The notes beneath the pieces were generated by a model that was not told the origin of the DNA, ran no database searches, and worked only from the letters and a program-made list of their open reading frames with translations. A stretch of DNA of 64,000 nucleotides from Planctomycetaceae bacterium (GTDB lineage Bacteria > Planctomycetota > Planctomycetia > Pirellulales > UBA1268), in NCBI GenBank assembly GCA_947449135.1, contig CANFQO010000008.1, forward strand, positions 2,129-66,128, in the 5' to 3' direction. Positions 1 to 64,000 of this stretch are shown one piece after another; the first letter of the stretch is position 1; each line of letters opens with the position of its first letter. The translations under genes and the position numbers were made by a program.

Positions 1-2079
1 GGTCCGGCCGGCATGCTGGTCACGCTCAGCAGTCGTGGTGCGGCGGTGGAGCGAATCGAATTGGCCAGCGAGAGCTTCCACGATCAGGACGACCGCTCCG
101 GCTACATCGGCCACATGGCGCTCGAGGCGGCGGCAGACGGGGGTTGTCGGATCGGTGTTGTCGGGCCCGGCACGCCTGCTGATCGGGCCGGCCTCCGGCC
201 AGACGACATCATCACGCAGGTCGGCGGCTCGCCTACGCCCAACCCGCGCAGTCTGCATGACGCCCTGGCGGCCACCCACCCCGGCCATTCCGTGGCGGTG
301 GAAGTTCGTAGGGAAGGTCAGACGGTCACTCGGGACGTCATGCTGGAGAGGCGGCCGCTCGAGGTGGTACGGCCGGAGTATCGCACACTGCCCGTGGTCG
401 ATCCCGATGCCGAGCCGTGCGATCCGCTGTCATTTCGGCTATCGCTCGAGGGCCGCGATGGCGGCAAGCGGAGCGAGCCGTTGCTCGAGATCCCAGGGCA
501 GGAACTGGCAGATCGTGACTGGCAGAGCGAGGCGGACGCCGATGGCCGTAGGGTGCGTTTCACGCGGCGACTGCCAGGCGGGCTGACGGTGGCAAAGGAA
601 TACCGTCTCGTCGCAGCCCCTGTCGGTGACAATGAGCAGGCCGGAGGAGCGAGCGGGCCCGCGCAGCGGCTCGAGCTCGTGGTCGAACTGACCGGTGGCG
701 ATCGGCCAACTCGCGTGGCCTACGCCCTTGATGGCCCAACGGGCCTGCCCACCGAAGGCTGGTGGTATGCCTCACGGATCGCTCGTGACTGGGGCACGCT
801 CGCCGTCCGCGACGTGGCTATGCGGTTTGCGGGGGAGCAGAGCACGCTGGTGAGCGGGCTCAAGATGGCCGATGGCACGCTCGACCATCCCGCCTCAGCG
901 GTCCGCGATGCCAAGCCTCTGTCGTTCGCCGGTGTCGATGCCCTCTACTTTGCCTCTGCTTTGATTCCAGCCGCCTCCGGACCCGATGCTCCCGCCCTCG
1001 ATGAGGTGCGGCCTCTGGTCGTGGGAGACATCCCAGTCGCGGCCCGTCGGAAGCTCGTCGATGTCACCTGCCGACTCGTTTCGAGAGAGCTGGCTGTTGA
1101 GCCGGGTGCGACGGTGTCCCACCGCTACGAGATCTTCGCCGGGCCCAAGAAGCCCGAACTGCTGGCACGGTATGGCGAGAAGACCGCCGCGATGGACGAC
1201 CTCGTCTACTACGGTTGGTTTGGGTGGGTGGCCCGGCCGATGATTGCAGTGCTCCACGCCCTGCATGCCGTCATCGGCAATTACGGAATTGCGATCCTGC
1301 TGCTGACGGTGCTCGTCCGAGGGGCAATGTTTCCGGTGAGCCGAAAGCAGGCGCTCTCGTCGCAGAAGATGCAGGTGCTTCAGCCGGAGATGAAGGCGAT
1401 CGCAGAGAAGTACAAGAACGAGCCGGAGAAGCGGACGAAGGCGACGCAGGAACTCTGGCGGAAGCACGACTACAACCCGATGGGTGGCTGCCTGCTCGTC
1501 TTCATCCAGATCCCGATCTTCATGGGGCTCTACCGGTCGCTGGCCACCGACATCGAACTGCGGCAGGCGCCGCTTTTCAGTTCGGCGATGCGCTGGTGTT
1601 CCAACCTCGCCGCCCCCGACATGTTTTATGACTGGTCGAAGCTGCTGCCGCCGTTCCTGTCGGCGCCGGAAGCCTGGCTGGGGCCCTATCTCAATCTCTT
1701 TCCGCTGGCGACGATCGGCCTGTTTCTCTGGCAGCAGCAGCTCTTCATGCCGCCGGCAGTAGACGAGCAGGCGAAGGTGCAGCAGCAGGTGATGAAGTAC
1801 ATGATGTTTTTCATGGCGCTGATGTTCTTCAAGGTGCCGTGCGGCCTCTGTCTCTACTTCATCGCGTCGAGCCTCTGGGGAATTGCGGAGCGTCTCTGGC
1901 TGCCGCATACCCTCCCAGCCACCGCGGCTGCGGGCGTGGCTTCCGATGGCGGCGGTGCGGTCTCCGGACTTGGCCGGGTGATCAACGTGCCATTCGCAAA
2001 ACTCGGCGGCAAGGAGCCGCCCGTGCCGGCGGGCGACGCAACGCGGCAGAAGCGGCAGTCGCGGAAGAAGCAGCGCTGA
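1..2079 (+). CDS. yidC: YidC/Oxa1-family membrane protein insertase; 5' end probably truncated by the window edge; PDZ-like insert in the periplasmic domain
   Basis: ORF 13..2079, with the frame open back to nt 1. The C-terminal half has the YidC core (GIAILLLTVLVRGAMFPVSRKQ, MQVLQPEMKAIAEKYK, NPMGGCLLVFIQIPIFMGLYR). The conserved yidC-mnmE neighbourhood is present. Confidence 0.9.
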   Translation, partial: GPAGMLVTLSSRGAAVERIELASESFHDQDDRSGYIGHMALEAAADGGCRIGVVGPGTPADRAGLRPDDIITQVGGSPTPNPRSLHDALAATHPGHSVAVEVRREGQTVTRDVMLERRPLEVVRPEYRTLPVVDPDAEPCDPLSFRLSLEGRDGGKRSEPLLEIPGQELADRDWQSEADADGRRVRFTRRLPGGLTVAKEYRLVAAPVGDNEQAGGASGPAQRLELVVELTGGDRPTRVAYALDGPTGLPTEGWWYASRIARDWGTLAVRDVAMRFAGEQSTLVSGLKMADGTLDHPASAVRDAKPLSFAGVDALYFASALIPAASGPDAPALDEVRPLVVGDIPVAARRKLVDVTCRLVSRELAVEPGATVSHRYEIFAGPKKPELLARYGEKTAAMDDLVYYGWFGWVARPMIAVLHALHAVIGNYGIAILLLTVLVRGAMFPVSRKQALSSQKMQVLQPEMKAIAEKYKNEPEKRTKATQELWRKHDYNPMGGCLLVFIQIPIFMGLYRSLATDIELRQAPLFSSAMRWCSNLAAPDMFYDWSKLLPPFLSAPEAWLGPYLNLFPLATIGLFLWQQQLFMPPAVDEQAKVQQQVMKYMMFFMALMFFKVPCGLCLYFIASSLWGIAERLWLPHTLPATAAAGVASDGGGAVSGLGRVINVPFAKLGGKEPPVPAGDATRQKRQSRKKQR

Positions 2080-2097
2080 CCGTCTCCCGCAGGGATA

Positions 2098-2530
2098 ATG
2101 CAGTTGCTGATATGCCGCATTGGTTCGCAGGTCTGCGGCATGCTCGTCGCCGGCGGATTCTGCTACGGGAGGCTCTTGGACGAATCGTGCATCGCTCGTG
2201 AGTCGCAGAATTCACCGGACTCCTGCGCGTGCCTCCGACCGGCTCCTCAGCATCTGTTTTTACGCAAAACACGACATCGTGTCGTTTTTGCTTGGCCGAC
2301 CTCCGTCGGCTGGTGCTTACCCGGCCCTCCGGGCCTGACCCATCTTGCGCGTGCCTCCGATCGGCTCCTCAGCATCTGTTTTTACGCAAAACACGACATC
2401 GTGTCGCAATGCCGGGCGGAAGCCTGGCTGGAGTCAGCGCTTGGCCGACCTCCGTCGGCTGGTGCTTACCCGGCCCTCCGGGCCTGACCCATCCTGCGCG
2501 TGCCTCCGACCGGCTCCTCAGCATCGGAAG
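2098..2530. repeat. Intergenic modular repeat (families A/B): a ~110-bp module shared with 27236-27345, followed by about 2.3 tandem units of 123/138 bp
   Basis: ctgcggcatgctcgtcgccggcggattctgctacgggaggctcttgga recurs at 2133 and 27236. The unit start tgcgcgtgcctccga(c/t)cggctcctcagcatc recurs at 2224, 2346 and 2484. Confidence 0.9.
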
Positions 2531-2656
2531 ATTGGAAGCGTGCGTGCGCTGATGATGAGGAACAAGCGGCAGATTGCGTGCGATTGTCATCCTGTGCTTT
2601 TTTCCGCACACTGAAACGTCTCCTCCGGCACATTGACCGACGGACGCTGCTTCCAA

Positions 2657-3268
2657 ATGATTCTCTCTGTCGGCCTCCTTTTTGTGTGCGTCCTGTTCCT
2701 GCTCTGGCACGAGCCTTGGTTCGGGCGGCGGCTGCAGCCGGGCGAGGCGGCCAGGCTCTTGGGCGGGAAGTACGACGATCTCAGCCCTGCCGAGCGGGAA
2801 CGCTTTCAGGCCTTCATGGACGCCGACGACGGTCGGCCGTTCTACATGGTCAACCTGATGGAGTATCGCGAGCGGGCCGACTATCGTCCCGGCACGGCGC
2901 TCAACGGTTCGACACCCACCGGCATCATCAGTGGCCGCGATGCGGGCTGGCTCTACTCGCGGGCCGTCCTCCCTGAACTGCTCAAGCGGGGCTGCTATCC
3001 CGTCTTCGTCGCCGGCAAGATCACGAATCTCCTCAGTGCGGGCAGCGGCAGCGACTTCTTCGAGGACGTCGCCATCGTGCGGTATCGCAGCCGTCGCGAC
3101 ATGCTGTCGATGGTGGCCAGCCCCGCCTTTCTCCACGCCGTGCCGCACAAGTGGGCGTCGCTCGAGAAGACGGTCGCGGTGCCATGCCGCCGTCTCCTGC
3201 TCATCGATCCAGGCGTGCTCGTGCCGCTCGTGCTCCTGGCCTTCTGGCTGCTGTTTCGACATGGCTAA
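2657..3268 (+). CDS. Hypothetical membrane-anchored protein, possibly DUF1330-like (weak)
   Basis: ORF 2633..3268; ATG at 2657 gives an N-terminal TM helix (MILSVGLLFVCVLFLLW) and there is a C-terminal hydrophobic helix. The stretch FEDVAIVRYRSRRDMLSMVASPAF resembles the DUF1330 fold signature. Confidence 0.5.
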   Translation: MILSVGLLFVCVLFLLWHEPWFGRRLQPGEAARLLGGKYDDLSPAERERFQAFMDADDGRPFYMVNLMEYRERADYRPGTALNGSTPTGIISGRDAGWLYSRAVLPELLKRGCYPVFVAGKITNLLSAGSGSDFFEDVAIVRYRSRRDMLSMVASPAFLHAVPHKWASLEKTVAVPCRRLLLIDPGVLVPLVLLAFWLLFRHG

Positions 3269-3289
3269 CAGGCTCCTGGGAGTGCACCC

Positions 3290-4735
3290 ATGTGGTCCGT
3301 TCACGAACTGATCGTCGCCCCTGCCACTGCCCGGGGGGCTGGTGCACGGGCCGTGGTAAGGCTTTCCGGGGAGGGGCTCGACGGTCTGCTAACGCACCTT
3401 TTTGCCGCCGAGGGTCGTGGCTTGGTGCGGCCGGGTGAGCAGCCTCGGCTGGTGGCGGCCCGGCTCGCTGCATCTGCACTGATGACCGAGTGGGGTGAGT
3501 TGCCGGTCGAGATCCTCCACTGGCTTGGACCGCATGGGCCGACCGGCGGACCGCTGGCTGAGGTGCAGTTGCCCGCGTCGGGGCCGCTGGTCGACGCCGT
3601 CATTGCAGAGGCGTGCCGGCACGGCGCCCGGCTGGCCCGCGGCGGCGAATTTTCCCTACGGTCGTTTCTCGCCGGTCGGCTCGATCTCCTCCAGGCAGAG
3701 GCGGTGCTGGCTGTTGTGGAGGCCAAGACGCCCGTCGAACTCTCCGCCGCGCTGGACAGAATGGCCGGCGGCGTGGGCCGCACGCTCCAGAGTCTGCGGG
3801 AGACGCTGCTCGACCTCACGGCCGATATCGAGGCCGCGATCGACTTCGCCGACGAGCACACGCCCGACTCGGTGCCGGTTGCAGATGAGCGGGCCTGGAC
3901 GGCGATCGAGGCGAGGCTGGTGGCTGCCGGCGAGGATCTCGATGCGGTCTCGGCCCGGCTCGCCAGTCGCGATGCCAGTGCTGTCGCAGATCTGCCCCGA
4001 GTGGTGCTCATGGGATCACCCAACATCGGCAAGAGCAGCCTCTTCAATGCCCTCGTCGGTCGGGATGCTGCCCTCGTGGCGAACGAGCCGGGCACCACGC
4101 GGGATTGGATCGCCGCCCGACTCGATGCCGATTCGACCGAGCCTGCCTGCCTGCTCGTCGACGTGGCCGGGATCGTTGATGTCGTGGCTGACGGTTGGGC
4201 GGACGGTATCGGCATGACCGCTGCTCATGGCTCGGTCGAACAAGCGGCAGCGGAGCGGGCGAGGGCGGAGATTGCCCGAGCTGACGTGGTGGTGGTCTGC
4301 ATTGATGCGGCGGCAGCGGGCGTGATGACCCTACCACGATTGCCGCCTGCGACGCCACGAATCGACGTGCTGACGCGGTGCGATCTGGTCATGCTGACAG
4401 GGCTTCCTGAATTCGCGTCGTCATACGCCACGAGCAGTCGCTCCGGTGCCGGCATTGCCGCGCTCAAGTCTGCGATTCTCAGTGCCGTGGCCGATCTGCC
4501 TGGTGGCCGGTCGCCGGCGACGTTGCGGATGCAGGTGGGGGTGTCGGCTGCCCGGGAGGCGGTCGCGGCAGCGGGAGAAGCTGCGGGTGCAGTAGACAGC
4601 GGTAAAACGCATGACGAGGCGATCGTGGCCGGCCTGCTCCATCAGGCGGTGGCTGCGCTCGGCGAGGTGACCGGTGTCGAACTCGGCACCGACATCATCG
4701 ACCGGATCTTCTCGCGGCACTGCATCGGCAAGTGA
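3290..4735 (+). CDS. mnmE: tRNA modification GTPase MnmE/TrmE
   Basis: G1 motif GSPNIGKSSLFNAL, G domain TTRD, and the diagnostic C-terminal tetrapeptide CIGK at the end of the ORF. It lies downstream of yidC. Confidence 0.92.
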   Translation: MWSVHELIVAPATARGAGARAVVRLSGEGLDGLLTHLFAAEGRGLVRPGEQPRLVAARLAASALMTEWGELPVEILHWLGPHGPTGGPLAEVQLPASGPLVDAVIAEACRHGARLARGGEFSLRSFLAGRLDLLQAEAVLAVVEAKTPVELSAALDRMAGGVGRTLQSLRETLLDLTADIEAAIDFADEHTPDSVPVADERAWTAIEARLVAAGEDLDAVSARLASRDASAVADLPRVVLMGSPNIGKSSLFNALVGRDAALVANEPGTTRDWIAARLDADSTEPACLLVDVAGIVDVVADGWADGIGMTAAHGSVEQAAAERARAEIARADVVVVCIDAAAAGVMTLPRLPPATPRIDVLTRCDLVMLTGLPEFASSYATSSRSGAGIAALKSAILSAVADLPGGRSPATLRMQVGVSAAREAVAAAGEAAGAVDSGKTHDEAIVAGLLHQAVAALGEVTGVELGTDIIDRIFSRHCIGK

Positions 4736-4804
4736 GATGTTTCACCGTATTCACTGACCGCGGCGGCTTGGGCCGATCGCCGGATGTCGAATGCGATGAA
4801 GTCG

Positions 4805-6913
4805 CTAAGACCGCTTTGATCGTCCGCGGCGGGCAGGGCCGCGGGCGGCGGGGGCGGATTCGCCCGGACGTGTTCCTGTCGGCGGCCCGCCCGCCGGCTC
4901 GTCGGTGAACTTCTCCGCCTGCCCGGTGAGCTCGTAGAGAAAGCGACTTGGACGGCAGGGCTTGCTCTTGCCCCACTTCATCCGCGTCAGACAGAGCGAG
5001 AGGGCGAGCCGTTTCTTCGCGCGGGTGACGCCCACGTAGCAGAGTCGCCGCTCTTCGTCGATCGCCTGCAGGCCGTCGTTGAGCGAGCGGTGGTGCGGCA
5101 GCAAGCCCTCTTCCATCCCCACCATCCAGACGCATTCGAACTCGAGCCCCTTCGCGGAATGGAGCGTCATCAGGCGGAGCACGTTGCCCTTCGGCTTGTC
5201 CGAACGGAATCGCTCTGCCTCCGTCACGTCAAGCACGAGGTCGTCGAGAAACCCGCGCACGAGCCCGGCGAAATCGGGCGTCTTGCCAGCGTGCTGCGCT
5301 TTCCAAGACCGCTCGTGGTCTGCCAGCGCATTGACCATCTGCTCCACGCAGTCCCACCTCGCCTCCTGCTCGGAGGGATCATCCTCGTATTCCTTCTGCA
5401 GAAATCCGCGGTAGCCGATCAATTCCAGCAGCGTTCGCAGCGTCTCGCCGGCGCCCCTCGCTGCCGCTGCTTCCCGCAGCGCGATGGCCCGCTCGAGCGC
5501 CATCACGCCCGCCGTCGCCGCGGGGGAGAGCCGATGAGCATCGCGGGCGGCGAGCAGTTCCTTCCAGAGGCTGTGGCCGGCGAGGGTGGCGGCACTTCTC
5601 GATGCCTGCACTGTCGTCCCGGAGAGACCTCGAGGCGGCACGTTGGCGACCCGCGATAGCGCGAGGTCGTCGTCGGGATCGACGAGCACCCGCAACAACC
5701 CCATCACATCCTTCACCTCGCGTCGGTCGAAGAAGGAGCGGCTGCCGATGAGCTCGTAGGGAATGCCGCGGCGACGAAGTTCCTGTTCGAACACACGGGT
5801 CTGCTCGCCGGTGCGAAAGAGAATCACAGCCTCGGCTGGTGCGACCGATCCTTCCTTCAATCGGGCTTCGAGATCGCTCACCACCCGGCGTGATTCGTCG
5901 ATCTCGTCCTGGGCCTGCACGATCGCCGGCGGCGGCCCGGATGGCGCCTTGGAGACGAGCGTCTTGCCGTGCCGCCGCGAGTTGCGGGCGATCAGTGTGT
6001 TGGCCGCATGGATGATTTCCGGTGTCGAGCGGTAGTTCTCCTCCAGCCGCACGACCGTTGCTTCCGGCCAGCGGCGGGGAAATTCGAGAATGTGCGAGAT
6101 CTCGGCACCGCGCCAGGCATAGATCGACTGGTCGTCGTCGCCCACCACGCACAGGCTCCTGTGGTCGCGGGCCAGCGCCGCCACGATCCGTTCTTGGATG
6201 CCGCTGGTGTCCTGGTATTCGTCGACGAGCAGGTGATCGAATCGGGACGCCTCGGCCTTTCGAACGTCTTCGTGCTCGGCGAAGAGGTCGTCGACGACGA
6301 GCAGCAGGTCGTCGAAGTCGACGGCGCCCGTTGTTCGCAGGGCCTGCTGGTAGCGGCGGTATCCCGCGGCGGCCAGTTCCCAGGAATCACCAGCATCGGC
6401 GGGGAGCGTTGCGAACGCGCCGTCTGGACGCACCGCCGCGCTCTTCCAGCGGCTGATCCTGTCGAGCAGGTCGCCAGGGCGAAGCGTGGCCTCCGGCACC
6501 TTCAGTTCCTTGAGCACCTTCCGGGCGGCCGTTTCCTGCTCGCCGCGGTCGATGATGGCAAACCGGCCCGGGAGCCCCACCCGCGACGCATGCCGCCTGA
6601 GGATGCGGACGCAGAGCGAGTGGATGGTCGAGATCTCAGGCTTGTCGTCGTCCTTCGTCTTGAGCAGCTTGGCGGCCCGCGCGAGCATCTCCTTTGCGGC
6701 CTTGTTCGTGAAGGTGACGGCCAGGATTCGCGAGGGCCGCGTGCCACGCCAGACGAGGTGGGCGATCCGGGCGATGACAACGCGGGTCTTGCCGGTGCCT
6801 GCGCCGGCGAGGACCAGGAGCGGGCCCACCGGCGCCTGCACTGCCTGAATCTGCGCCGGATTGAGTCCGGTGGAACGTGTCTGCGGGGTGGTGGAAGTGA
6901 CAGTGGGATTCAT
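4805..6913 (-). CDS. UvrD/Rep/PcrA-family ATP-dependent DNA helicase
   Basis: LNPAQIQAV followed by Walker A AGAGTGKT, DEYQDT (motif II), and the VGDDDQSIYAWRGA and LEENYRS motifs. Confidence 0.9.
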   Translation of the reverse strand: MNPTVTSTTPQTRSTGLNPAQIQAVQAPVGPLLVLAGAGTGKTRVVIARIAHLVWRGTRPSRILAVTFTNKAAKEMLARAAKLLKTKDDDKPEISTIHSLCVRILRRHASRVGLPGRFAIIDRGEQETAARKVLKELKVPEATLRPGDLLDRISRWKSAAVRPDGAFATLPADAGDSWELAAAGYRRYQQALRTTGAVDFDDLLLVVDDLFAEHEDVRKAEASRFDHLLVDEYQDTSGIQERIVAALARDHRSLCVVGDDDQSIYAWRGAEISHILEFPRRWPEATVVRLEENYRSTPEIIHAANTLIARNSRRHGKTLVSKAPSGPPPAIVQAQDEIDESRRVVSDLEARLKEGSVAPAEAVILFRTGEQTRVFEQELRRRGIPYELIGSRSFFDRREVKDVMGLLRVLVDPDDDLALSRVANVPPRGLSGTTVQASRSAATLAGHSLWKELLAARDAHRLSPAATAGVMALERAIALREAAAARGAGETLRTLLELIGYRGFLQKEYEDDPSEQEARWDCVEQMVNALADHERSWKAQHAGKTPDFAGLVRGFLDDLVLDVTEAERFRSDKPKGNVLRLMTLHSAKGLEFECVWMVGMEEGLLPHHRSLNDGLQAIDEERRLCYVGVTRAKKRLALSLCLTRMKWGKSKPCRPSRFLYELTGQAEKFTDEPAGGPPTGTRPGESAPAARGPARRGRSKRS

Positions 6914-7058
6914 TGAACACGGAATCTAGCAGATGCCGGCAGAGTCCGGCTTGACGCTCCGCGGCGGGAAGTCTCTATTTCCCTGCTTGTGACCGCGGCC
7001 AATGTTCCCTCTGGTTGGGAGCCGTCGGCCGCGGTCGCCACGAGGCCAGGAGCACGCC

Positions 7059-7880
7059 GTGAAGAAATCATCACACAACCGTCGCAGAAGGCCCGGCTCG
7101 CCATCTGGAGCGGCGTCTGGAGCAGAAGGTCGATCCCGGCTGTCGTCCGACGAGGCAACCGGGCTTGATGCCGACCGCGTGGACATGGCCCTGGCGGAGG
7201 AAGAGCTTGGCGACAACGACCTCGCCGATGCGACGCTGGCGATCGTCGATCGCGTGCGGCCCTACTTCGGCACGATCCTGGCGGGGCTCGCCGTGGCCCT
7301 GGCAGCCTTCGTTGCCTTTGCCATGGTCTCGTCGCAGTCAGAGGTGACCCGCCAGCAGAGCTGGGATGCCTGCCTTGCTGCCATGTCAACGGGTGACGTG
7401 GAATCGTTCACTGAGGTGGTCCGGCGGTATCCGGGCACCGATGCCGCCCGCTGGGCCGAGTTGATGATGGCCGACGCAGCGGCCGCGCAGGGAAGCGAAC
7501 TGCTTTTTGTCGACCGTTCGCGGGCGGAGGGCCGTCTGCAGGCGGCTGTGGAAGCCTATTCCGTGTTGATGGCGGCTAAGCCAAAGGGATTGCTCGGGGA
7601 AAGGGCTGTCTTTGGACTGGCAAAGGCCCGAGAAAGCCTCGGTCAACTGGCCGAGGCCCAACGTGGCTACGAGGCGGTCGCGGCTGAATTTCCGACAGAC
7701 ACACTGGCCCAGGTTGCGGCCGGTCGGGCGGCAGAACTTAATCGCGAGTCGACGCGTCAGTGGTACGATTGGTTTGGAGCCCAGAAGATCGCGCCGCCGG
7801 CCCCTGCCACCAATGCTGCCAATCCCGCCAACGCCGAGCTCGCACCAGCAACCCCAGCCGAGCCCGCCGCTGGTCAATAG
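7059..7880 (+). CDS. Hypothetical single-pass membrane protein with a TPR/YfgM-like helical domain and a Pro/Ala-rich tail
   Basis: ORF 7002..7880. AGGAG at 7048-7052 lies 6 nt upstream of GTG 7059. TM helix ILAGLAVALAAFVAFAMV. The start is uncertain (ATG 7185 is also possible). Confidence 0.5.
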   Translation: MKKSSHNRRRRPGSPSGAASGAEGRSRLSSDEATGLDADRVDMALAEEELGDNDLADATLAIVDRVRPYFGTILAGLAVALAAFVAFAMVSSQSEVTRQQSWDACLAAMSTGDVESFTEVVRRYPGTDAARWAELMMADAAAAQGSELLFVDRSRAEGRLQAAVEAYSVLMAAKPKGLLGERAVFGLAKARESLGQLAEAQRGYEAVAAEFPTDTLAQVAAGRAAELNRESTRQWYDWFGAQKIAPPAPATNAANPANAELAPATPAEPAAGQ

Positions 7881-7941
7881 CGACGACACCGACCTTGTCT
7901 CCGCTGATGGCGAGCGAGGGGACGACGTGGAGTCGGCTGCC

Positions 7942-8976
7942 ATGGCTGCGGAGCCGCCGGCAGCATCTCTGGGCAGCTTCGAGCCCGGCACCGAAGTCGT
8001 GCTGACCGCCGACGCCGACTCTGCGGGCACGCGGCTCGATGTCTTTCTTGCGCGAACGTTTCCGGAGCAGAGCCGGTCGTTCTTGGCGCGGTCCATCGAC
8101 AAGGGTGCCGTGCGGGTGGATGGCGTCGTGGCGCGGGCGTCACACAAACTGCGGGCAGGCATGATCGTCTGCATGACGGTTCCGGAGCCGCCGCGGGCCG
8201 GACCGGCGGCCGAGGAGATTCCGCTGGAGTTCGTGCACCTCGATGAATGGCTCGCGGTCGTGAACAAGCCGGCGGGCATGGTCGTGCATCCCGCCAAGGG
8301 AAACTGGAAGGGCACGCTCGCCGGGGCACTACGGTGGCATCTCGAACGGGCGGATGCCGCTGGCAACGGTGCTTCCGGACTCTCAAACGCCGGAGGTCCG
8401 ACCCGGCCGGGGATCGTTCACCGTCTCGATCGCGATACCAGCGGCGTGATCATCGTGGCTCGAAACGAGGAGGTCCATCACGCTCTTGCGAAACAGTTCG
8501 AGCAGCGAACGGTGACCAAGACCTACCTTGCGATCACGCAGGGGCAGCCACAGTTCGACCGCGATGAAATCAATCTGCCAATCGGGATCCATCCCTACCA
8601 GCGGGAGAAGATGGCCGTTCGTCGGGACCATTCCACCAGCCGTGAGGCCGTGACCCGGTTCGAGGTGCTGGAGCGGTATCGCGGTGCAGCGCTGGTGAAG
8701 GTGGCTCCGAAGACCGGGCGGACGCACCAGATCCGCGTGCATCTTGCGGCCATCGGCTGCCCGGTGCTCTGCGACGGTCTTTACAGCGGCCGCACCCGCA
8801 TCGAACCGGCCTTCTTCGGTCTTGCCGACGACGGGGCCGGCACGGCACTCATCGAGCGGCAGGCACTGCATGCGGCCAGCCTCGCGGTCGACCATCCCGT
8901 GACGCGAGAGCGGATCGAATTCAAGGCTCCGCTCCCAGCCGACATGCAGCGTGTGCTCGATGTGCTGCGGGCTTGA
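7942..8976 (+). CDS. rluD: RluA-family 23S rRNA pseudouridine synthase (RluD-like) with an N-terminal S4 domain
   Basis: HRLDRDTSGVIIVARN catalytic motif, GRTHQIRVHLA, and an S4-like RLDVFLA...VRVDG. ATG 7942 was chosen because the upstream part of ORF 7612.. overlaps the previous gene and is Arg/Pro junk. Confidence 0.85.
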   Translation: MAAEPPAASLGSFEPGTEVVLTADADSAGTRLDVFLARTFPEQSRSFLARSIDKGAVRVDGVVARASHKLRAGMIVCMTVPEPPRAGPAAEEIPLEFVHLDEWLAVVNKPAGMVVHPAKGNWKGTLAGALRWHLERADAAGNGASGLSNAGGPTRPGIVHRLDRDTSGVIIVARNEEVHHALAKQFEQRTVTKTYLAITQGQPQFDRDEINLPIGIHPYQREKMAVRRDHSTSREAVTRFEVLERYRGAALVKVAPKTGRTHQIRVHLAAIGCPVLCDGLYSGRTRIEPAFFGLADDGAGTALIERQALHAASLAVDHPVTRERIEFKAPLPADMQRVLDVLRA

Positions 8977-9183
8977 GTGCCATCCCGTATGCCATGCCGA
9001 TCCGGCATTGCCCAACGACCCGGTGTCCCGTCGCTCCCGCTCCGGGCTTCTATTCGTGGGTAAGAGAAACGTTTGGGGCAACACGCCGTTGGAATAAAAG
9101 CCCTCGGCGGAAGCCGAGGGACTCCGGTTTTGAGCGCCATCCCGTATGCCATGCCGACCCAGGACCAGCCAGCCAGAGGCTGC
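8977..9183. repeat. Family C intergenic repeat (157-bp unit, about 1.3 copies) between convergent genes
   Basis: gccatcccgtatgccatgccga occurs at 8979 and 9136. It is the same unit as 45078-45435 and 28945-29075. Confidence 0.9.
9093..9120 (-). terminator. Intrinsic terminator embedded in the family C repeat
   Basis: Stem ccctcggc/gccgaggg with a GGAA loop. On the minus strand it is followed by CTTTTATT. It lies 64 nt downstream of the GT2 stop. Confidence 0.7.
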
Positions 9184-10038
9184 TCAGCCTGGGCCGTCGT
9201 CGTCATCACCCGAAAGCAGGAGGGCACGCGGCAGGGTAGAGTCGATGACCCGGCTGATCGCGATCACGAAGCCGATCGCCCCATCCCGCCAGCCGCTCCG
9301 CAGGATGTAGCTTTTCACGAACGCCGCCAGGCCGCGGAACGGGAGCGTCCAGACGGGCGCATGTTCTCCCTTCGATCGCAGGATGCCGGCCTTGAGCGGC
9401 GCATAGCGGAGCGACCGCTCCAGCACATCGCGGCAGTTGGCGAAGCTGTAGTGCAGGATCGAGCCGGCAAGCATCCGCGGCGGATGCCTTGATTCCACTT
9501 CCTCGTGGATGGCAATCGCTTTGAACCCTGCCGTCGTGCGATTGAACAAACGGAGCACGCGTTCTTTCCGCCAGGCACCATAACGGACCTCCCACCGGCC
9601 CACGAAGGTGCGACGGTGGATCGCCCAGCAGGCGGCGGGATTCGAAAGATCGAGGCGTTGGCAGGCTGCCTGCGCCTCGCCATCGAGCACTTCGTCGGCG
9701 TCGACCGAAAGAATCCAGTCGTGGGCTGCCAGATCAACGGCACGCCGTTTCTGCGGGCCGTATCCGAGAAAGGGTTGGTGCTCGACGCGAGCACCAGCTT
9801 CGCGGGCCAGTGCCACCGTTTCGTCGGTCGAGCCGGAATCGAGCACGAGTCTTTCATCGCACATCTCGACCGCCCGCAGCACCTCGCCGATCCGGGCCGC
9901 GGCATTCCGCGTGATGATCACCGCCGAGATCGGCAGGCGATCCTTTCCATCGATGACTGCCGTCGCACCGGCCACGCTCGCCCCGGTTGCAATGGGGCCG
10001 CTGGCGGGCGGGTGAGGGGCGGACGGAACGGCCATCAT
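9184..10038 (-). CDS. Family 2 glycosyltransferase
   Basis: ISAVIITRNAA...LDSGSTDETV...SVDADE (GT2 DxD region). ATGA start/stop overlap with the upstream kinase gene. Confidence 0.85.
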   Translation of the reverse strand: MMAVPSAPHPPASGPIATGASVAGATAVIDGKDRLPISAVIITRNAAARIGEVLRAVEMCDERLVLDSGSTDETVALAREAGARVEHQPFLGYGPQKRRAVDLAAHDWILSVDADEVLDGEAQAACQRLDLSNPAACWAIHRRTFVGRWEVRYGAWRKERVLRLFNRTTAGFKAIAIHEEVESRHPPRMLAGSILHYSFANCRDVLERSLRYAPLKAGILRSKGEHAPVWTLPFRGLAAFVKSYILRSGWRDGAIGFVIAISRVIDSTLPRALLLSGDDDDGPG

Positions 10039-11729
10039 GGTCTGGTGATGTTGTTTTCGGGATCAGACACGGTCTGCCCACCATCTCCAGTTCGCAGCGG
10101 GAATTCCAGGACGAAGGTGCTCCCTTCGCCCGGCACGCTGGTCACGCGGATGTCGCCGCCGTGCTCACGGAGAATCTTTCGGCTGACGGTCAGCCCAAGT
10201 CCGGTGCCACGAGCTCCCTTCGTCGACACGAACAGGTTGAATATCTCGGCGATGGTTTCCGGTGTCATGCCCTCGCCGTTGTCGTTGACGGTCACGCTGA
10301 CGCGTTGGGCGACCGTGTCGCAGACGACCTGGATCGTCACCGCCGCGTTAGGTCGGTCCTCGACTGCGTCGAGCGCGTTGGTCACAACGTTGAGGATCGC
10401 CCGCGACAGCGCTTCCGGGTCGAACAACAACTGCGGGATGTCGTCTGGTGGGTTCCACGCGATCGTCGCTCCGATCTCAGCCGCCCGCTGCTGCACGGTT
10501 TCCACGATGTCGGCGACCAGTGCCACCAGGTCGGAAGGAACGGGATCGGGCTCCCGTTCCTTGCTGAACGAGAGCATGTCCATCACAAGTGAGGAGATCT
10601 TGTTTTGATTGCGGTTGACGATGTCCCAGCCCTTACGGACCACGGCGAGGTCTTCGTTTTCGAGCCCCATGTCGACGAGGTAGCTGCCGCCCCGGATGCC
10701 CTGCAGGATGTTCTTGATGTGGTGTGAGAGGGTGGCGATCGTCTGGCCGACGGCGGCCAGTCGCTCCGACTGCACCATCGCGGAGTAGTAGGTGGTGTCC
10801 TCGACGGCCAGCGCAGCCTGGTGACCGATGGCGATCAGGAGTTTGAGATGCTCATCGGTGAACTGCCGCTGCCCCCCCTCAATCGCGTCGCCCAGCGGCA
10901 CCGTGGTGTCGACATAGATCACACCCACCGTGCCATAGCGGCCTTGCATCGGCACGCAGATCGCCTCCCGAACGCCGGTCCGCACGACGCTGTGTCCGCC
11001 GCTGAAGCGGTCGTCGTCTTGGGCATCGCTCGTGATCACTCCCTCGCCACGGTCGAGCACATAGTCGAGGATCGTGCGGCTGATGGCCATCGACGTCGCT
11101 TGTCCCATGCGGCGGTCGCGACGGGCCTTCGTGCGAAGCTGCTTGGACTCCGGGTCGAGCAGCATGATGCAGCCGCGGTCGGCCTCGATCCACTCGAACA
11201 CCAGGTGCAGGATTCGGCCGAGGAGTTCGTCGATGTCGAGCGTGTGACTGACGGCGAGCGACGTGCGATACATCACCTGCAGGTTGCTGCGGGCCCGTGC
11301 CAGCCAGCGATTCTGTGTGTCGTCGGGGAGTTGGTCGCCGCCTTCGGCATCGCGGGCCGTCCTCACGATCCGCGAGCCTTCGCCGGCATTGGCTGCCGGC
11401 ACGATGTCGACCTGGTTCACCGCGGGCACATCCTCGCCGTCCCGAGAGTAGACAAGAATCGTGCGGCCCACCTGGATCTGATCGCCGCTGGCAAGCTCTG
11501 CCCGCTCGATCTTGCGGCTGTTGAGCCAGGTGCCGTTCGAGCTTTTCAGGTCGCCCACGACGAACGAATCGCCCACCCGGCGAACCTCGGCATGCCGTCT
11601 GGAGACCTCGTTGTCGTCCAGTTGGACGAAGTTGCCCGCCTCCCGGCCGATGCTCATGGCCCCTTCGTGGCTCGTGAGGTCGTAGCGGGTGCCGCGATTG
11701 CGGCCCTGGATCACGAAGAGGGAAGGCAC
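10035..11729 (-). CDS. FHA-GAF sensor histidine kinase
   Basis: N-terminal FHA (GREAGNFVQLDDNEVSRRHAEV...SSNGTWLN), a GAF region, H-box ATLSHHIKNIL, and HATPase_c N/G boxes (NVVTNALDAV, GTGLGL). Confidence 0.88.
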   Translation of the reverse strand: MPSLFVIQGRNRGTRYDLTSHEGAMSIGREAGNFVQLDDNEVSRRHAEVRRVGDSFVVGDLKSSNGTWLNSRKIERAELASGDQIQVGRTILVYSRDGEDVPAVNQVDIVPAANAGEGSRIVRTARDAEGGDQLPDDTQNRWLARARSNLQVMYRTSLAVSHTLDIDELLGRILHLVFEWIEADRGCIMLLDPESKQLRTKARRDRRMGQATSMAISRTILDYVLDRGEGVITSDAQDDDRFSGGHSVVRTGVREAICVPMQGRYGTVGVIYVDTTVPLGDAIEGGQRQFTDEHLKLLIAIGHQAALAVEDTTYYSAMVQSERLAAVGQTIATLSHHIKNILQGIRGGSYLVDMGLENEDLAVVRKGWDIVNRNQNKISSLVMDMLSFSKEREPDPVPSDLVALVADIVETVQQRAAEIGATIAWNPPDDIPQLLFDPEALSRAILNVVTNALDAVEDRPNAAVTIQVVCDTVAQRVSVTVNDNGEGMTPETIAEIFNLFVSTKGARGTGLGLTVSRKILREHGGDIRVTSVPGEGSTFVLEFPLRTGDGGQTVSDPENNITRP

Positions 11730-11830
11730 GGAGAGGCTCCACGAGGTCTGAATCCGCGTTCAATCCTACCCGCTGCGCCGCCTGTCACGGGAGATCGCTA
11801 AAATGCCAGGAAGGCTGCCTGCGGGCCGAT

Positions 11831-13858
11831 ATGCCGCTCACGAACTCCTCACGAATCACCCAGGGCCCCCTTATGAATCGTTTCATGCCCATGATGTTCG
11901 GGCTCTTGTGCCTCTTTGCCACCCTGGTTCGGCCAGAGACGACTGCGCAGGCTGAGTCGCCCGCTCAGTCGGCCTCGGGGGGAGCCGACGACGCCGCGGT
12001 TCGCGAGCGGCTGAGGCTGGCGGTCGAATGGCTGGCCGCTCCCGAACGGGAGGGGCGTGGTCCGGGCACGAAGGGCATCGACCAGGCTGCCGAATGGGTG
12101 GCAGAACAGTTGGCGGACATCGGCCTCGATACGGTCTCGGGCAGTCACGCTGTCGCCGGTCCATCCCCATCCGATGTCCGGAGCTCGTTTCAGCGTTTCG
12201 GCATGACGCTCGACGCGACGTTGGGGCCCGCGGCAGACAACACGGCCGAATTGGTGGGCCCGCCGGGAGAGAACGGCATGCCGCAGACGATTACGCTCGA
12301 GCTTGGGAAAGACTTTACACCGTTGGCCGCAGGTGGTTCGGGCAGATTCGATCTGCCGCTGGTATTTGCCGGATATGGCATCACGGCGCCAGCCGAACAC
12401 TACGACGACTATGCGCCGCTCACGGGCGCCGGGCCCGATTCAAACGATGGCGCTGACAGGCAGGGTTCGATCAAGGGTGCAGCGGCCGTCGTCTTGCGGC
12501 AGGAGCCGCAGAAGGATGACCCGCACAGCGTTTTTGACGGCAATCAGGCGTCGCAGCATGCGGCATTGGCCCGCAAGGTCGCCAACGCGTCGGAGCACGA
12601 GGCGGGCGGCATCGTCTTCTGCAACGACGCAGACGCCGACGGTGACACGTTGATGGCCTTCACCCGTGCCGGCGACGGTTCCGAGAACCGCACCATGCCG
12701 ATTCTTCAGATCCGTCGATCAATCGTCGACGACATCGTGAAAGCCTCACTCGGACGGAATCTCGACACCATTCAAAAAGGGATCGACGAGTCGCTCACGC
12801 CGCAGAGCAGCCCGCTTGCCGGATGGCGGATCAGCGGCCAGACGGCCATTCATCGCACCGAAGCTGAGGGGCGCAACGTGCTGGCGATTCTGCCTGGCGT
12901 GGGCTGGCCGCAGGACGGTGCGGTTGATGCTGCCGGGAAACAGTCGCCCGAAACGGTCGTGCTGGGCGCGCACTACGACCATCTCGGCTATGGCGGCGCG
13001 AATTCCGCAGCACCGGGCGAACATACCGTGCACCATGGTGCCGACGACAACGCCAGCGGCACCGCTCTGCTCGTCGAGGTGGCGAGGATCCTCAAGCAGG
13101 AGGGGCCATTTCCGCGGACGATCCTCTTTGTGGCCTTCTCAGGTGAGGAGCGGGGCCTGCTTGGCAGCGCCCACTATGCCGCCAATGCACTGGTGCCGCT
13201 TGCTGAAACCGTCGCGATGGTGAATCTCGACATGGTGGGCCGGCTTGACGCTAATAAGATCGTGGTGCACGGCACGGGCACGGGAACCGGCCTCGATGCG
13301 CTTGTGGACAGGTTCGTGGCTGCCCGCGGCTTCGAGGCCGCCAAGGAGCCGGGGGGCTTCGGGCCAAGCGACCATTCGAGCTTCTACGCACGAAAGATTC
13401 CCGTGCTGCATCTGTTCACCGGTTCGCATGCCGACTACCACCGGCCCACCGACACCGCCGACAAGATCAACTACGACGGCATGGTGAGAATCACGCGGCT
13501 GGTGACCGATATCGTCCGCGATCTGGCCACGACTCCCGACCGGCCCGCCTATGTCGAGGTGGCCTCGAAGCAGTTTGCCCGCGGCGGCGGCGACCGGCCA
13601 TATTTCGGCAGCATTCCCGATTTCGGCAAGCCGGGGAAAGGCTATGCGGTCACCGGTGCCACGAAGGATTCGCCCGCGGCTCAGGGCGGTATCACGGGGG
13701 GCGACGTGATCGTGCGGCTGGGAGAGAGTGCCGTCACGGGGCTTGAAGACTTCGACAGTGCGCTGCGGAAGCACAAGGGGGGGGATACGGTGCCCGTGGT
13801 GGTGCTGCGAGACGGCGCCGAGGTCACGTTGCAGGTCACGCTCGGCCCGCCGAAGTAG
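11831..13858 (+). CDS. Secreted M28-family aminopeptidase with a PA domain and a C-terminal PDZ domain
   Basis: GAHYDHLGYGG and HHGADDNASGTALLVE zinc-ligand motifs, SGEERGLLGS, and a C-terminal PDZ-like GGITGGDVIVRLG...VVVLRDG. A signal peptide follows MNRFMPMMFGLL. Confidence 0.85.
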   Translation: MPLTNSSRITQGPLMNRFMPMMFGLLCLFATLVRPETTAQAESPAQSASGGADDAAVRERLRLAVEWLAAPEREGRGPGTKGIDQAAEWVAEQLADIGLDTVSGSHAVAGPSPSDVRSSFQRFGMTLDATLGPAADNTAELVGPPGENGMPQTITLELGKDFTPLAAGGSGRFDLPLVFAGYGITAPAEHYDDYAPLTGAGPDSNDGADRQGSIKGAAAVVLRQEPQKDDPHSVFDGNQASQHAALARKVANASEHEAGGIVFCNDADADGDTLMAFTRAGDGSENRTMPILQIRRSIVDDIVKASLGRNLDTIQKGIDESLTPQSSPLAGWRISGQTAIHRTEAEGRNVLAILPGVGWPQDGAVDAAGKQSPETVVLGAHYDHLGYGGANSAAPGEHTVHHGADDNASGTALLVEVARILKQEGPFPRTILFVAFSGEERGLLGSAHYAANALVPLAETVAMVNLDMVGRLDANKIVVHGTGTGTGLDALVDRFVAARGFEAAKEPGGFGPSDHSSFYARKIPVLHLFTGSHADYHRPTDTADKINYDGMVRITRLVTDIVRDLATTPDRPAYVEVASKQFARGGGDRPYFGSIPDFGKPGKGYAVTGATKDSPAAQGGITGGDVIVRLGESAVTGLEDFDSALRKHKGGDTVPVVVLRDGAEVTLQVTLGPPK

Positions 13859-13890
13859 ATTTTTGGCCCAAATCTGGCCTTGAGTCAGGA

Positions 13891-13915
13891 GGGACGGATC
13901 GCCATCATCCGTCCC
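13891..13915 (+). terminator. GC-rich hairpin after the M28 gene (no U-tract)
   Basis: gggacggat / atccgtccc 9-bp stem with a 7-nt loop. Confidence 0.35.
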
Positions 13916-14001
13916 GCCCTCGGATCAAAGGCTGCCCACGAATCGTTTCGGCGGCGATCGGACAGCGCCGTGGGGCACGCGTGTGAAACAACCAGCAAGG
14001 A

Positions 14002-14673
14002 GTGCTTTCCGTGAACAGGCAAATCGCCAGTATCGTGTGTGCGGCCGTGGTGGCCCTGACGCAGGTTCCCGCTTTGGCCCAGGCACCCGTGGCAGTGCCG
14101 CAGGGGCAGCCGCAGCAGGTGCAGCCCGCATCACCGATGTCCCACATCGCCGTGATCGATGTCGGCTACATCTTCAAGAATCATGCCCGGTTCAAGGCTG
14201 CCATGGACAAGATGAAGGACGAGGTGATGGCTGCCGAGAACGCCCTCAAGGCTGATCGCGACCGCATCAACGGCCTGATGGAGCAACTCAAGGGCTTCAA
14301 CGTCGGCACTCCCGAGTACAAGAAGCTGGAAGCCGAGATCGCCAAGGGGCAGGGTGACTTCAACGTCAATGCGCAGCTCCAGAAGAAGGACTTCATGGAT
14401 CGCGAAGCGAAGGTCTACCTGCAGGTCTACACCGAGATCGAGAAGGCCGTCGGCCAGTTCGCCCGTGAGCATGGGATCGCCGTGGTGTTTCGGTTTGATG
14501 GCGACCCGGTCGACGGTGCTGACCGCAATCAGATTCTGCGTGGCATCACCAAGCCGATCGTGCACTACGAAGCCGGCAACGACATCACTCCTGACATCCT
14601 CAAGATGCTCAACGGTGCCGCTGTGGCCGATCAGTCTGGCCGTCCCGGTGCAGTGCCGGCGCGGACTCGCTAG
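14002..14673 (+). CDS. skp: OmpH/Skp-family periplasmic chaperone
   Basis: Signal peptide then IAVIDVGYIFKNHARFKAAMDKMKDE and a coiled-coil body. AAGGAG at 13996-14001 favours GTG 14011 as the true start. It precedes the lpx genes. Confidence 0.8.
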   Translation: MLSVNRQIASIVCAAVVALTQVPALAQAPVAVPQGQPQQVQPASPMSHIAVIDVGYIFKNHARFKAAMDKMKDEVMAAENALKADRDRINGLMEQLKGFNVGTPEYKKLEAEIAKGQGDFNVNAQLQKKDFMDREAKVYLQVYTEIEKAVGQFAREHGIAVVFRFDGDPVDGADRNQILRGITKPIVHYEAGNDITPDILKMLNGAAVADQSGRPGAVPARTR

Positions 14674-14732
14674 CTTTTTCCGGTCCGCCTCCCTTCCGGA
14701 GTCGCAGCGGGACGGCCGCTGCGGGTGTCCCC

Positions 14733-15602
14733 ATGCAATATGAGATGCGACTGCGGTCGCAACGCACGCTCCGGAAGCCGGTGTCCGTCACGGGTGTCGG
14801 CTACTGGAGCGGGCGGGAGAATCGAGTGGAACTTGAGCCTGCGGGCGTCGGTGTGGGCGTGGTGTTCGTGCGGGCTGATCTGGCGGACGCGGTGACGATT
14901 CCTGCCGTGGTGGAGCATCGGGTGGAGGCGTCGAGTCGGACGAACCTCTGCGTGGGTACGGCCCGCGTCGAAATGGTGGAGCACCTTCTCAGCGCGCTGG
15001 CCGGGCTCGACATCGACTGCTGTCGCGTGCGGGTGCACGGGGAGGAGATGCCGGGCCTCGACGGCTCGTCGCTTGCCTTCGTCGAGGCCATCGACGCAGC
15101 GGGGGTCGAGGAACTCCATGCTCCAATCGACCCGATCGTGGTCGACTCGGTGATACGCGTCGGCGACGACACTGCCTGGATCGAGGCTTCGCCGCCCCGG
15201 TGTGCCGGCCTTTCGGTTGACTATGAGCTGGACTACGGCGATGGTCCAATCGGCAGGCAGGTACTCTCGCTGCGAGTGACGTCGGAGGCCTATCGTGCCG
15301 GCCTTGCTGCGGCCCGCACGTTTCTGCCGGCGGAGGACGCCGAACGACTGCGGGCGGCGGGCCACGGACTGTCGGCCACCACCGGTGATCTGCTGATTTT
15401 CGGCCCCGATGGACCGATCGGCAACACGCTGCGTTGGCCCGACGAGTGCGTGCGTCACAAAGTTCTCGACCTGGTAGGCGACCTGTCGCTTGCCGGTCGG
15501 CCGATCCATGCTCACGTCCGTGCCTACCGCAGTGGACACCGCCTCAACGGCGCCCTCGCGAGCCGCCTGGCCGCCGCCCGGCTCGAGCCCACCTCCGCCT
15601 AA
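14733..15602 (+). CDS. lpxC: UDP-3-O-acyl-N-acetylglucosamine deacetylase
   Basis: VEHLLSAL and HKVLDLVGDL...YRSGHRLN LpxC signatures. Confidence 0.9.
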   Translation: MQYEMRLRSQRTLRKPVSVTGVGYWSGRENRVELEPAGVGVGVVFVRADLADAVTIPAVVEHRVEASSRTNLCVGTARVEMVEHLLSALAGLDIDCCRVRVHGEEMPGLDGSSLAFVEAIDAAGVEELHAPIDPIVVDSVIRVGDDTAWIEASPPRCAGLSVDYELDYGDGPIGRQVLSLRVTSEAYRAGLAAARTFLPAEDAERLRAAGHGLSATTGDLLIFGPDGPIGNTLRWPDECVRHKVLDLVGDLSLAGRPIHAHVRAYRSGHRLNGALASRLAAARLEPTSA

Positions 15603-15634
15603 AATCGGCACGGCCATCGAAGGACACCCACCGG

Positions 15635-16510
15635 ATGGATGATTTTCAAGCCACGGTGCCGATGCGGGACGACGTGACTCCCCGCGGAGGATTGCTCCGC
15701 GGGTTGCCGGCGTCGGTGCACCCATCTGCCGTGGTCGAGGTGGGCGCGCAGCTTGGCGAGGACGTGGTCGTCGGGCCATTTTGTTGGGTATCGTCCGGCG
15801 CGGTCATCGGCAAAGGCACCGTGCTCGAGAGCCATGTCACGATCATGGGTGATGTGCGGATCGGCGAGCAAAATCACCTGTTTTCCAGTGCCGTAATTGG
15901 CGGCGAGCCACAGGATGTGAGCTATCGCGGCACGCGGACACGCGTCGAAATCGGTGATCGCAATGTCATTCGGGAAGGGGTCACGATCAATCGCGGCACG
16001 GAAAAGGAAGACGGCCTGACCTCCCTAGGCCATGACAACTTCCTGATGGCGTGCAGCCATGTGGCGCACGACTGCCGCATTGGCGATCACTGCATGCTGG
16101 CCAATGGCACGCTGCTGGGCGGGCACGTTCGCGTGCATTCGCGGGCGTCGCTCTCTGGCGCGGTCGCCGTGCACCACTGGGCCACGATCGGCGGTTGGTC
16201 GTTCGTTGCGGGGCTTTCCCGGGTGCTGCATGACGTGCCGCCATTCATGCTCTGCGAGGGCCTGCCGGCACGGCCGCGGTGCATCAATGTGGTGGCGCTT
16301 AGGCGGGGAGGCTTCTCTCACGAATCGATTGCGGCTGTGACCGAGGCACACCGGCTCCTCTACCGGGCGAAGGTAGGGCTGGAGGCAGCCCGGGAAATTC
16401 TGCGATCCCAGTCCATGCTGCTTCCAGACGTTGAACAGTTGCTCGAGTTTTTGGCCATGCAAAAAGAAGGGCGACATGGACGCGCCCGTGAACAAAGGAG
16501 GGCGGCGTGA
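15635..16510 (+). CDS. lpxA: Acyl-ACP--UDP-N-acetylglucosamine O-acyltransferase
   Basis: Left-handed beta-helix hexapeptide repeats plus an LpxA-type helical C-terminus (RRGGFSHESIAAVTEAHRLLYR). ATG 15635 follows the lpxC stop. Confidence 0.88.
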   Translation: MDDFQATVPMRDDVTPRGGLLRGLPASVHPSAVVEVGAQLGEDVVVGPFCWVSSGAVIGKGTVLESHVTIMGDVRIGEQNHLFSSAVIGGEPQDVSYRGTRTRVEIGDRNVIREGVTINRGTEKEDGLTSLGHDNFLMACSHVAHDCRIGDHCMLANGTLLGGHVRVHSRASLSGAVAVHHWATIGGWSFVAGLSRVLHDVPPFMLCEGLPARPRCINVVALRRGGFSHESIAAVTEAHRLLYRAKVGLEAAREILRSQSMLLPDVEQLLEFLAMQKEGRHGRAREQRRAA

Positions 16511-17559
16511 CGCGAGTGAAGATGGCGGTGGTCGGTTGCGGACATCTCGGAACGATCCATGCGCGGCTGCTTGCTTCGCGTGCTGATGCCGAACTCGTGG
16601 CCGTCGTGGATCCCGTTTTCGAGTCACGACAGCGGGTCGCCGAGGCTCATGGCTGCGCGGCTCTCGCGGAGCCCATCGAGCTTGTCGGTCTGGCCGATGC
16701 CGTCGTGGTCGCGGCGCCCACCTGCCTGCATGCGCAGGTATCGCTGCCGTTGCTTTCCAAGGGGATTGATCTCCTGATCGAAAAGCCAATCGCGGCCGAT
16801 CTCCATGAGGCAGAGCAGATCGTCGCCGCGGCCGAGCGTCACGGTCGTGTTGTCGCCGTGGGTCATGTGGAACGGTTCAATCCCGCGTGGCGAATGGCCG
16901 TCGAGAAGTGCGGACGAATCCTGACCGTCGAGTCAGCGCGGCTGGCGCCGTTTACGTTTCGGTCGCTCGACGTGGGCGTCGTGCTCGACCTCATGATCCA
17001 CGACATCGATCTCGTGCTGTCGCTCAATCCAGGACAGCTCACGCGTGTCGAGGCGCATGGCCTGGTCGCCACAGGTGGTCACGAGGATGCGGTTCGGGCC
17101 CGGCTCGTCTTTTCGTCTGGCCTGGTTGCCGATCTCTCCGCCTCGCGGATTCACCCCGCGCTGAGCCGCCGCGTATCGCTGTGGGGCACCCAGGGGATCG
17201 TCGCAGCCGACTTCAACGCCAAGACGGTCGAGGTCGTGGGGCCATCTCCCATGGTCAGGAGCGGTGCCTTCGTCGCAACGGCCGTGCCTCCGGCCGATCG
17301 GACGGCCCTCAAGGAGCGGTTTTTCAGCGAGATCCTGCCACGTGAGACGCTCCCAGTCCCCGATGCCAATGCCATCGGCTGTGAACACGACGATTTCCTT
17401 GCAGCCGTGCGTTCCCGTCGCACGCCTCTCGTATCTGCCACCGCGGGCGCCGCGGCGCTCGGGGTCGCGATGCGGGTGCTTGAGGAACTGGCATGCACCC
17501 GACTCGGCGGCGAGTCGCCAGTTGGGGCGATTCCGCTGCCGTCCAGGCAGGCGGCTTGA
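16507..17559 (+). CDS. Gfo/Idh/MocA-family NAD(P)-dependent oxidoreductase, translationally coupled to lpxA
   Basis: Rossmann start KMAVVGCGHLGTIHA and EKP motif LLIEKPIA. GTGA overlap with the lpxA stop. Confidence 0.8.
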   Translation: MTRVKMAVVGCGHLGTIHARLLASRADAELVAVVDPVFESRQRVAEAHGCAALAEPIELVGLADAVVVAAPTCLHAQVSLPLLSKGIDLLIEKPIAADLHEAEQIVAAAERHGRVVAVGHVERFNPAWRMAVEKCGRILTVESARLAPFTFRSLDVGVVLDLMIHDIDLVLSLNPGQLTRVEAHGLVATGGHEDAVRARLVFSSGLVADLSASRIHPALSRRVSLWGTQGIVAADFNAKTVEVVGPSPMVRSGAFVATAVPPADRTALKERFFSEILPRETLPVPDANAIGCEHDDFLAAVRSRRTPLVSATAGAAALGVAMRVLEELACTRLGGESPVGAIPLPSRQAA

Positions 17560-17746
17560 TCCTGCAGGCGGGCAAGACCTCCGAGGCTTCCCAGTCGGCA
17601 TGACCGTCACGGGCTGCCGTGGTGCCATCCGAACGAGGCATGCTGGCGGCGCCGATGGGACCGCTTGCGCCGCCACGCGGAGCAGCCCCAAAGCTGCTCG
17701 TGCCATGCGCCGAAGAAATTCACTGGGGTGGTGGTGATACCACGTC

Positions 17747-18613
17747 ATGTTCGAGCTGCAGGGGGATCTCATGGAACTCTACGACCGCATCTCGCTGGTG
17801 GAGGACGACGTCCGACGTACCGTTCGCCAGACACGGTATCTGCCTGCCGCGAGTGTCGCGGTGGCGGCATTCGCGTTCATGCTGACGACCGTGGTCTGGC
17901 GGCTGGTTCACCAGACCACTGCGGTCGAGGCCGCCGTTCAGGAGAGCATCGCCACCATCAATCGCTTTGGCGCTGCCAACAGTGAAGAGCTGTCGCGGCT
18001 GCACGAGGAACTCGCCCAGCAGACAACTGCCGCCGCAGAGTTGGGCACGAGGCTGGCGAAGGTAGAGTCGACCGGGACGGCAGCCCTCGAACGCATCCAG
18101 TCCCTGGGGGCCGACATGGCCCGCCAGTGGGCTCTCTCAGACCAGGTACGGAACGAGTTGACGCGGGCCACAGCTGGCATCGCACAGACACGCCAGGAGA
18201 TTCTTGAGCGGCTCGCCGTGCATACGGAGCGAAATGCGGTGGCACGTGATGCGATGATCAGAGAGGTCAATGCGGCGATCACCCAGATGGAGCAGTCGCT
18301 GCTCGCCCAGGCGGAGGATTTCCAGAACCAGAAGCAGCAGTTCGACGCAGCTGCTGAACGCGACCGTGCCACCAGGCGGGTCATGCTTCACGAGGCAACT
18401 CAGGCGTTCACGGTGCAGGTGGAGGGGCTACGACAGATTCTTGACGGACTGCGGGTCGAGTCCGCGACGGTGGACGGTGGCCTGTCGTCCGATGAGGTGA
18501 AGTCGACAGCGGAGGTCTCCTCCGGATCTGGTGACGCCGGCGAAGAGGCAGAGCGCGATCGGGTTGGGGAACCGGCAACGGCAGCCCGGGATAAGGAGGT
18601 TGTGCTCGAGTAG
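17747..18613 (+). CDS. Hypothetical membrane-anchored coiled-coil protein
   Basis: One TM helix (AASVAVAAFAFMLTTVVW), then a long heptad-like Ala/Glu/Gln-rich region. No recognisable family. Confidence 0.5.
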   Translation: MFELQGDLMELYDRISLVEDDVRRTVRQTRYLPAASVAVAAFAFMLTTVVWRLVHQTTAVEAAVQESIATINRFGAANSEELSRLHEELAQQTTAAAELGTRLAKVESTGTAALERIQSLGADMARQWALSDQVRNELTRATAGIAQTRQEILERLAVHTERNAVARDAMIREVNAAITQMEQSLLAQAEDFQNQKQQFDAAAERDRATRRVMLHEATQAFTVQVEGLRQILDGLRVESATVDGGLSSDEVKSTAEVSSGSGDAGEEAERDRVGEPATAARDKEVVLE

Positions 18614-18707
18614 TCCTGCGTCCCTATTTCTCTGCTGACCGAGCGGCCCGCGGCTGCCGATACACGGAAGCCGGGCGGATGGTCGCCCAGTATCGGAGGT
18701 CGGAAGC

Positions 18708-19355
18708 ATGAAGCGAAACATACTCATCCTCCTGGCGTGGGCGATGGTATGGCAGGGAATTGCCGGTGCGTCACCGCTGGCGACACAAAACAACCCCACT
18801 TCCCCCGTCGTGTTCGACGGACTTGGTCTCGAACACTTCAAAGGCGTCGATTCGATCGCCTCCGCTCTGAAGGGGATCGAAGCGGATTCGGGCTCGTCTG
18901 AACAGCCGCTCGGCGTGCCCGTGGATGTGCTCGTGAGGGGGCCTTCCGGGAGGAGCACCGGCAGCGATTCATTGGCTGCCGAGATGAAGAGCCGCATCGA
19001 GGGGATCGACCTCGTGGCAGGGATGCAGGCAGACCCGGCCGCCATTGAGGAGGGGCCGGCGAAGTGGCTGGGCGGCCTCGGTGTCTCGAGCGATCACAAC
19101 CGCGGCCGTGAGATGCTGGAGCTGAAAACCTCGCTGGGGCGGAGCCAGCAGGCGGGCATCCTCGGCGTGGAGGTGGGGCCGCGGATCGAGCGACGTCTCC
19201 GCGGCGGCACGGTCTTCTTTCTCGATGGCAAGGCTCAGGCGCAGGCCCGACGGTCGGTCGAGACTGGCGCCTGGATGATGCCGAGACTGGCCGATCAGGG
19301 GCAGGGGGCCGCGGGAATGGTGGGGGTGGCCGCGAGCACCGGCCTCGTTCGTTAG
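18708..19355 (+). CDS. Hypothetical secreted protein
   Basis: GGAGG Shine-Dalgarno upstream and signal peptide MKRNILILLAWAMVWQGIAGA. Confidence 0.5.
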   Translation: MKRNILILLAWAMVWQGIAGASPLATQNNPTSPVVFDGLGLEHFKGVDSIASALKGIEADSGSSEQPLGVPVDVLVRGPSGRSTGSDSLAAEMKSRIEGIDLVAGMQADPAAIEEGPAKWLGGLGVSSDHNRGREMLELKTSLGRSQQAGILGVEVGPRIERRLRGGTVFFLDGKAQAQARRSVETGAWMMPRLADQGQGAAGMVGVAASTGLVR

Positions 19356-19524
19356 AGGGGTAGCTGGAATATGTCTAGCGGCCCAATCCGCCGGGGTCGG
19401 TGAAAGCCTCCGACTCGGGGGCAGGATAGCCCTACTCGCTTCGGCTTCCCCCGACCCCCGGCTCGCTTTACGAGTCGGTTAAGCCGCTCAAGTTGAGCCA
19501 GATTCTAGCTGCCCATGGAGAGGG

Positions 19525-21021
19525 TCATGCCAGGTCGCGGTCCTGGAAGAGCACGAGTGCCACGAGCAGGGCGACGGTCGAGTACAGGGCCGCATAGAGC
19601 GCAGCCCAGCCCAGATAACTCCACGGTACTGGCACGCCACCGATGACGGCGGCCTCGATCGTGAAGTGTTCGAGCACCGGGAGGATCGTGGCAAATAATT
19701 GGCCCACGAACCGCACGATCGCGATCTTCCCCACACTCGACTGCACGATCAGCGGGACGAGGTGGCCGAGTGCGTAGACAGTGAAGCAAATGATCAAGTT
19801 CGGCACGATTCCCAGTCGCGTGGAGACCGCCAGGCTCACTGACGCCAGCAGGATCGTTTCGAGCAGGGAGAGCGCAAGACCGGGAACGACGGTGATCAAC
19901 TCGTCGGCGCAGTCACGCCAGAGCGGCATGTCCTTGGAGCTTTCGCGGGCGTCGTAGACGACCTTGAGGCTCGTTGTAGCCATGAGCACCGTACCAAGGA
20001 TCAAAAATACGAGCAGGGCGACAAGCACCAGGCCGGCAAACTTACCGAGGATGAATTGCGACCGAGTGAGTGGCTTGGAAAGCACCGTCAGCGCCGTTCG
20101 CCCCTCAATCTCCTCCGCCACCGACACACTCGCGGTCCATACGACGACCAGCAGAGCCAGAACCTTGATGAGGGTCAGGCCGCTGTCCTTGAGCATCTTC
20201 ACGTCTTCGCCGAACGTGTTGTACGGAATCACGATGAAGACAAACAGCAGCACCACACCCACGATCAACGCCACCGAGAAGATAGGCTGCCCGATTGCCT
20301 CCTTGGTCGTTGACGAGGCGACTGCCGCGATCCGACGTGGCACGAGCCGGAAGAGACCGTAGCACAGACTCAGTGTCAGGAGTGTCACGGTCGCCCACGG
20401 CAGGATTGCCGCCTGGGGAAACTCGGGCACGAGTTTCCAGTTCGCCGTCAACCGCACCGGTTTGTCGGAGGCGTTGGTCGCTTCCAGTTTGGCCGTGGCT
20501 CCCAGAAAGGGGTTGGTGGCGCCTTCGGAACGGTTCCATGACCACCGGTTTCCGTTGGTGGCGTCGAGTTCCACGTCGGGCACCTTCGAAAGCGCAAATC
20601 CCTCAATCGGCTGCTGCGTGCGGACGAGCAGCGGTGCGTTGCTCTCAAGTTGCAGCGAAGAGAGTTCCTGCGGCCGGAGTTCGAGAGGAACTTCCTGCAG
20701 TGAAGCACCTGCGGGTATGTCCACGCTCATCGTTGCCTGTTCGGCCGACGAGAGCCGAACGAGCGATCGCCAGATCTGACCCGTTGGCACGAGCGGAGTA
20801 CACGCGACGGCCACTACCGCGAGTGTCAGTAGGAGCCAAGACATTGGACCAGCGAAGCCATCCCGGAGGCTGGTGCGAGCCTCGGCAGCTGCGCGTGGTG
20901 ATACGACCAGCAGCACGGCCCAGATCAGGAATAACACCGACAAGGTGATCAGCGCACCGACGCCAAGCATCCAGATGGGCGGAATGGCGACGAGCCAGCG
21001 ATTCGCGAACAGTGGGATCAT
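19525..21021 (-). CDS. ABC-2-type permease-like polytopic membrane protein with an extra N-terminal TM/periplasmic region
   Basis: C-terminal half resembles ABC-2/NosY-type permeases (EIEGRTALTVLSKPLTRSQFILGKFAGL). There is no ATPase gene adjacent. Confidence 0.6.
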   Translation of the reverse strand: MIPLFANRWLVAIPPIWMLGVGALITLSVLFLIWAVLLVVSPRAAAEARTSLRDGFAGPMSWLLLTLAVVAVACTPLVPTGQIWRSLVRLSSAEQATMSVDIPAGASLQEVPLELRPQELSSLQLESNAPLLVRTQQPIEGFALSKVPDVELDATNGNRWSWNRSEGATNPFLGATAKLEATNASDKPVRLTANWKLVPEFPQAAILPWATVTLLTLSLCYGLFRLVPRRIAAVASSTTKEAIGQPIFSVALIVGVVLLFVFIVIPYNTFGEDVKMLKDSGLTLIKVLALLVVVWTASVSVAEEIEGRTALTVLSKPLTRSQFILGKFAGLVLVALLVFLILGTVLMATTSLKVVYDARESSKDMPLWRDCADELITVVPGLALSLLETILLASVSLAVSTRLGIVPNLIICFTVYALGHLVPLIVQSSVGKIAIVRFVGQLFATILPVLEHFTIEAAVIGGVPVPWSYLGWAALYAALYSTVALLVALVLFQDRDLA

Positions 21022-21051
21022 GGCAGCGTGCGAGGGTGTGAGGAGGAGATT

Positions 21052-21075
21052 CGGCAGGGGCCTTGAAGCCCCTGC
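21052..21075. other. Perfect 9-bp stem hairpin in the M16/permease intergenic region
   Basis: ggcaggggc cttgaa gcccctgcc. Confidence 0.6.
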
Positions 21076-21078
21076 CAG

Positions 21079-21143
21079 CAGAAATCCAAATCAGAAATGC
21101 AAGTTAGAAATCCGAGCTAGGAATCCAAGCCAGGAATCTCAAT
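21079..21143. repeat. 13-bp tandem repeat, 5 copies, AT-rich
   Basis: cagaaatccaaat / cagaaatgcaagt / tagaaatccgagc / taggaatccaagc / caggaatctcaat. Confidence 0.9.
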
Positions 21144-21217
21144 CAGTGTTTCCCGGCCGGGGAGGCGATGGCAAACAGCCCTCCGCTTCGCCCAGCCGAC
21201 GGACAGCATTATGCCGA

Positions 21218-22471
21218 CTACCCGGCCTGAGAGGAAGTCTCTGCGCCGGCGGGCCCGGCCAGCACGGTCACGCCTGGGCCATCCAGCGGCCAGCGGGCCA
21301 GGACCCGCTCCAGATCGTTGACCGAGAGGTCTTCCACGATCCGCAGGTTGTCGGCCACCGAGCGGTAGACGCCACCGTGTGCCCATTCCAGCCCCACATG
21401 AAAGAGTCGTCTTCGGGGGCGTTCGCCTTCAAGCACGACCCGGCCGGCCAGCTTGTTGCGGGCCTGCGAAAACTCTTTCTGGCTGATTCCCCCCGTGGCC
21501 GCGTCGCGATAGACATCAATGATGCGGGACAGCAAGGGGGCGACTTCGGTAGCATCGCAGGAGAGCTGCGTGATCATCAGGCCGGAGTCGAGGAAGTCGT
21601 GATGGTGGCACGAAGCATGTTCGGCCTCCCCGGAATCGACCAGCGACCAGTAGAGACGGCTTCCGGAATCGTCACCAAGCGCCACTGCCAGCAGTTTGGC
21701 CGCGAAGCGGTCATTGTCATCACCGGCCGGCCCTGCCGACATCCGCACCGCGTATTCGAGGGTGGCGGTGGGGCGGACGATGTATTCAACGTGATCGCGG
21801 GAGAGCGCGGCTGCGGGCTGGCGGCGATCGGGCGCATCCCCGGGTTCCCAACTCCCGCAGAGCCGCTTCGCTGATTCGACGAGCGCCGCAAAGTCGACGG
21901 CCCCGGTTGCCGTCAGCACGATGTTTCCCGGACTGTAGCGGCGGCGGTGGTACTCCCGCATGGCCTCCACGGGCAACGCCTGGATCGATTCCACCGTGCC
22001 AAGCACGCTCCGTGCCAGCGGATGCTGGCCGAAGAAAACTGACCGGCAGCGGTCGTCGGCGCCGAACGGCGGCTGATCGTCGTACATCCGGATCTCTTCC
22101 AGGATGACGAGTTTCTCCGTGTTGAAATCGGCGTCCCGGAGAGCCGGACGCATCATCCGTGCCAGCAGATCCACCGCCTCGTGCTGTTGCGACGGCAGCA
22201 CGGCTGCGTGGTAGACGGTGTCCTCCTCACTCGTGAAGGCATTGGCGCTGGCGCCCATCCAGTCGAACCGGCGGTTGATCTCATCGGCTGAGAGATCGGC
22301 CGTTCCCTTGAAGACCATGTGTTCGAGGAAATGGCTCGCGCCCCAGAGATCGTCACTCTCGTCCCTGGCGCCGGTGCGGACGAAGAAGCCGACGCTCGTG
22401 GAGAGTGCGCCGTCGGTCACCTCGGCGATGATCTCGAGCCCATTGTCGAGGCGTTCACGCAGAAACCGCAT
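21218..22471 (-). CDS. M16 (pitrilysin) family zinc peptidase, catalytic subunit
   Basis: HxxEH zinc motif in GASHFLEHMVFKGT. ATG 22471 (MRFLRERLDNGLEII) was chosen; it overlaps the upstream M16 gene by 17 nt. Confidence 0.85.
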   Translation of the reverse strand: MRFLRERLDNGLEIIAEVTDGALSTSVGFFVRTGARDESDDLWGASHFLEHMVFKGTADLSADEINRRFDWMGASANAFTSEEDTVYHAAVLPSQQHEAVDLLARMMRPALRDADFNTEKLVILEEIRMYDDQPPFGADDRCRSVFFGQHPLARSVLGTVESIQALPVEAMREYHRRRYSPGNIVLTATGAVDFAALVESAKRLCGSWEPGDAPDRRQPAAALSRDHVEYIVRPTATLEYAVRMSAGPAGDDNDRFAAKLLAVALGDDSGSRLYWSLVDSGEAEHASCHHHDFLDSGLMITQLSCDATEVAPLLSRIIDVYRDAATGGISQKEFSQARNKLAGRVVLEGERPRRRLFHVGLEWAHGGVYRSVADNLRIVEDLSVNDLERVLARWPLDGPGVTVLAGPAGAETSSQAG

Positions 22472-23708
22472 CCCGCACCTCCAGAGGTTCCCGGCCGAGA
22501 GACACGACCGACAGATCGGCGACGGGATGCTGTGCGAGCCAATCCTCGATCGAACGCACGCTGAGCCGGTCGTAGCGATCAAGTTCTTCGGCGAGCGTGC
22601 GGACCTTTCCGAGGTGATACCACTGCCGCGCGATCGCGCCGGCTCGTGCGGCGCTCGACTCCTGCTGCATGACCAGCGCGCTCTTCGCCCGCGCCTTCAC
22701 TCGTTCCAGTTCGGCTTCCTGGATCGTGCCAGGCAGGCGGTGGATCTCGGCGAGCATCACGTCGAGCGTCTCCTGTGCCCGAGCCGCCGTCGTGCCGGAG
22801 TAGCAGAGTGCCATCGCGAAGTCGCGATGGGTCTGGTAACCGGCGGAGACGCTGTAACAGAGTCCTCGCCGCTCGCGAACTTCTGAAAAAAGCCGTGAGC
22901 TCGAACCGCCGCCGAGCACCGCCAGTGCAGCCGTCGCCTCGTAGGAGTCGTCCGAGTGATACGGTGGGGCCGACCAGGCAAGCGCGATGTGTGTCTGCTG
23001 GGAGTCGTGAGGAACATGCCTCACTCGCGGTCCGCGGGACCCGGTCGTGACGGGCTCCACCGATCCCGTGTTCCAGTCGCCGAAGAGTTGTTCGACCCGC
23101 TGCACGAAGTCGTCCCAGTCGATGCGGCCGGCGATGGCGATGATGGCGCCGCGTGGCCGCACGTGGGCGGCGACAAACCCGCGCACGTCTGCCACGGTGA
23201 GCTGATCGACGTCAGCCGAGAGTCCCTCCGACGGCATGCCCCAGGGAGCTGGATAGTGAATCTCGCGGAGCGAAAGGATGGCTCGGTGGGCGGGATCGTC
23301 CTCAGTTCCAGCCAGATTCTGGAGTACCATCTGCCGGGCGTTTTCCAGTTCCTCTTCCGCGAGCAGTGGCCGCCGGAGGATGTCGGCATAGATCGGCAGG
23401 GCATCGGCGAGTTGGCGGGCGACCATTGCCCCGGAAAAACTGGCGTGGCTCATGGAGACCGCCTGGGCCCATTGCACGCCGGCACCCTCCAGATCCTCGA
23501 CGATCCGCCGGCTGCTGCGGCTGCCTGCACCGCGGAGCATCATCTCGCCGGAGAGTGTGGCCAGACCGCAGCGGCCCTTTCCATCATGAATCGCACCCGC
23601 CGGTGAATGGAACGCGACCGCTACCGATTCGAGGCCGGGCAGTTCCTCGCCGAGCAGCACGATGCCGTTGGTGAGCGTCGTCGAGAAAAGCGTCTGCTTC
23701 ACAGGCAC
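22455..23708 (-). CDS. M16-family peptidase-like protein lacking the HxxEH motif (probable non-catalytic partner)
   Basis: M16 fold-like sequence (TLTNGIVLLGEELPG...), but LATLSGEMMLRGAG sits where HxxEH is expected. Confidence 0.75.
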   Translation of the reverse strand: MPVKQTLFSTTLTNGIVLLGEELPGLESVAVAFHSPAGAIHDGKGRCGLATLSGEMMLRGAGSRSSRRIVEDLEGAGVQWAQAVSMSHASFSGAMVARQLADALPIYADILRRPLLAEEELENARQMVLQNLAGTEDDPAHRAILSLREIHYPAPWGMPSEGLSADVDQLTVADVRGFVAAHVRPRGAIIAIAGRIDWDDFVQRVEQLFGDWNTGSVEPVTTGSRGPRVRHVPHDSQQTHIALAWSAPPYHSDDSYEATAALAVLGGGSSSRLFSEVRERRGLCYSVSAGYQTHRDFAMALCYSGTTAARAQETLDVMLAEIHRLPGTIQEAELERVKARAKSALVMQQESSAARAGAIARQWYHLGKVRTLAEELDRYDRLSVRSIEDWLAQHPVADLSVVSLGREPLEVRDAVSA

Positions 23709-23724
23709 CGATTCTTGAATGGGA

Positions 23725-24360
23725 TCATGACCATGCGACGGCTGTCACAGCGGAACCCGTCGTTCCTCCCGCGGCCGCACCCTCGCCGACGGTGGCAGGG
23801 CACTCGTCCACCGTGCTGCCGTCCACCACTTTGTACACGGTTCGCATCCGACGGAAACCCAGCCGCTGATAGAGTCGGACAGCACGGCAGTTGTCGGCCG
23901 TTACCTCCAGCGAAGCAATCCTCAGCCCGTGCTGGCGAAAGCCCTGGAGGGCCTGCTCGATCAGGCACGAGCCGAGGCCGAGGCCGCGGTGCCCGGGCAC
24001 CACGCCGATGTTCTGGATCAGACCGCAGTTCCCGGGGGCTGCAACCCCCTGGATCGTGCCGCACCACTGCAGGTCTTCCGGCGAACGACCAAAGGCGATG
24101 AGCCAGGTCGCATGCGGCAGAAAGCCGGGTTTTTTACGGATTTCCCGCATCAGCCTCCGGCATCCTTCAAAACTGCCCAGGCAGGGGAACACGGCCGCAT
24201 CGATCTCGTCGCGAAACGCCCGGAATTTGGCACGGGCGTGGACGTCGACCAACGCCTCGTTCCACGGCACGAACCGATATCCGGCCCGGATCGGGGGCGG
24301 CTGGCGGCTCACCGCCAGATCCACATCCATTCGAAACCGCTTGAAGTAGGTCGATTCCAC
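23725..24360 (-). CDS. GNAT-family N-acetyltransferase
   Basis: Acetyl-CoA motif A: VVPGHRGLGLGSCLIEQAL...RLYQRLGFRR. Confidence 0.8.
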   Translation of the reverse strand: MESTYFKRFRMDVDLAVSRQPPPIRAGYRFVPWNEALVDVHARAKFRAFRDEIDAAVFPCLGSFEGCRRLMREIRKKPGFLPHATWLIAFGRSPEDLQWCGTIQGVAAPGNCGLIQNIGVVPGHRGLGLGSCLIEQALQGFRQHGLRIASLEVTADNCRAVRLYQRLGFRRMRTVYKVVDGSTVDECPATVGEGAAAGGTTGSAVTAVAWS

Positions 24361-24482
24361 GATTTCGCTCCGGGCCAGAGGGATTCCCGAACTTAAGAAT
24401 ACGCTCTGTTCTGGTCAATGCGCCGGTCGGAGCGGGATTGCAGAATACCGCCCCAAGTGGTAAGTTTTTGGTGGATCAAAAA

Positions 24483-25415
24483 ATGTTTTTTGAAAGCCCA
24501 AAAAAGCTGGTGCCGAGTCTGGTGGCCGCGATCGCGGTTGTCTTGGTGCCTCTGCCGCCCACGCGAGGGGATCAGCCGGCCTGTGCCGTGGTCACCACCA
24601 CGACGGTCGTGGCCGACCTCGTCCGACAGGTCGGCGGCGACAGGGTGTCTGTCGACTGCCTCATGGCGGCTGGCATCGATCCACATTCCTACCGGGCGAC
24701 ACCCCGTGACGCCGACCGGCTTTCGCGGGCGAAACTCGTAGTCGCCTCGGGGCTGCATCTGGAAGGCAAACTGTCCGAATTACTTGCAAGACTGGCACGG
24801 CGGGTGCCCGTGACGTTCGTGGCCGACACGCTGCCCCACGATCGGCTCCTGCCCGTGGCCGACAACCTCCATGATCCGCATGTCTGGTTCGACGCCCGGC
24901 TCTGGAGCCTGTGCGTGCCCGCCGTCGTCGACTCGCTTGCCAAACTCGATCCCGCCAACCGTTCGCACTACGAGACGCGGGGGGCCGACTTCGTGCGTCG
25001 CCTTGAATCGCTCGATGACAAACTGCGTGACCGCCTGGCGACGATTCCCAAACAGCGGCGGGTGCTCGTCACTGCCCATGATGCCTTCCGCTACTTCGGG
25101 AGGGCCTATGATGTCGAAGTGGTCGGCGTGCAGGGCACGAGCACGGAGAGCGAGGCCGGCCTGGCCGACATCAATCGGCTCGTTGAACTGATCGTCTCGC
25201 GTGGGATTCCGGCCGTGTTCGTGGAGACGAGCGTGTCGGACCGCAATGTCACGGCGCTCCGCGAAGGGGCGCGGGCCCGCGGGCATGCGGTCGCTCTTGG
25301 TGGCGAACTGTATTCGGATTCGCTCGGTGCTCCGGGCAGCCATGCCGGGACCCTCGAGGAGATGCTCCTCGCGAACGTGGAGACGATTCATACCGGGCTG
25401 ACCGGAGGTCGCTAG
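24483..25415 (+). CDS. Metal (Zn/Mn/Fe) ABC transporter substrate-binding protein, cluster A-I (ZnuA/TroA/MntC-like)
   Basis: VVTTTTVVADLVRQVGGDRV...DPHSY...LHLEG...DPHVWFD motifs. ATG 24483 gives a signal peptide. Confidence 0.85.
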   Translation: MFFESPKKLVPSLVAAIAVVLVPLPPTRGDQPACAVVTTTTVVADLVRQVGGDRVSVDCLMAAGIDPHSYRATPRDADRLSRAKLVVASGLHLEGKLSELLARLARRVPVTFVADTLPHDRLLPVADNLHDPHVWFDARLWSLCVPAVVDSLAKLDPANRSHYETRGADFVRRLESLDDKLRDRLATIPKQRRVLVTAHDAFRYFGRAYDVEVVGVQGTSTESEAGLADINRLVELIVSRGIPAVFVETSVSDRNVTALREGARARGHAVALGGELYSDSLGAPGSHAGTLEEMLLANVETIHTGLTGGR

Positions 25416-25419
25416 CGAC

Positions 25420-26220
25420 ATGCCTGCGCCGCCTGTGTCGAACGCGTCTCCGCGAGTCTCTCCGATTTTGGAATTTCACGACGTGACGGTGGCCTACGGC
25501 CGCCGACCGGTGCTCTGGAACATCGATCTCGCGATCGACGATGCCTGCCTGTTCGGCATCATTGGCCCCAACGGCGCGGGGAAAAGCACGCTCCTGAAGG
25601 CGGCACTGGGGCTGGTCCCGCTGGCGGGCGGTTCGATCCGTTTCTTCGGCCAGCCGTTCGCCGAGGTTCGCAGCCAGGTCGGCTATGTTCCGCAGCGGGA
25701 AACCGTCGACTGGGATTTTCCAGTCAGCGTCAGTGATGTCGTGCTGATGGGGACGTATGCCCGACTGGGCTGGTTTCGCCGACCGGGGCCGCGGGAGCGG
25801 GATCTCGCTCGAGAGAGCCTGAAGCGGGTCGGTCTTGCCGACGTCGCCGGTCGGCAGATCGGGAAGCTCTCAGGCGGCCAGCAGCAGCGGGTATTTCTGG
25901 CCCGCGCACTGGCCCAGCAGGCGGATGTCTATGTGCTTGACGAGCCGATGGCTGGTGTGGATGCCCGGTCACAGGAACTGATCTTCGGTGTGCTCTCGGA
26001 ACTGCGTGATGCCGGCCGCCTTGTCCTGGTCGTTCATCACGACCTGCGAACGGCAGCCCAGTGGTTCGACCGCGTGGCGCTCATCGACAGGCGGTTGGTG
26101 GCCGCTGGCCCGACGGCCACCGTGCTCACGTCCGAAAACCTGGAGCGGACCTACGTCGGCCGGCTCGATCTGCTCGACGAACTGGGCCGCGCCGTCGAGG
26201 AACGGGGGCGGACGTCATGA
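25420..26220 (+). CDS. Metal ABC transporter ATP-binding protein
   Basis: Walker A GPNGAGKST, signature LSGGQQQR, Walker B VYVLDEP. Confidence 0.9.
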   Translation: MPAPPVSNASPRVSPILEFHDVTVAYGRRPVLWNIDLAIDDACLFGIIGPNGAGKSTLLKAALGLVPLAGGSIRFFGQPFAEVRSQVGYVPQRETVDWDFPVSVSDVVLMGTYARLGWFRRPGPRERDLARESLKRVGLADVAGRQIGKLSGGQQQRVFLARALAQQADVYVLDEPMAGVDARSQELIFGVLSELRDAGRLVLVVHHDLRTAAQWFDRVALIDRRLVAAGPTATVLTSENLERTYVGRLDLLDELGRAVEERGRTS

Positions 26221-27194
26221 CAGGCATCGCTGGTACGACACCTGTGGTAGGCGGCATTCTGCCGCTGACGATCTCCCATAACACCTTGGTGGTGGCCTGT
26301 GGCGTGGCGGCCGTGGGGTTTGCCGCGGGCGTGGTCGGCTGCTTTGGCGTGCTGCGCAGGCGGGCGCTTGTGGGGGATGCCGCGGCGCACGCGACGCTCG
26401 TCGGCGTGGCGCTGGCGTTTCTGGCCACGGGCCGCCGCGAACTGTCGGTGCTGCTCGCCGGTGGATTCATCTCTGCCATGGCGGCATTGGGCGTGCTCGT
26501 CCTTCTGCGGCGGTTCAGTCGCACGCGGGACGATGCCGCCACGGCGATCGTGCTGAGCGTGGCGTTCGGCCTTGGCATCACGATCGTCTCCGGCATCACG
26601 GCCCGCGGCATTCCCGGCGGTGCGGGTCTTGAGCAGTTTCTGCTTGGACACACCGCTGCACTCACGGCCGCCGACGCCTGGCTTCTTGGCACGATATCGG
26701 CGGTCGCGGTGCTACTCCTTCTGCTGGCTCTCAAGGAGGCCACGCTCATCGCCTTCGACCCGTCATTTGCCGCGGCCACCGGCTGGCCCGTAACGGCTAT
26801 CGACTATCTGCTCGTGACGCTCGTGGCGGTGATGGTGGTCGTGGGACTGCCGGCCGCCGGGGCGGTGCTCGTCACGGCGCTGGTCGTGATTCCGCCCGTG
26901 GCCGCCCGGCAGTGGACCGATCGGGTTCCGACGATGCTCTTGCTTTCTGGCCTGTTCGGCGTGATGTCGGCGTTGTTTGGCGTGGCCGTGAGCGCCGTCG
27001 TACCCCGACTGGCGACCGGGCCGCTGGTGGTGCTGGCGTCGGCGTTCATCTTCCTCTGCTCGTTCGTGGCGGCACCGGACCGCGGCTGGTGGGCACGCCA
27101 TCGTCGACGCAGCCAGACGGAGTTCGAGCGGCCCAATCCGCCGGGTGGCGATCAGTCCAAACCTCCGGAGGACGTGGAAAGCTTTTCAACGTGA
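26217..27194 (+). CDS. Metal ABC transporter permease (ABC-3 family)
   Basis: ATGA overlap with the ATPase stop. Polytopic ABC-3-like sequence (AFDPSFAAATGWPV...). Confidence 0.85.
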   Translation: MTGIAGTTPVVGGILPLTISHNTLVVACGVAAVGFAAGVVGCFGVLRRRALVGDAAAHATLVGVALAFLATGRRELSVLLAGGFISAMAALGVLVLLRRFSRTRDDAATAIVLSVAFGLGITIVSGITARGIPGGAGLEQFLLGHTAALTAADAWLLGTISAVAVLLLLLALKEATLIAFDPSFAAATGWPVTAIDYLLVTLVAVMVVVGLPAAGAVLVTALVVIPPVAARQWTDRVPTMLLLSGLFGVMSALFGVAVSAVVPRLATGPLVVLASAFIFLCSFVAAPDRGWWARHRRRSQTEFERPNPPGGDQSKPPEDVESFST

Positions 27195-27360
27195 ACCTGC
27201 TTCGTCGGCTGAAGCCACGCGCATGGGGTCGCCGGCTGCGGCATGCTCGTCGCCGGCGGATTCTGCTACGGGAGGCTCTTGGATGTACGGTGGAGCGCTC
27301 GTGAGTCGCAGAATGCACCGGCTCCTGCGCGTGCCTCCGACCGGCTTTGTCGAACATGCG
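27195..27360. repeat. Family A repeat module inserted between the two permease genes
   Basis: 27236-27345 matches 2133-2245 nearly base for base in two blocks. Confidence 0.85.
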
Positions 27361-27402
27361 TCCTACACGACGAAAGACTGATCCTCACCAGCTTGCTTCT
27401 GT

Positions 27403-28689
27403 ATGAACCTTTCCTTCTTCACCGACGGTGGCGGCATGCATGCCTGGGCGATCGCCACGGCGGCGATGGTGGCGGCCGGCTGTGGGCTGGTCGGCACGCT
27501 GTTGGTCGTCCGGCGGATGAGCCTGCTGGGCGACGCCATCAGCCACGCCATGCTTCCGGGCATCGTGATCGCGGTGCTCGCGGGCGGCAGGCCAGGTGGG
27601 CTGCTCGTGCTCCTGGGAGCCGTGGCGGCGGCACTCCTCACGGTCTGGCTGACGCAGGTGCTGCGGACGGAAGGCGGGCTGGCCGAGGACGCGGGGGCCG
27701 GCGTGGCGTTCACCACGCTCTTTGCTCTGGGGGTCGTGATGGTCACGGCTGTCGCCTCCCGGATCGATCTCGACCCGGCCTGTGTGCTCCATGGCGTACT
27801 CGAACTCGTGCCTTTCGACACGGTGCCCGTTCTGGGGTTCGAGGTTCCTCGTGCATTCCTCACCGCCGCGGTCGTCTTCGTGGGGCTGTCGCTGGCGGTG
27901 ATCATCACTTGGAAGATGCAGGTCTTCACGGCGTTCGACGCTGAGGCGGCCCGGGCTGCGGGGGTGCCGGTGGCTGCGGTCACGACAGGGCTGCTTGTTG
28001 CCACGGCGCTGGCGACCGTCGCGGGCTTTGAAGCCGTGGGAGCGATCCTCGTCGTGGCCATGCTCGTGGTGCCGGCCGCCACGGCTGAACTGCTCACGCG
28101 GCGACTCCATCGCATCACCATCCTGGCGATCCTGCTCGGAGTGGCGGCCGCCGGGATCGGCTATCTCGTCGCCTGGTGGTGCAACACCAGTGCCGCCGGC
28201 ATGATTGCCGTCGTGCTCGGTTGCGAATATCTGCTCGCTGTGTTCTTCGCCCCCGACGATGGGCTCGTATCCCGAGTCTTCACCCGCGGCTGGTTTCACT
28301 GGCGGGTGGCCTGTGAAGACCGGCTCGCCGCCTGCTGGCGGCGGGAGGAGATGGCGGCGCAGGGGAATCCGCTCGTGGTGGCGAATCGGCCGAACCTCGG
28401 CGAACGCCTGGCGGATCGTTGGCTGGCGATCACTGGCCGACTCAATCACGGCCCGCGGGGCTGGACGCTTACCCGCCGCGGTCGCGAGCAGGCAGACATG
28501 GTGGTGCGGTCGCATCGACTCTGGGAAACCTGGCTGGGCCGGCATGCTGACTTGCCGCTGGATCATCTGCATCCTCCGGCCGAGTGGATCGAGCATCATT
28601 TGGGAGCCGACGTTCGGCGGAGGATTGAGGCGGAGGTCGGTACGCGGGCCAGCGATCCCCACGGCCGTTCGATTCCACCCGAGCCGTGA
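27403..28689 (+). CDS. Metal ABC transporter permease (ABC-3) fused to a C-terminal DtxR/MntR-like domain
   Basis: The ABC-3 core ends at ...LLAVFFAPDDGLV (about aa 285). An extra ~140 aa follow with TLTRRGREQADMVVRSHRLWETWL...AEWIEHHLG...DPHGRSIP, the pattern of the DtxR helix/dimerisation-metal domain. Confidence 0.8.
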   Translation: MNLSFFTDGGGMHAWAIATAAMVAAGCGLVGTLLVVRRMSLLGDAISHAMLPGIVIAVLAGGRPGGLLVLLGAVAAALLTVWLTQVLRTEGGLAEDAGAGVAFTTLFALGVVMVTAVASRIDLDPACVLHGVLELVPFDTVPVLGFEVPRAFLTAAVVFVGLSLAVIITWKMQVFTAFDAEAARAAGVPVAAVTTGLLVATALATVAGFEAVGAILVVAMLVVPAATAELLTRRLHRITILAILLGVAAAGIGYLVAWWCNTSAAGMIAVVLGCEYLLAVFFAPDDGLVSRVFTRGWFHWRVACEDRLAACWRREEMAAQGNPLVVANRPNLGERLADRWLAITGRLNHGPRGWTLTRRGREQADMVVRSHRLWETWLGRHADLPLDHLHPPAEWIEHHLGADVRRRIEAEVGTRASDPHGRSIPPEP

Positions 28690-28961
28690 GCTGGATACAC
28701 GCCGGGCTCGGACATGCCGTATATACGCCGGGCTCGGACATCCTGTCCGCCCCGGCTTGGCGACCGCAGGTCGCTGGTGCTGACCCGGCCCTCCGGGCCT
28801 GGCATTCTCTCGTTCCGCTTTTCGTATACACGCTGGGCTCGGACATCCTGTCCGCCCCGGCTTGGCGACCGCAGGTCGCTGGCGTGGAGGCCGCCATCCA
28901 GGCGGCCAGTTGGATAAAAACTGCCTGGCTTGGCCACCGGGATCCGCTGCCCACCCGGTGT

Positions 28962-28990
28962 CCCCCGGCTTCCGCCGGGGGCTTGTATTC
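28962..28990 (+). terminator. Intrinsic terminator (plus strand) inside the family C element
   Basis: cccccggc TTCC gccggggg followed by cttgtattc; downstream of the permease-DtxR gene. Confidence 0.6.
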
Positions 28991-29017
28991 AAGCGAGCCG
29001 CCACCTTAAACGGGAAC

Positions 29018-29045
29018 GCGACCCAAGGATAAAAGCCCGTCGCGG
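29018..29045 (-). terminator. Intrinsic terminator (minus strand) inside the family C element
   Basis: cccgtcgc GGAA gcgacggg. On the minus strand it is followed by CTTTTATC. It lies 87 nt downstream of the nfo stop. Confidence 0.65.
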
Positions 29046-29131
29046 AAGCGACGGGACTCCGTGTGCATGCCGCCGCCTAGGTCCCCTTCCTCTCACGCGA
29101 GGCATTCGCGTCGCATGCGGCAGGTGTGCCT

Positions 29132-30205
29132 TCAACCTGCCATGAATCCCCGCAGCGTCGCGAGGTTGCCGCGATCCTGGTCGGGGCAGGGCTTGCCGTC
29201 TGCGCCTTCCTTCGGTGTCTCGAGAATCAGTGGGATGTGTGCGAGCCGGGGGTGGTTCATGATCAGCCGGAAGGCGTCAGGGCCGATTTTTCCCTGCCCG
29301 ATCGCCTCGTGACGGTCGACCCGCGAACCCCGTTCCCGTTTTGAGTCGTTGGCGTGGATCACCTTCAGGCGTTCCAGACCGATGGCCGCGTCGAACGCAG
29401 CCAACGTGCGGTCGAGTTCCTGCTTTGGTGACAGTCCGTAGCCGGCCGCGAACACATGGCAGGTGTCGAGGCAGACCGCCGCTCGGTCGGCATGCCCGGC
29501 GGCGTCGATCGTCTGCAGCATGCAGGCAATTTCTTCGAAAGAATCGCCGAGACAAGAACCCTGGCCTGCCGTTGTCTCGATGAGGATGCCGGTCGTGAGG
29601 CTGCGCGTGTGCGCGAGCGCCGCAGCGATGCCGTCCGCCGCCCGTTGCACCGCCTCGGCGCGAGGCTGATCACCGGCCGCGCCCGGGTGGGCGACCACCC
29701 ACGGGATGCCAAGCAGGGCGGCACGTTCGAGTTCGACGACGAGGCCGTCGATCGATTTCTTCCGGAGCGTCGGATCCGCTGAAGCCGGGTTGATCAGATA
29801 GGAATCGTGTGCCACGACGAGCGACAGGCCTGCTGCCGTGACTGCTTGTCTGAAGGCCTCTGCATCGGCAGGATCGATCGGGGAGACATCCCAGCGGTTG
29901 ATGTTGCGGGTAAATACCTGCAGGCAGTGGCAGCCGGTTTCCACCGCCCGATCCACGGCCCGGCTCAAACCGCCGGCGATGGATTGATGGGCGCCCAGGA
30001 TCCGGATTCGACCGGAATCGCCGTCAGTGGAACCGCGGGGCTTGGCACGGTTTTTTGCGCGGGCAGCGTCTGTTTTCACTGGGGCTACGGCCCGTGACGT
30101 GGTCACGGATTTCCGACGCGGATTCCGGTCAGGTTTCGGCTTCATGCGGGTAGGGTCTGCTGCCATATGGCTGTGGCGGGACGTTCGGACTCCAAGCGGG
30201 TGCAC
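29132..30205 (-). CDS. nfo: Endonuclease IV (AP endonuclease family 2) with a basic N-terminal extension
   Basis: RILGAHQSIAGGL...CLQVFTRN...VAHDSYLINPAS...VVAHPG...ILIETTAG...CLDTCH...HANDS Nfo motifs. About 60-75 Lys/Arg/Pro-rich residues precede the core. Confidence 0.88.
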   Translation of the reverse strand: MHPLGVRTSRHSHMAADPTRMKPKPDRNPRRKSVTTSRAVAPVKTDAARAKNRAKPRGSTDGDSGRIRILGAHQSIAGGLSRAVDRAVETGCHCLQVFTRNINRWDVSPIDPADAEAFRQAVTAAGLSLVVAHDSYLINPASADPTLRKKSIDGLVVELERAALLGIPWVVAHPGAAGDQPRAEAVQRAADGIAAALAHTRSLTTGILIETTAGQGSCLGDSFEEIACMLQTIDAAGHADRAAVCLDTCHVFAAGYGLSPKQELDRTLAAFDAAIGLERLKVIHANDSKRERGSRVDRHEAIGQGKIGPDAFRLIMNHPRLAHIPLILETPKEGADGKPCPDQDRGNLATLRGFMAG

Positions 30206-30369
30206 GAACCGCGTTCATGACCACGGGGCCGGCAGTGTACGGTTTCGTGGCGGTTTGGAAGGCCTGTCACCTTGGCTGGTGGGCCGCCGCCAGCCCACCA
30301 ACCAACATTCGGTTTTGACGGGTCGACTGTGGCTCGTACACTTCGGAGAGTTCGTGGTGAGCATCCTTC

Positions 30370-30882
30370 GTGGGTCAAAACGTGGGCAGCATAGTGTCGA
30401 TCATCGTAGCGGGAGTGCTAGCGGCTTTGGCCGGTACCGCGATTGCGATGGCCCTGCGGCCGATCCGTGCCGCGCGACGTGCGGAGCAGTTGTCCCGAAT
30501 CCAGCGGGATTTCCACCGCCAACGGGAGCAACTGGAGGCCAAGTTCATCGACCGGGCCGCCGCCAGCGGCAAGCCACGTGGCCTGACGTGGACGAACGTC
30601 AGTTTCGATGACGATGTGATCTATGCCCGTGATCGCCGCAACCAGTGCCTCAAGGCCCTCGTCGCGATTGAGGTGAGTTTCGAGGCCGTGGTGGGGGGCG
30701 GTATGGAGGAGGTTGAGGCGGTCTCGAACGTGCGGGCCGCCACGGCGGAGTTTCTCTACGACGGAACACGCTGGTGCACGGCGGGACGTGTCTACTTCAA
30801 CCTCGCGCCGTCGGCGGCCGTGAAGTATCTCAGTGCTGATCTGGAACTCGTTGCCGAAGAGCACGCGGCCGCACGGCCCTGA
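30370..30882 (+). CDS. Hypothetical protein with an N-terminal TM helix
   Basis: GTG start and TM SIVSIIVAGVLAALAGTAIAMA. No recognised family. Confidence 0.45.
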   Translation: MGQNVGSIVSIIVAGVLAALAGTAIAMALRPIRAARRAEQLSRIQRDFHRQREQLEAKFIDRAAASGKPRGLTWTNVSFDDDVIYARDRRNQCLKALVAIEVSFEAVVGGGMEEVEAVSNVRAATAEFLYDGTRWCTAGRVYFNLAPSAAVKYLSADLELVAEEHAAARP

Positions 30883-30960
30883 TGCCGTCGGGCCAGACCC
30901 GGATGTCCCGCATAGGCGGGGCCGCGCACGCAGTCCGGTAGTTCAGGCAGACCGCGGCGA

Positions 30961-32805
30961 GTGTGCCGGTTGTGTCGCAGAAGCGGGATAGGACGGTCCG
31001 CCGCGTCGATAAGTAAGGCGGTTCGACAGGGGAAGTGGCAAGGGGGCCATGTCGTGGTGCTCGTTCGCGCTGGCGTGCTTACCGGGCTGATGCTGACGGC
31101 GGCGATCATGTCGCCCGGTATCCTCCGAGCCGCCGATGGTCAGGGGCGTCCGTCGCTCATGCCGGCAGTGCCGCCGGAGCAGGTGGCGGGAGGGCATCTC
31201 CGCCGCGCTCGCGATCTGACGGCTGCCTCATCTGACCTCGCGAAAAAATGTGACTGGCACGCAGTCGACGGCTACTACACGGCCTGTGAAGAGGCCTGGA
31301 ACGCCATCTGGACCTGCCCGGGTTCGCAGGAGATTCTCTGCGAGGCGTCGGCCGTCTACGCCGACGCGCTCCAGGGACTGCTTGAATCCGCTCACTGCCA
31401 TGGCCGGCTCACGGGGCAGGGGCTCATCATCGGCCCGACCTGGCAACCGGTCTGCGTGCCGATCCAGACGCGGTCGCTGCCCGTGGATGACAATGTGATC
31501 GAGTCGATCGAGGCGGCATGTCCGAAGGACGACAAACGGATCTCCCGACGCCAGGTGCGTGGGGGCTTTGGTCTGCCGGTCTCTGTGCGACTGGCCAAGG
31601 GCGCCGAGGGGAGCGTGGCAGGGGATTTCGCACCGCCGCGACAGTCGATCGCCGCCACAGCAGTGCTGCGGTTCCAGATGCCAGGCGACGAAAATGCCCT
31701 GGAAAAGTTTTCGGGCCCATTGGCCCGCGACCATGCCCCGGCCATCCTCGATCTGGTCAACCCGATGGAATTCGCCGCCGTCCACATTGGGCCGGCGAAG
31801 CCGCTGCTCGCGGCCGATCTCACGTCGCCGCTGCTCGACATGCTCGAGAGCCTGCCACAGACCAACGCCATCCAGGGATTCATCCAGCCGTTCGGCGCGG
31901 GCGACACGCAGCCACGGCTGGAATTCCTCCAGCCGCACCAGCGTGGCAAGATCCCGGTGGTGTTCATCCACGGCCTGGCCAGCGACGAGGGCACGTGGTT
32001 TGACATGATCAACGAACTGCGAACGTGGCCGACCTTTCACAACCGGTTTGAGGCCTGGTTGTACCACTACCCCACCGGCGCGTCGTTCCTACAATCGGCC
32101 GCGGTGCTGCGCCGCGAGCTCACTTCCGCCGTGCAGCGGCTTGATCCACAGGGCACCGACCCCGCGCTCAAATCGCTGGTGCTTGTCGGCCACAGCATGG
32201 GTGGCCTGCACGCAAAGTTGCAGGTGGTGGAGCCCGGCACGGCCATGTGGGATGCCATCGCCTGCCGTCCGTTCGAGGAAATCCACATGCGGCCGGATCT
32301 GCGACGTCAGGTGGCACCGGCCTACTTCTTTCATCCGCTGCCATTCGTGAAGCGACTGGTATTTATCGCTACGCCTCACAGCGGCTCGGCGCTGGCGTCG
32401 CTCGGGATCGGCCGCGTGGCGTCTCTTACGGTGCAACAGCCTCCAGAGATGAAGGCGATCCACGACGAGATCATCCGTGCCAACCCGGAATCGTTTCGGC
32501 CGGACTACGAACGGAGCCTGCCAACGACGGTGGACGTGCTCGAGCCCAGTTCCACAATTTTGCAGGCACTCCACGGGCTGCGAGTGCCCTGCTGGGTGAC
32601 GACGCACAGCATCATCGGCAATGCCCATCAGTCTCCCGTCGGGGAGGGTGGCGACTGTATCGTGCCGGTGTCGAGCGCCCGGCTACCAGGCGTGGTGAGT
32701 GAGATCACGGTGCCGGCGAAGCATACGCAGGTGCATCACCATCCGCAGACGATTGCCGAGCTGGAGCGAATCCTCTTGCAGCACCTGCGCGAGACAGGGC
32801 TCTGA
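30961..32805 (+). CDS. Alpha/beta-hydrolase (lipase/esterase-like, PGAP1/DUF676-type) with a large N-terminal domain
   Basis: VVFIHGLASDEGTW and nucleophile elbow VLVGHSMGGLHAKL. The start is uncertain; a signal-like segment LTGLMLTAAIMSPGILRA is present. Confidence 0.7.
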   Translation: MCRLCRRSGIGRSAASISKAVRQGKWQGGHVVVLVRAGVLTGLMLTAAIMSPGILRAADGQGRPSLMPAVPPEQVAGGHLRRARDLTAASSDLAKKCDWHAVDGYYTACEEAWNAIWTCPGSQEILCEASAVYADALQGLLESAHCHGRLTGQGLIIGPTWQPVCVPIQTRSLPVDDNVIESIEAACPKDDKRISRRQVRGGFGLPVSVRLAKGAEGSVAGDFAPPRQSIAATAVLRFQMPGDENALEKFSGPLARDHAPAILDLVNPMEFAAVHIGPAKPLLAADLTSPLLDMLESLPQTNAIQGFIQPFGAGDTQPRLEFLQPHQRGKIPVVFIHGLASDEGTWFDMINELRTWPTFHNRFEAWLYHYPTGASFLQSAAVLRRELTSAVQRLDPQGTDPALKSLVLVGHSMGGLHAKLQVVEPGTAMWDAIACRPFEEIHMRPDLRRQVAPAYFFHPLPFVKRLVFIATPHSGSALASLGIGRVASLTVQQPPEMKAIHDEIIRANPESFRPDYERSLPTTVDVLEPSSTILQALHGLRVPCWVTTHSIIGNAHQSPVGEGGDCIVPVSSARLPGVVSEITVPAKHTQVHHHPQTIAELERILLQHLRETGL

Positions 32806-32880
32806 GACCGCCCTCGAACCGCTCGGCCTCAAACCCCTCGCCAGTGAGCCTGGCCTACGAGCTGAGGCGAGTGCCGTCGC

Positions 32881-33987
32881 TTAGGAACGGACCGGTGACA
32901 GCCCGGATGCCTGCGCCGTCGCCCGATTCGCTACGGCCGGTTGCACGCGGCCCGTGATGGATGTGCACCGCTCGACCGCGAGTGTTTCGGCCGCGACGAC
33001 GACAAAGGTTAGGGACGAGTAGACGAAGTAGAGCCAGTGGAGGGTGGCTGCCGAGAAGGCGAATCCCACGCCACGCTTTTTCAGGCAGAGTCGGTAGAAA
33101 CTGCTGTTGAGCGCGATCAAGGCCAGTCCGCAGGACAGGGCCAGCCACAGGGCGATCGGTGTGAATGCCGCTACTACCAGGCAGCCAGCGAGCAGGATCG
33201 AACAGATGCCACTGAGACGGCCACGCCAATCCAGGTTGAGCGAGGCTGGCAGCTCCCGGCTGTTCATGATGAGGTGCGTCCACGGTCTGGCGCGGTGCAC
33301 GATGTCTGTGATCACCATCGATGCGACCGTCCATCGCTTGAGGTGCTTGCAGAGCAATTCGGGCAGAAGCACGATGCGTCCGCCGTTGGCCGTGATCCGC
33401 ATGCCGAGTTCGATGTCTTCCACGCTCGGAGCGGTGTACTTCTCGTCGAAACCGCCGACATCGAGAAAGGCCGCCGTGCGGATGGCGCCACAGCCCGACC
33501 AGAACGTGCCGGCCTTACCGGGGTTCGACGCGTGCGTGTGATGATGCAGCAGATTGCGGAACACACTGGCTACGCCATCTGCTGACGGTTCGTCGTCGTA
33601 GGTGCCGAATAGACCCACCATATCGTGATCGGCATCGAAGGCGGCTTGCACGCATTCGATTGCATCAGATGCGAGTTCCACATCGGCGTCGACAAAGAAG
33701 AGGATTTCTCCCCGGGCTGATTGGGCCGCAAGGTTGCGTGCAACGGCTGGCCCTGACCGGACGCCCGTCGTGACGATCGTGACACCGGGCCGATCGAGCC
33801 ATGCAGGGGCCGCTGGAGCGTCCCCGTCGAACACGAAGACAACCTCCACGTTTGACGTGGAGGCGGACATGAGGGAGAGAATCCGCTGCGCGCACCGCTC
33901 AAACGTGCCCGTCCAGAAAACAGTGGGCATGATCACGGAGATGTCGATCGGTCGCGCGGCAGCCGGTTGGGAACTCGGCGACGACAT
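32881..33987 (-). CDS. Family 2 glycosyltransferase with C-terminal transmembrane helices
   Basis: ISVIMPT...VVFVFDG...FFVDADVEL (DxD). The C-terminus has several TM helices. ATG 33987 (MSSPSS...) is preferred over 34095. Confidence 0.8.
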   Translation of the reverse strand: MSSPSSQPAAARPIDISVIMPTVFWTGTFERCAQRILSLMSASTSNVEVVFVFDGDAPAAPAWLDRPGVTIVTTGVRSGPAVARNLAAQSARGEILFFVDADVELASDAIECVQAAFDADHDMVGLFGTYDDEPSADGVASVFRNLLHHHTHASNPGKAGTFWSGCGAIRTAAFLDVGGFDEKYTAPSVEDIELGMRITANGGRIVLLPELLCKHLKRWTVASMVITDIVHRARPWTHLIMNSRELPASLNLDWRGRLSGICSILLAGCLVVAAFTPIALWLALSCGLALIALNSSFYRLCLKKRGVGFAFSAATLHWLYFVYSSLTFVVVAAETLAVERCTSITGRVQPAVANRATAQASGLSPVRS

Positions 33988-34329
33988 GGACTGATGGTTG
34001 GCTGTCGCCTGATGGGATACCGAGCGGCCCTGCTTGACAATGCTCACGATCGTTTTCTCCGGTCTTCCATGATCAAGCCATCTCCTGCGAAGCACTCTCT
34101 GATCAACACCCCGTGAGGGAAACGGGGGAATGCAACGCTTTCCATACGCTGAAAAGCGAATTTTAGTTCAGCATTTGATAAACGCTAGAAAAAAGCTTTC
34201 CTCGGCCAACATTTTCACGAAAACCACCGTGTTTCATTGATGATATGGTGAAAATGGCCAGGGGAAGAGGGGCGGGAGTCAGCGGAGACGCCACTCCCGA
34301 GTGGGGTAATTGCGAGCGTTCGAGACGGG

Positions 34330-34776
34330 TCAGCGATCGTCCGACCGGAGTTCGAAGTTGCACACGTTCCTTCCAGCGGCCACCCGAGCCTCAAGCTCGG
34401 AGTGGGAGTGGTAGCGTGGCGGGAGGAGTTCCCGGCCGCCGTTTTCCTCGCTTGCCGTGGTGATTCTCACCGTGTGCCGGTCAACGTTGGCACCACGAAT
34501 ATCCCTTAGGTAGGAGAGCTCATAGCGGCCGCTGGCATCGGTGGTTCCCTGCGAGGTGCGGCCGGCACCTGCCGGGGTGAACAGCACGGTGGCGTTGGCG
34601 AGGGCTGCGCCGTCGAGCATGACGGTGCCCCTGACCCGGCCCAGCGGCGGTTGCTGCGACCCGCTGCAGCCGAGCAGGGTCAGCGCGACGAAGGCGACCG
34701 GGAATCCCCGTCGAATACCGGTGAGGAAGTGCGCAGGAGCGGGAGTGAGAAGGAGCATCACGATCACGGGCTCCAA
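34330..34776 (-). CDS. Carboxypeptidase-regulatory-like domain lipoprotein (usual partner of DUF1559 genes)
   Basis: Lipobox LLGCSG, then GTVMLDGAALANATVLFTP...TTDASGRYELS. Confidence 0.75.
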   Translation of the reverse strand: MEPVIVMLLLTPAPAHFLTGIRRGFPVAFVALTLLGCSGSQQPPLGRVRGTVMLDGAALANATVLFTPAGAGRTSQGTTDASGRYELSYLRDIRGANVDRHTVRITTASEENGGRELLPPRYHSHSELEARVAAGRNVCNFELRSDDR

Positions 34777-34782
34777 GGCCGG

Positions 34783-35934
34783 TCAATAGCCGGCCGTGGC
34801 GAGGCTTGCGATGGCTTCGTCGGCCATCGATCCCAGACGCGGGAATACGGAGTTGTTGTCCTTGCAGTCGACGAATTCACTGAGCCACTGGACGGACCCG
34901 TCGACCATCGCGAAGAAGCAACCGCCGGCATGCTGGCTGCCCGGAGACTCGAAAAAGATGTTGTTCATGCCGCCGGGATTGGAATGACCCGGGTCGGTCG
35001 CCGTGACGAAGAGCGTGGCCACTCCCCCCACGGCCCAGCCATCCTGGCTGGTGCGGTTGTAGGTTTTGGCGGCGCTGGTTGCCCCGGCGACCGGCCGAAG
35101 TCGCTGCAACTCGCCCAGCATGATCGTGTTGGTCAGGCCGTCGATGACGGACGCCAGCGGCCGGCCTTTGTTTGGGAAAAACAGGCCCTGACGGCGCCCG
35201 TTGGAGCCGACGACGGGAGTGTTGATGTCGGTGAAGCGGTGATCCAGACTCGTGTCGTTCATGAAGCCGTCGAGGCGGCCGTAGCAGCCGCCATAATCGG
35301 TGCCGCCGCCCCTCCAGTTCGCGTTGACCAGGTTTTTATGGTCATCGCGATCGATACGGATGCCGGAACGGCGGGTAGGGCAATAGAGCGAGGGGATGTC
35401 GGCTTGGGCCACGGCGGCATTGCCCAGCACGTTGGTGGAGTGGTCCCAGAGATTCGCGAGATGCGCCTGTTCCATGAACGGCAAGACCGGCAGGATCCAG
35501 CTCGACCCGTGCTTGGTACCCGACATGAACGACGTCAGTCGGGCCTCGGCCCAGGGGTTCCAGCAGCCGGTGCACGTCGTCGGATTGGTCGCCTCGCTGA
35601 CTTCAGCCGCAGCCGGGAGCCGGCCACTACAGGATTCGTAGTTCAGCAACGCCACGGCCAGCTGCCGCAGGTTGTTTTGGCATGCCGTTCGTCGAGCCGA
35701 CTCCCGCGCTGCCTGCACGGCTGGCAGCAGGAGGGCGAGCAGGATCGCGATGATTGCCACCACGACGACGAGTTCGACGAGACTGAAACCGCCCCGAAAC
35801 GCCTGAATCGCAGGGCTGCACCGTTGCTGCCACGGGCATGGCGAGAGCGGCTGAAATTCCCTGGTGATCGTGCTCCATCCGTGCCAACTGCTGATCGACC
35901 TCTCCCTGAGTCGACCCGTCCGTGCCTGAACCAC
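34783..35934 (-). CDS. DUF1559 (H-X9-DG) protein with a prepilin-type N-terminal cleavage/methylation domain
   Basis: GFSLVELVVVVAIIAILLALLLPAVQAARESARRTACQNNLRQL. GTG start at 35934 gives an unusually long leader, so the start is uncertain. Confidence 0.85.
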   Translation of the reverse strand: MVQARTGRLRERSISSWHGWSTITREFQPLSPCPWQQRCSPAIQAFRGGFSLVELVVVVAIIAILLALLLPAVQAARESARRTACQNNLRQLAVALLNYESCSGRLPAAAEVSEATNPTTCTGCWNPWAEARLTSFMSGTKHGSSWILPVLPFMEQAHLANLWDHSTNVLGNAAVAQADIPSLYCPTRRSGIRIDRDDHKNLVNANWRGGGTDYGGCYGRLDGFMNDTSLDHRFTDINTPVVGSNGRRQGLFFPNKGRPLASVIDGLTNTIMLGELQRLRPVAGATSAAKTYNRTSQDGWAVGGVATLFVTATDPGHSNPGGMNNIFFESPGSQHAGGCFFAMVDGSVQWLSEFVDCKDNNSVFPRLGSMADEAIASLATAGY

Positions 35935-36094
35935 GTCTGTCGATTCCTTTCACTTTTTCAGTGGAGCGTGTCCTGAATGTGATGCCGAAGCACAGAGTCG
36001 ATTTATACGGGTGATCAAACCCCCCGCAAGTGGCTGTTTGAAGTCTGCGGCGAAACGCATCGAGGAGCCACAGAGAAGGCGTCGAGAGGACGCA

Positions 36095-36132
36095 CGAAAA
36101 GAAAAGGACCCGTGGTTGTGAAACCACGGGTC
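36095..36132 (-). terminator. Orphan intrinsic terminator on the minus strand in the 530-bp intergenic region
   Basis: gacccgtgg ttgtgaaa ccacgggtc (9-bp stem). On the minus strand it is followed by CTTTTCTTTTCG. Confidence 0.6.
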
Positions 36133-36464
36133 CGGAAGCGGCTCTAGAAGTGTGGGTCTTTGGGGGGGGGAACAGCCGCTGAAGAGATCGGTGAGTGTTT
36201 TGTGGGGAGGACTTCCTCGCCTGTCCAAACCCTACCCCAAAATTGCGGGCGTGTCGAATCCGGCCTGGGAATTTTTTGAAGACCCCGTGGAGCCAGCCGT
36301 TATCCGCGGATTTTCCGGTGCTGTGAGGCTTTTTCCGGGGCCCTGGCAGTGGACACTTCTCCGCCCAGAGACCGGTTCGGTAGGCTAGCCGCCGGCAGGC
36401 GGATCGGACTCTCGAGATCCACACGCGTTCCCCCCCAGCGGTTCACCCCTCAAGGTTCCACATC

Positions 36465-39191
36465 ATGGCAGCCACGTTTGTCGACCCGTTTTCGGCCCGC
36501 GCCACCTTCGACACCGGTTCCGGTCCGGCCACGCTCTACCGTCTACGGGCCCTCGACGACGCCGGCATCGCGAACACTGCTCGGCTGCCCTATTCGATCC
36601 GAACCGTCCTCGAGGCCCTCTTGCGGACCTGCGACAACTACGAGGTGACGGAGGCCGACGTCCGCAGTCTCGCCACCTGGAACGCCGCCCAGCCGGCCGA
36701 GACCGAGATTCCTTTCAAGCCTGCACGCGTGGTGCTGCAGGACTTTACGGGGGTGCCGTGTGTGGTGGATCTTGCGGCCATGCGGGCGGCGATGAAGCGT
36801 CTTGGCGGTGATCCACGCAAGATCAACCCGCTCGTGCCGGTCGACCTCGTGATCGATCATTCCGTGCAGGTCGACTTTTTCGGTGCGGCTGATTCACTGG
36901 CAAAAAACGTCGATATCGAGTTTGAGCGGAATGCCGAACGCTATGCCTTCCTGAGGTGGGGACAGCAGGCGTTCCGTAATTTCCGTGTCGTGCCGCCGGC
37001 GATCGGCATCGTCCATCAGGTGAACCTCGAATATCTGGCCGGTTGTGTCTTCCTCCGCGACGATCCGGCGGCGGGCAGCGGTGCCGGGAAGGGGCTTAAA
37101 GTCGCGGTGCCCGACACGCTCGTCGGGACCGACAGCCACACGACGATGATCAATGGTCTCGGGGTCGTGGGCTGGGGCGTGGGGGGCATCGAAGCCGAGG
37201 CCGTGATGCTCGGGCAGGCCTTGTCGCTGCTCTTGCCGGAGGTGGTGGGCTTTGAGTTCACCGGCCGTCTGCCCGCCGGCGCCACCGCGACCGACCTCGT
37301 GCTCACGGTCACCGAAATCTTGCGGAAGGAGGGCGTAGTCGGGAAGTTCGTAGAGTTTTTCGGAACTGGACTCACCGGCATGTCGCTTGCCGACCGTGCC
37401 ACGATCGCCAACATGGCCCCCGAGTATGGCGCCACGATGGGCTTCTTCCCGGTCGATGACGAAACGCTTCGCTACCTCCGCCTGACCGGGCGACCGGCGG
37501 AGCAGGTGACGCTCGTGGAGCGATACATGAAAGAGCAGGGACTCTTCCGTACGGCCGCCGCGGCCGTACCGGAGTTTACGAAACGGCTCAGCCTGGATCT
37601 CGGCAGCATCGTGCCGAGCCTGGCTGGCCCCAAGCGGCCGCAGGACCGGGTCGCTCTGCACTCGGTCAAGAAAACATTTGCCGAGTCGCTCACAGCCCCC
37701 ACGGCCAAGCGAGGCTTCGCACTTGAAGGGCCGGCCCTATCGCGGACCGGAACCGTCAAGGACAACGGCCATGACTCCACGATCCACCACGGCGCGGTGG
37801 TGATCGCCGCCATCACCAGCTGCACCAACACCAGCAACCCCAGCGTGATGGTGGCTGCAGGTCTGGTGGCCCGGAAGGCGGTGGCCAAGGGGCTCGCCAC
37901 GAAGCCATGGGTGAAGACGAGCCTTGCCCCCGGATCCCGTGTCGTCACTGACTACCTGGAGCGATCGGGCCTCGACAAGGACCTCGACGCGCTCGGCTTC
38001 GAGACCGTCGGCTACGGCTGTACGACCTGCATCGGCAACTCGGGTCCGCTGCCCGACGCAGTCGCCAAAGCCGTGGCGGAAGGGGATCTGGTGGCCGCTG
38101 CCGTACTCTCCGGCAATCGCAATTTCGAGGGCCGGGTCAATCCGCTGGTGAAGGCCAACTGGCTGGCCAGCCCGCCGCTGGTTGTGGCCTACGCACTGGC
38201 GGGTACCACCGACATCGACATGGATCGCGAGCCGATCGGCAGTGGCCGCGATGGCCAACCGGTGTTTCTCCGCGACATCTGGCCGACGGCCGAAGAGGTG
38301 CGGCAGACCGTGGACGCGTGCGTGCTGCCGACACAGTTCCAGAATCGCTACGGCAACGTCTGGAATTCGAACGAGCGGTGGAACGCCGTGCCGACCTCCG
38401 CTGGCGAACTCTACGACTGGCAGGCTGCGAGTACCTACATCCAGGAACCGCCGTTTCTGGCCGACATCACCCGCGAAGCAGCGGCCCCGCAGAGCGTCCG
38501 CGGAGCCCGCGTGCTGCTGGCCTTGGGCGACAGCGTGACGACCGACCACATCTCGCCGGCCGGCAGCATCGCCAAGGCGAGCCCGGCCGGGCACTATCTG
38601 ATGGAGCACGGCGTCGAGCCGGTCGAGTTCAACAGCTACGGTGCACGTCGCGGCAACGACCGCGTGATGACCCGCGGCACGTTTGCCAACATCCGCATCC
38701 GCAACCTGCTCGTGCCGGGCACGGAGGGGGGCGTCACGCGGTTTCTGCCGGGGACGGAGGTGATGCCGGTCTATGATGCCGCGGTCAAGTACAAGGAGGC
38801 GGGCACGCCGCTGGTGGTGCTGGCCGGCGCGGAATACGGCACCGGTAGTTCCCGCGACTGGGCTGCGAAGGGGACGATGCTGCTGGGTGTGCGAGCCGTG
38901 CTGGCCACCAGCTTCGAGCGGATTCACCGCTCGAATCTCGTCGGCATGGGTGTGCTGCCTTTGGTGCTGCCGGAGCCGTGGCAGCAGCTTGGTCTCACGG
39001 GTGAAGAGACGTTCGACATCCCGTTTGAAAACCTCGTGCCGCGGACGACCGTGATGGTGAAGGCCACGCGGCCTGACGGTACGGTGCGAGAGATTCCCTG
39101 CATGGTGCGGATCGATACGCCGGTCGAACTGGATCAGTTCCGCGCCGGCGGGATTCTGCCCTTCGTGCTGCGGAAACTGCTGGCGGTGTGA
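36465..39191 (+). CDS. acnA: Aconitate hydratase A (monomeric, IRP-like)
   Basis: 908 aa. [48 protein letters not shown] and [17 protein letters not shown] motifs. Confidence 0.95.
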
Positions 39192-39336
39192 CGCGGCCAT
39201 CGGGCCGGACGGCGGATCTCAGATCGGGCGGAAATCTCTGCGCAGACGGCAAGGTCTCGATCTGCTTCGCAGCGGCGTCACCGCAGCGTATACTCGATGC
39301 CGTCGCCGCCCGAACGCGGCGTGTGTCGTTCAGGAT

Positions 39337-39360
39337 CATGCAGTCAGGACAGACTGCATG
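39337..39360. promoter_or_regulatory. Perfect 9-6-9 inverted repeat upstream of the oxoamine synthase gene
   Basis: catgcagtc aggaca gactgcatg, 43 nt upstream of the preferred start at 39403. Confidence 0.5.
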
Positions 39361-39402
39361 CTTTGTCGCTCTCGCGTTTACTCGCACGGAGGGGAGCATT
39401 CG

Positions 39403-41010
39403 ATGGGAGTCGGCATCATGAGCACGATGACTGGGGTCGGTGGTGAATACGGCGAGCAGTTGGTCGCGGATCGGAGCGGGCCCCGGGCACACGCGACGGA
39501 GTCGATCGAGCGGGTGGTCTTCGAAGAACTCGCCCGGGTGATTCCGGCAGCCACGATTCGCATCCTCACCCCGGAGTCGTCGCTGGCCGAAGGCGGTGTC
39601 GACGCCGCTCGCTTCCTCGACCTCATCAGCCGTATCGAGGGCCGCTATCAGATGCGGTTTCGCGACGAGTGGCTCCACGGCATTCGAACCTACCGGGATC
39701 TGATGGACTGTATCGCCGCCCGCATGTTTGATGAGGCGGACCGTGCAGTCGAGACCGCCGCTCGGGCCACTCGGAAGCCGGGCCATCAGGCAGCGGCGAA
39801 CCGATCGCCTGCCGATGACCACTTCCCGTTTCCCGAGTGTGCTGCGCTCGAGGAGCGGCTCGCGGGGCTTGAGTCGGCCGGGCTCGAAAATCCCTTTCTC
39901 CGCGCCAACGAGGAGGTGCACGGCCGCACGGCACGGGTGGGAGGTCGCGACGTCGTCAGCTTCACGAGCTTCGACTACCTCGGCCTGGCCTGTCATCCGG
40001 ATGTGACGAGGGCCGCCAAGAAGGCGATCGATCGCTTTGGCTGCAGCGCCTCGGCCAGTCGCATGGTTGGCGGCAATAACACGATCCTCGACGACCTTGA
40101 CGCCGAACTGGCTCGTTTTCTCGGCACCGAGCGGGCCGTGGTGTTTCCCTGCGGTTATGGGACGAACGCCTCGGTGTTCAACCATCTGTTTGGGGCCGGT
40201 GACCTGATTCTCTATGACGAACTGGCCCACAACAGCATCATGCAGGGTGCGAATGCATCGAAGGCGGGCAAGCGTTCGTTCCGGCACAACGATTACGAAC
40301 AACTCGACGGCCTGCTTCGCGACCTGCGGTCGCAATACAAGCGGGTGGTGGTGGCGATCGAGGGCGTCTACAGCATGGACGGCGACTATCCCGACCTGCC
40401 GAAGTTCATCGAGGTGAAGAAGCGGCACGACGCATTGCTTTACGTGGACGAGGCGCACTCACTGGGCACGATGGGTCCCGAAGGCCGGGGCATCTGCGAC
40501 TTCTTTGGCTGCGATCCCGCCGACGGCGACCTCTGGATGGGCACGATCAGCAAAGCGCTCGGGGCCGGTGGTGGCTACCTCGCCGGCGGCGAGCGGCTGA
40601 TCCGCTATCTCGGCTATACGACCCCCGCCTTCGTTTTCTCGACCGCCTGCTCACCGCCGAACGCCGCCGCGGCGCTCGAGGGGCTGCGGGTGATCCGTCG
40701 CGAGCCGTGGCGGGTGACCCGGCTTCGGGAGCGGTCGGAACTGTTCCTCAAACTGGCTGCCGACTGTGATCTCGACACGGGCTCGAGTGCTGACACACCC
40801 GTGATCCCGGTCATCGTGGGCAGTTCTACGCGGGCCATCCAGGTCTCGCAGATGCTGCTGCAGCGGGGCATCAATGCCCGGCCGATTCTCTATCCAGCCG
40901 TTCGCGAGAGCGCCGCCCGCGTGCGGTTTTTCATCACCAGCGAGCACAGCGAAGAGCAGATCGCCCAGGCCGTCGAAACCGTCGCTGATGTGATGGAGGC
41001 GACTGCCTAA
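39403..41010 (+). CDS. Alpha-oxoamine synthase (AONS/serine palmitoyltransferase-like PLP enzyme) with an N-terminal acyl-carrier-like domain
   Basis: GGAGGGGA at 39388-39395 lies 7 nt upstream of ATG 39403. The AOS core has FDYLGL, SRMVGGN, DELAHNSI, VDEAHSLG and the PLP lysine in GTISKALG. The N-terminal ~75 aa resemble a PP-binding fold (LAEGGVDAARFLDLISRIE). Confidence 0.85.
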   Translation: MGVGIMSTMTGVGGEYGEQLVADRSGPRAHATESIERVVFEELARVIPAATIRILTPESSLAEGGVDAARFLDLISRIEGRYQMRFRDEWLHGIRTYRDLMDCIAARMFDEADRAVETAARATRKPGHQAAANRSPADDHFPFPECAALEERLAGLESAGLENPFLRANEEVHGRTARVGGRDVVSFTSFDYLGLACHPDVTRAAKKAIDRFGCSASASRMVGGNNTILDDLDAELARFLGTERAVVFPCGYGTNASVFNHLFGAGDLILYDELAHNSIMQGANASKAGKRSFRHNDYEQLDGLLRDLRSQYKRVVVAIEGVYSMDGDYPDLPKFIEVKKRHDALLYVDEAHSLGTMGPEGRGICDFFGCDPADGDLWMGTISKALGAGGGYLAGGERLIRYLGYTTPAFVFSTACSPPNAAAALEGLRVIRREPWRVTRLRERSELFLKLAADCDLDTGSSADTPVIPVIVGSSTRAIQVSQMLLQRGINARPILYPAVRESAARVRFFITSEHSEEQIAQAVETVADVMEATA

Positions 41011-43479
41011 CCAGCCAGTTTGCCGGCGGATGGGTGGTCGCTTCCCGGGGCCGTCCAGGACAGCGCAGGGCTTCCGAAAATGCCGTCGCGCCGAACGGTC
41101 TGCCGTCGTCGCACGAAGGCGTCGGTGACCACCAGGAGCGCCGGCAGAAAGACGAGTTCTGCGACCGTGGCCGCGGCCACGGCGGCGCAGGCGAGCATCC
41201 CGAATCGTGATAGCGCCGGCACGGAACTCACCGTCACGGCCGCGAATCCGATCGCCAGCACGAGGCCTCCGAGCACGACCGCATTGCCCGTTTCCGCCAC
41301 GGCACGGCGGACGGCGGTCGCGATCGACAGCCCCTCGCGCTGCTGACGCTTCAGCGCCGCGAGCACGTGCACCGTATCGTCCACGGCCAGCCCCAGGCAG
41401 ACGTTGAACACGATCACCGTGGCGGGATCGAGCGATTTTCCGAGCCACACGAGCAGTGCCCCGATGACGGCAAGCGGAAACACGTTCGGGATCAGGCTCA
41501 CGAGGCCAGCCAGCGGCGAGCGGAAGGCCACGGCGAGGACGAGGCCGATGACCGCCACCTCCAGCAGTAGGCTGGAGCCGAGGTCGTGGACCAGTTGGCG
41601 GATGTTGCGGGCGGAGACGACCGACATTCCCGCCAGTTCGAACGTCCAGCCGGGGCGGTCGGCGGCAAGGCCGGCCAGACCCGCGTCGATGCGGGCGTAA
41701 ACACCCTCCAGCGTTCGCGATCTGGTCGCCCACGCGGGCCCGCACAATCGCCATGCGGTTCTCCTCGTCGACCAGATCGCGAAACTCGGCGGGGTCGAGC
41801 CGCTGCCTGGCCCGCTGCGGCACCGTTTTGGCCACCGTGGCCAACGAGAGTGCCCGCGTGATTCCCCCGGATTCATCGAGGACGCTATGCACATCGTCAA
41901 GTGATTCAAGCACGCCCGCGTCGAGCCAGCCGAGATCCTCCGGCCAGCGGACCACGACATCGACGCCCATCGCGCCGCCAAACTCGCGATCGACGCGGGT
42001 GAGCGTCTGGGAGGCCACAGCCTCCCGCGGCAGGCTATCGATCACTCGGTTGTCGGCGTCGAGTCCTGTGGCCAGAAAAGCAAGCAGGAGTGTGGCAGCA
42101 CAGCCCACTGCGGAGATCGATCGAGGGTGTCGGACGGAGAACGCCGTGAGCGCGTTGGCCAGGCGGCCCGCAAGCCGGGACGATCGTCCCAGCCGCATGC
42201 CGCTGAAGGCGGAGGTAGAGGCGAGCAGGGGGGTGAGCAGCGTGACGGCGAGGAAGCTTGCCACGGCGCCAGCCGCCGCAGCGAGCCCGAAGATGCGGAC
42301 CGCATCGATGCGAGCTGCCGCGAGCGAGGCAAACCCGATCGCCGTCACCAGACTCGTCAGGCCGCACGCCGCCCCCACTCGGCGGATGGCCCCACTCGAT
42401 GCGGCCACGCCAGCGACCCCGCGGCGGGCGCTGCGGCGCATGTCTTCGATGAAGTGGATCGAGTCACACGTGCCCACCACGAGCGCCAGCGAAGGCACCA
42501 CGCTGGTCAGGAGGTTGACGGGCACGCCGCAGAGGCCGACGATCCCCATCGCCCACACGGCGCCCACGAAGGGCGGCACGCAGGCGACGATGGTCGACCG
42601 CAGGCTACGTGCCACGGCCGCCGAGAGCACAACGGCCAGGCCGAGGCCGAGTGAGTTGAAAAAGAGCATGTCGCGGCGAAGTGCCAGCGCCGCCTGCTCG
42701 CGGAGGGCGGGCATGCCGGTGAGGGCAAGCTTCAGCACGCCGTTGCCACGGTCTGCGTTGTGGTCGGCGAGGAGGTTCTCGATGCGGGTCACCACCTCGC
42801 CGAGCCGCGGCGGCTTGTCGGCGGCGGCATCCAGGCGGGCGATGATCAAGACGGAGGAGCCGTCGCTTGAGAGCAAATGGCCTTGAATCAGTGGGTGGTC
42901 GAGGGCACGGGTCTCGGCGGCCTCGGCTTCGGCGGGGGTAAGCTCACCCTCGACATGCGGGATCACCGGCAGCATCGCGCCGGCCATACCCTGGCGGCGG
43001 ATGTCGAACATCGACCGTACCTGCTCCACGCCGTCGATGGTCGCCAGTCTGTCGGCGAGCGAGCGGAGTGCCGCGAGCGACGGACCATCGAACAGGTTCC
43101 CCGAGCGGGCCGAGGCACGGATGATGCAATCCCGGTCTGGAGCGCCGAAGTGGGCAGCCACCTCGTCGACCAGCCGGAAGTCGGCGTTGGCGTCACGGAG
43201 CAACGACCGCAGATCGTCGTCAATCCTGAGACGGGACAGGCCGACGGCTGCTAGGAGCGTGAGGAGTCCGACGGCAACTGCGGCACCGATTCGCCAGTAT
43301 CGCGGGCCGTCGTTTGGGGCCGCTCCCGGCTCGCCAGCAGGTGCAGTTCCTCTGGATCGACGATCCAGCCCCGGCACCCCGGCACCCCGCAGCGGCACGG
43401 AATCGCCGCGTCGGCCGGCCAGCAATAGTCGATCAGCAGCTCGTCGCCCGCGTTGATCGAACGGATCGTTTGCAGCCAC
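41007..43479 (-). pseudogene. MMPL/RND-superfamily (sterol-sensing-domain type) transporter with an apparent 1-nt frameshift near 41700-41730
   Basis: The N-terminal half reads in the frame of ORF 40651..43479 up to ...RARVGDQIAN. The C-terminal six-TM half (LEGVYARIDAGL...NVCLGLAVDDTVHVL...) reads in the frame of ORF 41007..41981. The start is uncertain (ATG 43479 or GTG 43377). Confidence 0.75.
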
Positions 43480-43871
43480 AGCCGGTCTTCCTGAAGGCTT
43501 CCATCCTCGTCAAACCAGTAGAAGAGCTCACAGTTGGGATCGCAACTGTGGTTTAGAAATCGTAACGGAGCGGTCGGTTCCAGCACCCTGCCGCTCGGCA
43601 ATTCCATGCAATAGCTCGGATCTTCGGGCTCCACCGGAAAAATCTCGCCTTGGATCTCGCCCAGCACCATGCCGGCCTTGAGTTTCCGGCGGGCGAACAC
43701 TCCGCGACCAACTGGCGTTTCGTCGACGCGAACCAGCTGGCGGAGCCTTTCAGCACCGGTGGTGCGGGCCGTTTTTCCCGATCCGGACTTTGGTTTTGCG
43801 GGCCGCTCCGAAAGCAGATTGCTATCCTGTGGTAGGGTCATGGGTAGTCGTCGGCGTTTCCTGGGCGGCAT
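43251..43871 (-). CDS. SET-domain protein lysine methyltransferase
   Basis: GRGVFARRKLKAGMVLGE, RFLNHSCDPNC, ELLIDY and a post-SET Cys cluster CRCGVPGCRG. Confidence 0.85.
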   Translation of the reverse strand: MPPRKRRRLPMTLPQDSNLLSERPAKPKSGSGKTARTTGAERLRQLVRVDETPVGRGVFARRKLKAGMVLGEIQGEIFPVEPEDPSYCMELPSGRVLEPTAPLRFLNHSCDPNCELFYWFDEDGSLQEDRLWLQTIRSINAGDELLIDYCWPADAAIPCRCGVPGCRGWIVDPEELHLLASRERPQTTARDTGESVPQLPSDSSRS

Positions 43872-43898
43872 TTCTCAAAGCACTGGAAAACTCTAGCG

Positions 43899-45059
43899 GT
43901 GATGAACAGCGTCCGTCAACGGTTGCCCTTGAACGAGGCCCGACTGCAGGGTGCTCGTCGCTGCTTCGGCGGTGTCGTGCTCCTGCTCGCGTGTGGAATG
44001 CTGTGGGCTCTGCCCACGCGGGCTGAGGAGGCGAAGGTGACCCGCCCACCATGTCCGCTGCGCATCGCCTGTTTTAATGCGGAGAATCTCGCCGCCCCCG
44101 GCGAGCGGACCACCCTCACCCGGTTCCGGTTCGAACCAGCCCGTCGGCGTCACCTCGAGCACATCGCGGCCGTCATCGAGACTCTGGCGGCGGATGTCGT
44201 GGTCATGCCGGAGGTGGTGTCTCGCGCCGGGGTCGACGCGGTCGTGGACCTGCTCCACGCCAAGGGGCTGCGGGAGTATCGCGGCTATCACGTGGACGGC
44301 CGGGACAAGTTCTCCGGATTCGATGTGGCCATCCTCTCGCGGATCGAACCTGACGAGGTGAATGGTCGGCCGATTCAGATCTTCGTGCCGTCAGGAAACA
44401 AGCGTTCGTCCAAGCCTGCTGGGGATGGCGACGATCAGACCGAGGGGGGAGACGATTGGCTCCGGCGTGCCTACAGCCACGTCGACGCCCGCGGCGTCAC
44501 CCGCAACGAGCAGGCGGTGTTGCAGCGGCATGCGGTCGCCTACTTCACGGTCTGCGGCCGGAAGATCGGCCTGCTGGGGCTGCATCTGAAGAGCAATCCA
44601 TCCGACGTTGGCAGCAACGCGCAGCGCTCGGCCGAGACGGCGATCGCCCGCGAAATCGTCCGCCGGGAGATCGTCGCCCGCGGCTACTCGCCGATCGTGC
44701 TTGGCGACATCAACGACTACGATCCTGACGTTCCGATGGCGGACGCCGGCCGTCGGACCCGGACGACCGTGCTGCACGACCTCAAGGATTATGACGACGC
44801 TTCTACGGGTGATGAACTCGTCAACGCAGCGCAGTTCATCCCGCGGGTGGCCGATCGCTACACGTCGCACTGGGATTTCAACGAGAACGGCGCCGCGGAT
44901 AGCGATGACGTGTTTACGATGATCGACCACGTGCTCGTGAACCGCGATCTGGTGCCGGCGATCACCCGGGCCTTCATCTGCCACGCGATCGATCTCGACA
45001 TCTCAGACCATTTCCCTGTCGTCGTCGATTTCGATCTCGGCAAACTGCCAGCTGAGTGA
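43899..45059 (+). CDS. Secreted endonuclease/exonuclease/phosphatase (EEP) family protein
   Basis: Signal peptide; RIACFNAENL, VVVMPEV, LGDINDY and the terminal SDHFPVVVDF motifs. Confidence 0.8.
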   Translation: MMNSVRQRLPLNEARLQGARRCFGGVVLLLACGMLWALPTRAEEAKVTRPPCPLRIACFNAENLAAPGERTTLTRFRFEPARRRHLEHIAAVIETLAADVVVMPEVVSRAGVDAVVDLLHAKGLREYRGYHVDGRDKFSGFDVAILSRIEPDEVNGRPIQIFVPSGNKRSSKPAGDGDDQTEGGDDWLRRAYSHVDARGVTRNEQAVLQRHAVAYFTVCGRKIGLLGLHLKSNPSDVGSNAQRSAETAIAREIVRREIVARGYSPIVLGDINDYDPDVPMADAGRRTRTTVLHDLKDYDDASTGDELVNAAQFIPRVADRYTSHWDFNENGAADSDDVFTMIDHVLVNRDLVPAITRAFICHAIDLDISDHFPVVVDFDLGKLPAE

Positions 45060-45191
45060 CGTCGACACGGAGGGAACGCCATCCCGCGTGCCATGCGGAT
45101 CCGGGAAAGCCCAACGACCCGGTGTCCCGTCGCTTCCGCTCCGGGCTTCTATTCAAGCGTTGCCGAACCGCCAGAGGGAACGCACCCTTCG

Positions 45192-45219
45192 AATAAAAGC
45201 CCCCGGCGGAAGCCGGGGG
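45192..45219 (-). terminator. Intrinsic terminator (minus strand) in family C copy 1
   Basis: cccccggc GGAA gccggggg, preceded on the plus strand by aataaaag (= CTTTTATT after the stem on the minus strand). Confidence 0.65.
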
Positions 45220-45348
45220 ACTCCGGGTGTGCATGCCATCCCGCGTGCCATGCGGATCCGGGAAAGCCCAACGACCCGGTGTCCCGTCGGTTCCGCTCCG
45301 GGCTTCTATTCAAGCGTTGCCGAACCGCCTGAGGGAACGCACCCTTCG

Positions 45349-45376
45349 AATAAAAGACCCCGGCGGAAGCCGGGGG
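45349..45376 (-). terminator. Intrinsic terminator (minus strand) in family C copy 2
   Basis: ccccggc GGAA gccgggg with a U-rich tail on the minus strand. It is the first hairpin downstream of the isomerase-like gene stop (45475). Confidence 0.65.
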
Positions 45377-45474
45377 ACTCCGGGTGTGCATGCCATCCCG
45401 CGTGCCATGCGGATCCGGGAAAGCCCAACGACCCGAAGAACGAGCAGGCGTCAGGGCCTGAGGCCCGCCAATCT

Positions 45475-46413
45475 CTACGCCTGTAGTTCTTCCCGCACCT
45501 GCTCGAGCAGTTTCTTGGTGGCCAGAATTCCCTCCGCCTCGGGCAGCGCGTTGCCCTCATACTCGATGCCGACCCAGCCACGGTAGCCGGCGGCCACGAC
45601 CAGTTGCAGCATCCGACGGTAGTCGGTTCGCACCTCGTTGCCATCGGCGTCGAACTCGTGGCTCTTGGCGCTGACGGCCTTCGCAAACGGGAGCAGTTCT
45701 TCCACGCCGCGGTAGCGGTCGTAGTCGTGGAAGTTGCCGAAGTCGGGCAGTGTGCCGCAGTTCGGTTTGTTCACGAGTCGGATCACCCCCGACAGCCACT
45801 CGCCGTTGCTCGACAGGCCGCCGTGATTCTCCACGAGCACCGCCATATCCATCTGGGAGGCATAGTCAGACAGCCGCGCCAAGCCGTCAGCCGTCAACTT
45901 CTGCTGTTCCTCTGGCGTGCCCTTGCTCGCTGCATTCACCCGGATCGAGTGGCAGCCGAGCCGCTTGGCGGCCTCGACCCATGGAAAGTGGTTTTCGATT
46001 GTTTTGCTCCGGGCCGCGTTGTCGGGATCACCGAGATTTCCGAGTCCGTCGCACATGATCAGGACGTTCGTCACACCGTGATCTTCCGCCCGCTTGGCGA
46101 GGTCGGCGAGGTAGGCCGCGTCCTTCGCCTTGTCCTTGAAGAACTGGTTGACGTATTCGACGGCAGCGATGCCGAACTGTTCCTTCGCAGCCCGCGGGAA
46201 GTCGAGGTTGTCGAGTTTGCCGGCGAAGATCGTGCGATGCAGCGACCATTCCGCCAGCGAAATGCCGAAAAGAGGGGCTGGGATCGGGGCGTCGACGGCC
46301 CACGCCTGCGAACTGGCGATCGCTGCTGAGATGGCGGCCAGGAAGCCCCGACGATTCCATCCACGTCGGTTCACGGTGGCGGTGTGCTGATGATAGGCGG
46401 CGAAGTTTGGCAT
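45475..46413 (-). CDS. Tat-exported xylose-isomerase-like TIM-barrel protein (sugar phosphate isomerase/epimerase family)
   Basis: Twin-arginine leader [20 protein letters not shown]. Family motifs include IRVNAAS...VLVENHGG...GWVGIEYEG. Confidence 0.75.
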
Positions 46414-46510
46414 GGGTGCACCCTTGCCGGAAGAGTACCAGACGCCGATGCCGCGACACCATGCCGCACAGCCGCCATGGGAAAACCCCCCGACGTCCTC
46501 GTCGCCGGCG

Positions 46511-48118
46511 TCAGTTGTTTTGCTCGTCCTGCAGGTATTCGCGGGTGCGGTAGGTCCACATCACCGGCAGCAACAGCACGGTGGCCGCGGCCATGCAGCC
46601 GCAGAAAAACCAGTAATAGGCCGCCCCCGACAGCATGGAATTGCCGGCCGCATCCTGGGAGAGAGTGTTGACCAGTGCCGTGAACAGGTTGCCCAGCGAG
46701 ACGCTCAGCAGATACAGGCTCATGATCAGCGACTTCATCTGTGGCGGGGCCTGTGTGTAGCTGAATTCGAGGCAGGTGATGGAGACGAGGATCTCGGCGG
46801 CGGTGATCACGACGTAGGCCAGCAACTGCCAGCCCACGGAGGGCCAGCGGGCGGCCAACCGGGTGCCGTCACCGGTGATCGCGATGCCGGCCCCGACCAT
46901 CGCCTCCGTTCGGGCATCAGTTGCATCGCGGACGGTTTCATTGTTCTGGAAGGTGTCGGCCAGCGCATTGAGGCCCGCCTCCCGCATGGCGGCCTCGGTC
47001 GCCCCGCGGTCCACGCCGTCGTCGGCGACAACAGCCGCCACCACACCGCGAAATCGTCCTGCCTCATCGTCGATCAGCCGCTGGGCGTGCGCCGTGATCG
47101 CGAAAGCGAGAATCGTCAGCAGGAAGCCGACGAGGATCTTACGGAGCGGCGTGAGAGGAATGAACCGCGAGATGCCGGGATAGACGACGAGGCTGAAGAG
47201 CGGGATGAACGCGAGCACCAGCAGTGGGTTGATCGCCTGGATCTGGCTCTCCAGCCACTCGACACCGAGAAACCGTCGGTCCATCCGCTGCGCCTGCTGC
47301 ACCCAGGCACCGCCAGACTGGTCGTAGAGCGACCAGAATACGGCCACCAGAAGATAGAGCGGCACGAGTTTGAAAATGGCGGCCCGGCCCTCCGGGCCGA
47401 AGGTCTCCGCGAAGTAGCGCGGGCCCCGCGGCGGCACGTGGATGAATCTGTGCCGCCCCAGCCAGAAGACGAGCGTGGCAAGCGCCATCAGGATGCCGGG
47501 CACGCCGAAGGCCCAGCCCGCACCGTATTGCCGCAGCAGCCATGGCGTGAGGAGGGTCGAAAAGAACGAGCCGAAGTTGATGGCGAAATAGAACCAACCG
47601 AAGACCCGCTCCAGGAGGTGGCGGTTTGAGTGACCAAACTGGTCGCCCACGTGGGCCGACACGCAGGGCTTGATGCCGCCGGAACCGATCGCCACGAGGG
47701 CCAGGCCGGCCAGCAGCCAGCCCCGTGGTTCGAGCGTGGCCGCGAGCAACGGCTGCGGCAGATCCATGAGGGCGAGGCAGAGGTGTCCGAGGCAATAGAC
47801 GACCGAGAGCAGCAGGATCGTCAGATATTTTCCCAGGAAGGCGTCGGCCACGATGCCGCCGATGATCGGGAAAAAATAGGCGCTGGCCACGAAGAGGTGC
47901 ATCCATTCCCGCGACTCCGGCTCCGTCATGAAGTCGGGGCCGCCCGCCGTGGAGTGCAAAAACTGTGTCATGAACACGACGAGAATCGTCTTCATGCCGT
48001 AGAACGAAAAACGTTCCGCCGCCTCGTTGCCGACGATGTAGGGGATGCCTGGCGGCATGCCGGTGGTGGCGGAAGGCTGCGTGGCAAACCCGGTCTGGTT
48101 GGCGGTCGTGCTGGTCAT
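46511..48118 (-). CDS. Proton-dependent oligopeptide transporter (POT/PTR2 family)
   Basis: PTR2 signatures [21 protein letters not shown] and [13 protein letters not shown] 48118 (MTSTTANQ) is preferred. Confidence 0.85.
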
Positions 48119-48243
48119 GTCGGTCTCACGGGCCCACGCGGGGCAGGTTGGCAGCGTGGCCAGAACGGCTGACTGCCCTGCAGAATGTGGCACATCTGCC
48201 GTCTCTGGTGCAAACGCCGCATTCAGCAGACACTTATGACTCT

Positions 48244-49545
48244 ATGGAATCGAAACCCAATCAGCCGAACCATCACGGCGAGCCCGCGGCTCTCCAGCAG
48301 GCGGGGGTGCTCGTCATCACGGTCGATCGGCTGCCGGCGTGGATGCTGGCCGCCTACGGCGCCACCTGGGTGTCGACGCCGGCCCTCGACAGCCTGGCGG
48401 CGAGGGGCGTTCTTTTCGATCGCGTGATTGCGACGTCGCCCGCTCCCGATCAGACGCTCCACGATCTGGTTGGCCAACTGTTCGCGGCCGCTGGTGGCTG
48501 GCAGGCCGCGGTCGTGACCGACGATCCTGCCGTGGCGGCGGGCATGGCTGCCGTCACGGCCGCCGAGCCCACCGTCAGCGTCCGACTAGTCGAGGCAGCG
48601 GCCAAGACAAAAGTCGAGGAAGACGATGCGCGGACCAACATCGCCCGGCTTGTCGATGCTGCGATCGACACGCTCGCCGCGAGGCAGCACCGGTTGGTCT
48701 GGTGCCACGTCGGCAGTCTCGGCGTGGCATGGGATGCCCCGGAGAGGTATCGCGATCGTTACATCGACCCAGAGGATCCGCCGCCGCAGGGCGGGGCCAG
48801 TGTGCCGGGGTTTGCGGTCGATGCCGACACTGATCCCGATCGCGTCGTGGGGGTGCGACAGGTATTTGCCGGACAGGTGACCTTGCTCGACAGCCAGCTC
48901 GCCCGGTTGTTTGCTGCGGTGCGGAAGGGAGTGGACAACGCCAGCGACTGGACGGTGGTCGTTGTCGGCGTCCGTGGCCTGCCGCTTGGGCTCCATGGCT
49001 GGGTCGGCGTGGGAGGACCGGAACTACCGTATGGCGAACTGATCCATCTGCCGGCAATCGTCGTCGATGCGGCTGGGAGGATGGCTGCCCAGCGGTACGG
49101 CGGGCTGGTCGTGCCTGCCGATCTGGGGCGAACGCTTCGCGATTGGATAGCCGAGGCGGCTGGATCGCAGCCGCACGCATCGGCTGTCGATCCGCTGACG
49201 CCTTGGCAGGGCAGAAGCCTGGCGGGACTGTTCGAGAACTGGTCGGTGCCGGTTCGTGACCGGGTGGTAGTGGCGGGGCCCGATGGTGCTGCGATCGTCA
49301 TGCCGGCGTGGCATTGCCTGCGAGCCGCCGGTCCTGTGGAGCCCGGCCTGAAACCCGAGCCGCAGCGGACCCACGAACAACCTGTCCGCCTCTTTGCCAA
49401 GCCTGATGATTTCTTTGAGCTGGCCGATGTCGCCAACCGCTGCTCAGACGTCGCTGGGCCGCTCGGCGAGTTGTTGGAACGTGCCATCGCTGGTGAGCAG
49501 AGGGCCGTCTGGGGGGCGTCGCTGCCCGATGCTGCGAGCGGATAA
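48244..49545 (+). CDS. Sulfatase-like (alkaline-phosphatase superfamily) protein lacking the catalytic motifs
   Basis: A sulfatase-like scaffold (VLVITVDRLPAWMLAAYG...TPALDSLAARGVLF...TVVVVGVRGLPLGLHGW...) but with no C/S-x-P-x-R, DR instead of DD, and GVRG instead of SDHG. Confidence 0.6.
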   Translation: MESKPNQPNHHGEPAALQQAGVLVITVDRLPAWMLAAYGATWVSTPALDSLAARGVLFDRVIATSPAPDQTLHDLVGQLFAAAGGWQAAVVTDDPAVAAGMAAVTAAEPTVSVRLVEAAAKTKVEEDDARTNIARLVDAAIDTLAARQHRLVWCHVGSLGVAWDAPERYRDRYIDPEDPPPQGGASVPGFAVDADTDPDRVVGVRQVFAGQVTLLDSQLARLFAAVRKGVDNASDWTVVVVGVRGLPLGLHGWVGVGGPELPYGELIHLPAIVVDAAGRMAAQRYGGLVVPADLGRTLRDWIAEAAGSQPHASAVDPLTPWQGRSLAGLFENWSVPVRDRVVVAGPDGAAIVMPAWHCLRAAGPVEPGLKPEPQRTHEQPVRLFAKPDDFFELADVANRCSDVAGPLGELLERAIAGEQRAVWGASLPDAASG

Positions 49546-49583
49546 CGCCATGGAAACATGCGTTTTTCGCCGATAAAACCCGC

Positions 49584-52500
49584 TTGGTGGCACAGGTTGG
49601 CCCCCGCTACCATCCCCGGATGGTGCGCCCACTGCCACAATCCGTTTTGCGATCGTCCTGCCGCAGCCGCGGGCTGGTCTGGCTGCTGCTCGCCACGGTC
49701 GTGCTGTCGGCCAACTGGGCGATGGTGCCGGCTGCCGCCCAGGATGCCGGACTCGTCGAACGCCCGGTCACCATCCGCGTGACCTGGGGCGGCGGGAAGG
49801 CCCACGCCTGGTCGGGTTCGATCCGGGTGGTTCCGGCTGAAGCTGAGGCGAAGGCCGCTCCTCCTGACCTTCAGTGGCAGACGCTCTGTACCGACCCCGA
49901 TGCGGCCGCCACCGTCCACGCGGTTGGCAGCACGATCTTCGTGCACGAACCGAGCCGCCGCGGCGGCAACGGGATCGAGCTGGTGATCCCGCGCTGGCGA
50001 GGATCGCGGATCGCCGTAGGACTGGTGGCCGACGGCGACGAGCGGACTGCCTCGACATTCGAGGTCTCCGTCGCCGATCTGCTGGTGGAGGCCCAGCAGC
50101 AGCCGCTCGATCGCGACGGCAACCGCCTCGCCCTGAAGCCTGCCCCCGGAGATGCGCTCCGTGTGGAATGCTCCGTGCCCGCAGCGGTCGCCGGCAGCGT
50201 ACCTGTCCCCACGACGATGTTTCGCCCGGGGGAGATCGTCCGCGTCGCCGTCGATCCGCTCCTGCCGAAGCGGTCGCCTGGATCAGGTGCGGTCGAGCTC
50301 CGCATGCGGCTCAAGGCTGCAGTCGACGCCGAGCCAACGGCTGCCCAATCACTGCTGCTCGTGGAGGCCGGCGGGGCGGCTGCCGCGTCGCCAGCTGAGC
50401 CACGCTTGCAGCGCTACGAGCAGGTCCATTTCGACATCCCTCTATCGGCTCGCGAAGGGGTTTACGACATCGAACTCGAGGCTGTCGAGCGGGGCGGCCT
50501 GCGCTGGTCCCGGCCACTTGCCACGCGGACGGTGCAGTTGTTGGCTGTTTCCGATGTCGACCCCGATGTCACCGCAACGGCATCAGACACCGGCTGGAAG
50601 GTGATCCACGAGCTCGACCCGGGCAGTCCACGGCTGCACGAACGGCTCCGCCGACTGCCGGGCGTTGGCAAATCCTATGTGCCGATGCCGGCCATGCCGA
50701 TGCCTTCGATGTCCATGCCGTCGATGGCACTGCCGAACGTTGCTCTGCCCAACGTGCCCATGCCGAATGTGTCCATACCCAGCATGCCGATGCCGAAGCT
50801 GCCGATCCCAGCGGTGTCTCTGCCGTCGGTGTCGTCGGTGTCGTCGATGGTGCCCCGGCTGAGCGGTCTGCTGGCTGCGGGGCACTCCACCCTGGAGGTG
50901 CACGCCCTGGGGCCGATGCTGCGACTGCCACCGGCGCGATCGGCTGACGAGCCAGCGTGGGAAGGTATCGTGATCGCCGGAGCGCAGCCGGGACTGCCAC
51001 ATCTTGTGGAGGTGGAGTTTCCACTTGATCAGCGGGCGGTCGTGGGCGTGACCGTGCTGGAGGCCGACGCGGCAGAGGCGTCAGTCGAGGTCCGTTCGAG
51101 CGGCGGGTTCGAAGTGACTCCCCCCGTCGCCGCCACCACGAGCACGGGACCGACAGAGCTCGGCCGACACAGCTTTGTGTTTTGGCCGACTACCCGAAAT
51201 CCGCTCGTTGTGATCGCCAATCCATCGCCCCACGCCCCGGCGGTCTTTGGCCGGGTGCGAGTGTCAGCCGGTCCGCTGCGGCCGCCGGCCAAAGCAGCCG
51301 CCGGCGCAGACCGCAGTCTCACCGCAGCGGCTGGTCGCGGCCGACGTGTGCATGCCTATGTGCCCACTCCAGACTTTTCCCAGTTCGGTGCCTTTGAGCG
51401 ACCGGCCAGCGGTGCCGGTCGGCCGTTTGCAGACTGGAAAACGTTTCTCTCCGGGGCGTCGCATGCGGCGGAATGGTTTTCAGCGCAGGGTGCCGCGGGG
51501 GCGATGGTGGTCGTCTACCGCGAGGGCGCTGCCACCTGGCCGTCGCGGCTGACGCGGGGTGCTCCGCGTTGGGACAGCGGTGCCACGTCTGATGCAGGGC
51601 TCGATCCCGTTCGCAAGGATCTGCTCGGCATGCTCTGCCGCCTCCACGCCCGCGAGGGGCTGCGGCTCCTGCCGGCGGTTTCGTTCGATGCACCGCTCCC
51701 GGCCGTTGAGGCGATGCTTCGTGTCGGCGGCGCTGAGGCGACCGGCATCGCCTCCGTGGGCCGCGATGGGAAGCCGCGGCAGATCGAAGGTGGCCGGGGC
51801 TGTCATTACAACGTGCTCGATCCACGGGTCCAGCAGGCCGTGGAGGATGTCGTGCGAGAACTGGCGGGACGGCTCCAGGGGGCCGAGGCCGTCGATGGCT
51901 TGGCACTGGTGCTGCCGCACGACGGCTGGATGCATCTGCCCGGCACGGCCTGGGGTCTCGACGACGCCACCTTCTCCCGATTCCTCGCTGAGGTGGGTGG
52001 CCAGGAGCCGGCGACGGGTGGTGAGCGGTTTGCCCGGCGGGCGGCGCTTGTCGAAGGCCCGCTGCGGGAGCAGTGGCTGGAGTGGCGGGCGGAGTCGATG
52101 GCACGGTTCCATTCCCGACTGGCAGCCGTGTTGGCAGAGCATGAGCCACGGTGGAGCCTGCACGTGGTGCCCACGTCGCTCTTTGCCGAGGGAGAACTGG
52201 CGTCGCGATTCCGTCCCTCACTGGCCGCAGAGCCTGCCGACGCCGATCTGCTGCGCGAGATTGGGCTTGTTCCCTCGCGAATCACCGCCGATCGGCGGAT
52301 CGTGTTCGTGTCGCCGCACGTCCATGCTGCAGCTGACGCGCTCCTCGACCGCTGCATCGTGGACAATGCCAACCGCTCTCTGCCCGTGGCCCGGGGCGTT
52401 GCCTGCGCGGCCCGCCGGGGAGTGATCGCGATCGAGCAGTCGCTCCCGTTGCCAATCGATCACATCGTGCCGCATGGACCGTTCGGCGGCGTGGCTGCAG

Positions 52501-53813
52501 CGGCTGACGTGGCGGCCATTCACGCGGTGGCCGAGGGGCCGGCGCGAGGCAGGTCTCTCGCGGAATCGCTCGTGACGTCGGATGTGGAGGTGGTGTTCGA
52601 TATGGGGCTCCTCTACGGTCGTGTCGAGCCGACTTTCGATCGCTGCCTGCAGGCCTTCGCCGCGCTGCCTGCGGGAGGGCTCGAACTGGCCGAGTCGCTG
52701 GCCGCACCGCTCGTGGTCCGCAGTCGGCGTGACGAGGGGCGGACCATCGTGAGTGTCGCGAATGCGGGACCGGCCCCTTGTCGGGCCGGGCTCGCGCTCG
52801 CAGGCTCGCCTTCTGCGGTCGTGGACGCCGTCGATGGCACGCGGCTGCCGCTCGATCCATCGGGGGGCGCGACCGTGCCGCTGCGGCCCTGGGAGATCCG
52901 CACACTCGTGCTCGATGGCGGTGTGTCAGTGCGGGGATCGCGGGTGGAATTCGACGACGATGTGCGGACTGCGATCGCCGCGCGACTGGCCGACCTGAAT
53001 CGCCGTCGTGCCGTGCTCGAGACACCGCGGCCACTCGACGTGCTCGACAATCCGGGGTTCGAGTTGGCCGGTCCGGGGGGCGCCGCCGCCGATGCGGGCG
53101 ACCGTGCCCCGGGCGGCGGGGTGGGAGGCTGGGAGCTCGTGGAGGCGAGTCGCGGCAAGGTCAGCTTTGTGCCTGGCGTCAATGGTGCGGCTGGCCGCGG
53201 GATCGGTTTCTCTTCGGTGAACGGACTGTCGACCGTGCGGAGCAATCCGTTTCCGCCACCCGCGACTGGCCGTGTGAGCGTGGCCGTGTGGCTTCGCATC
53301 GCCGAGGGGGATCCACAGCCGCCGCTACGACTGGCGCTCGAGGGCATGCAGGAGGGCAGCGAGTATTACCGGTTTGCCCCGGTGGGCGGGCTGGCGGGCG
53401 GCAAGCCGCTCACACCAGGCTGGTCGCAGTTCGTTCTCCAGGTCGACGACCTGCCGGCCCACGGTCTGGAGTCGTTGCGGGTGCGGTTCGACCTGTTGGG
53501 GCCTGGCACCGTGGAGATCGACGGCGTGCGAGTCTTCGATCTGGCCTTCGACGAATCGCAACGAGTGCAACTGTCGCGGCGGCTCTCGTTGATGGAACAG
53601 CGGCTGGTGGCCAACGATCTGGGCTCATGCCTCGTCGAACTCGACACGTATTGGCCGCGGTTCCTCACGGAATTCGTCACGGACGACGCGGTAGCCGCGA
53701 TGGCAGTGGTGCGTGATGATGCTCTGCGAGGCATGGAAAGCCCGGTGCAGCCGGCCCCGTCCACCGAACGCTCGGGCAGCATGTTCGACCGGGTGCGACG
53801 CTGGTGGCAGTAG
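49584..53813 (+). CDS. Very large secreted protein with a GH-like TIM-barrel region and a C-terminal CBM4/9-like domain
   Basis: Signal peptide (LVWLLLATVVLSANWAMVPAAAQ). The mid-region resembles glycoside-hydrolase-like family 10/DUF187 (CHYNVLDPRVQQAVEDVV...LVLPHDGWMHLPG). The C-terminal NPGFEL...GGWELVEA... is jelly-roll-like. Confidence 0.65.
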   Translation: MVAQVGPRYHPRMVRPLPQSVLRSSCRSRGLVWLLLATVVLSANWAMVPAAAQDAGLVERPVTIRVTWGGGKAHAWSGSIRVVPAEAEAKAAPPDLQWQTLCTDPDAAATVHAVGSTIFVHEPSRRGGNGIELVIPRWRGSRIAVGLVADGDERTASTFEVSVADLLVEAQQQPLDRDGNRLALKPAPGDALRVECSVPAAVAGSVPVPTTMFRPGEIVRVAVDPLLPKRSPGSGAVELRMRLKAAVDAEPTAAQSLLLVEAGGAAAASPAEPRLQRYEQVHFDIPLSAREGVYDIELEAVERGGLRWSRPLATRTVQLLAVSDVDPDVTATASDTGWKVIHELDPGSPRLHERLRRLPGVGKSYVPMPAMPMPSMSMPSMALPNVALPNVPMPNVSIPSMPMPKLPIPAVSLPSVSSVSSMVPRLSGLLAAGHSTLEVHALGPMLRLPPARSADEPAWEGIVIAGAQPGLPHLVEVEFPLDQRAVVGVTVLEADAAEASVEVRSSGGFEVTPPVAATTSTGPTELGRHSFVFWPTTRNPLVVIANPSPHAPAVFGRVRVSAGPLRPPAKAAAGADRSLTAAAGRGRRVHAYVPTPDFSQFGAFERPASGAGRPFADWKTFLSGASHAAEWFSAQGAAGAMVVVYREGAATWPSRLTRGAPRWDSGATSDAGLDPVRKDLLGMLCRLHAREGLRLLPAVSFDAPLPAVEAMLRVGGAEATGIASVGRDGKPRQIEGGRGCHYNVLDPRVQQAVEDVVRELAGRLQGAEAVDGLALVLPHDGWMHLPGTAWGLDDATFSRFLAEVGGQEPATGGERFARRAALVEGPLREQWLEWRAESMARFHSRLAAVLAEHEPRWSLHVVPTSLFAEGELASRFRPSLAAEPADADLLREIGLVPSRITADRRIVFVSPHVHAAADALLDRCIVDNANRSLPVARGVACAARRGVIAIEQSLPLPIDHIVPHGPFGGVAAAADVAAIHAVAEGPARGRSLAESLVTSDVEVVFDMGLLYGRVEPTFDRCLQAFAALPAGGLELAESLAAPLVVRSRRDEGRTIVSVANAGPAPCRAGLALAGSPSAVVDAVDGTRLPLDPSGGATVPLRPWEIRTLVLDGGVSVRGSRVEFDDDVRTAIAARLADLNRRRAVLETPRPLDVLDNPGFELAGPGGAAADAGDRAPGGGVGGWELVEASRGKVSFVPGVNGAAGRGIGFSSVNGLSTVRSNPFPPPATGRVSVAVWLRIAEGDPQPPLRLALEGMQEGSEYYRFAPVGGLAGGKPLTPGWSQFVLQVDDLPAHGLESLRVRFDLLGPGTVEIDGVRVFDLAFDESQRVQLSRRLSLMEQRLVANDLGSCLVELDTYWPRFLTEFVTDDAVAAMAVVRDDALRGMESPVQPAPSTERSGSMFDRVRRWWQ
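50685..50860 (+). repeat. In-frame array of about 10 pentapeptide units (hydrophobic-P-x-hydrophobic-x) inside the 1409-aa protein
   Basis: MPAMP MPSMS MPSMA LPNVA LPNVP MPNVS IPSMP MPKLP IPAVS LPSVS. Confidence 0.85.
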
Positions 53814-53859
53814 CCCCGTCAGCCCTGGAATCGCCCCCATGGGGCTGCGACTGCTGCGA

Positions 53860-55107
53860 TCAATGCGGCACGAATGTATGCCGCACCGTTACCTGCCGCA
53901 CCTCGCGGCTTGATGGTTCATAGCAGCGGATGCGAATCTCGATCCCGCGGAGCGGAACCGAGTAGGGGGGGCGAGTATCCCGCTCGGCGTCATCGTCCAC
54001 GACACCGTCGGCGTTGTTGTCGATCCCGTCCGTTCCGCCGTCCACTACGGTGTCGTTATTCTCGTCGATGCCATTGCACTCGTAATGCGTGCTCCACGTA
54101 TCGTAGATGCGTGTCAGTTTCGAAAGGGTTGTGGCAGAGCCTGTGAGCGTAGTCGAGGCGGCGCCCGAGCCGAGATCGACATAACAGCCCAGGCCCGCCG
54201 GACTGGGCGTTGTGGCTCCCGCATAGCCCGGATCCCCGGGCACCAGTCCCACGCTGTTCCCTGACACGGCACGGATCGCCGCCGCCGGATCGAACACACG
54301 CACATCGAACGCCAGCACATTCCGTAGCACGATCTCCTCACCCTGCCGGGAACCCGAGAGAACAGCGGCGCCGCTCGACAGATTCCCCGCCGTGCCGGCA
54401 TAGGGGAACGACCCGCTGCTGACCGTGCCCGCTGGATTGTGGGCGAACCGGTTTTCCCGCTTGGTGAGATCACCGAGGGTATTCGGCAGGAACTCGGTGC
54501 CCTCCACCCGGAGCGAGAGATCGTAGGACTGCAGAACCGAAAACGTCGCCGCGGGAAGCACGCCAAACGACGCGACCGCAAGCCGGTTGGACCTGCTCGC
54601 AAACGCCCCCGCGCCAACGTAATCGAGAACGAGCAACTGCCGTCGGTAGAGATCGTAGAGCGTCATCCCGGCCGTGGTGACGCTGGAGGGACGGCAGAAC
54701 CAGGCCACCTCCGCTGTCCGCGATTCGATGGACGACGTGCCGGAAAAGAGTCCCACGTAGGGCCGGTCGAGCGTGCTGGTGGTGAACAGCAGAGCATCGT
54801 CACAGTCGCCGATCAGTTGCGACGTACCGAGCGACGTGTCGTTGGCGGAACCCTCGATGATCTCGAGGTATCCGGCGTCGGCATCGGCAGCCACCGGTGG
54901 AACCGTCGGGGCGGTGGCGCCAGCCAGATCGATCCGCAGGGCGTGTGAAATGGCCCGCAGTTGTGCCGACGTGATGAGCGAGGCGCGGCTGCGGGAGATG
55001 CTGTTGCCCAGAATGCCGAACAGCTGAGCGATGACACCCATGATGATCAGCGTGAGCGTCGTCGCCACGAGCATTTCCACCAACGTCATGCCGCGACGCA
55101 CGCTCAT
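53860..55107 (-). CDS. Enlarged minor pseudopilin, GspJ/PilW-like
   Basis: Prepilin motif RRG|MTLVEMLVATTLTLIIMGVIA. Asp-rich Ca-type loops GIDENNDTVVDGGTDGIDNNADGVVDDD. C-terminal LRGIEIRIRCYE... Confidence 0.75.
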   Translation of the reverse strand: MSVRRGMTLVEMLVATTLTLIIMGVIAQLFGILGNSISRSRASLITSAQLRAISHALRIDLAGATAPTVPPVAADADAGYLEIIEGSANDTSLGTSQLIGDCDDALLFTTSTLDRPYVGLFSGTSSIESRTAEVAWFCRPSSVTTAGMTLYDLYRRQLLVLDYVGAGAFASRSNRLAVASFGVLPAATFSVLQSYDLSLRVEGTEFLPNTLGDLTKRENRFAHNPAGTVSSGSFPYAGTAGNLSSGAAVLSGSRQGEEIVLRNVLAFDVRVFDPAAAIRAVSGNSVGLVPGDPGYAGATTPSPAGLGCYVDLGSGAASTTLTGSATTLSKLTRIYDTWSTHYECNGIDENNDTVVDGGTDGIDNNADGVVDDDAERDTRPPYSVPLRGIEIRIRCYEPSSREVRQVTVRHTFVPH

Positions 55108-58100
55108 TCGATGATCCTCCGCAAGAGGATCGCATCACGCACATTGTGGTTGCGGCCGCGTTCGTAGGCGACGGGAATCGAGCGGTCGAAGATGTAGAAG
55201 CCGCGATTGCGTTCGACGGGCGTCATCTCGAGGGTGCCGGCGGCGTCGCTGAAGTAGCCAATCGTCACCCAGACCGCAAACACGTTGGACCGGACGGTCA
55301 CCACTCCCGACAGCTGGTTCATCGTCTGGTAGCGGAAGGAGGCGTGGCGGTCGGTGTTGCGGTGGTTGTTGAGGTCGAGCGAGCCGTTGCCATTGCCGTC
55401 TTCGGAGGCGTCGAGCGAGCCATTGCCGTTGGCGTCTTCGCTGACGAACGCGTCACGGTAGCCACCACTGCGGCTGGGGGAGGAGAGCTGGGAGCTTCCG
55501 GCGGCAGGCATGGTCAGGAACAGATCGCCAGGGCTTTGCAGGACCGATTTCCCCAACTGATCCTTGTCCCACCGCGGCAATGCGTCGAAGAAGTTTGGGG
55601 CCACCACGTCGGCATCGCCCTGGGCTTTTAGGCCGCCAAACAGCGCCCGCCAGGTGCGGGCATCGGTGATCGTGTTGACGTTCACACGCCCCGGCTCCCG
55701 GTAGTCGGAGAGCTGATTGAGAGGCATGACATCGAGGCCGAGTTTGGCCAGGCCGCCGCGGTTGGCCTGCTGGGTGGCAGTGGCGGTGCCGGAGAACACT
55801 GTGTTGTAGATCCCCGCAAACGGCGACGGCACATGAAGAAAATCGAAGAGTGACGCCGCGTTCGTGGCCGACCTACCGGTGACAGCGTCCCATGGCGCCG
55901 GCGGCGTTGCATCCTCGAAGAATCCCGGCAGGTGATTGAAGGGAGAAGTGGGGGCGGGGGAGCCGGCGACGGAGTGCGACTGCAGCAGTTCCGTAGGCGA
56001 GCCCACCGGCACAAGGGCCAGTTCATACACGGTGTTAAACGGCCTGTTCAAGAAGCAGAGCCAGGGGAATCTGGGAGTGGAGGTCTCCGATCCACCGTTG
56101 GCGTAGAAGCGGCTGGGAAGCCCGGTCAGCGGGTTGCCGTTGGAATCCCGAGTAAACTCCCTGAGGGTGCTCTTCAATTCGTCGGCAGTCGTGCCAAATC
56201 CAGGGGCCGCGTTGAGTTGTTTGGTTGGGGTCGTAATCAGAGGGGTGGCAGACCGCACGGGTGACGAGTTGGAGGCGGTCATGACGAGCGAGGGTGCAGG
56301 GTTCCCATCGGCCCGCACGCGACCACTCCAGATGTCGTATTCGGGGGTTGCTGCCGCAGGAGGATCGGTCCATTTGCCGCCCCGCTCGGCCGATCGAAAC
56401 CGATAGTTCCGCTGGCTGGCAAATGAAGGGTCGTCCACGTTGGCCTGCGTGTAGCCCGCGGGCGGATTGGAGACAGCGTTGTTGGTGGCATTCATCGTGT
56501 TGATGACGGTCAGGTCGACCGTCATCGAATCGACGGTGATGTAGGGGTTTGCGGAGCTGTTGTAGGCGATGGTGGGATTGGCCAGTCGCTGCAGGTGCAC
56601 AACGGCAAAATTGTCGTGCGTGCCGTTGAGCATCAGGAGCGGTGTGGCTGCCGACGTCGTGCCGGTGCCCTTGATGAAGAACTGCGGGCTGACGGTCGTG
56701 CTGCCATTGAGAAAGTAGCCGTCGAGCGGCGTGTCGACTGCGTGCTGCAGCGAAATGGGGTTCTTGCTGTCGTCATACCAATGAGGTTCTGCATTGAAAT
56801 CGGGTGTGAACTTGTTGTTGGATCCATAGGCAAGTTTGGCGACGACCTCGTAGGGCTCCGATCCGTCGAAAGCCGTCGGCTCAGAGAGCGTCGGGGCGGT
56901 GCGGCCCGAGGTGCTGGCGGACGCATTGAAACGGAGCGGCACCTTGTTGATGTAGGCCAGTTCCATTCCCTGGGAGGGATTGGCTGCCGGCTGATCGTAG
57001 AAGTAGCCGTCGGAACTCTTTCCGCTGCCCTTCGGATTGGGCTGCGTGTCGTGGAAGTCGAAAATCAGGTTCTCGGGACCTGCCACGACATACTGCGACT
57101 GCGATGGTTCGACAGTGGCCGCCATCGTGGTCCAGTAGACACCGGCCATGCCGGTGCCGGAGATGACCTGCAATGCTGCCGGAGGTGGAGCAAAATAGAA
57201 GGCACGGTCGATCTTGGCGGTGGAGTTCGCCGCGGCGGGATCGACAAACTTGCCTTGGGCGTCAAACCCCGTGCCCCCTTCAACGTTCCCACGGACGGAT
57301 ACCAGTCGCCAGACCGGCGTCTTGTCGGAGGTGGGGGTCGTCAACGACAGGCTGATCGTCGTGTTTGTCGAGAACGAACTGGTGCCGCCAACGATGAGTT
57401 CGCTCGGCGTTGGTTCACCGCGGGCGGTTCCCGATGGCGAGAGCGTGACGTTTCCAACCGTGCCGCTGACAAGCTGCTTTGCCTGTGATTGCCACGGGGA
57501 GTAGAGCTCGATGAAAAAGGCACCCCACGGACGACGTGATTGATCCAGGTCGTTATCTGGATTGCTGGAAGCAGTGATCTTATTACCCTCGCTCAGGTCG
57601 TCCGTCCGCCGATTGTGCCATGCCAGGGTCTCCGTGATGAGAAGTTCCGGCCGTTCACACCCCCAGACAAAATCACCCGAGCCAGGTGACCATGTCGTGC
57701 TGGCAGGGCCAAAGTTTGCGTCGAAAAAAAACTGCGTCATCACCGAGTCTTCGTCGCGGAAGTCGACGACATTGACCGCATACTGGGCAATTTTTCGGGC
57801 ATCGCTGGCCGAGAGCGTCCCGCTGTTGTTGGCTCGGACGATCGACACCATCAGGCAGTAGAGCTGACGGGCGAAGATCTGCCGACGTCCCAGCGGGGCA
57901 GTGGCATTGTTGCCGGTGGCGTCGTTGGGTTCGGTGGTCAGCGTGTCGTGGAACGGCCGATTGATATCCATCCGGTGCCCCAGCAGCACCTCGGGAGCGA
58001 AGAGGTCCTGCGGGCGATTGCTGCCGGTGCCGGTGATAGAGGTGCTGATGAAACTGGCGAAGGTGCCTCCCACGACGGTTTTCCAGCGGGTGCCGGGGAT

Positions 58101-59885
58101 TACCGGCGTGTCCCAGCTCTCGGTGGTGAGTGCCAGCCGATTCCGGCTGGCATTGGTGCCGCTGAGAACGACGAGCCGGCGGCCGAGCCGGAGCGAGTCG
58201 GGATCGAAATACCGCAGCAGCCCCTCCAGATCGGCGGGCGTCAGCAGGTTGTCTTCGGGCGTAGCGGCGCCGGTGGGAGTTGCCGAATAGCCCGTCCGGG
58301 CGCCGCGACGGGTCAGATTCACCTCGTAGGGGTCGTCGACGACATCGTTGAACCCGCTGGCTTGGTACCAGACCGGTTTGTAGTAGACCGGCTGCCCGAA
58401 GCCGTCCACCCACACCCGCATGGTGCCGTGGAGATCCCCGGGTGCTCCAAATCGCCCAGGCGAGACGAAGTAATTGAAGGCCCGGTCTTTGTCGGTGCCG
58501 GAGGTGACGAGCGAGGCCCGCCACTGGTCGAAAAATGCCCCTGGATAGTCGTTGCTGCCGACGACACCCGGCTGTGTCGGCAGCGAGACCGCCGTCGACC
58601 CGTTCCAGCTCGTCGTGTCCCAGACGGCGTCACCATGGCGGCCTTCCACGCTGCCAACACGCGGGGTTTCCCTGCCGGTGAGAGGATCAGTTTCTACGGT
58701 CGACAACGGCATTCTGCCAGCGGTGAACCGGGTCGCCTGCTGCAGCATCGTAGACGTGCTCGTCGTCCCTGAGCCGGTCGGATCAAAGGCCAGTCCCCTC
58801 ATGAGACTCACTCCCGCCGGGCCGCCCGGCGCACCCCGGGGCAATTGCTCAAGCGTCACGGTATCGGGCGAACTGGATCCCGAGGTCAGCGTCGGATACT
58901 GGTTGAGGTTTTCGGCGTCGACATTCGAGCCGTGAGCGTTGACATTCATGCGACCGTCGAGGTCGACGACAAGCACCGCCGCCCGGGGATAGACCATGCG
59001 TCCAAACGAGTCGACGAGAGGAGGGAGTCCGATATCCAGAAACCGGCTGTCGGCCACGCCGTCTCCATCGTTGTCGATCGAGACCGGGGACGTTCCTGAG
59101 TACAACGGTGCGGGCGTTACGGTGGGGAGCGTGCCGGACAGAATGCGAGTCAGCAGTGGATTGCGGGTATCGAAGCCGTCCCAGGGCTCGTTCGTGTCGC
59201 TGCTCGTCGCTGGATCACCGCTGAACTCCCGCCCATTGATGACCAGCGTCGGCTGCGTTCCGGAAACGGCGGCCACCGCTCCGGCCAGCACCGACTGCGA
59301 CAGTGCTTGGCCGGCCACCGTGGGACCCGCCGCGATGATGACTGTCGGCGCCGTGGTGGAACCGCTGGCCTGCAGGATGCGGGTGCTCGTGCATAGCCCC
59401 GGCAGCAGCAGCGTGAGCACGCGGCCATTCAAATCAGAGACGTTCGTTGGCAGCGACGAACTGCCCGTGGTGGTGGCACCCAGGCCGGCCGTGGTGAGCT
59501 GAATCAGCGAGTTGGTCGTCCCGCTGCCGGTGGCGACCAACGACGCTCCGGTAATGCGGCCTGTGATCGCTGAGTTGTGCCCGTATTTGTCACCGAGAAG
59601 ATCCTCTCCGCTCGCCAGGGCCGTGCCGCTCGTCAGCGTGGCCGTCGTGCCGCGGGCGACGGCCATGAACGCCGCATCGACCAGTTGGATTTCACCCATG
59701 CCTGCGGCGGTGTCGGTGACGGCGTTGTTGGCGAACGCGCGGGCCGACTTGTGAGCCCGCGTGGCAATGCTGAGGTAGGCCACCCCGAGCATCAGGAACA
59801 GCGTGAGCACACTCAGCACTACCAAGAGCAGCACGCCCCGACGGCGCCGTCCGCTGCGGCACCACCCGCATCTCAGGGAGTCCAT
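55104..59885 (-). CDS. Giant GspK-like minor pseudopilin (1593 aa)
   Basis: GspK-style N-terminus RRRRGVLLLVVLSVLTLFLMLGVAYL with no Glu5. VVDLDGRMNVNAHG and EPGRVNVNTITDARTWRALFGGL (GspK xNxN / helix-hairpin-helix-like motifs). DxDxDG loops (IDNDGDGVADS, DANGNGSLDASEDGNGNGSLD). ATGA overlap with the J-like gene. Confidence 0.7.
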   Translation of the reverse strand: MDSLRCGWCRSGRRRRGVLLLVVLSVLTLFLMLGVAYLSIATRAHKSARAFANNAVTDTAAGMGEIQLVDAAFMAVARGTTATLTSGTALASGEDLLGDKYGHNSAITGRITGASLVATGSGTTNSLIQLTTAGLGATTTGSSSLPTNVSDLNGRVLTLLLPGLCTSTRILQASGSTTAPTVIIAAGPTVAGQALSQSVLAGAVAAVSGTQPTLVINGREFSGDPATSSDTNEPWDGFDTRNPLLTRILSGTLPTVTPAPLYSGTSPVSIDNDGDGVADSRFLDIGLPPLVDSFGRMVYPRAAVLVVDLDGRMNVNAHGSNVDAENLNQYPTLTSGSSSPDTVTLEQLPRGAPGGPAGVSLMRGLAFDPTGSGTTSTSTMLQQATRFTAGRMPLSTVETDPLTGRETPRVGSVEGRHGDAVWDTTSWNGSTAVSLPTQPGVVGSNDYPGAFFDQWRASLVTSGTDKDRAFNYFVSPGRFGAPGDLHGTMRVWVDGFGQPVYYKPVWYQASGFNDVVDDPYEVNLTRRGARTGYSATPTGAATPEDNLLTPADLEGLLRYFDPDSLRLGRRLVVLSGTNASRNRLALTTESWDTPVIPGTRWKTVVGGTFASFISTSITGTGSNRPQDLFAPEVLLGHRMDINRPFHDTLTTEPNDATGNNATAPLGRRQIFARQLYCLMVSIVRANNSGTLSASDARKIAQYAVNVVDFRDEDSVMTQFFFDANFGPASTTWSPGSGDFVWGCERPELLITETLAWHNRRTDDLSEGNKITASSNPDNDLDQSRRPWGAFFIELYSPWQSQAKQLVSGTVGNVTLSPSGTARGEPTPSELIVGGTSSFSTNTTISLSLTTPTSDKTPVWRLVSVRGNVEGGTGFDAQGKFVDPAAANSTAKIDRAFYFAPPPAALQVISGTGMAGVYWTTMAATVEPSQSQYVVAGPENLIFDFHDTQPNPKGSGKSSDGYFYDQPAANPSQGMELAYINKVPLRFNASASTSGRTAPTLSEPTAFDGSEPYEVVAKLAYGSNNKFTPDFNAEPHWYDDSKNPISLQHAVDTPLDGYFLNGSTTVSPQFFIKGTGTTSAATPLLMLNGTHDNFAVVHLQRLANPTIAYNSSANPYITVDSMTVDLTVINTMNATNNAVSNPPAGYTQANVDDPSFASQRNYRFRSAERGGKWTDPPAAATPEYDIWSGRVRADGNPAPSLVMTASNSSPVRSATPLITTPTKQLNAAPGFGTTADELKSTLREFTRDSNGNPLTGLPSRFYANGGSETSTPRFPWLCFLNRPFNTVYELALVPVGSPTELLQSHSVAGSPAPTSPFNHLPGFFEDATPPAPWDAVTGRSATNAASLFDFLHVPSPFAGIYNTVFSGTATATQQANRGGLAKLGLDVMPLNQLSDYREPGRVNVNTITDARTWRALFGGLKAQGDADVVAPNFFDALPRWDKDQLGKSVLQSPGDLFLTMPAAGSSQLSSPSRSGGYRDAFVSEDANGNGSLDASEDGNGNGSLDLNNHRNTDRHASFRYQTMNQLSGVVTVRSNVFAVWVTIGYFSDAAGTLEMTPVERNRGFYIFDRSIPVAYERGRNHNVRDAILLRRIIE

Positions 59886-60763
59886 GGGGAGTTCCTTTCG
59901 AGCGTCACAAAATTCTCGGCATACCCGATCGCTCCCTGCACCAGATGCACCCTGTTGGCCGCATTGGAAACGTCATGGTCAAACGAAAATCTCGCGCTTG
60001 TCACCAGGCCCCCAGATACCAGCGGCGCCGCCAGCACCAGCCGCCGCCATTCCCACGTCGTCGCCCCGTCGGAGATGAGCACGACAGCTCCCACTGGGCT
60101 GAAGTCCCGGAATGTATCCGTCGCCACACCCGGAGTGAACGTGGCGGTGGCCGTGGCGGGCGAGAACGTGCCTGCCAGCGGGGCAACGGCGGCGGTTCCG
60201 GTGCCACGGCGGTTGCAGACAACGACGGAGAGGCGAAAAAATTGTGGCAACGCATCGGTCGTCGCGGGCACGAGCGTGGCCAGCCAGGAGAAATTCCCCT
60301 TGCTCGCCCGCTTGCCGGCCGCTGTGTCGAACCTCGGAACAGGCGGATCGTCATTGGATTGCACGGCCTCATAGACAGGGTCGTCCTGCGACCGGAAGAC
60401 CTCATCGGCTGCCACGGTGCCGGCACCAAAATTCCCGATGGTGACTGCGGTCAGCCCCGTGCTGGGACTGGCGTTGGCAAGACCGTTGTTTCCCAGCGGA
60501 TCAACGATGATGGCATGTCGGTTCGATGACGCCGGGGCCGGGGTCCAGGTGGCTGGGTTCAAGATGCCGCGGGTGATTGCATCGGCCTTTGCAGCGGCCG
60601 CCACAGCGGCCCGGCGGTCATCGTCCATCGCCTTCTTCGCCTCGGAGGCACCTGCGGGAAGGAGTGCCACGACACAGGCCAGCCCGATCGAAAGAATGCC
60701 GAGCGACACCAGCACTTCAAGCAGCGTGATGCCGCGGCGATGGCTGGCGACATGGGCGGTCAT
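59873..60763 (-). CDS. Enlarged minor pseudopilin, GspI-like
   Basis: Prepilin motif HRRG|ITLLEVLVSLGILSIGLACVVALLP. 13-nt overlap with the K-like gene. Confidence 0.7.
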   Translation of the reverse strand: MTAHVASHRRGITLLEVLVSLGILSIGLACVVALLPAGASEAKKAMDDDRRAAVAAAAKADAITRGILNPATWTPAPASSNRHAIIVDPLGNNGLANASPSTGLTAVTIGNFGAGTVAADEVFRSQDDPVYEAVQSNDDPPVPRFDTAAGKRASKGNFSWLATLVPATTDALPQFFRLSVVVCNRRGTGTAAVAPLAGTFSPATATATFTPGVATDTFRDFSPVGAVVLISDGATTWEWRRLVLAAPLVSGGLVTSARFSFDHDVSNAANRVHLVQGAIGYAENFVTLERNSPWTP

Positions 60764-60785
60764 GAGGCTTCACTGGCAACGGGAA

Positions 60786-61754
60786 TCAGATGCCCCGCAA
60801 TGCCTTCACGACGAATGCCTGCGAGTCCCCGATCGTCGAGGCATTTGCCGGGATTTCGATAACCTTCACCATCGACGTGCGAGGATCAACAAGAACCCAT
60901 CGAGCCTGCGGGTTCTGCCAGTTTACCCCCGGGTCATCGGCGGTGGTACTGGTGGCATAGGCTGCGCCCACCTGGGAGCGAAGCCCCACGAGGAGGGCTA
61001 CCGGTGTGATCGGAGGGAGGAGCGTGCGCACCCACGCTGAGGTGGTGGCCAGTTGCCGCCAGGCGGCCAGAGGCCGACCGCAGCGATCAAACTCGATCGC
61101 GACGGTTGTGGCATCGCCCATGCCGGTGACAACCGGGGAAAACCCGTATACGCCGATGGTCGAACACGACAGATCGATGCACGTGTCGTCGTTCAGGAAA
61201 CCAACGGACGCCGACGCGCGGCGCTGTGGCGGCAGCCGCAACGTATAGGGGATCGACATGCCCTTGGACGGGAAGGCGAGGTTGGCGGCATTGCGGTTTG
61301 TCCCCGCGTCGGCGAGTTCGATCCTGCTGGTGGTTTGGGCGGTGAAGACCGTGGGAATGCCGGCGAACTCAATCGGAGCGGGAAGAACGTCGGCGGAGCA
61401 GGCGAGTGTCACGACCGCGTTGCCTGAGCCGGGTTGGGAATCAACGATCGTGGAACCGGCAACACCCGATCGCGGGCGGCCGGTCCGTAACGCCACGATG
61501 GCCTGTCCCGCACCGGACCCGGATGTCTCCGCCTCATACCAGGCAGCAGCCCCGTTCCGCGAACCGATCGCTCGGGAAGCCTGTTGGCCTAAATGCACCG
61601 AAACCGCTTCGGCGGCATCGACCAGTCGTCTCTTTCCGGAACGACCGTTGAGCACAGGCAACACGACCACCGAGAGCAGGCCGAGGATCACCACCACCAC
61701 CAGCAACTCGGCCAGAGTCATGCCGCGACGCAGCGAGCCGGAATGGTAGTTCAT
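60786..61754 (-). CDS. Enlarged minor pseudopilin, GspH-like
   Basis: ATG 61754 gives MNYHSGSLRRG|MTLAELLVVVVILGLLSVVVLPV. Confidence 0.7.
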   Translation of the reverse strand: MNYHSGSLRRGMTLAELLVVVVILGLLSVVVLPVLNGRSGKRRLVDAAEAVSVHLGQQASRAIGSRNGAAAWYEAETSGSGAGQAIVALRTGRPRSGVAGSTIVDSQPGSGNAVVTLACSADVLPAPIEFAGIPTVFTAQTTSRIELADAGTNRNAANLAFPSKGMSIPYTLRLPPQRRASASVGFLNDDTCIDLSCSTIGVYGFSPVVTGMGDATTVAIEFDRCGRPLAAWRQLATTSAWVRTLLPPITPVALLVGLRSQVGAAYATSTTADDPGVNWQNPQARWVLVDPRTSMVKVIEIPANASTIGDSQAFVVKALRGI

Positions 61755-61761
61755 GGTGTGA

Positions 61762-62748
61762 CTACCTCGTGAGAAGGTCGTGGTTTGTGATGTTGTCTCG
61801 ATATGCGTCGAGGTTGGCAGGATCGGGGGCTCCCACCAACACGGGTGTCTTCGAGTCTGTGCGCGATGGCGCGTAGGTGCAGGGGGAACTGCCGTTGGCC
61901 ACGCCAAGAGACGCAGTCGGCCAACCGGTCTCCGCCACGCTGACCAGCCCATAGCCGCTGGCTGAACCTGACAGGGGGTCGTTCAGGGACTCGTCGGGGC
62001 CCGGCGAAAAAATCAGCGGGAACAAAGCGAATGCCGTGGCATCGACGTTGTTGGGATCGATGGGGTCGTGCGACGTGACGGCATTCTGCTCCTGCAGCGG
62101 GGAGGAAAAACCGGGCGCCCAGCGGATGAACGAGATCGGCCGCTTCCAGCCGTCCCAAAATTCAAGTTTGCCGTCCTGATCAATGTCGCCGATTCGATCC
62201 GCCCGGATGTGCTCAAGAAAATCGGGAAACATCCCCGACTGGGTGATGATCATGTAGAGGCACTCGGCACCGGCGTAGGCCGACGACGGAGTGGTGGACG
62301 TCTTCTTGTATTCGGCATAGCACTGGCCTGCCGGCGTCAGCGCCGTCGCCGATGAGTCTGGTACGTCCTCCCAGGAATCTGGCATCTCCTCGCGAATGCG
62401 GGCGCGGAGCGACGCCAGCTGCGCGGGGGTGGTCGGGTTCATCTGGACCGCCAGATCCTCGTATTGCTCCCACCGATCCAGAAGGGCGTCGTTGAGTTTC
62501 TGGATGATGAACTTGGTGGTGTCGCGGCGGCTGGCGCGGGCCGCGTTGCGCATGCCGCCAAGCATGAGGCCCGACAGGATCGCCAGAATGCAGGTGACCA
62601 CCACCAATTCAATCAGTGTGAATCCAGCCGACCGAGCCCTGCCGATGCTGGGAAACGCCGCTGCCGGGCGGCCCGCGTTGCGGGCCTCGAACATCGTCGA
62701 AGGCAGACGCAGGGCGGCGATTTTTTTTACGGATGCAGTGGCTTTCAT
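61762..62748 (-). CDS. Enlarged major-pseudopilin-like protein (GspG-like)
   Basis: GAGGAG lies 5 nt upstream of ATG 62748. Prepilin motif SAG|FTLIELVVVTCILAILSG. GspG-like DIDQDGKLEFWDGWKRPISF and terminal DNITNHDL. Confidence 0.75.
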   Translation of the reverse strand: MKATASVKKIAALRLPSTMFEARNAGRPAAAFPSIGRARSAGFTLIELVVVTCILAILSGLMLGGMRNAARASRRDTTKFIIQKLNDALLDRWEQYEDLAVQMNPTTPAQLASLRARIREEMPDSWEDVPDSSATALTPAGQCYAEYKKTSTTPSSAYAGAECLYMIITQSGMFPDFLEHIRADRIGDIDQDGKLEFWDGWKRPISFIRWAPGFSSPLQEQNAVTSHDPIDPNNVDATAFALFPLIFSPGPDESLNDPLSGSASGYGLVSVAETGWPTASLGVANGSSPCTYAPSRTDSKTPVLVGAPDPANLDAYRDNITNHDLLTR

Positions 62749-62825
62749 GCCCGCTCCTCGCAGCATTTCTTGCTGCGTGTCCTCTCGCTGCGTTTCCTCT
62801 AAATTGACTCTACGCTCGTGTTACC

Positions 62826-62839
62826 GCATTCCCTATGCC
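62826..62839 (-). promoter_or_regulatory. Candidate sigma54 (-24/-12) promoter for the pseudopilin operon
   Basis: The minus strand reads GGCAT-AGGGA-ATGC (consensus TGGCAC-N5-TTGC) with GG and GC at the correct 12-nt register, about 80 nt upstream of ATG 62748. Confidence 0.3.
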
Positions 62840-63111
62840 CCGGCGGTGGGGCTATCCAATTATTCGTTTCAGAAACAGATGGTGAGTAGCTTCTGGCTCG
62901 TAGAGACGCGAGGAAGTCCCGTTCGCTCTTCAGAACGCATTACGAAGCCGGGCACAAAAAGGTTCATTTTTTTGCTGACCGGCCTGTCGCGCCGCTGAGA
63001 CAGTTGGGAACGCAGCAGGCTCAACGCAGCTTTTTGGCCTGCCGCGGAGCGAAATGGAGATCGACGGCATGCCTGATTGGATGAATCGTCAGGCAACGCG
63101 CGCGACTTCAG

Positions 63112-64000
63112 TCAATGGATTTTCTGCTCGTCCAGGGGTATCCAGCCAGTGCTGCGGTACCAGCCCAACACCGTTGTCGAAAGAGACAACGTGTTCTGTC
63201 CGTTTGACGTCATGAGATGGCAGTATGTCTGCACATCGATGCTGTCACGAATGTACCGCGTATGCCCATCAGCGAAAGCCGCGTTCACACCACCGGAGTG
63301 ATTCGAAGACGGAAAGCGATAGCCGTCGGTCGACACGTTGATCACCTTCGGAGTGTTCGTTGGGGTCGGGGTAACGGTATCCGGAGTGCGTTTGGTAGTG
63401 ACGAAGGGCAGCAAGAAAACGAGCGGAGATGCCTGATTTACTGGGGCCCATCCGGAACTGGAGTTGTAGTTTCGATACCCAGTCGCCCCGGATGCCGCGT
63501 TGATGTTGGAAGTGCCATTCCACTCCGGCTGAACGGGAACGCAGGCTCCGCAGCGCTCGCTCAATAAAAGCGTGGTCGATGTGCCGTCTCCGCTCGAGAT
63601 GTAGGCCAGATTTGTTCTCGTAGGCGAGTATGTGCGAGTCGCCTCAGTGGAGGTGACGGCGTCAAGCAGCACGCCCTCCCCTTTGACTTGGTAGTAGTTG
63701 GACGATGAGCGTGAGCCGCCCTCGCCCTCGCCCTCATCCTCGTCGTCGTCGTCGTCGCCTTCACGGTTGTTTACGGAAGAAGTTGTTCCTGCTGTTATCA
63801 CCATTCTTTCAGTGCCACTCCCGGCGTTGCCCGCGTAGGCAATGGGATCGCGCGGCGTTCCATCGCGAGGGGTCGTTGGGCACTGGAAAATCGAAATCGA
63901 TGGGCTTGCGTCGGAAAGGTTGTACGTTTTGCCGGCCGCAAAAATCGTGGTGCTGTTTGAAGCGGTTCCGGAGGACCAAATCTTGTAGAGGTCGTTCCGT
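63112..64000 (-). CDS. DUF1559 (H-X9-DG) protein, 5' end beyond the window
   Basis: H-X9-DG motif HSGGVNAAFADGH. The frame stays open from the internal Met at 63804 to nt 64000. Acidic run DDDDDEDEGEGEGG. Confidence 0.8.
   Translation of the reverse strand, partial: RNDLYKIWSSGTASNSTTIFAAGKTYNLSDASPSISIFQCPTTPRDGTPRDPIAYAGNAGSGTERMVITAGTTSSVNNREGDDDDDEDEGEGEGGSRSSSNYYQVKGEGVLLDAVTSTEATRTYSPTRTNLAYISSGDGTSTTLLLSERCGACVPVQPEWNGTSNINAASGATGYRNYNSSSGWAPVNQASPLVFLLPFVTTKRTPDTVTPTPTNTPKVINVSTDGYRFPSSNHSGGVNAAFADGHTRYIRDSIDVQTYCHLMTSNGQNTLSLSTTVLGWYRSTGWIPLDEQKIH

Follow-up and report, generated by a model that had tools for sequence, protein, structure and literature searches.

A five-gene cassette of enlarged prepilin-like proteins in planctomycetes as a probable tip module of a type IV filament machine

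Five consecutive minus-strand genes in a 64,000-nucleotide stretch of a Planctomycetaceae genome (the window) are best explained as a minor-(pseudo)pilin module that primes and tips the fibre of a type IV filament machine specific to planctomycetes, and that in this lineage has been split from its motor. We put the probability of this reading at about 70%. The products, designated g, h, i, K and J, comprise four proteins with a prepilin N-terminus and one giant. All five families are conserved among planctomycetes and hold a fixed place behind the motor genes of relatives, and all five genes are under purifying selection. Dozens of other genomes carry these five families in an unchanged order, which goes far beyond what chance would give.

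Layout of the cassette and its surroundings

The cassette occupies positions 53860-62748 on the minus strand and is as tightly packed as had been predicted, the coordinates giving gaps of 7 and 22 nt and overlaps of 13 and 4 nt. It encodes g, a 328-aa GspG-like prepilin (61762-62748); h, a 322-aa GspH/FimU-like prepilin (60786-61754); i, a 296-aa GspI/PilV-like prepilin (59873-60763); K, a 1593-aa giant with a GspK-style N-terminus (55104-59885); and J, a 415-aa GspJ/PilW-like prepilin (53860-55107). The open reading frame of g (61762-62766) yields 334 aa from its first ATG and 328 aa from the ATG at 62748, and translation may start at the former, six codons earlier. The longest frame of h (60786-61952) has 388 aa; the 322-aa product starting at 61754 aligns end to end with orthologues. 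The five proteins are indeed much larger than the classical pseudopilins, which in E. coli K-12 measure 145 (GspG), 169 (GspH), 125 (GspI), 195 (GspJ) and 327 aa (GspK).

The type IV filament prepilin signal (basic leader, Gly-1, hydrophobic helix and Glu5; N_methyl/TIGR02532) is present in g, h, i and J. With a slash after Gly-1, the motifs read SAG/FTLIELVVV in g, RRG/MTLAELLVV in h, RRG/ITLLEVLVS, that is G/ITLLEVLVSLGILSIGL, in i and RRG/MTLVEMLVA in J. The Pfam N_methyl scores are 23.4, 21.8, 25.8 and 21.7 bits respectively, all above the gathering cut-off of 21.2 bits, so the expectation of a cleavage/methylation motif in four of the five proteins is confirmed. The fifth protein, K, carries RRRRG/VLLLVVLSVL, a GspK-style N-terminus lacking Glu5, again as anticipated. 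Its RRG/VLLLVVL corresponds to QRG/VALLIVL of E. coli GspK in having Gly-1, a hydrophobic helix and no Glu at +5. The placement of the gene is also that of a gspK: in the window it lies between i and J, and in relatives it follows i or J.

The 363-nt intergenic region ahead of the cassette (62749-63111, minus strand) is the presumed promoter region; a consensus scan of it returned no sigma-70-type promoter. The gene further upstream (63112 to beyond 64000, minus strand) encodes a DUF1559/H-X9-DG protein and runs off the window. This prepilin-like neighbour is present as described in the original prediction, but it is not a conserved part of the arrangement, its place being taken by HIT and DUF1501 genes in the closest relatives. 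No ATPase, platform or secretin gene was expected in the window, and Pfam scans agree: T2SSE, T2SSF, secretin and prepilin peptidase domains were found in none of the 30 main coding ORFs of the rest of the window, which are housekeeping genes only (YidC, MnmE, UvrD, LpxC, aconitase and others).

Relation of the five families to known pilins and pseudopilins

Past the N-terminal helix, none of the five proteins scored high enough in Pfam or NCBIfam for membership of a Gsp or Pil family. The tentative G, H, I, K and J naming is backed by the N-terminal helices, a few motifs and the gene order, but by no Gsp or Pil family cut-off. For g, the score against GspG (TIGR01710) was 25.7 bits with a cut-off of 88.85, T2SSG matched none of 19 g-family members, and the alignment to E. 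coli GspG by hhalign (96% probability) was confined to 52 N-terminal columns; likeness to GspG over the whole protein was not detected. The g-family alignment (A2) retains the motifs EIGDxDGDG...DGWGRPI...SAGPDG. Full-length g homologues are positioned after GspF in 53 loci, and g is the sole G-like gene at that position in L014, L021, L048, L061 and L089. Similarly, h scored 23.4 bits against GspH (TIGR01708; cut-off 80), short of a GspH/FimU assignment, and aligned to E. coli GspH with 95% probability over 68 columns, from the helix into the first strand. Its full-length homologues occur in 56 loci.

For i, the scores were 22.5 bits against PilV (TIGR02523; cut-off 52.2) and 19.3 bits against GspI (TIGR01707; cut-off 44.35), and the hhalign comparison with E. 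coli GspI was not significant (32% probability over 18 columns). Full-length i homologues were seen in 58 loci, always directly ahead of the giant gene or of J. The J family has more than 1762 homologues, some named PulJ or PulG by JGI; full-length ones were found in just 14 genome loci. J carries a conserved acidic loop, DEGTNGxDDNxNGVVDD. T2SSJ matched none of 58 J-family members, and hhalign gave no significant match of J to E. coli GspJ (7% probability). When the family profiles of g, h, i and J were compared with PDB sequences, N-terminal pilin helices were matched at most; the matches of h were limited to these helices and i had none.

An AlphaFold model of J, for which the alignment was taken from a separate protein search, has a pLDDT of 69 and a pTM of 0.72. 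It predicts a helix at residues 9-62 (54 residues) followed by beta sheets, a pilin-like layout of long N-terminal helix plus beta sheet. Foldseek found no PDB match for this model at E <= 0.001, the best E-value being 0.46. The layout of the J model is in keeping with a pilin fold, but neither this model nor that of K matches a solved structure.

Neither K nor 21 members of its family matched any Pfam or NCBIfam family or any PDB sequence, and the K family profile gave 0 matches to PDB sequences. By hhalign the comparison with E. coli GspK was not significant, the probability being 10%, confined to the N-terminus, and 0.07% when the C-terminal profile was used. The body of K is not recognisable as T2SSK, and relatives of it outside its own family were not detected. 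A shared RGVxLLxVL, two xNxN motifs and an S-x-x-F C-terminal strand, picked out by eye, had raised the possibility that K is a GspK homologue; hhalign does not support this, and the likeness is kept as a lead only. The family itself is large, with more than 399 homologues of 1450-1800 aa and 2228 representatives at 50% identity (about 2,200 clusters), none of the members checked carrying a functional annotation. An exact look-up of the window's K protein returned no record. Length differs strongly between lineages (1157 to more than 2000 aa), as do the variable regions; the K of L089, at 14464-17937 of that locus, has 1157 aa. Two motifs are invariant: D271-N-D-x-D-G-xx-D279 and D308-x-D-G-R-x-N-x-N-x-H318. 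The AlphaFold model of K covers residues 394-1593 only (the last 1,200). It contains a confident core at about 594-1343 (some 750 residues), helical and then beta-rich. A pilin fold would be expected in the N- and C-terminal parts, which are absent from the model or of low confidence. No match to the model was found in PDB or BFVD by Foldseek at E <= 0.001.

The Verru_Chthon cassette A-D (TIGR02600, TIGR02598, TIGR02599 and TIGR02596) is likewise a prepilin-type cassette of the PVC superphylum, and its protein A is very large, which is noted as a lead only. Weak N-terminal matches (E 0.006-0.04) were seen between h, i and J and Verru_Chthon D, B and C respectively. No relation to this cassette was detected: the scores (16.7, 15.5 and 13.1 bits) are far below the cut-offs (70, 51.4 and 256.5), and protein A matched none of 21 K-family members. 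No mention of the Verru_Chthon cassette was found in the literature search.

Linkage to motor genes in related planctomycetes

In a genome-collection scan, K relatives were found in 452 species genomes, and 80 loci were listed. Counting only genome loci whose upstream flank measures 7 kb or more, the cassette lies directly behind the genes PilB/GspE - PilT - PilB/GspE - GspF/PilC in 44 of 45 related planctomycete loci (the canonical locus). The cassette is thus not a stand-alone system. The first ATPase is PilB/GspE-like (about 560-650 aa); the PilT-family ATPase scores 463 bits with a cut-off of 319; the second PilB/GspE-like ATPase has 572 aa and a MshEN c-di-GMP motif. PilB scores of 617-640 bits are slightly below the equivalog cut-off of 675.65, and GspF/PilC is also below its own. 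Relatives appear to have a motor set like that of a type IVa pilus, in which PilB-type and PilT-type ATPases are combined with a platform of the PilC type; the window has none of these genes.

The same five families follow in the same order in L003, L005, L061, L087, L089, L093 and others, and in L089 and L061 the order is exactly F-g-h-i-K-J with no extra pilin gene between. The unusual order of K ahead of J, pointed out earlier, holds in the window and in most members, but it is not fixed, J preceding K in L031. Seven loci have an operon that ends with K, and in these J was not found adjoining it. The original prediction was to fall if the cassette proved a well-annotated standard component of a known pilus locus; it does belong, as a regular component, to a locus conserved in planctomycetes, but that locus is unannotated and uncharacterised.

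The canonical locus resembles the T2SS pseudopilus operon GspG-H-I-J-K in having five consecutive genes right after gspE/gspF, four G/xTLxE N-termini plus one large member with Gly-1 and no Glu5, and helices of g and h that align to GspG and GspH. In contrast to that system, the cassette proteins are 2-5 times larger and reach no HMM threshold or structural match, a PilT-family ATPase and two PilB/GspE-like ATPases are present, and the order J-K is K-J in most planctomycete members. GspC, GspD, GspL and GspM are missing both from the window and from within 10 kb of the canonical loci L001, L002, L089 and L093; secretin, PilMNOP and prepilin peptidase genes were likewise not found within 10 kb in these four.

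Likeness to the type IVa pilus (FimU-PilV-PilW-PilX-PilE plus PilY1) is seen in the set of minor pilins accompanied by one very large protein and in the PilB-like and PilT-like ATPases and PilC-like platform of canonical loci. The acidic DxDxDG-type loops found in K and J are reminiscent of PilY1 calcium sites. K differs from PilY1, which has no pilin-like N-terminal helix, in having one of its own, and matches to PilY1 (Neisseria_PilC), vWA and PilMNOPQ are absent both from the window and from the gene lists of the loci that were read. With its PilT-family ATPase, the machine of the canonical locus resembles a type IV pilus more than a T2SS.

Detachment of the cassette from the motor was seen in the window and in four further contigs of the same clade, which show the same arrangement at 83-95% identity; otherwise it was seen only for one lone paralogue. 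Since the cassette is without motor genes in all five contigs, the motor must lie elsewhere, in accordance with what had been proposed. The split-off motor locus of this clade was not found by a GspF search (6,868 matches at E <= 1e-100), in which the best 120 matches were all at least 85% identical, GspF being too conserved; two look-ups were of canonical loci. A 64-kb window free of motor genes might also suggest a decaying remnant left behind by motor-gene loss. This explanation is close to refuted and was rejected on conservation and Ka/Ks: none of the five reading frames is broken, that of K running for 4.8 kb without a stop, Ka/Ks lies at 0.14-0.24 for each gene in comparison with orthologues of 84% identity, and the arrangement persists in the four other contigs.

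The clade might instead carry a second, alternative tip or minor-pilin set, with the primary copy beside the motor elsewhere in the genome and a fibre that can bear different tips. Bacteria with several minor-pilin/PilY1 clusters use alternative tips, one MAG has two K-like genes (L066 canonical, L034 away from any motor), and the length and variable regions of K depend strongly on lineage. However, L034 is a lone K-like gene and not a five-gene set, and the cassette of the window clade finds its best matches in the canonical cassettes of its nearest outgroups, the identity of K being 56-58% to L087 and 47% to L005. Moreover, the matches included no second set closer to it, and the detached layout is stable in the four further contigs. 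An alternative tip set is therefore considered unlikely, and the cassette is better taken as the module of the machine itself, separated from its motor.

Proposed assembly and role of the filament

An apparent counterpart of the canonical locus exists in Planctopirus limnophila, a species absent from the 80 loci listed by the scan. There, Plim_0410-0401 encode in order GspE, a twitching-motility ATPase, GspE, a T2SS protein and six Planctomycetes-only hypothetical proteins, and in this species, the only one tested, transposon sequencing scored the genes as essential for growth except Plim_0409, which was unclear (PMC10632474). Sizes derived from the published insertion indices are 565 (GspE), 370 (PilT-like), 570 (GspE) and 419 aa (GspF-like), which match canonical loci, and 4,800 bp or 1,599 aa for Plim_0401. 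Judged by gene order and size, this operon is probably the equivalent of the canonical locus. It differs from the window in that the hypothetical genes are contiguous with the motor and number six, with the giant last, where the window has five. Plim_0401 comes last in the operon and is followed by a non-essential gene, so a polar effect does not account for its essentiality. If the two are equivalent, this operon would differ from T2SS in being essential.

Essentiality is unusual for pili or T2SS, and together with the globular parts devoid of detectable pilin-family similarity and the wealth of prepilin-like proteins in planctomycetes (68 DUF1559 paralogues in P. limnophila; PMC10632474) it could point to proteins that form no fibre. 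The prepilin-type signal would then serve only for membrane insertion or processing of inner-membrane-anchored proteins with periplasmic or surface roles, such as envelope-building or substrate-binding factors, as many planctomycete DUF1559 proteins may be. Such a role is improbable in view of the strict PilB/PilT/GspF linkage in 44 of 45 loci, the GspG-K-like composition of four Glu5 prepilins and one Glu5-less protein, the alignment of the g and h helices to GspG and GspH, and the 54-residue N-terminal helix predicted for J, which is typical of assembled pilins.

As a filament module, the cassette could act as follows. A prepilin peptidase encoded elsewhere would cut behind the conserved Gly of g, h, i and J, leaving their hydrophobic N-terminal helices in the inner membrane, while K would retain its GspK-style helix without Glu5. 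By analogy with GspH-I-J-K and FimU-PilVWX, a complex of i, J and K would prime fibre assembly on the GspF/PilC platform and stay at the tip, joined by h to a shaft made of g, another G-like pilin, or both. Extension would be powered by a PilB/GspE-type ATPase, and a PilT-type ATPase could power retraction in this family. The roughly 1,270 residues of K beyond a classical GspK would form a large tip structure with a fold that has no known match, bearing DxDxDG-type loops that are probably calcium-binding. In the lineage of the window, the module would have become separated from the motor genes and be transcribed alone.

These results define five protein families of which Pfam and NCBIfam recognise only the prepilin N-terminus, if anything, and which travel with a PilB-PilT-PilB-GspF motor across the phylum. 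K contributes a predicted core of about 750 residues, modelled with confidence and lacking structural relatives, and the detached layout in the window indicates that tip module and motor can be transcribed separately. If the link to P. limnophila is true, the 'Planctomycetes-only essential hypotheticals' would acquire names and a role in filament priming and tipping. Planctomycetes have unusual envelopes, crateriform pits and fibres of unidentified molecular parts (PMC5394234). It is conceivable, though we hold it to be doubtful, that planctomycetes have a retractable type IV filament of their own kind, capped by K and its partners and indispensable for growth. Such a filament might be the fibre emerging from crateriform structures, or a machine that puts essential proteins of the envelope, or of the prepilin type (DUF1559), in place. 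In that event the cell biology of planctomycetes would have an essential type IV filament machine at its core, and the fold of the tip protein would be entirely new.

Five prepilin-like genes and their products

Five genes on the minus strand were found by ORF listing at the positions, and with the 7- and 22-nt gaps and 13- and 4-nt overlaps, originally predicted: g (61762-62748, 328 aa), h (60786-61754, 322 aa), i (59873-60763, 296 aa), K (55104-59885, 1593 aa) and J (53860-55107, 415 aa), named by likeness to GspG, GspH, GspI, GspK and GspJ. Four of the products carry a prepilin motif (G|FTLIE in g, G|MTLAE in h, G|ITLLE in i, G|MTLVE in J) and exceed the Pfam N_methyl gathering cut-off. The giant protein K starts RRRRG|VLLLVVLSVL, with Gly at -1 and without Glu at +5, as had been noticed, and matched no Pfam or NCBIfam model. 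The E. coli K-12 GspG/H/I/J/K proteins are 145/169/125/195/327 aa long; the reported size contrast is thus genuine.

The NCBIfam models for GspG, GspH, GspI, PilV and GspJ aligned with N-terminal segments only, far under their cut-offs. Whole-family Pfam scans gave nothing beyond N_methyl, and PDB profile searches returned pilin N-terminal helices only. With hhalign, g was aligned to E. coli GspG (96%, 52 columns) and h to GspH (95%, 68 columns, reaching the first strand); i, J and K gave no significant result against the E. coli proteins. Pseudopilin membership beyond the N-terminus could not be shown by sequence. The prepilin N-termini uphold the pilin-like nature of the proteins, but the G/H/I/J/K assignments are analogies without demonstrated family membership, as the HMM scores are below cut-off and the hhalign matches limited to N-termini. 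That these are prepilin-processed envelope proteins acting outside any filament is improbable.

In the model of J (pLDDT 69, pTM 0.72), an N-terminal helix of 54 residues leads into beta sheets, a predicted layout that is pilin-like; Foldseek found no solved relative. K was modelled from residue 394 onward, leaving the N-terminal 393 residues outside the model. Its core (about residues 594-1343) is confident, with many 10-residue blocks at pLDDT 80-93, helical and then beta-rich, and had no match in PDB or BFVD. The C-terminal 250 residues, the expected place of a GspK-like sheet, are of low confidence. Acidic loops are conserved in both K (DNDxDGxxD) and J (DEGTNGxDDNxNGVVDD); they resemble DxDxDG calcium sites and are putative calcium binders.

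The motor-linked locus and its separation in one clade

Pfam scans of the 30 main coding ORFs outside the cassette showed housekeeping genes and one further DUF1559 gene. They gave no hit to an ATPase, a platform protein, a secretin or a prepilin peptidase, in keeping with the prediction of a motor encoded elsewhere. The further DUF1559 gene (34783-35934, minus strand) is complete and prepilin-like; its 383-aa product has N_methyl and SBP_bac_10, and it stands among housekeeping genes at a distance of 18 kb from the cassette. The DUF1559 / H-X9-DG prepilin-like gene reported directly upstream of the cassette is present (minus strand, 63112 to beyond 64000, running past the window end).

On two long contigs of relatives, all five window proteins were matched by BLAST in the same order, within a locus arranged T2SSE, MshEN-T2SSE, T2SSF, prepilins, giant and further genes. 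Of 80 genome loci, 45 extend 7 kb or more upstream of K, and GspF precedes K in 44 of these. In loci with flank long enough to show it, the complete series of upstream genes encodes a PilB/GspE-like ATPase, an ATPase of the PilT family (463 bits, cut-off 319), another PilB/GspE-like ATPase (572 aa, MshEN c-di-GMP-binding motif) and GspF/PilC. Both PilB/GspE-like ATPases of locus L061 (3861-5576 and 415-2364) bear MshEN N-terminal domains. In one of the two, the c-di-GMP-binding motif model scores 47 bits, over its cut-off of 38, which suggests control by c-di-GMP.

Profile searches of the 80 loci gave full-length homologues of g in 53, h in 56 and i in 58, and of J in just 14. The giant is the last operon gene in seven loci examined; in L031, J is placed before K. 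In most loci a further G-like prepilin gene stands between GspF and g; L014, L021, L048, L061 and L089 lack it. There is therefore more than one shaft candidate. L061 and L089 (F-g-h-i-K-J) hold exactly the gene set of the window. Several separate lineages have a DUF1559 / H-X9-DG prepilin-like gene immediately downstream of the J-like gene (L001 16689-17693, L002 16405-17484, L087 10253-11296, L089 19400-20431, L093 20316 onward). In the window such a gene lies upstream of the cassette instead, a position where the closest relatives have none. The filament machine might carry DUF1559 proteins as cargo or include them as subunits.

The same five genes occur with no motor genes nearby in the relative L003 (84% identical), L084, L085 and one further contig. 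Downstream, these keep the synteny of the window, with a convergent gene (about 1400 aa), a POT transporter gene and a TIM-barrel gene; upstream, HIT and DUF1501 genes take the place of DUF1559. The convergent ORF of the window (49584-53813, plus strand, 1409 aa; 1386-1429 aa in L003, L084 and L085) matched no Pfam family beyond a weak GHL10 hint at E 0.1, and has a Met/Pro-rich repeat (MPAMPMPSMSMPSMALPNV...). The nearest outgroup, L087 (giant 56% identical), retains GspF directly upstream, and the split from the motor is therefore specific to the clade of the window. The operon is indeed detached there, but the stand-alone state predicted for it is peculiar to this lineage, the locus being otherwise conserved and motor-linked. 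Motor genes of the organism were not found by window scans or by a search with GspF, GspF being too conserved for the clade's own copy to be picked out.

A cassette apart from its motor could be a decaying remnant. This is contradicted by conservation and by selection, Ka/Ks against L003 being 0.14-0.24 for all five genes, values that indicate functional genes; decay is thus very improbable. A second, alternative tip set is somewhat less improbable, though still unlikely.

Size and spread of the K family

More than 399 K homologues of 1450-1800 aa are 'hypothetical protein' or unnamed and have no Pfam domain. At 50% identity the family has 2,228 representatives with E <= 1e-3, 888 of them with E <= 1e-30; it is large and well conserved. 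Relatives are present in 452 species-level genomes, and 78 of the best 80 loci carry planctomycete labels. The exceptions are an unclassified 'uncultured bacterium' and a contig labelled as a 'Candidatus Kuenenia stuttgartiensis' MAG (L006, CAMDFJ010000069.1). The latter has homologues of i, of K (41% identity) and of J of the kind typical of Pirellulales-type loci, and is probably mis-binned.

A lone K-like paralogue of 1901 aa (L034 8399-14104) has neither prepilin nor motor genes in its neighbourhood; its MAG also has the canonical locus L066. A short natural K-like protein (L089 14464-17937; 1157-1159 aa across L089, L090 and L091) sits in an F-g-h-i-K-J-DUF1559 locus; its length is within reach of structure prediction of the whole protein. 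K-like or J-like genes broken into two or three ORFs in long-read assemblies (L001 10001-15050 and 15047-16382, L002 14923-16174) are probably assembly frameshifts, not real pseudogenes.

An essential operon in Planctopirus limnophila and the role of the cassette

Plim_0410-Plim_0401 is among the largest putative operons of P. limnophila; in it, 'Type II secretion' genes precede those of six Planctomycetes-only proteins without assigned function (PMC10632474). All its genes were scored essential except Plim_0409, scored unclear (PMC10632474 supplementary tables). Plim_0410, 0409, 0408 and 0407 are labelled GspE, twitching motility protein, GspE and T2SS protein (PMC10632474). Gene sizes were solved from the published insertion indices (insertions divided by gene length minus one), giving 565, 370, 570 and 419 aa for these four, 352, 370, 360 and 468 aa for Plim_0406, 0405, 0404 and 0403, and a unique solution of 4,800 bp (1,599 aa) for Plim_0401. 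Gene order and derived sizes agree with the canonical loci, and on that basis orthology is very probable. Since Plim_0401 is the last operon gene and Plim_0400 is non-essential (PMC10632474), polarity does not account for the essentiality of Plim_0401. In the literature searched, these genes are mentioned in no further paper.

The cassette is best read, with a probability of about 0.7, as the minor-pilin priming and tip module of a planctomycete-specific type IV filament machine, with g possibly forming the shaft. Such a machine would pair the pseudopilin composition of a T2SS with the PilB and PilT motors of type IV pili, and K would supply a very large tip structure, of a fold with no known match. 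A connection with the 12-nm and 6-nm fibres from crateriform structures, whose molecular parts are unknown (Boedeker et al., PMC5394234), is speculation. The gene-order observation is modest by itself; the interest rests on the families it exposes, which are large, unannotated past the prepilin N-terminus, without structural match and probably essential.
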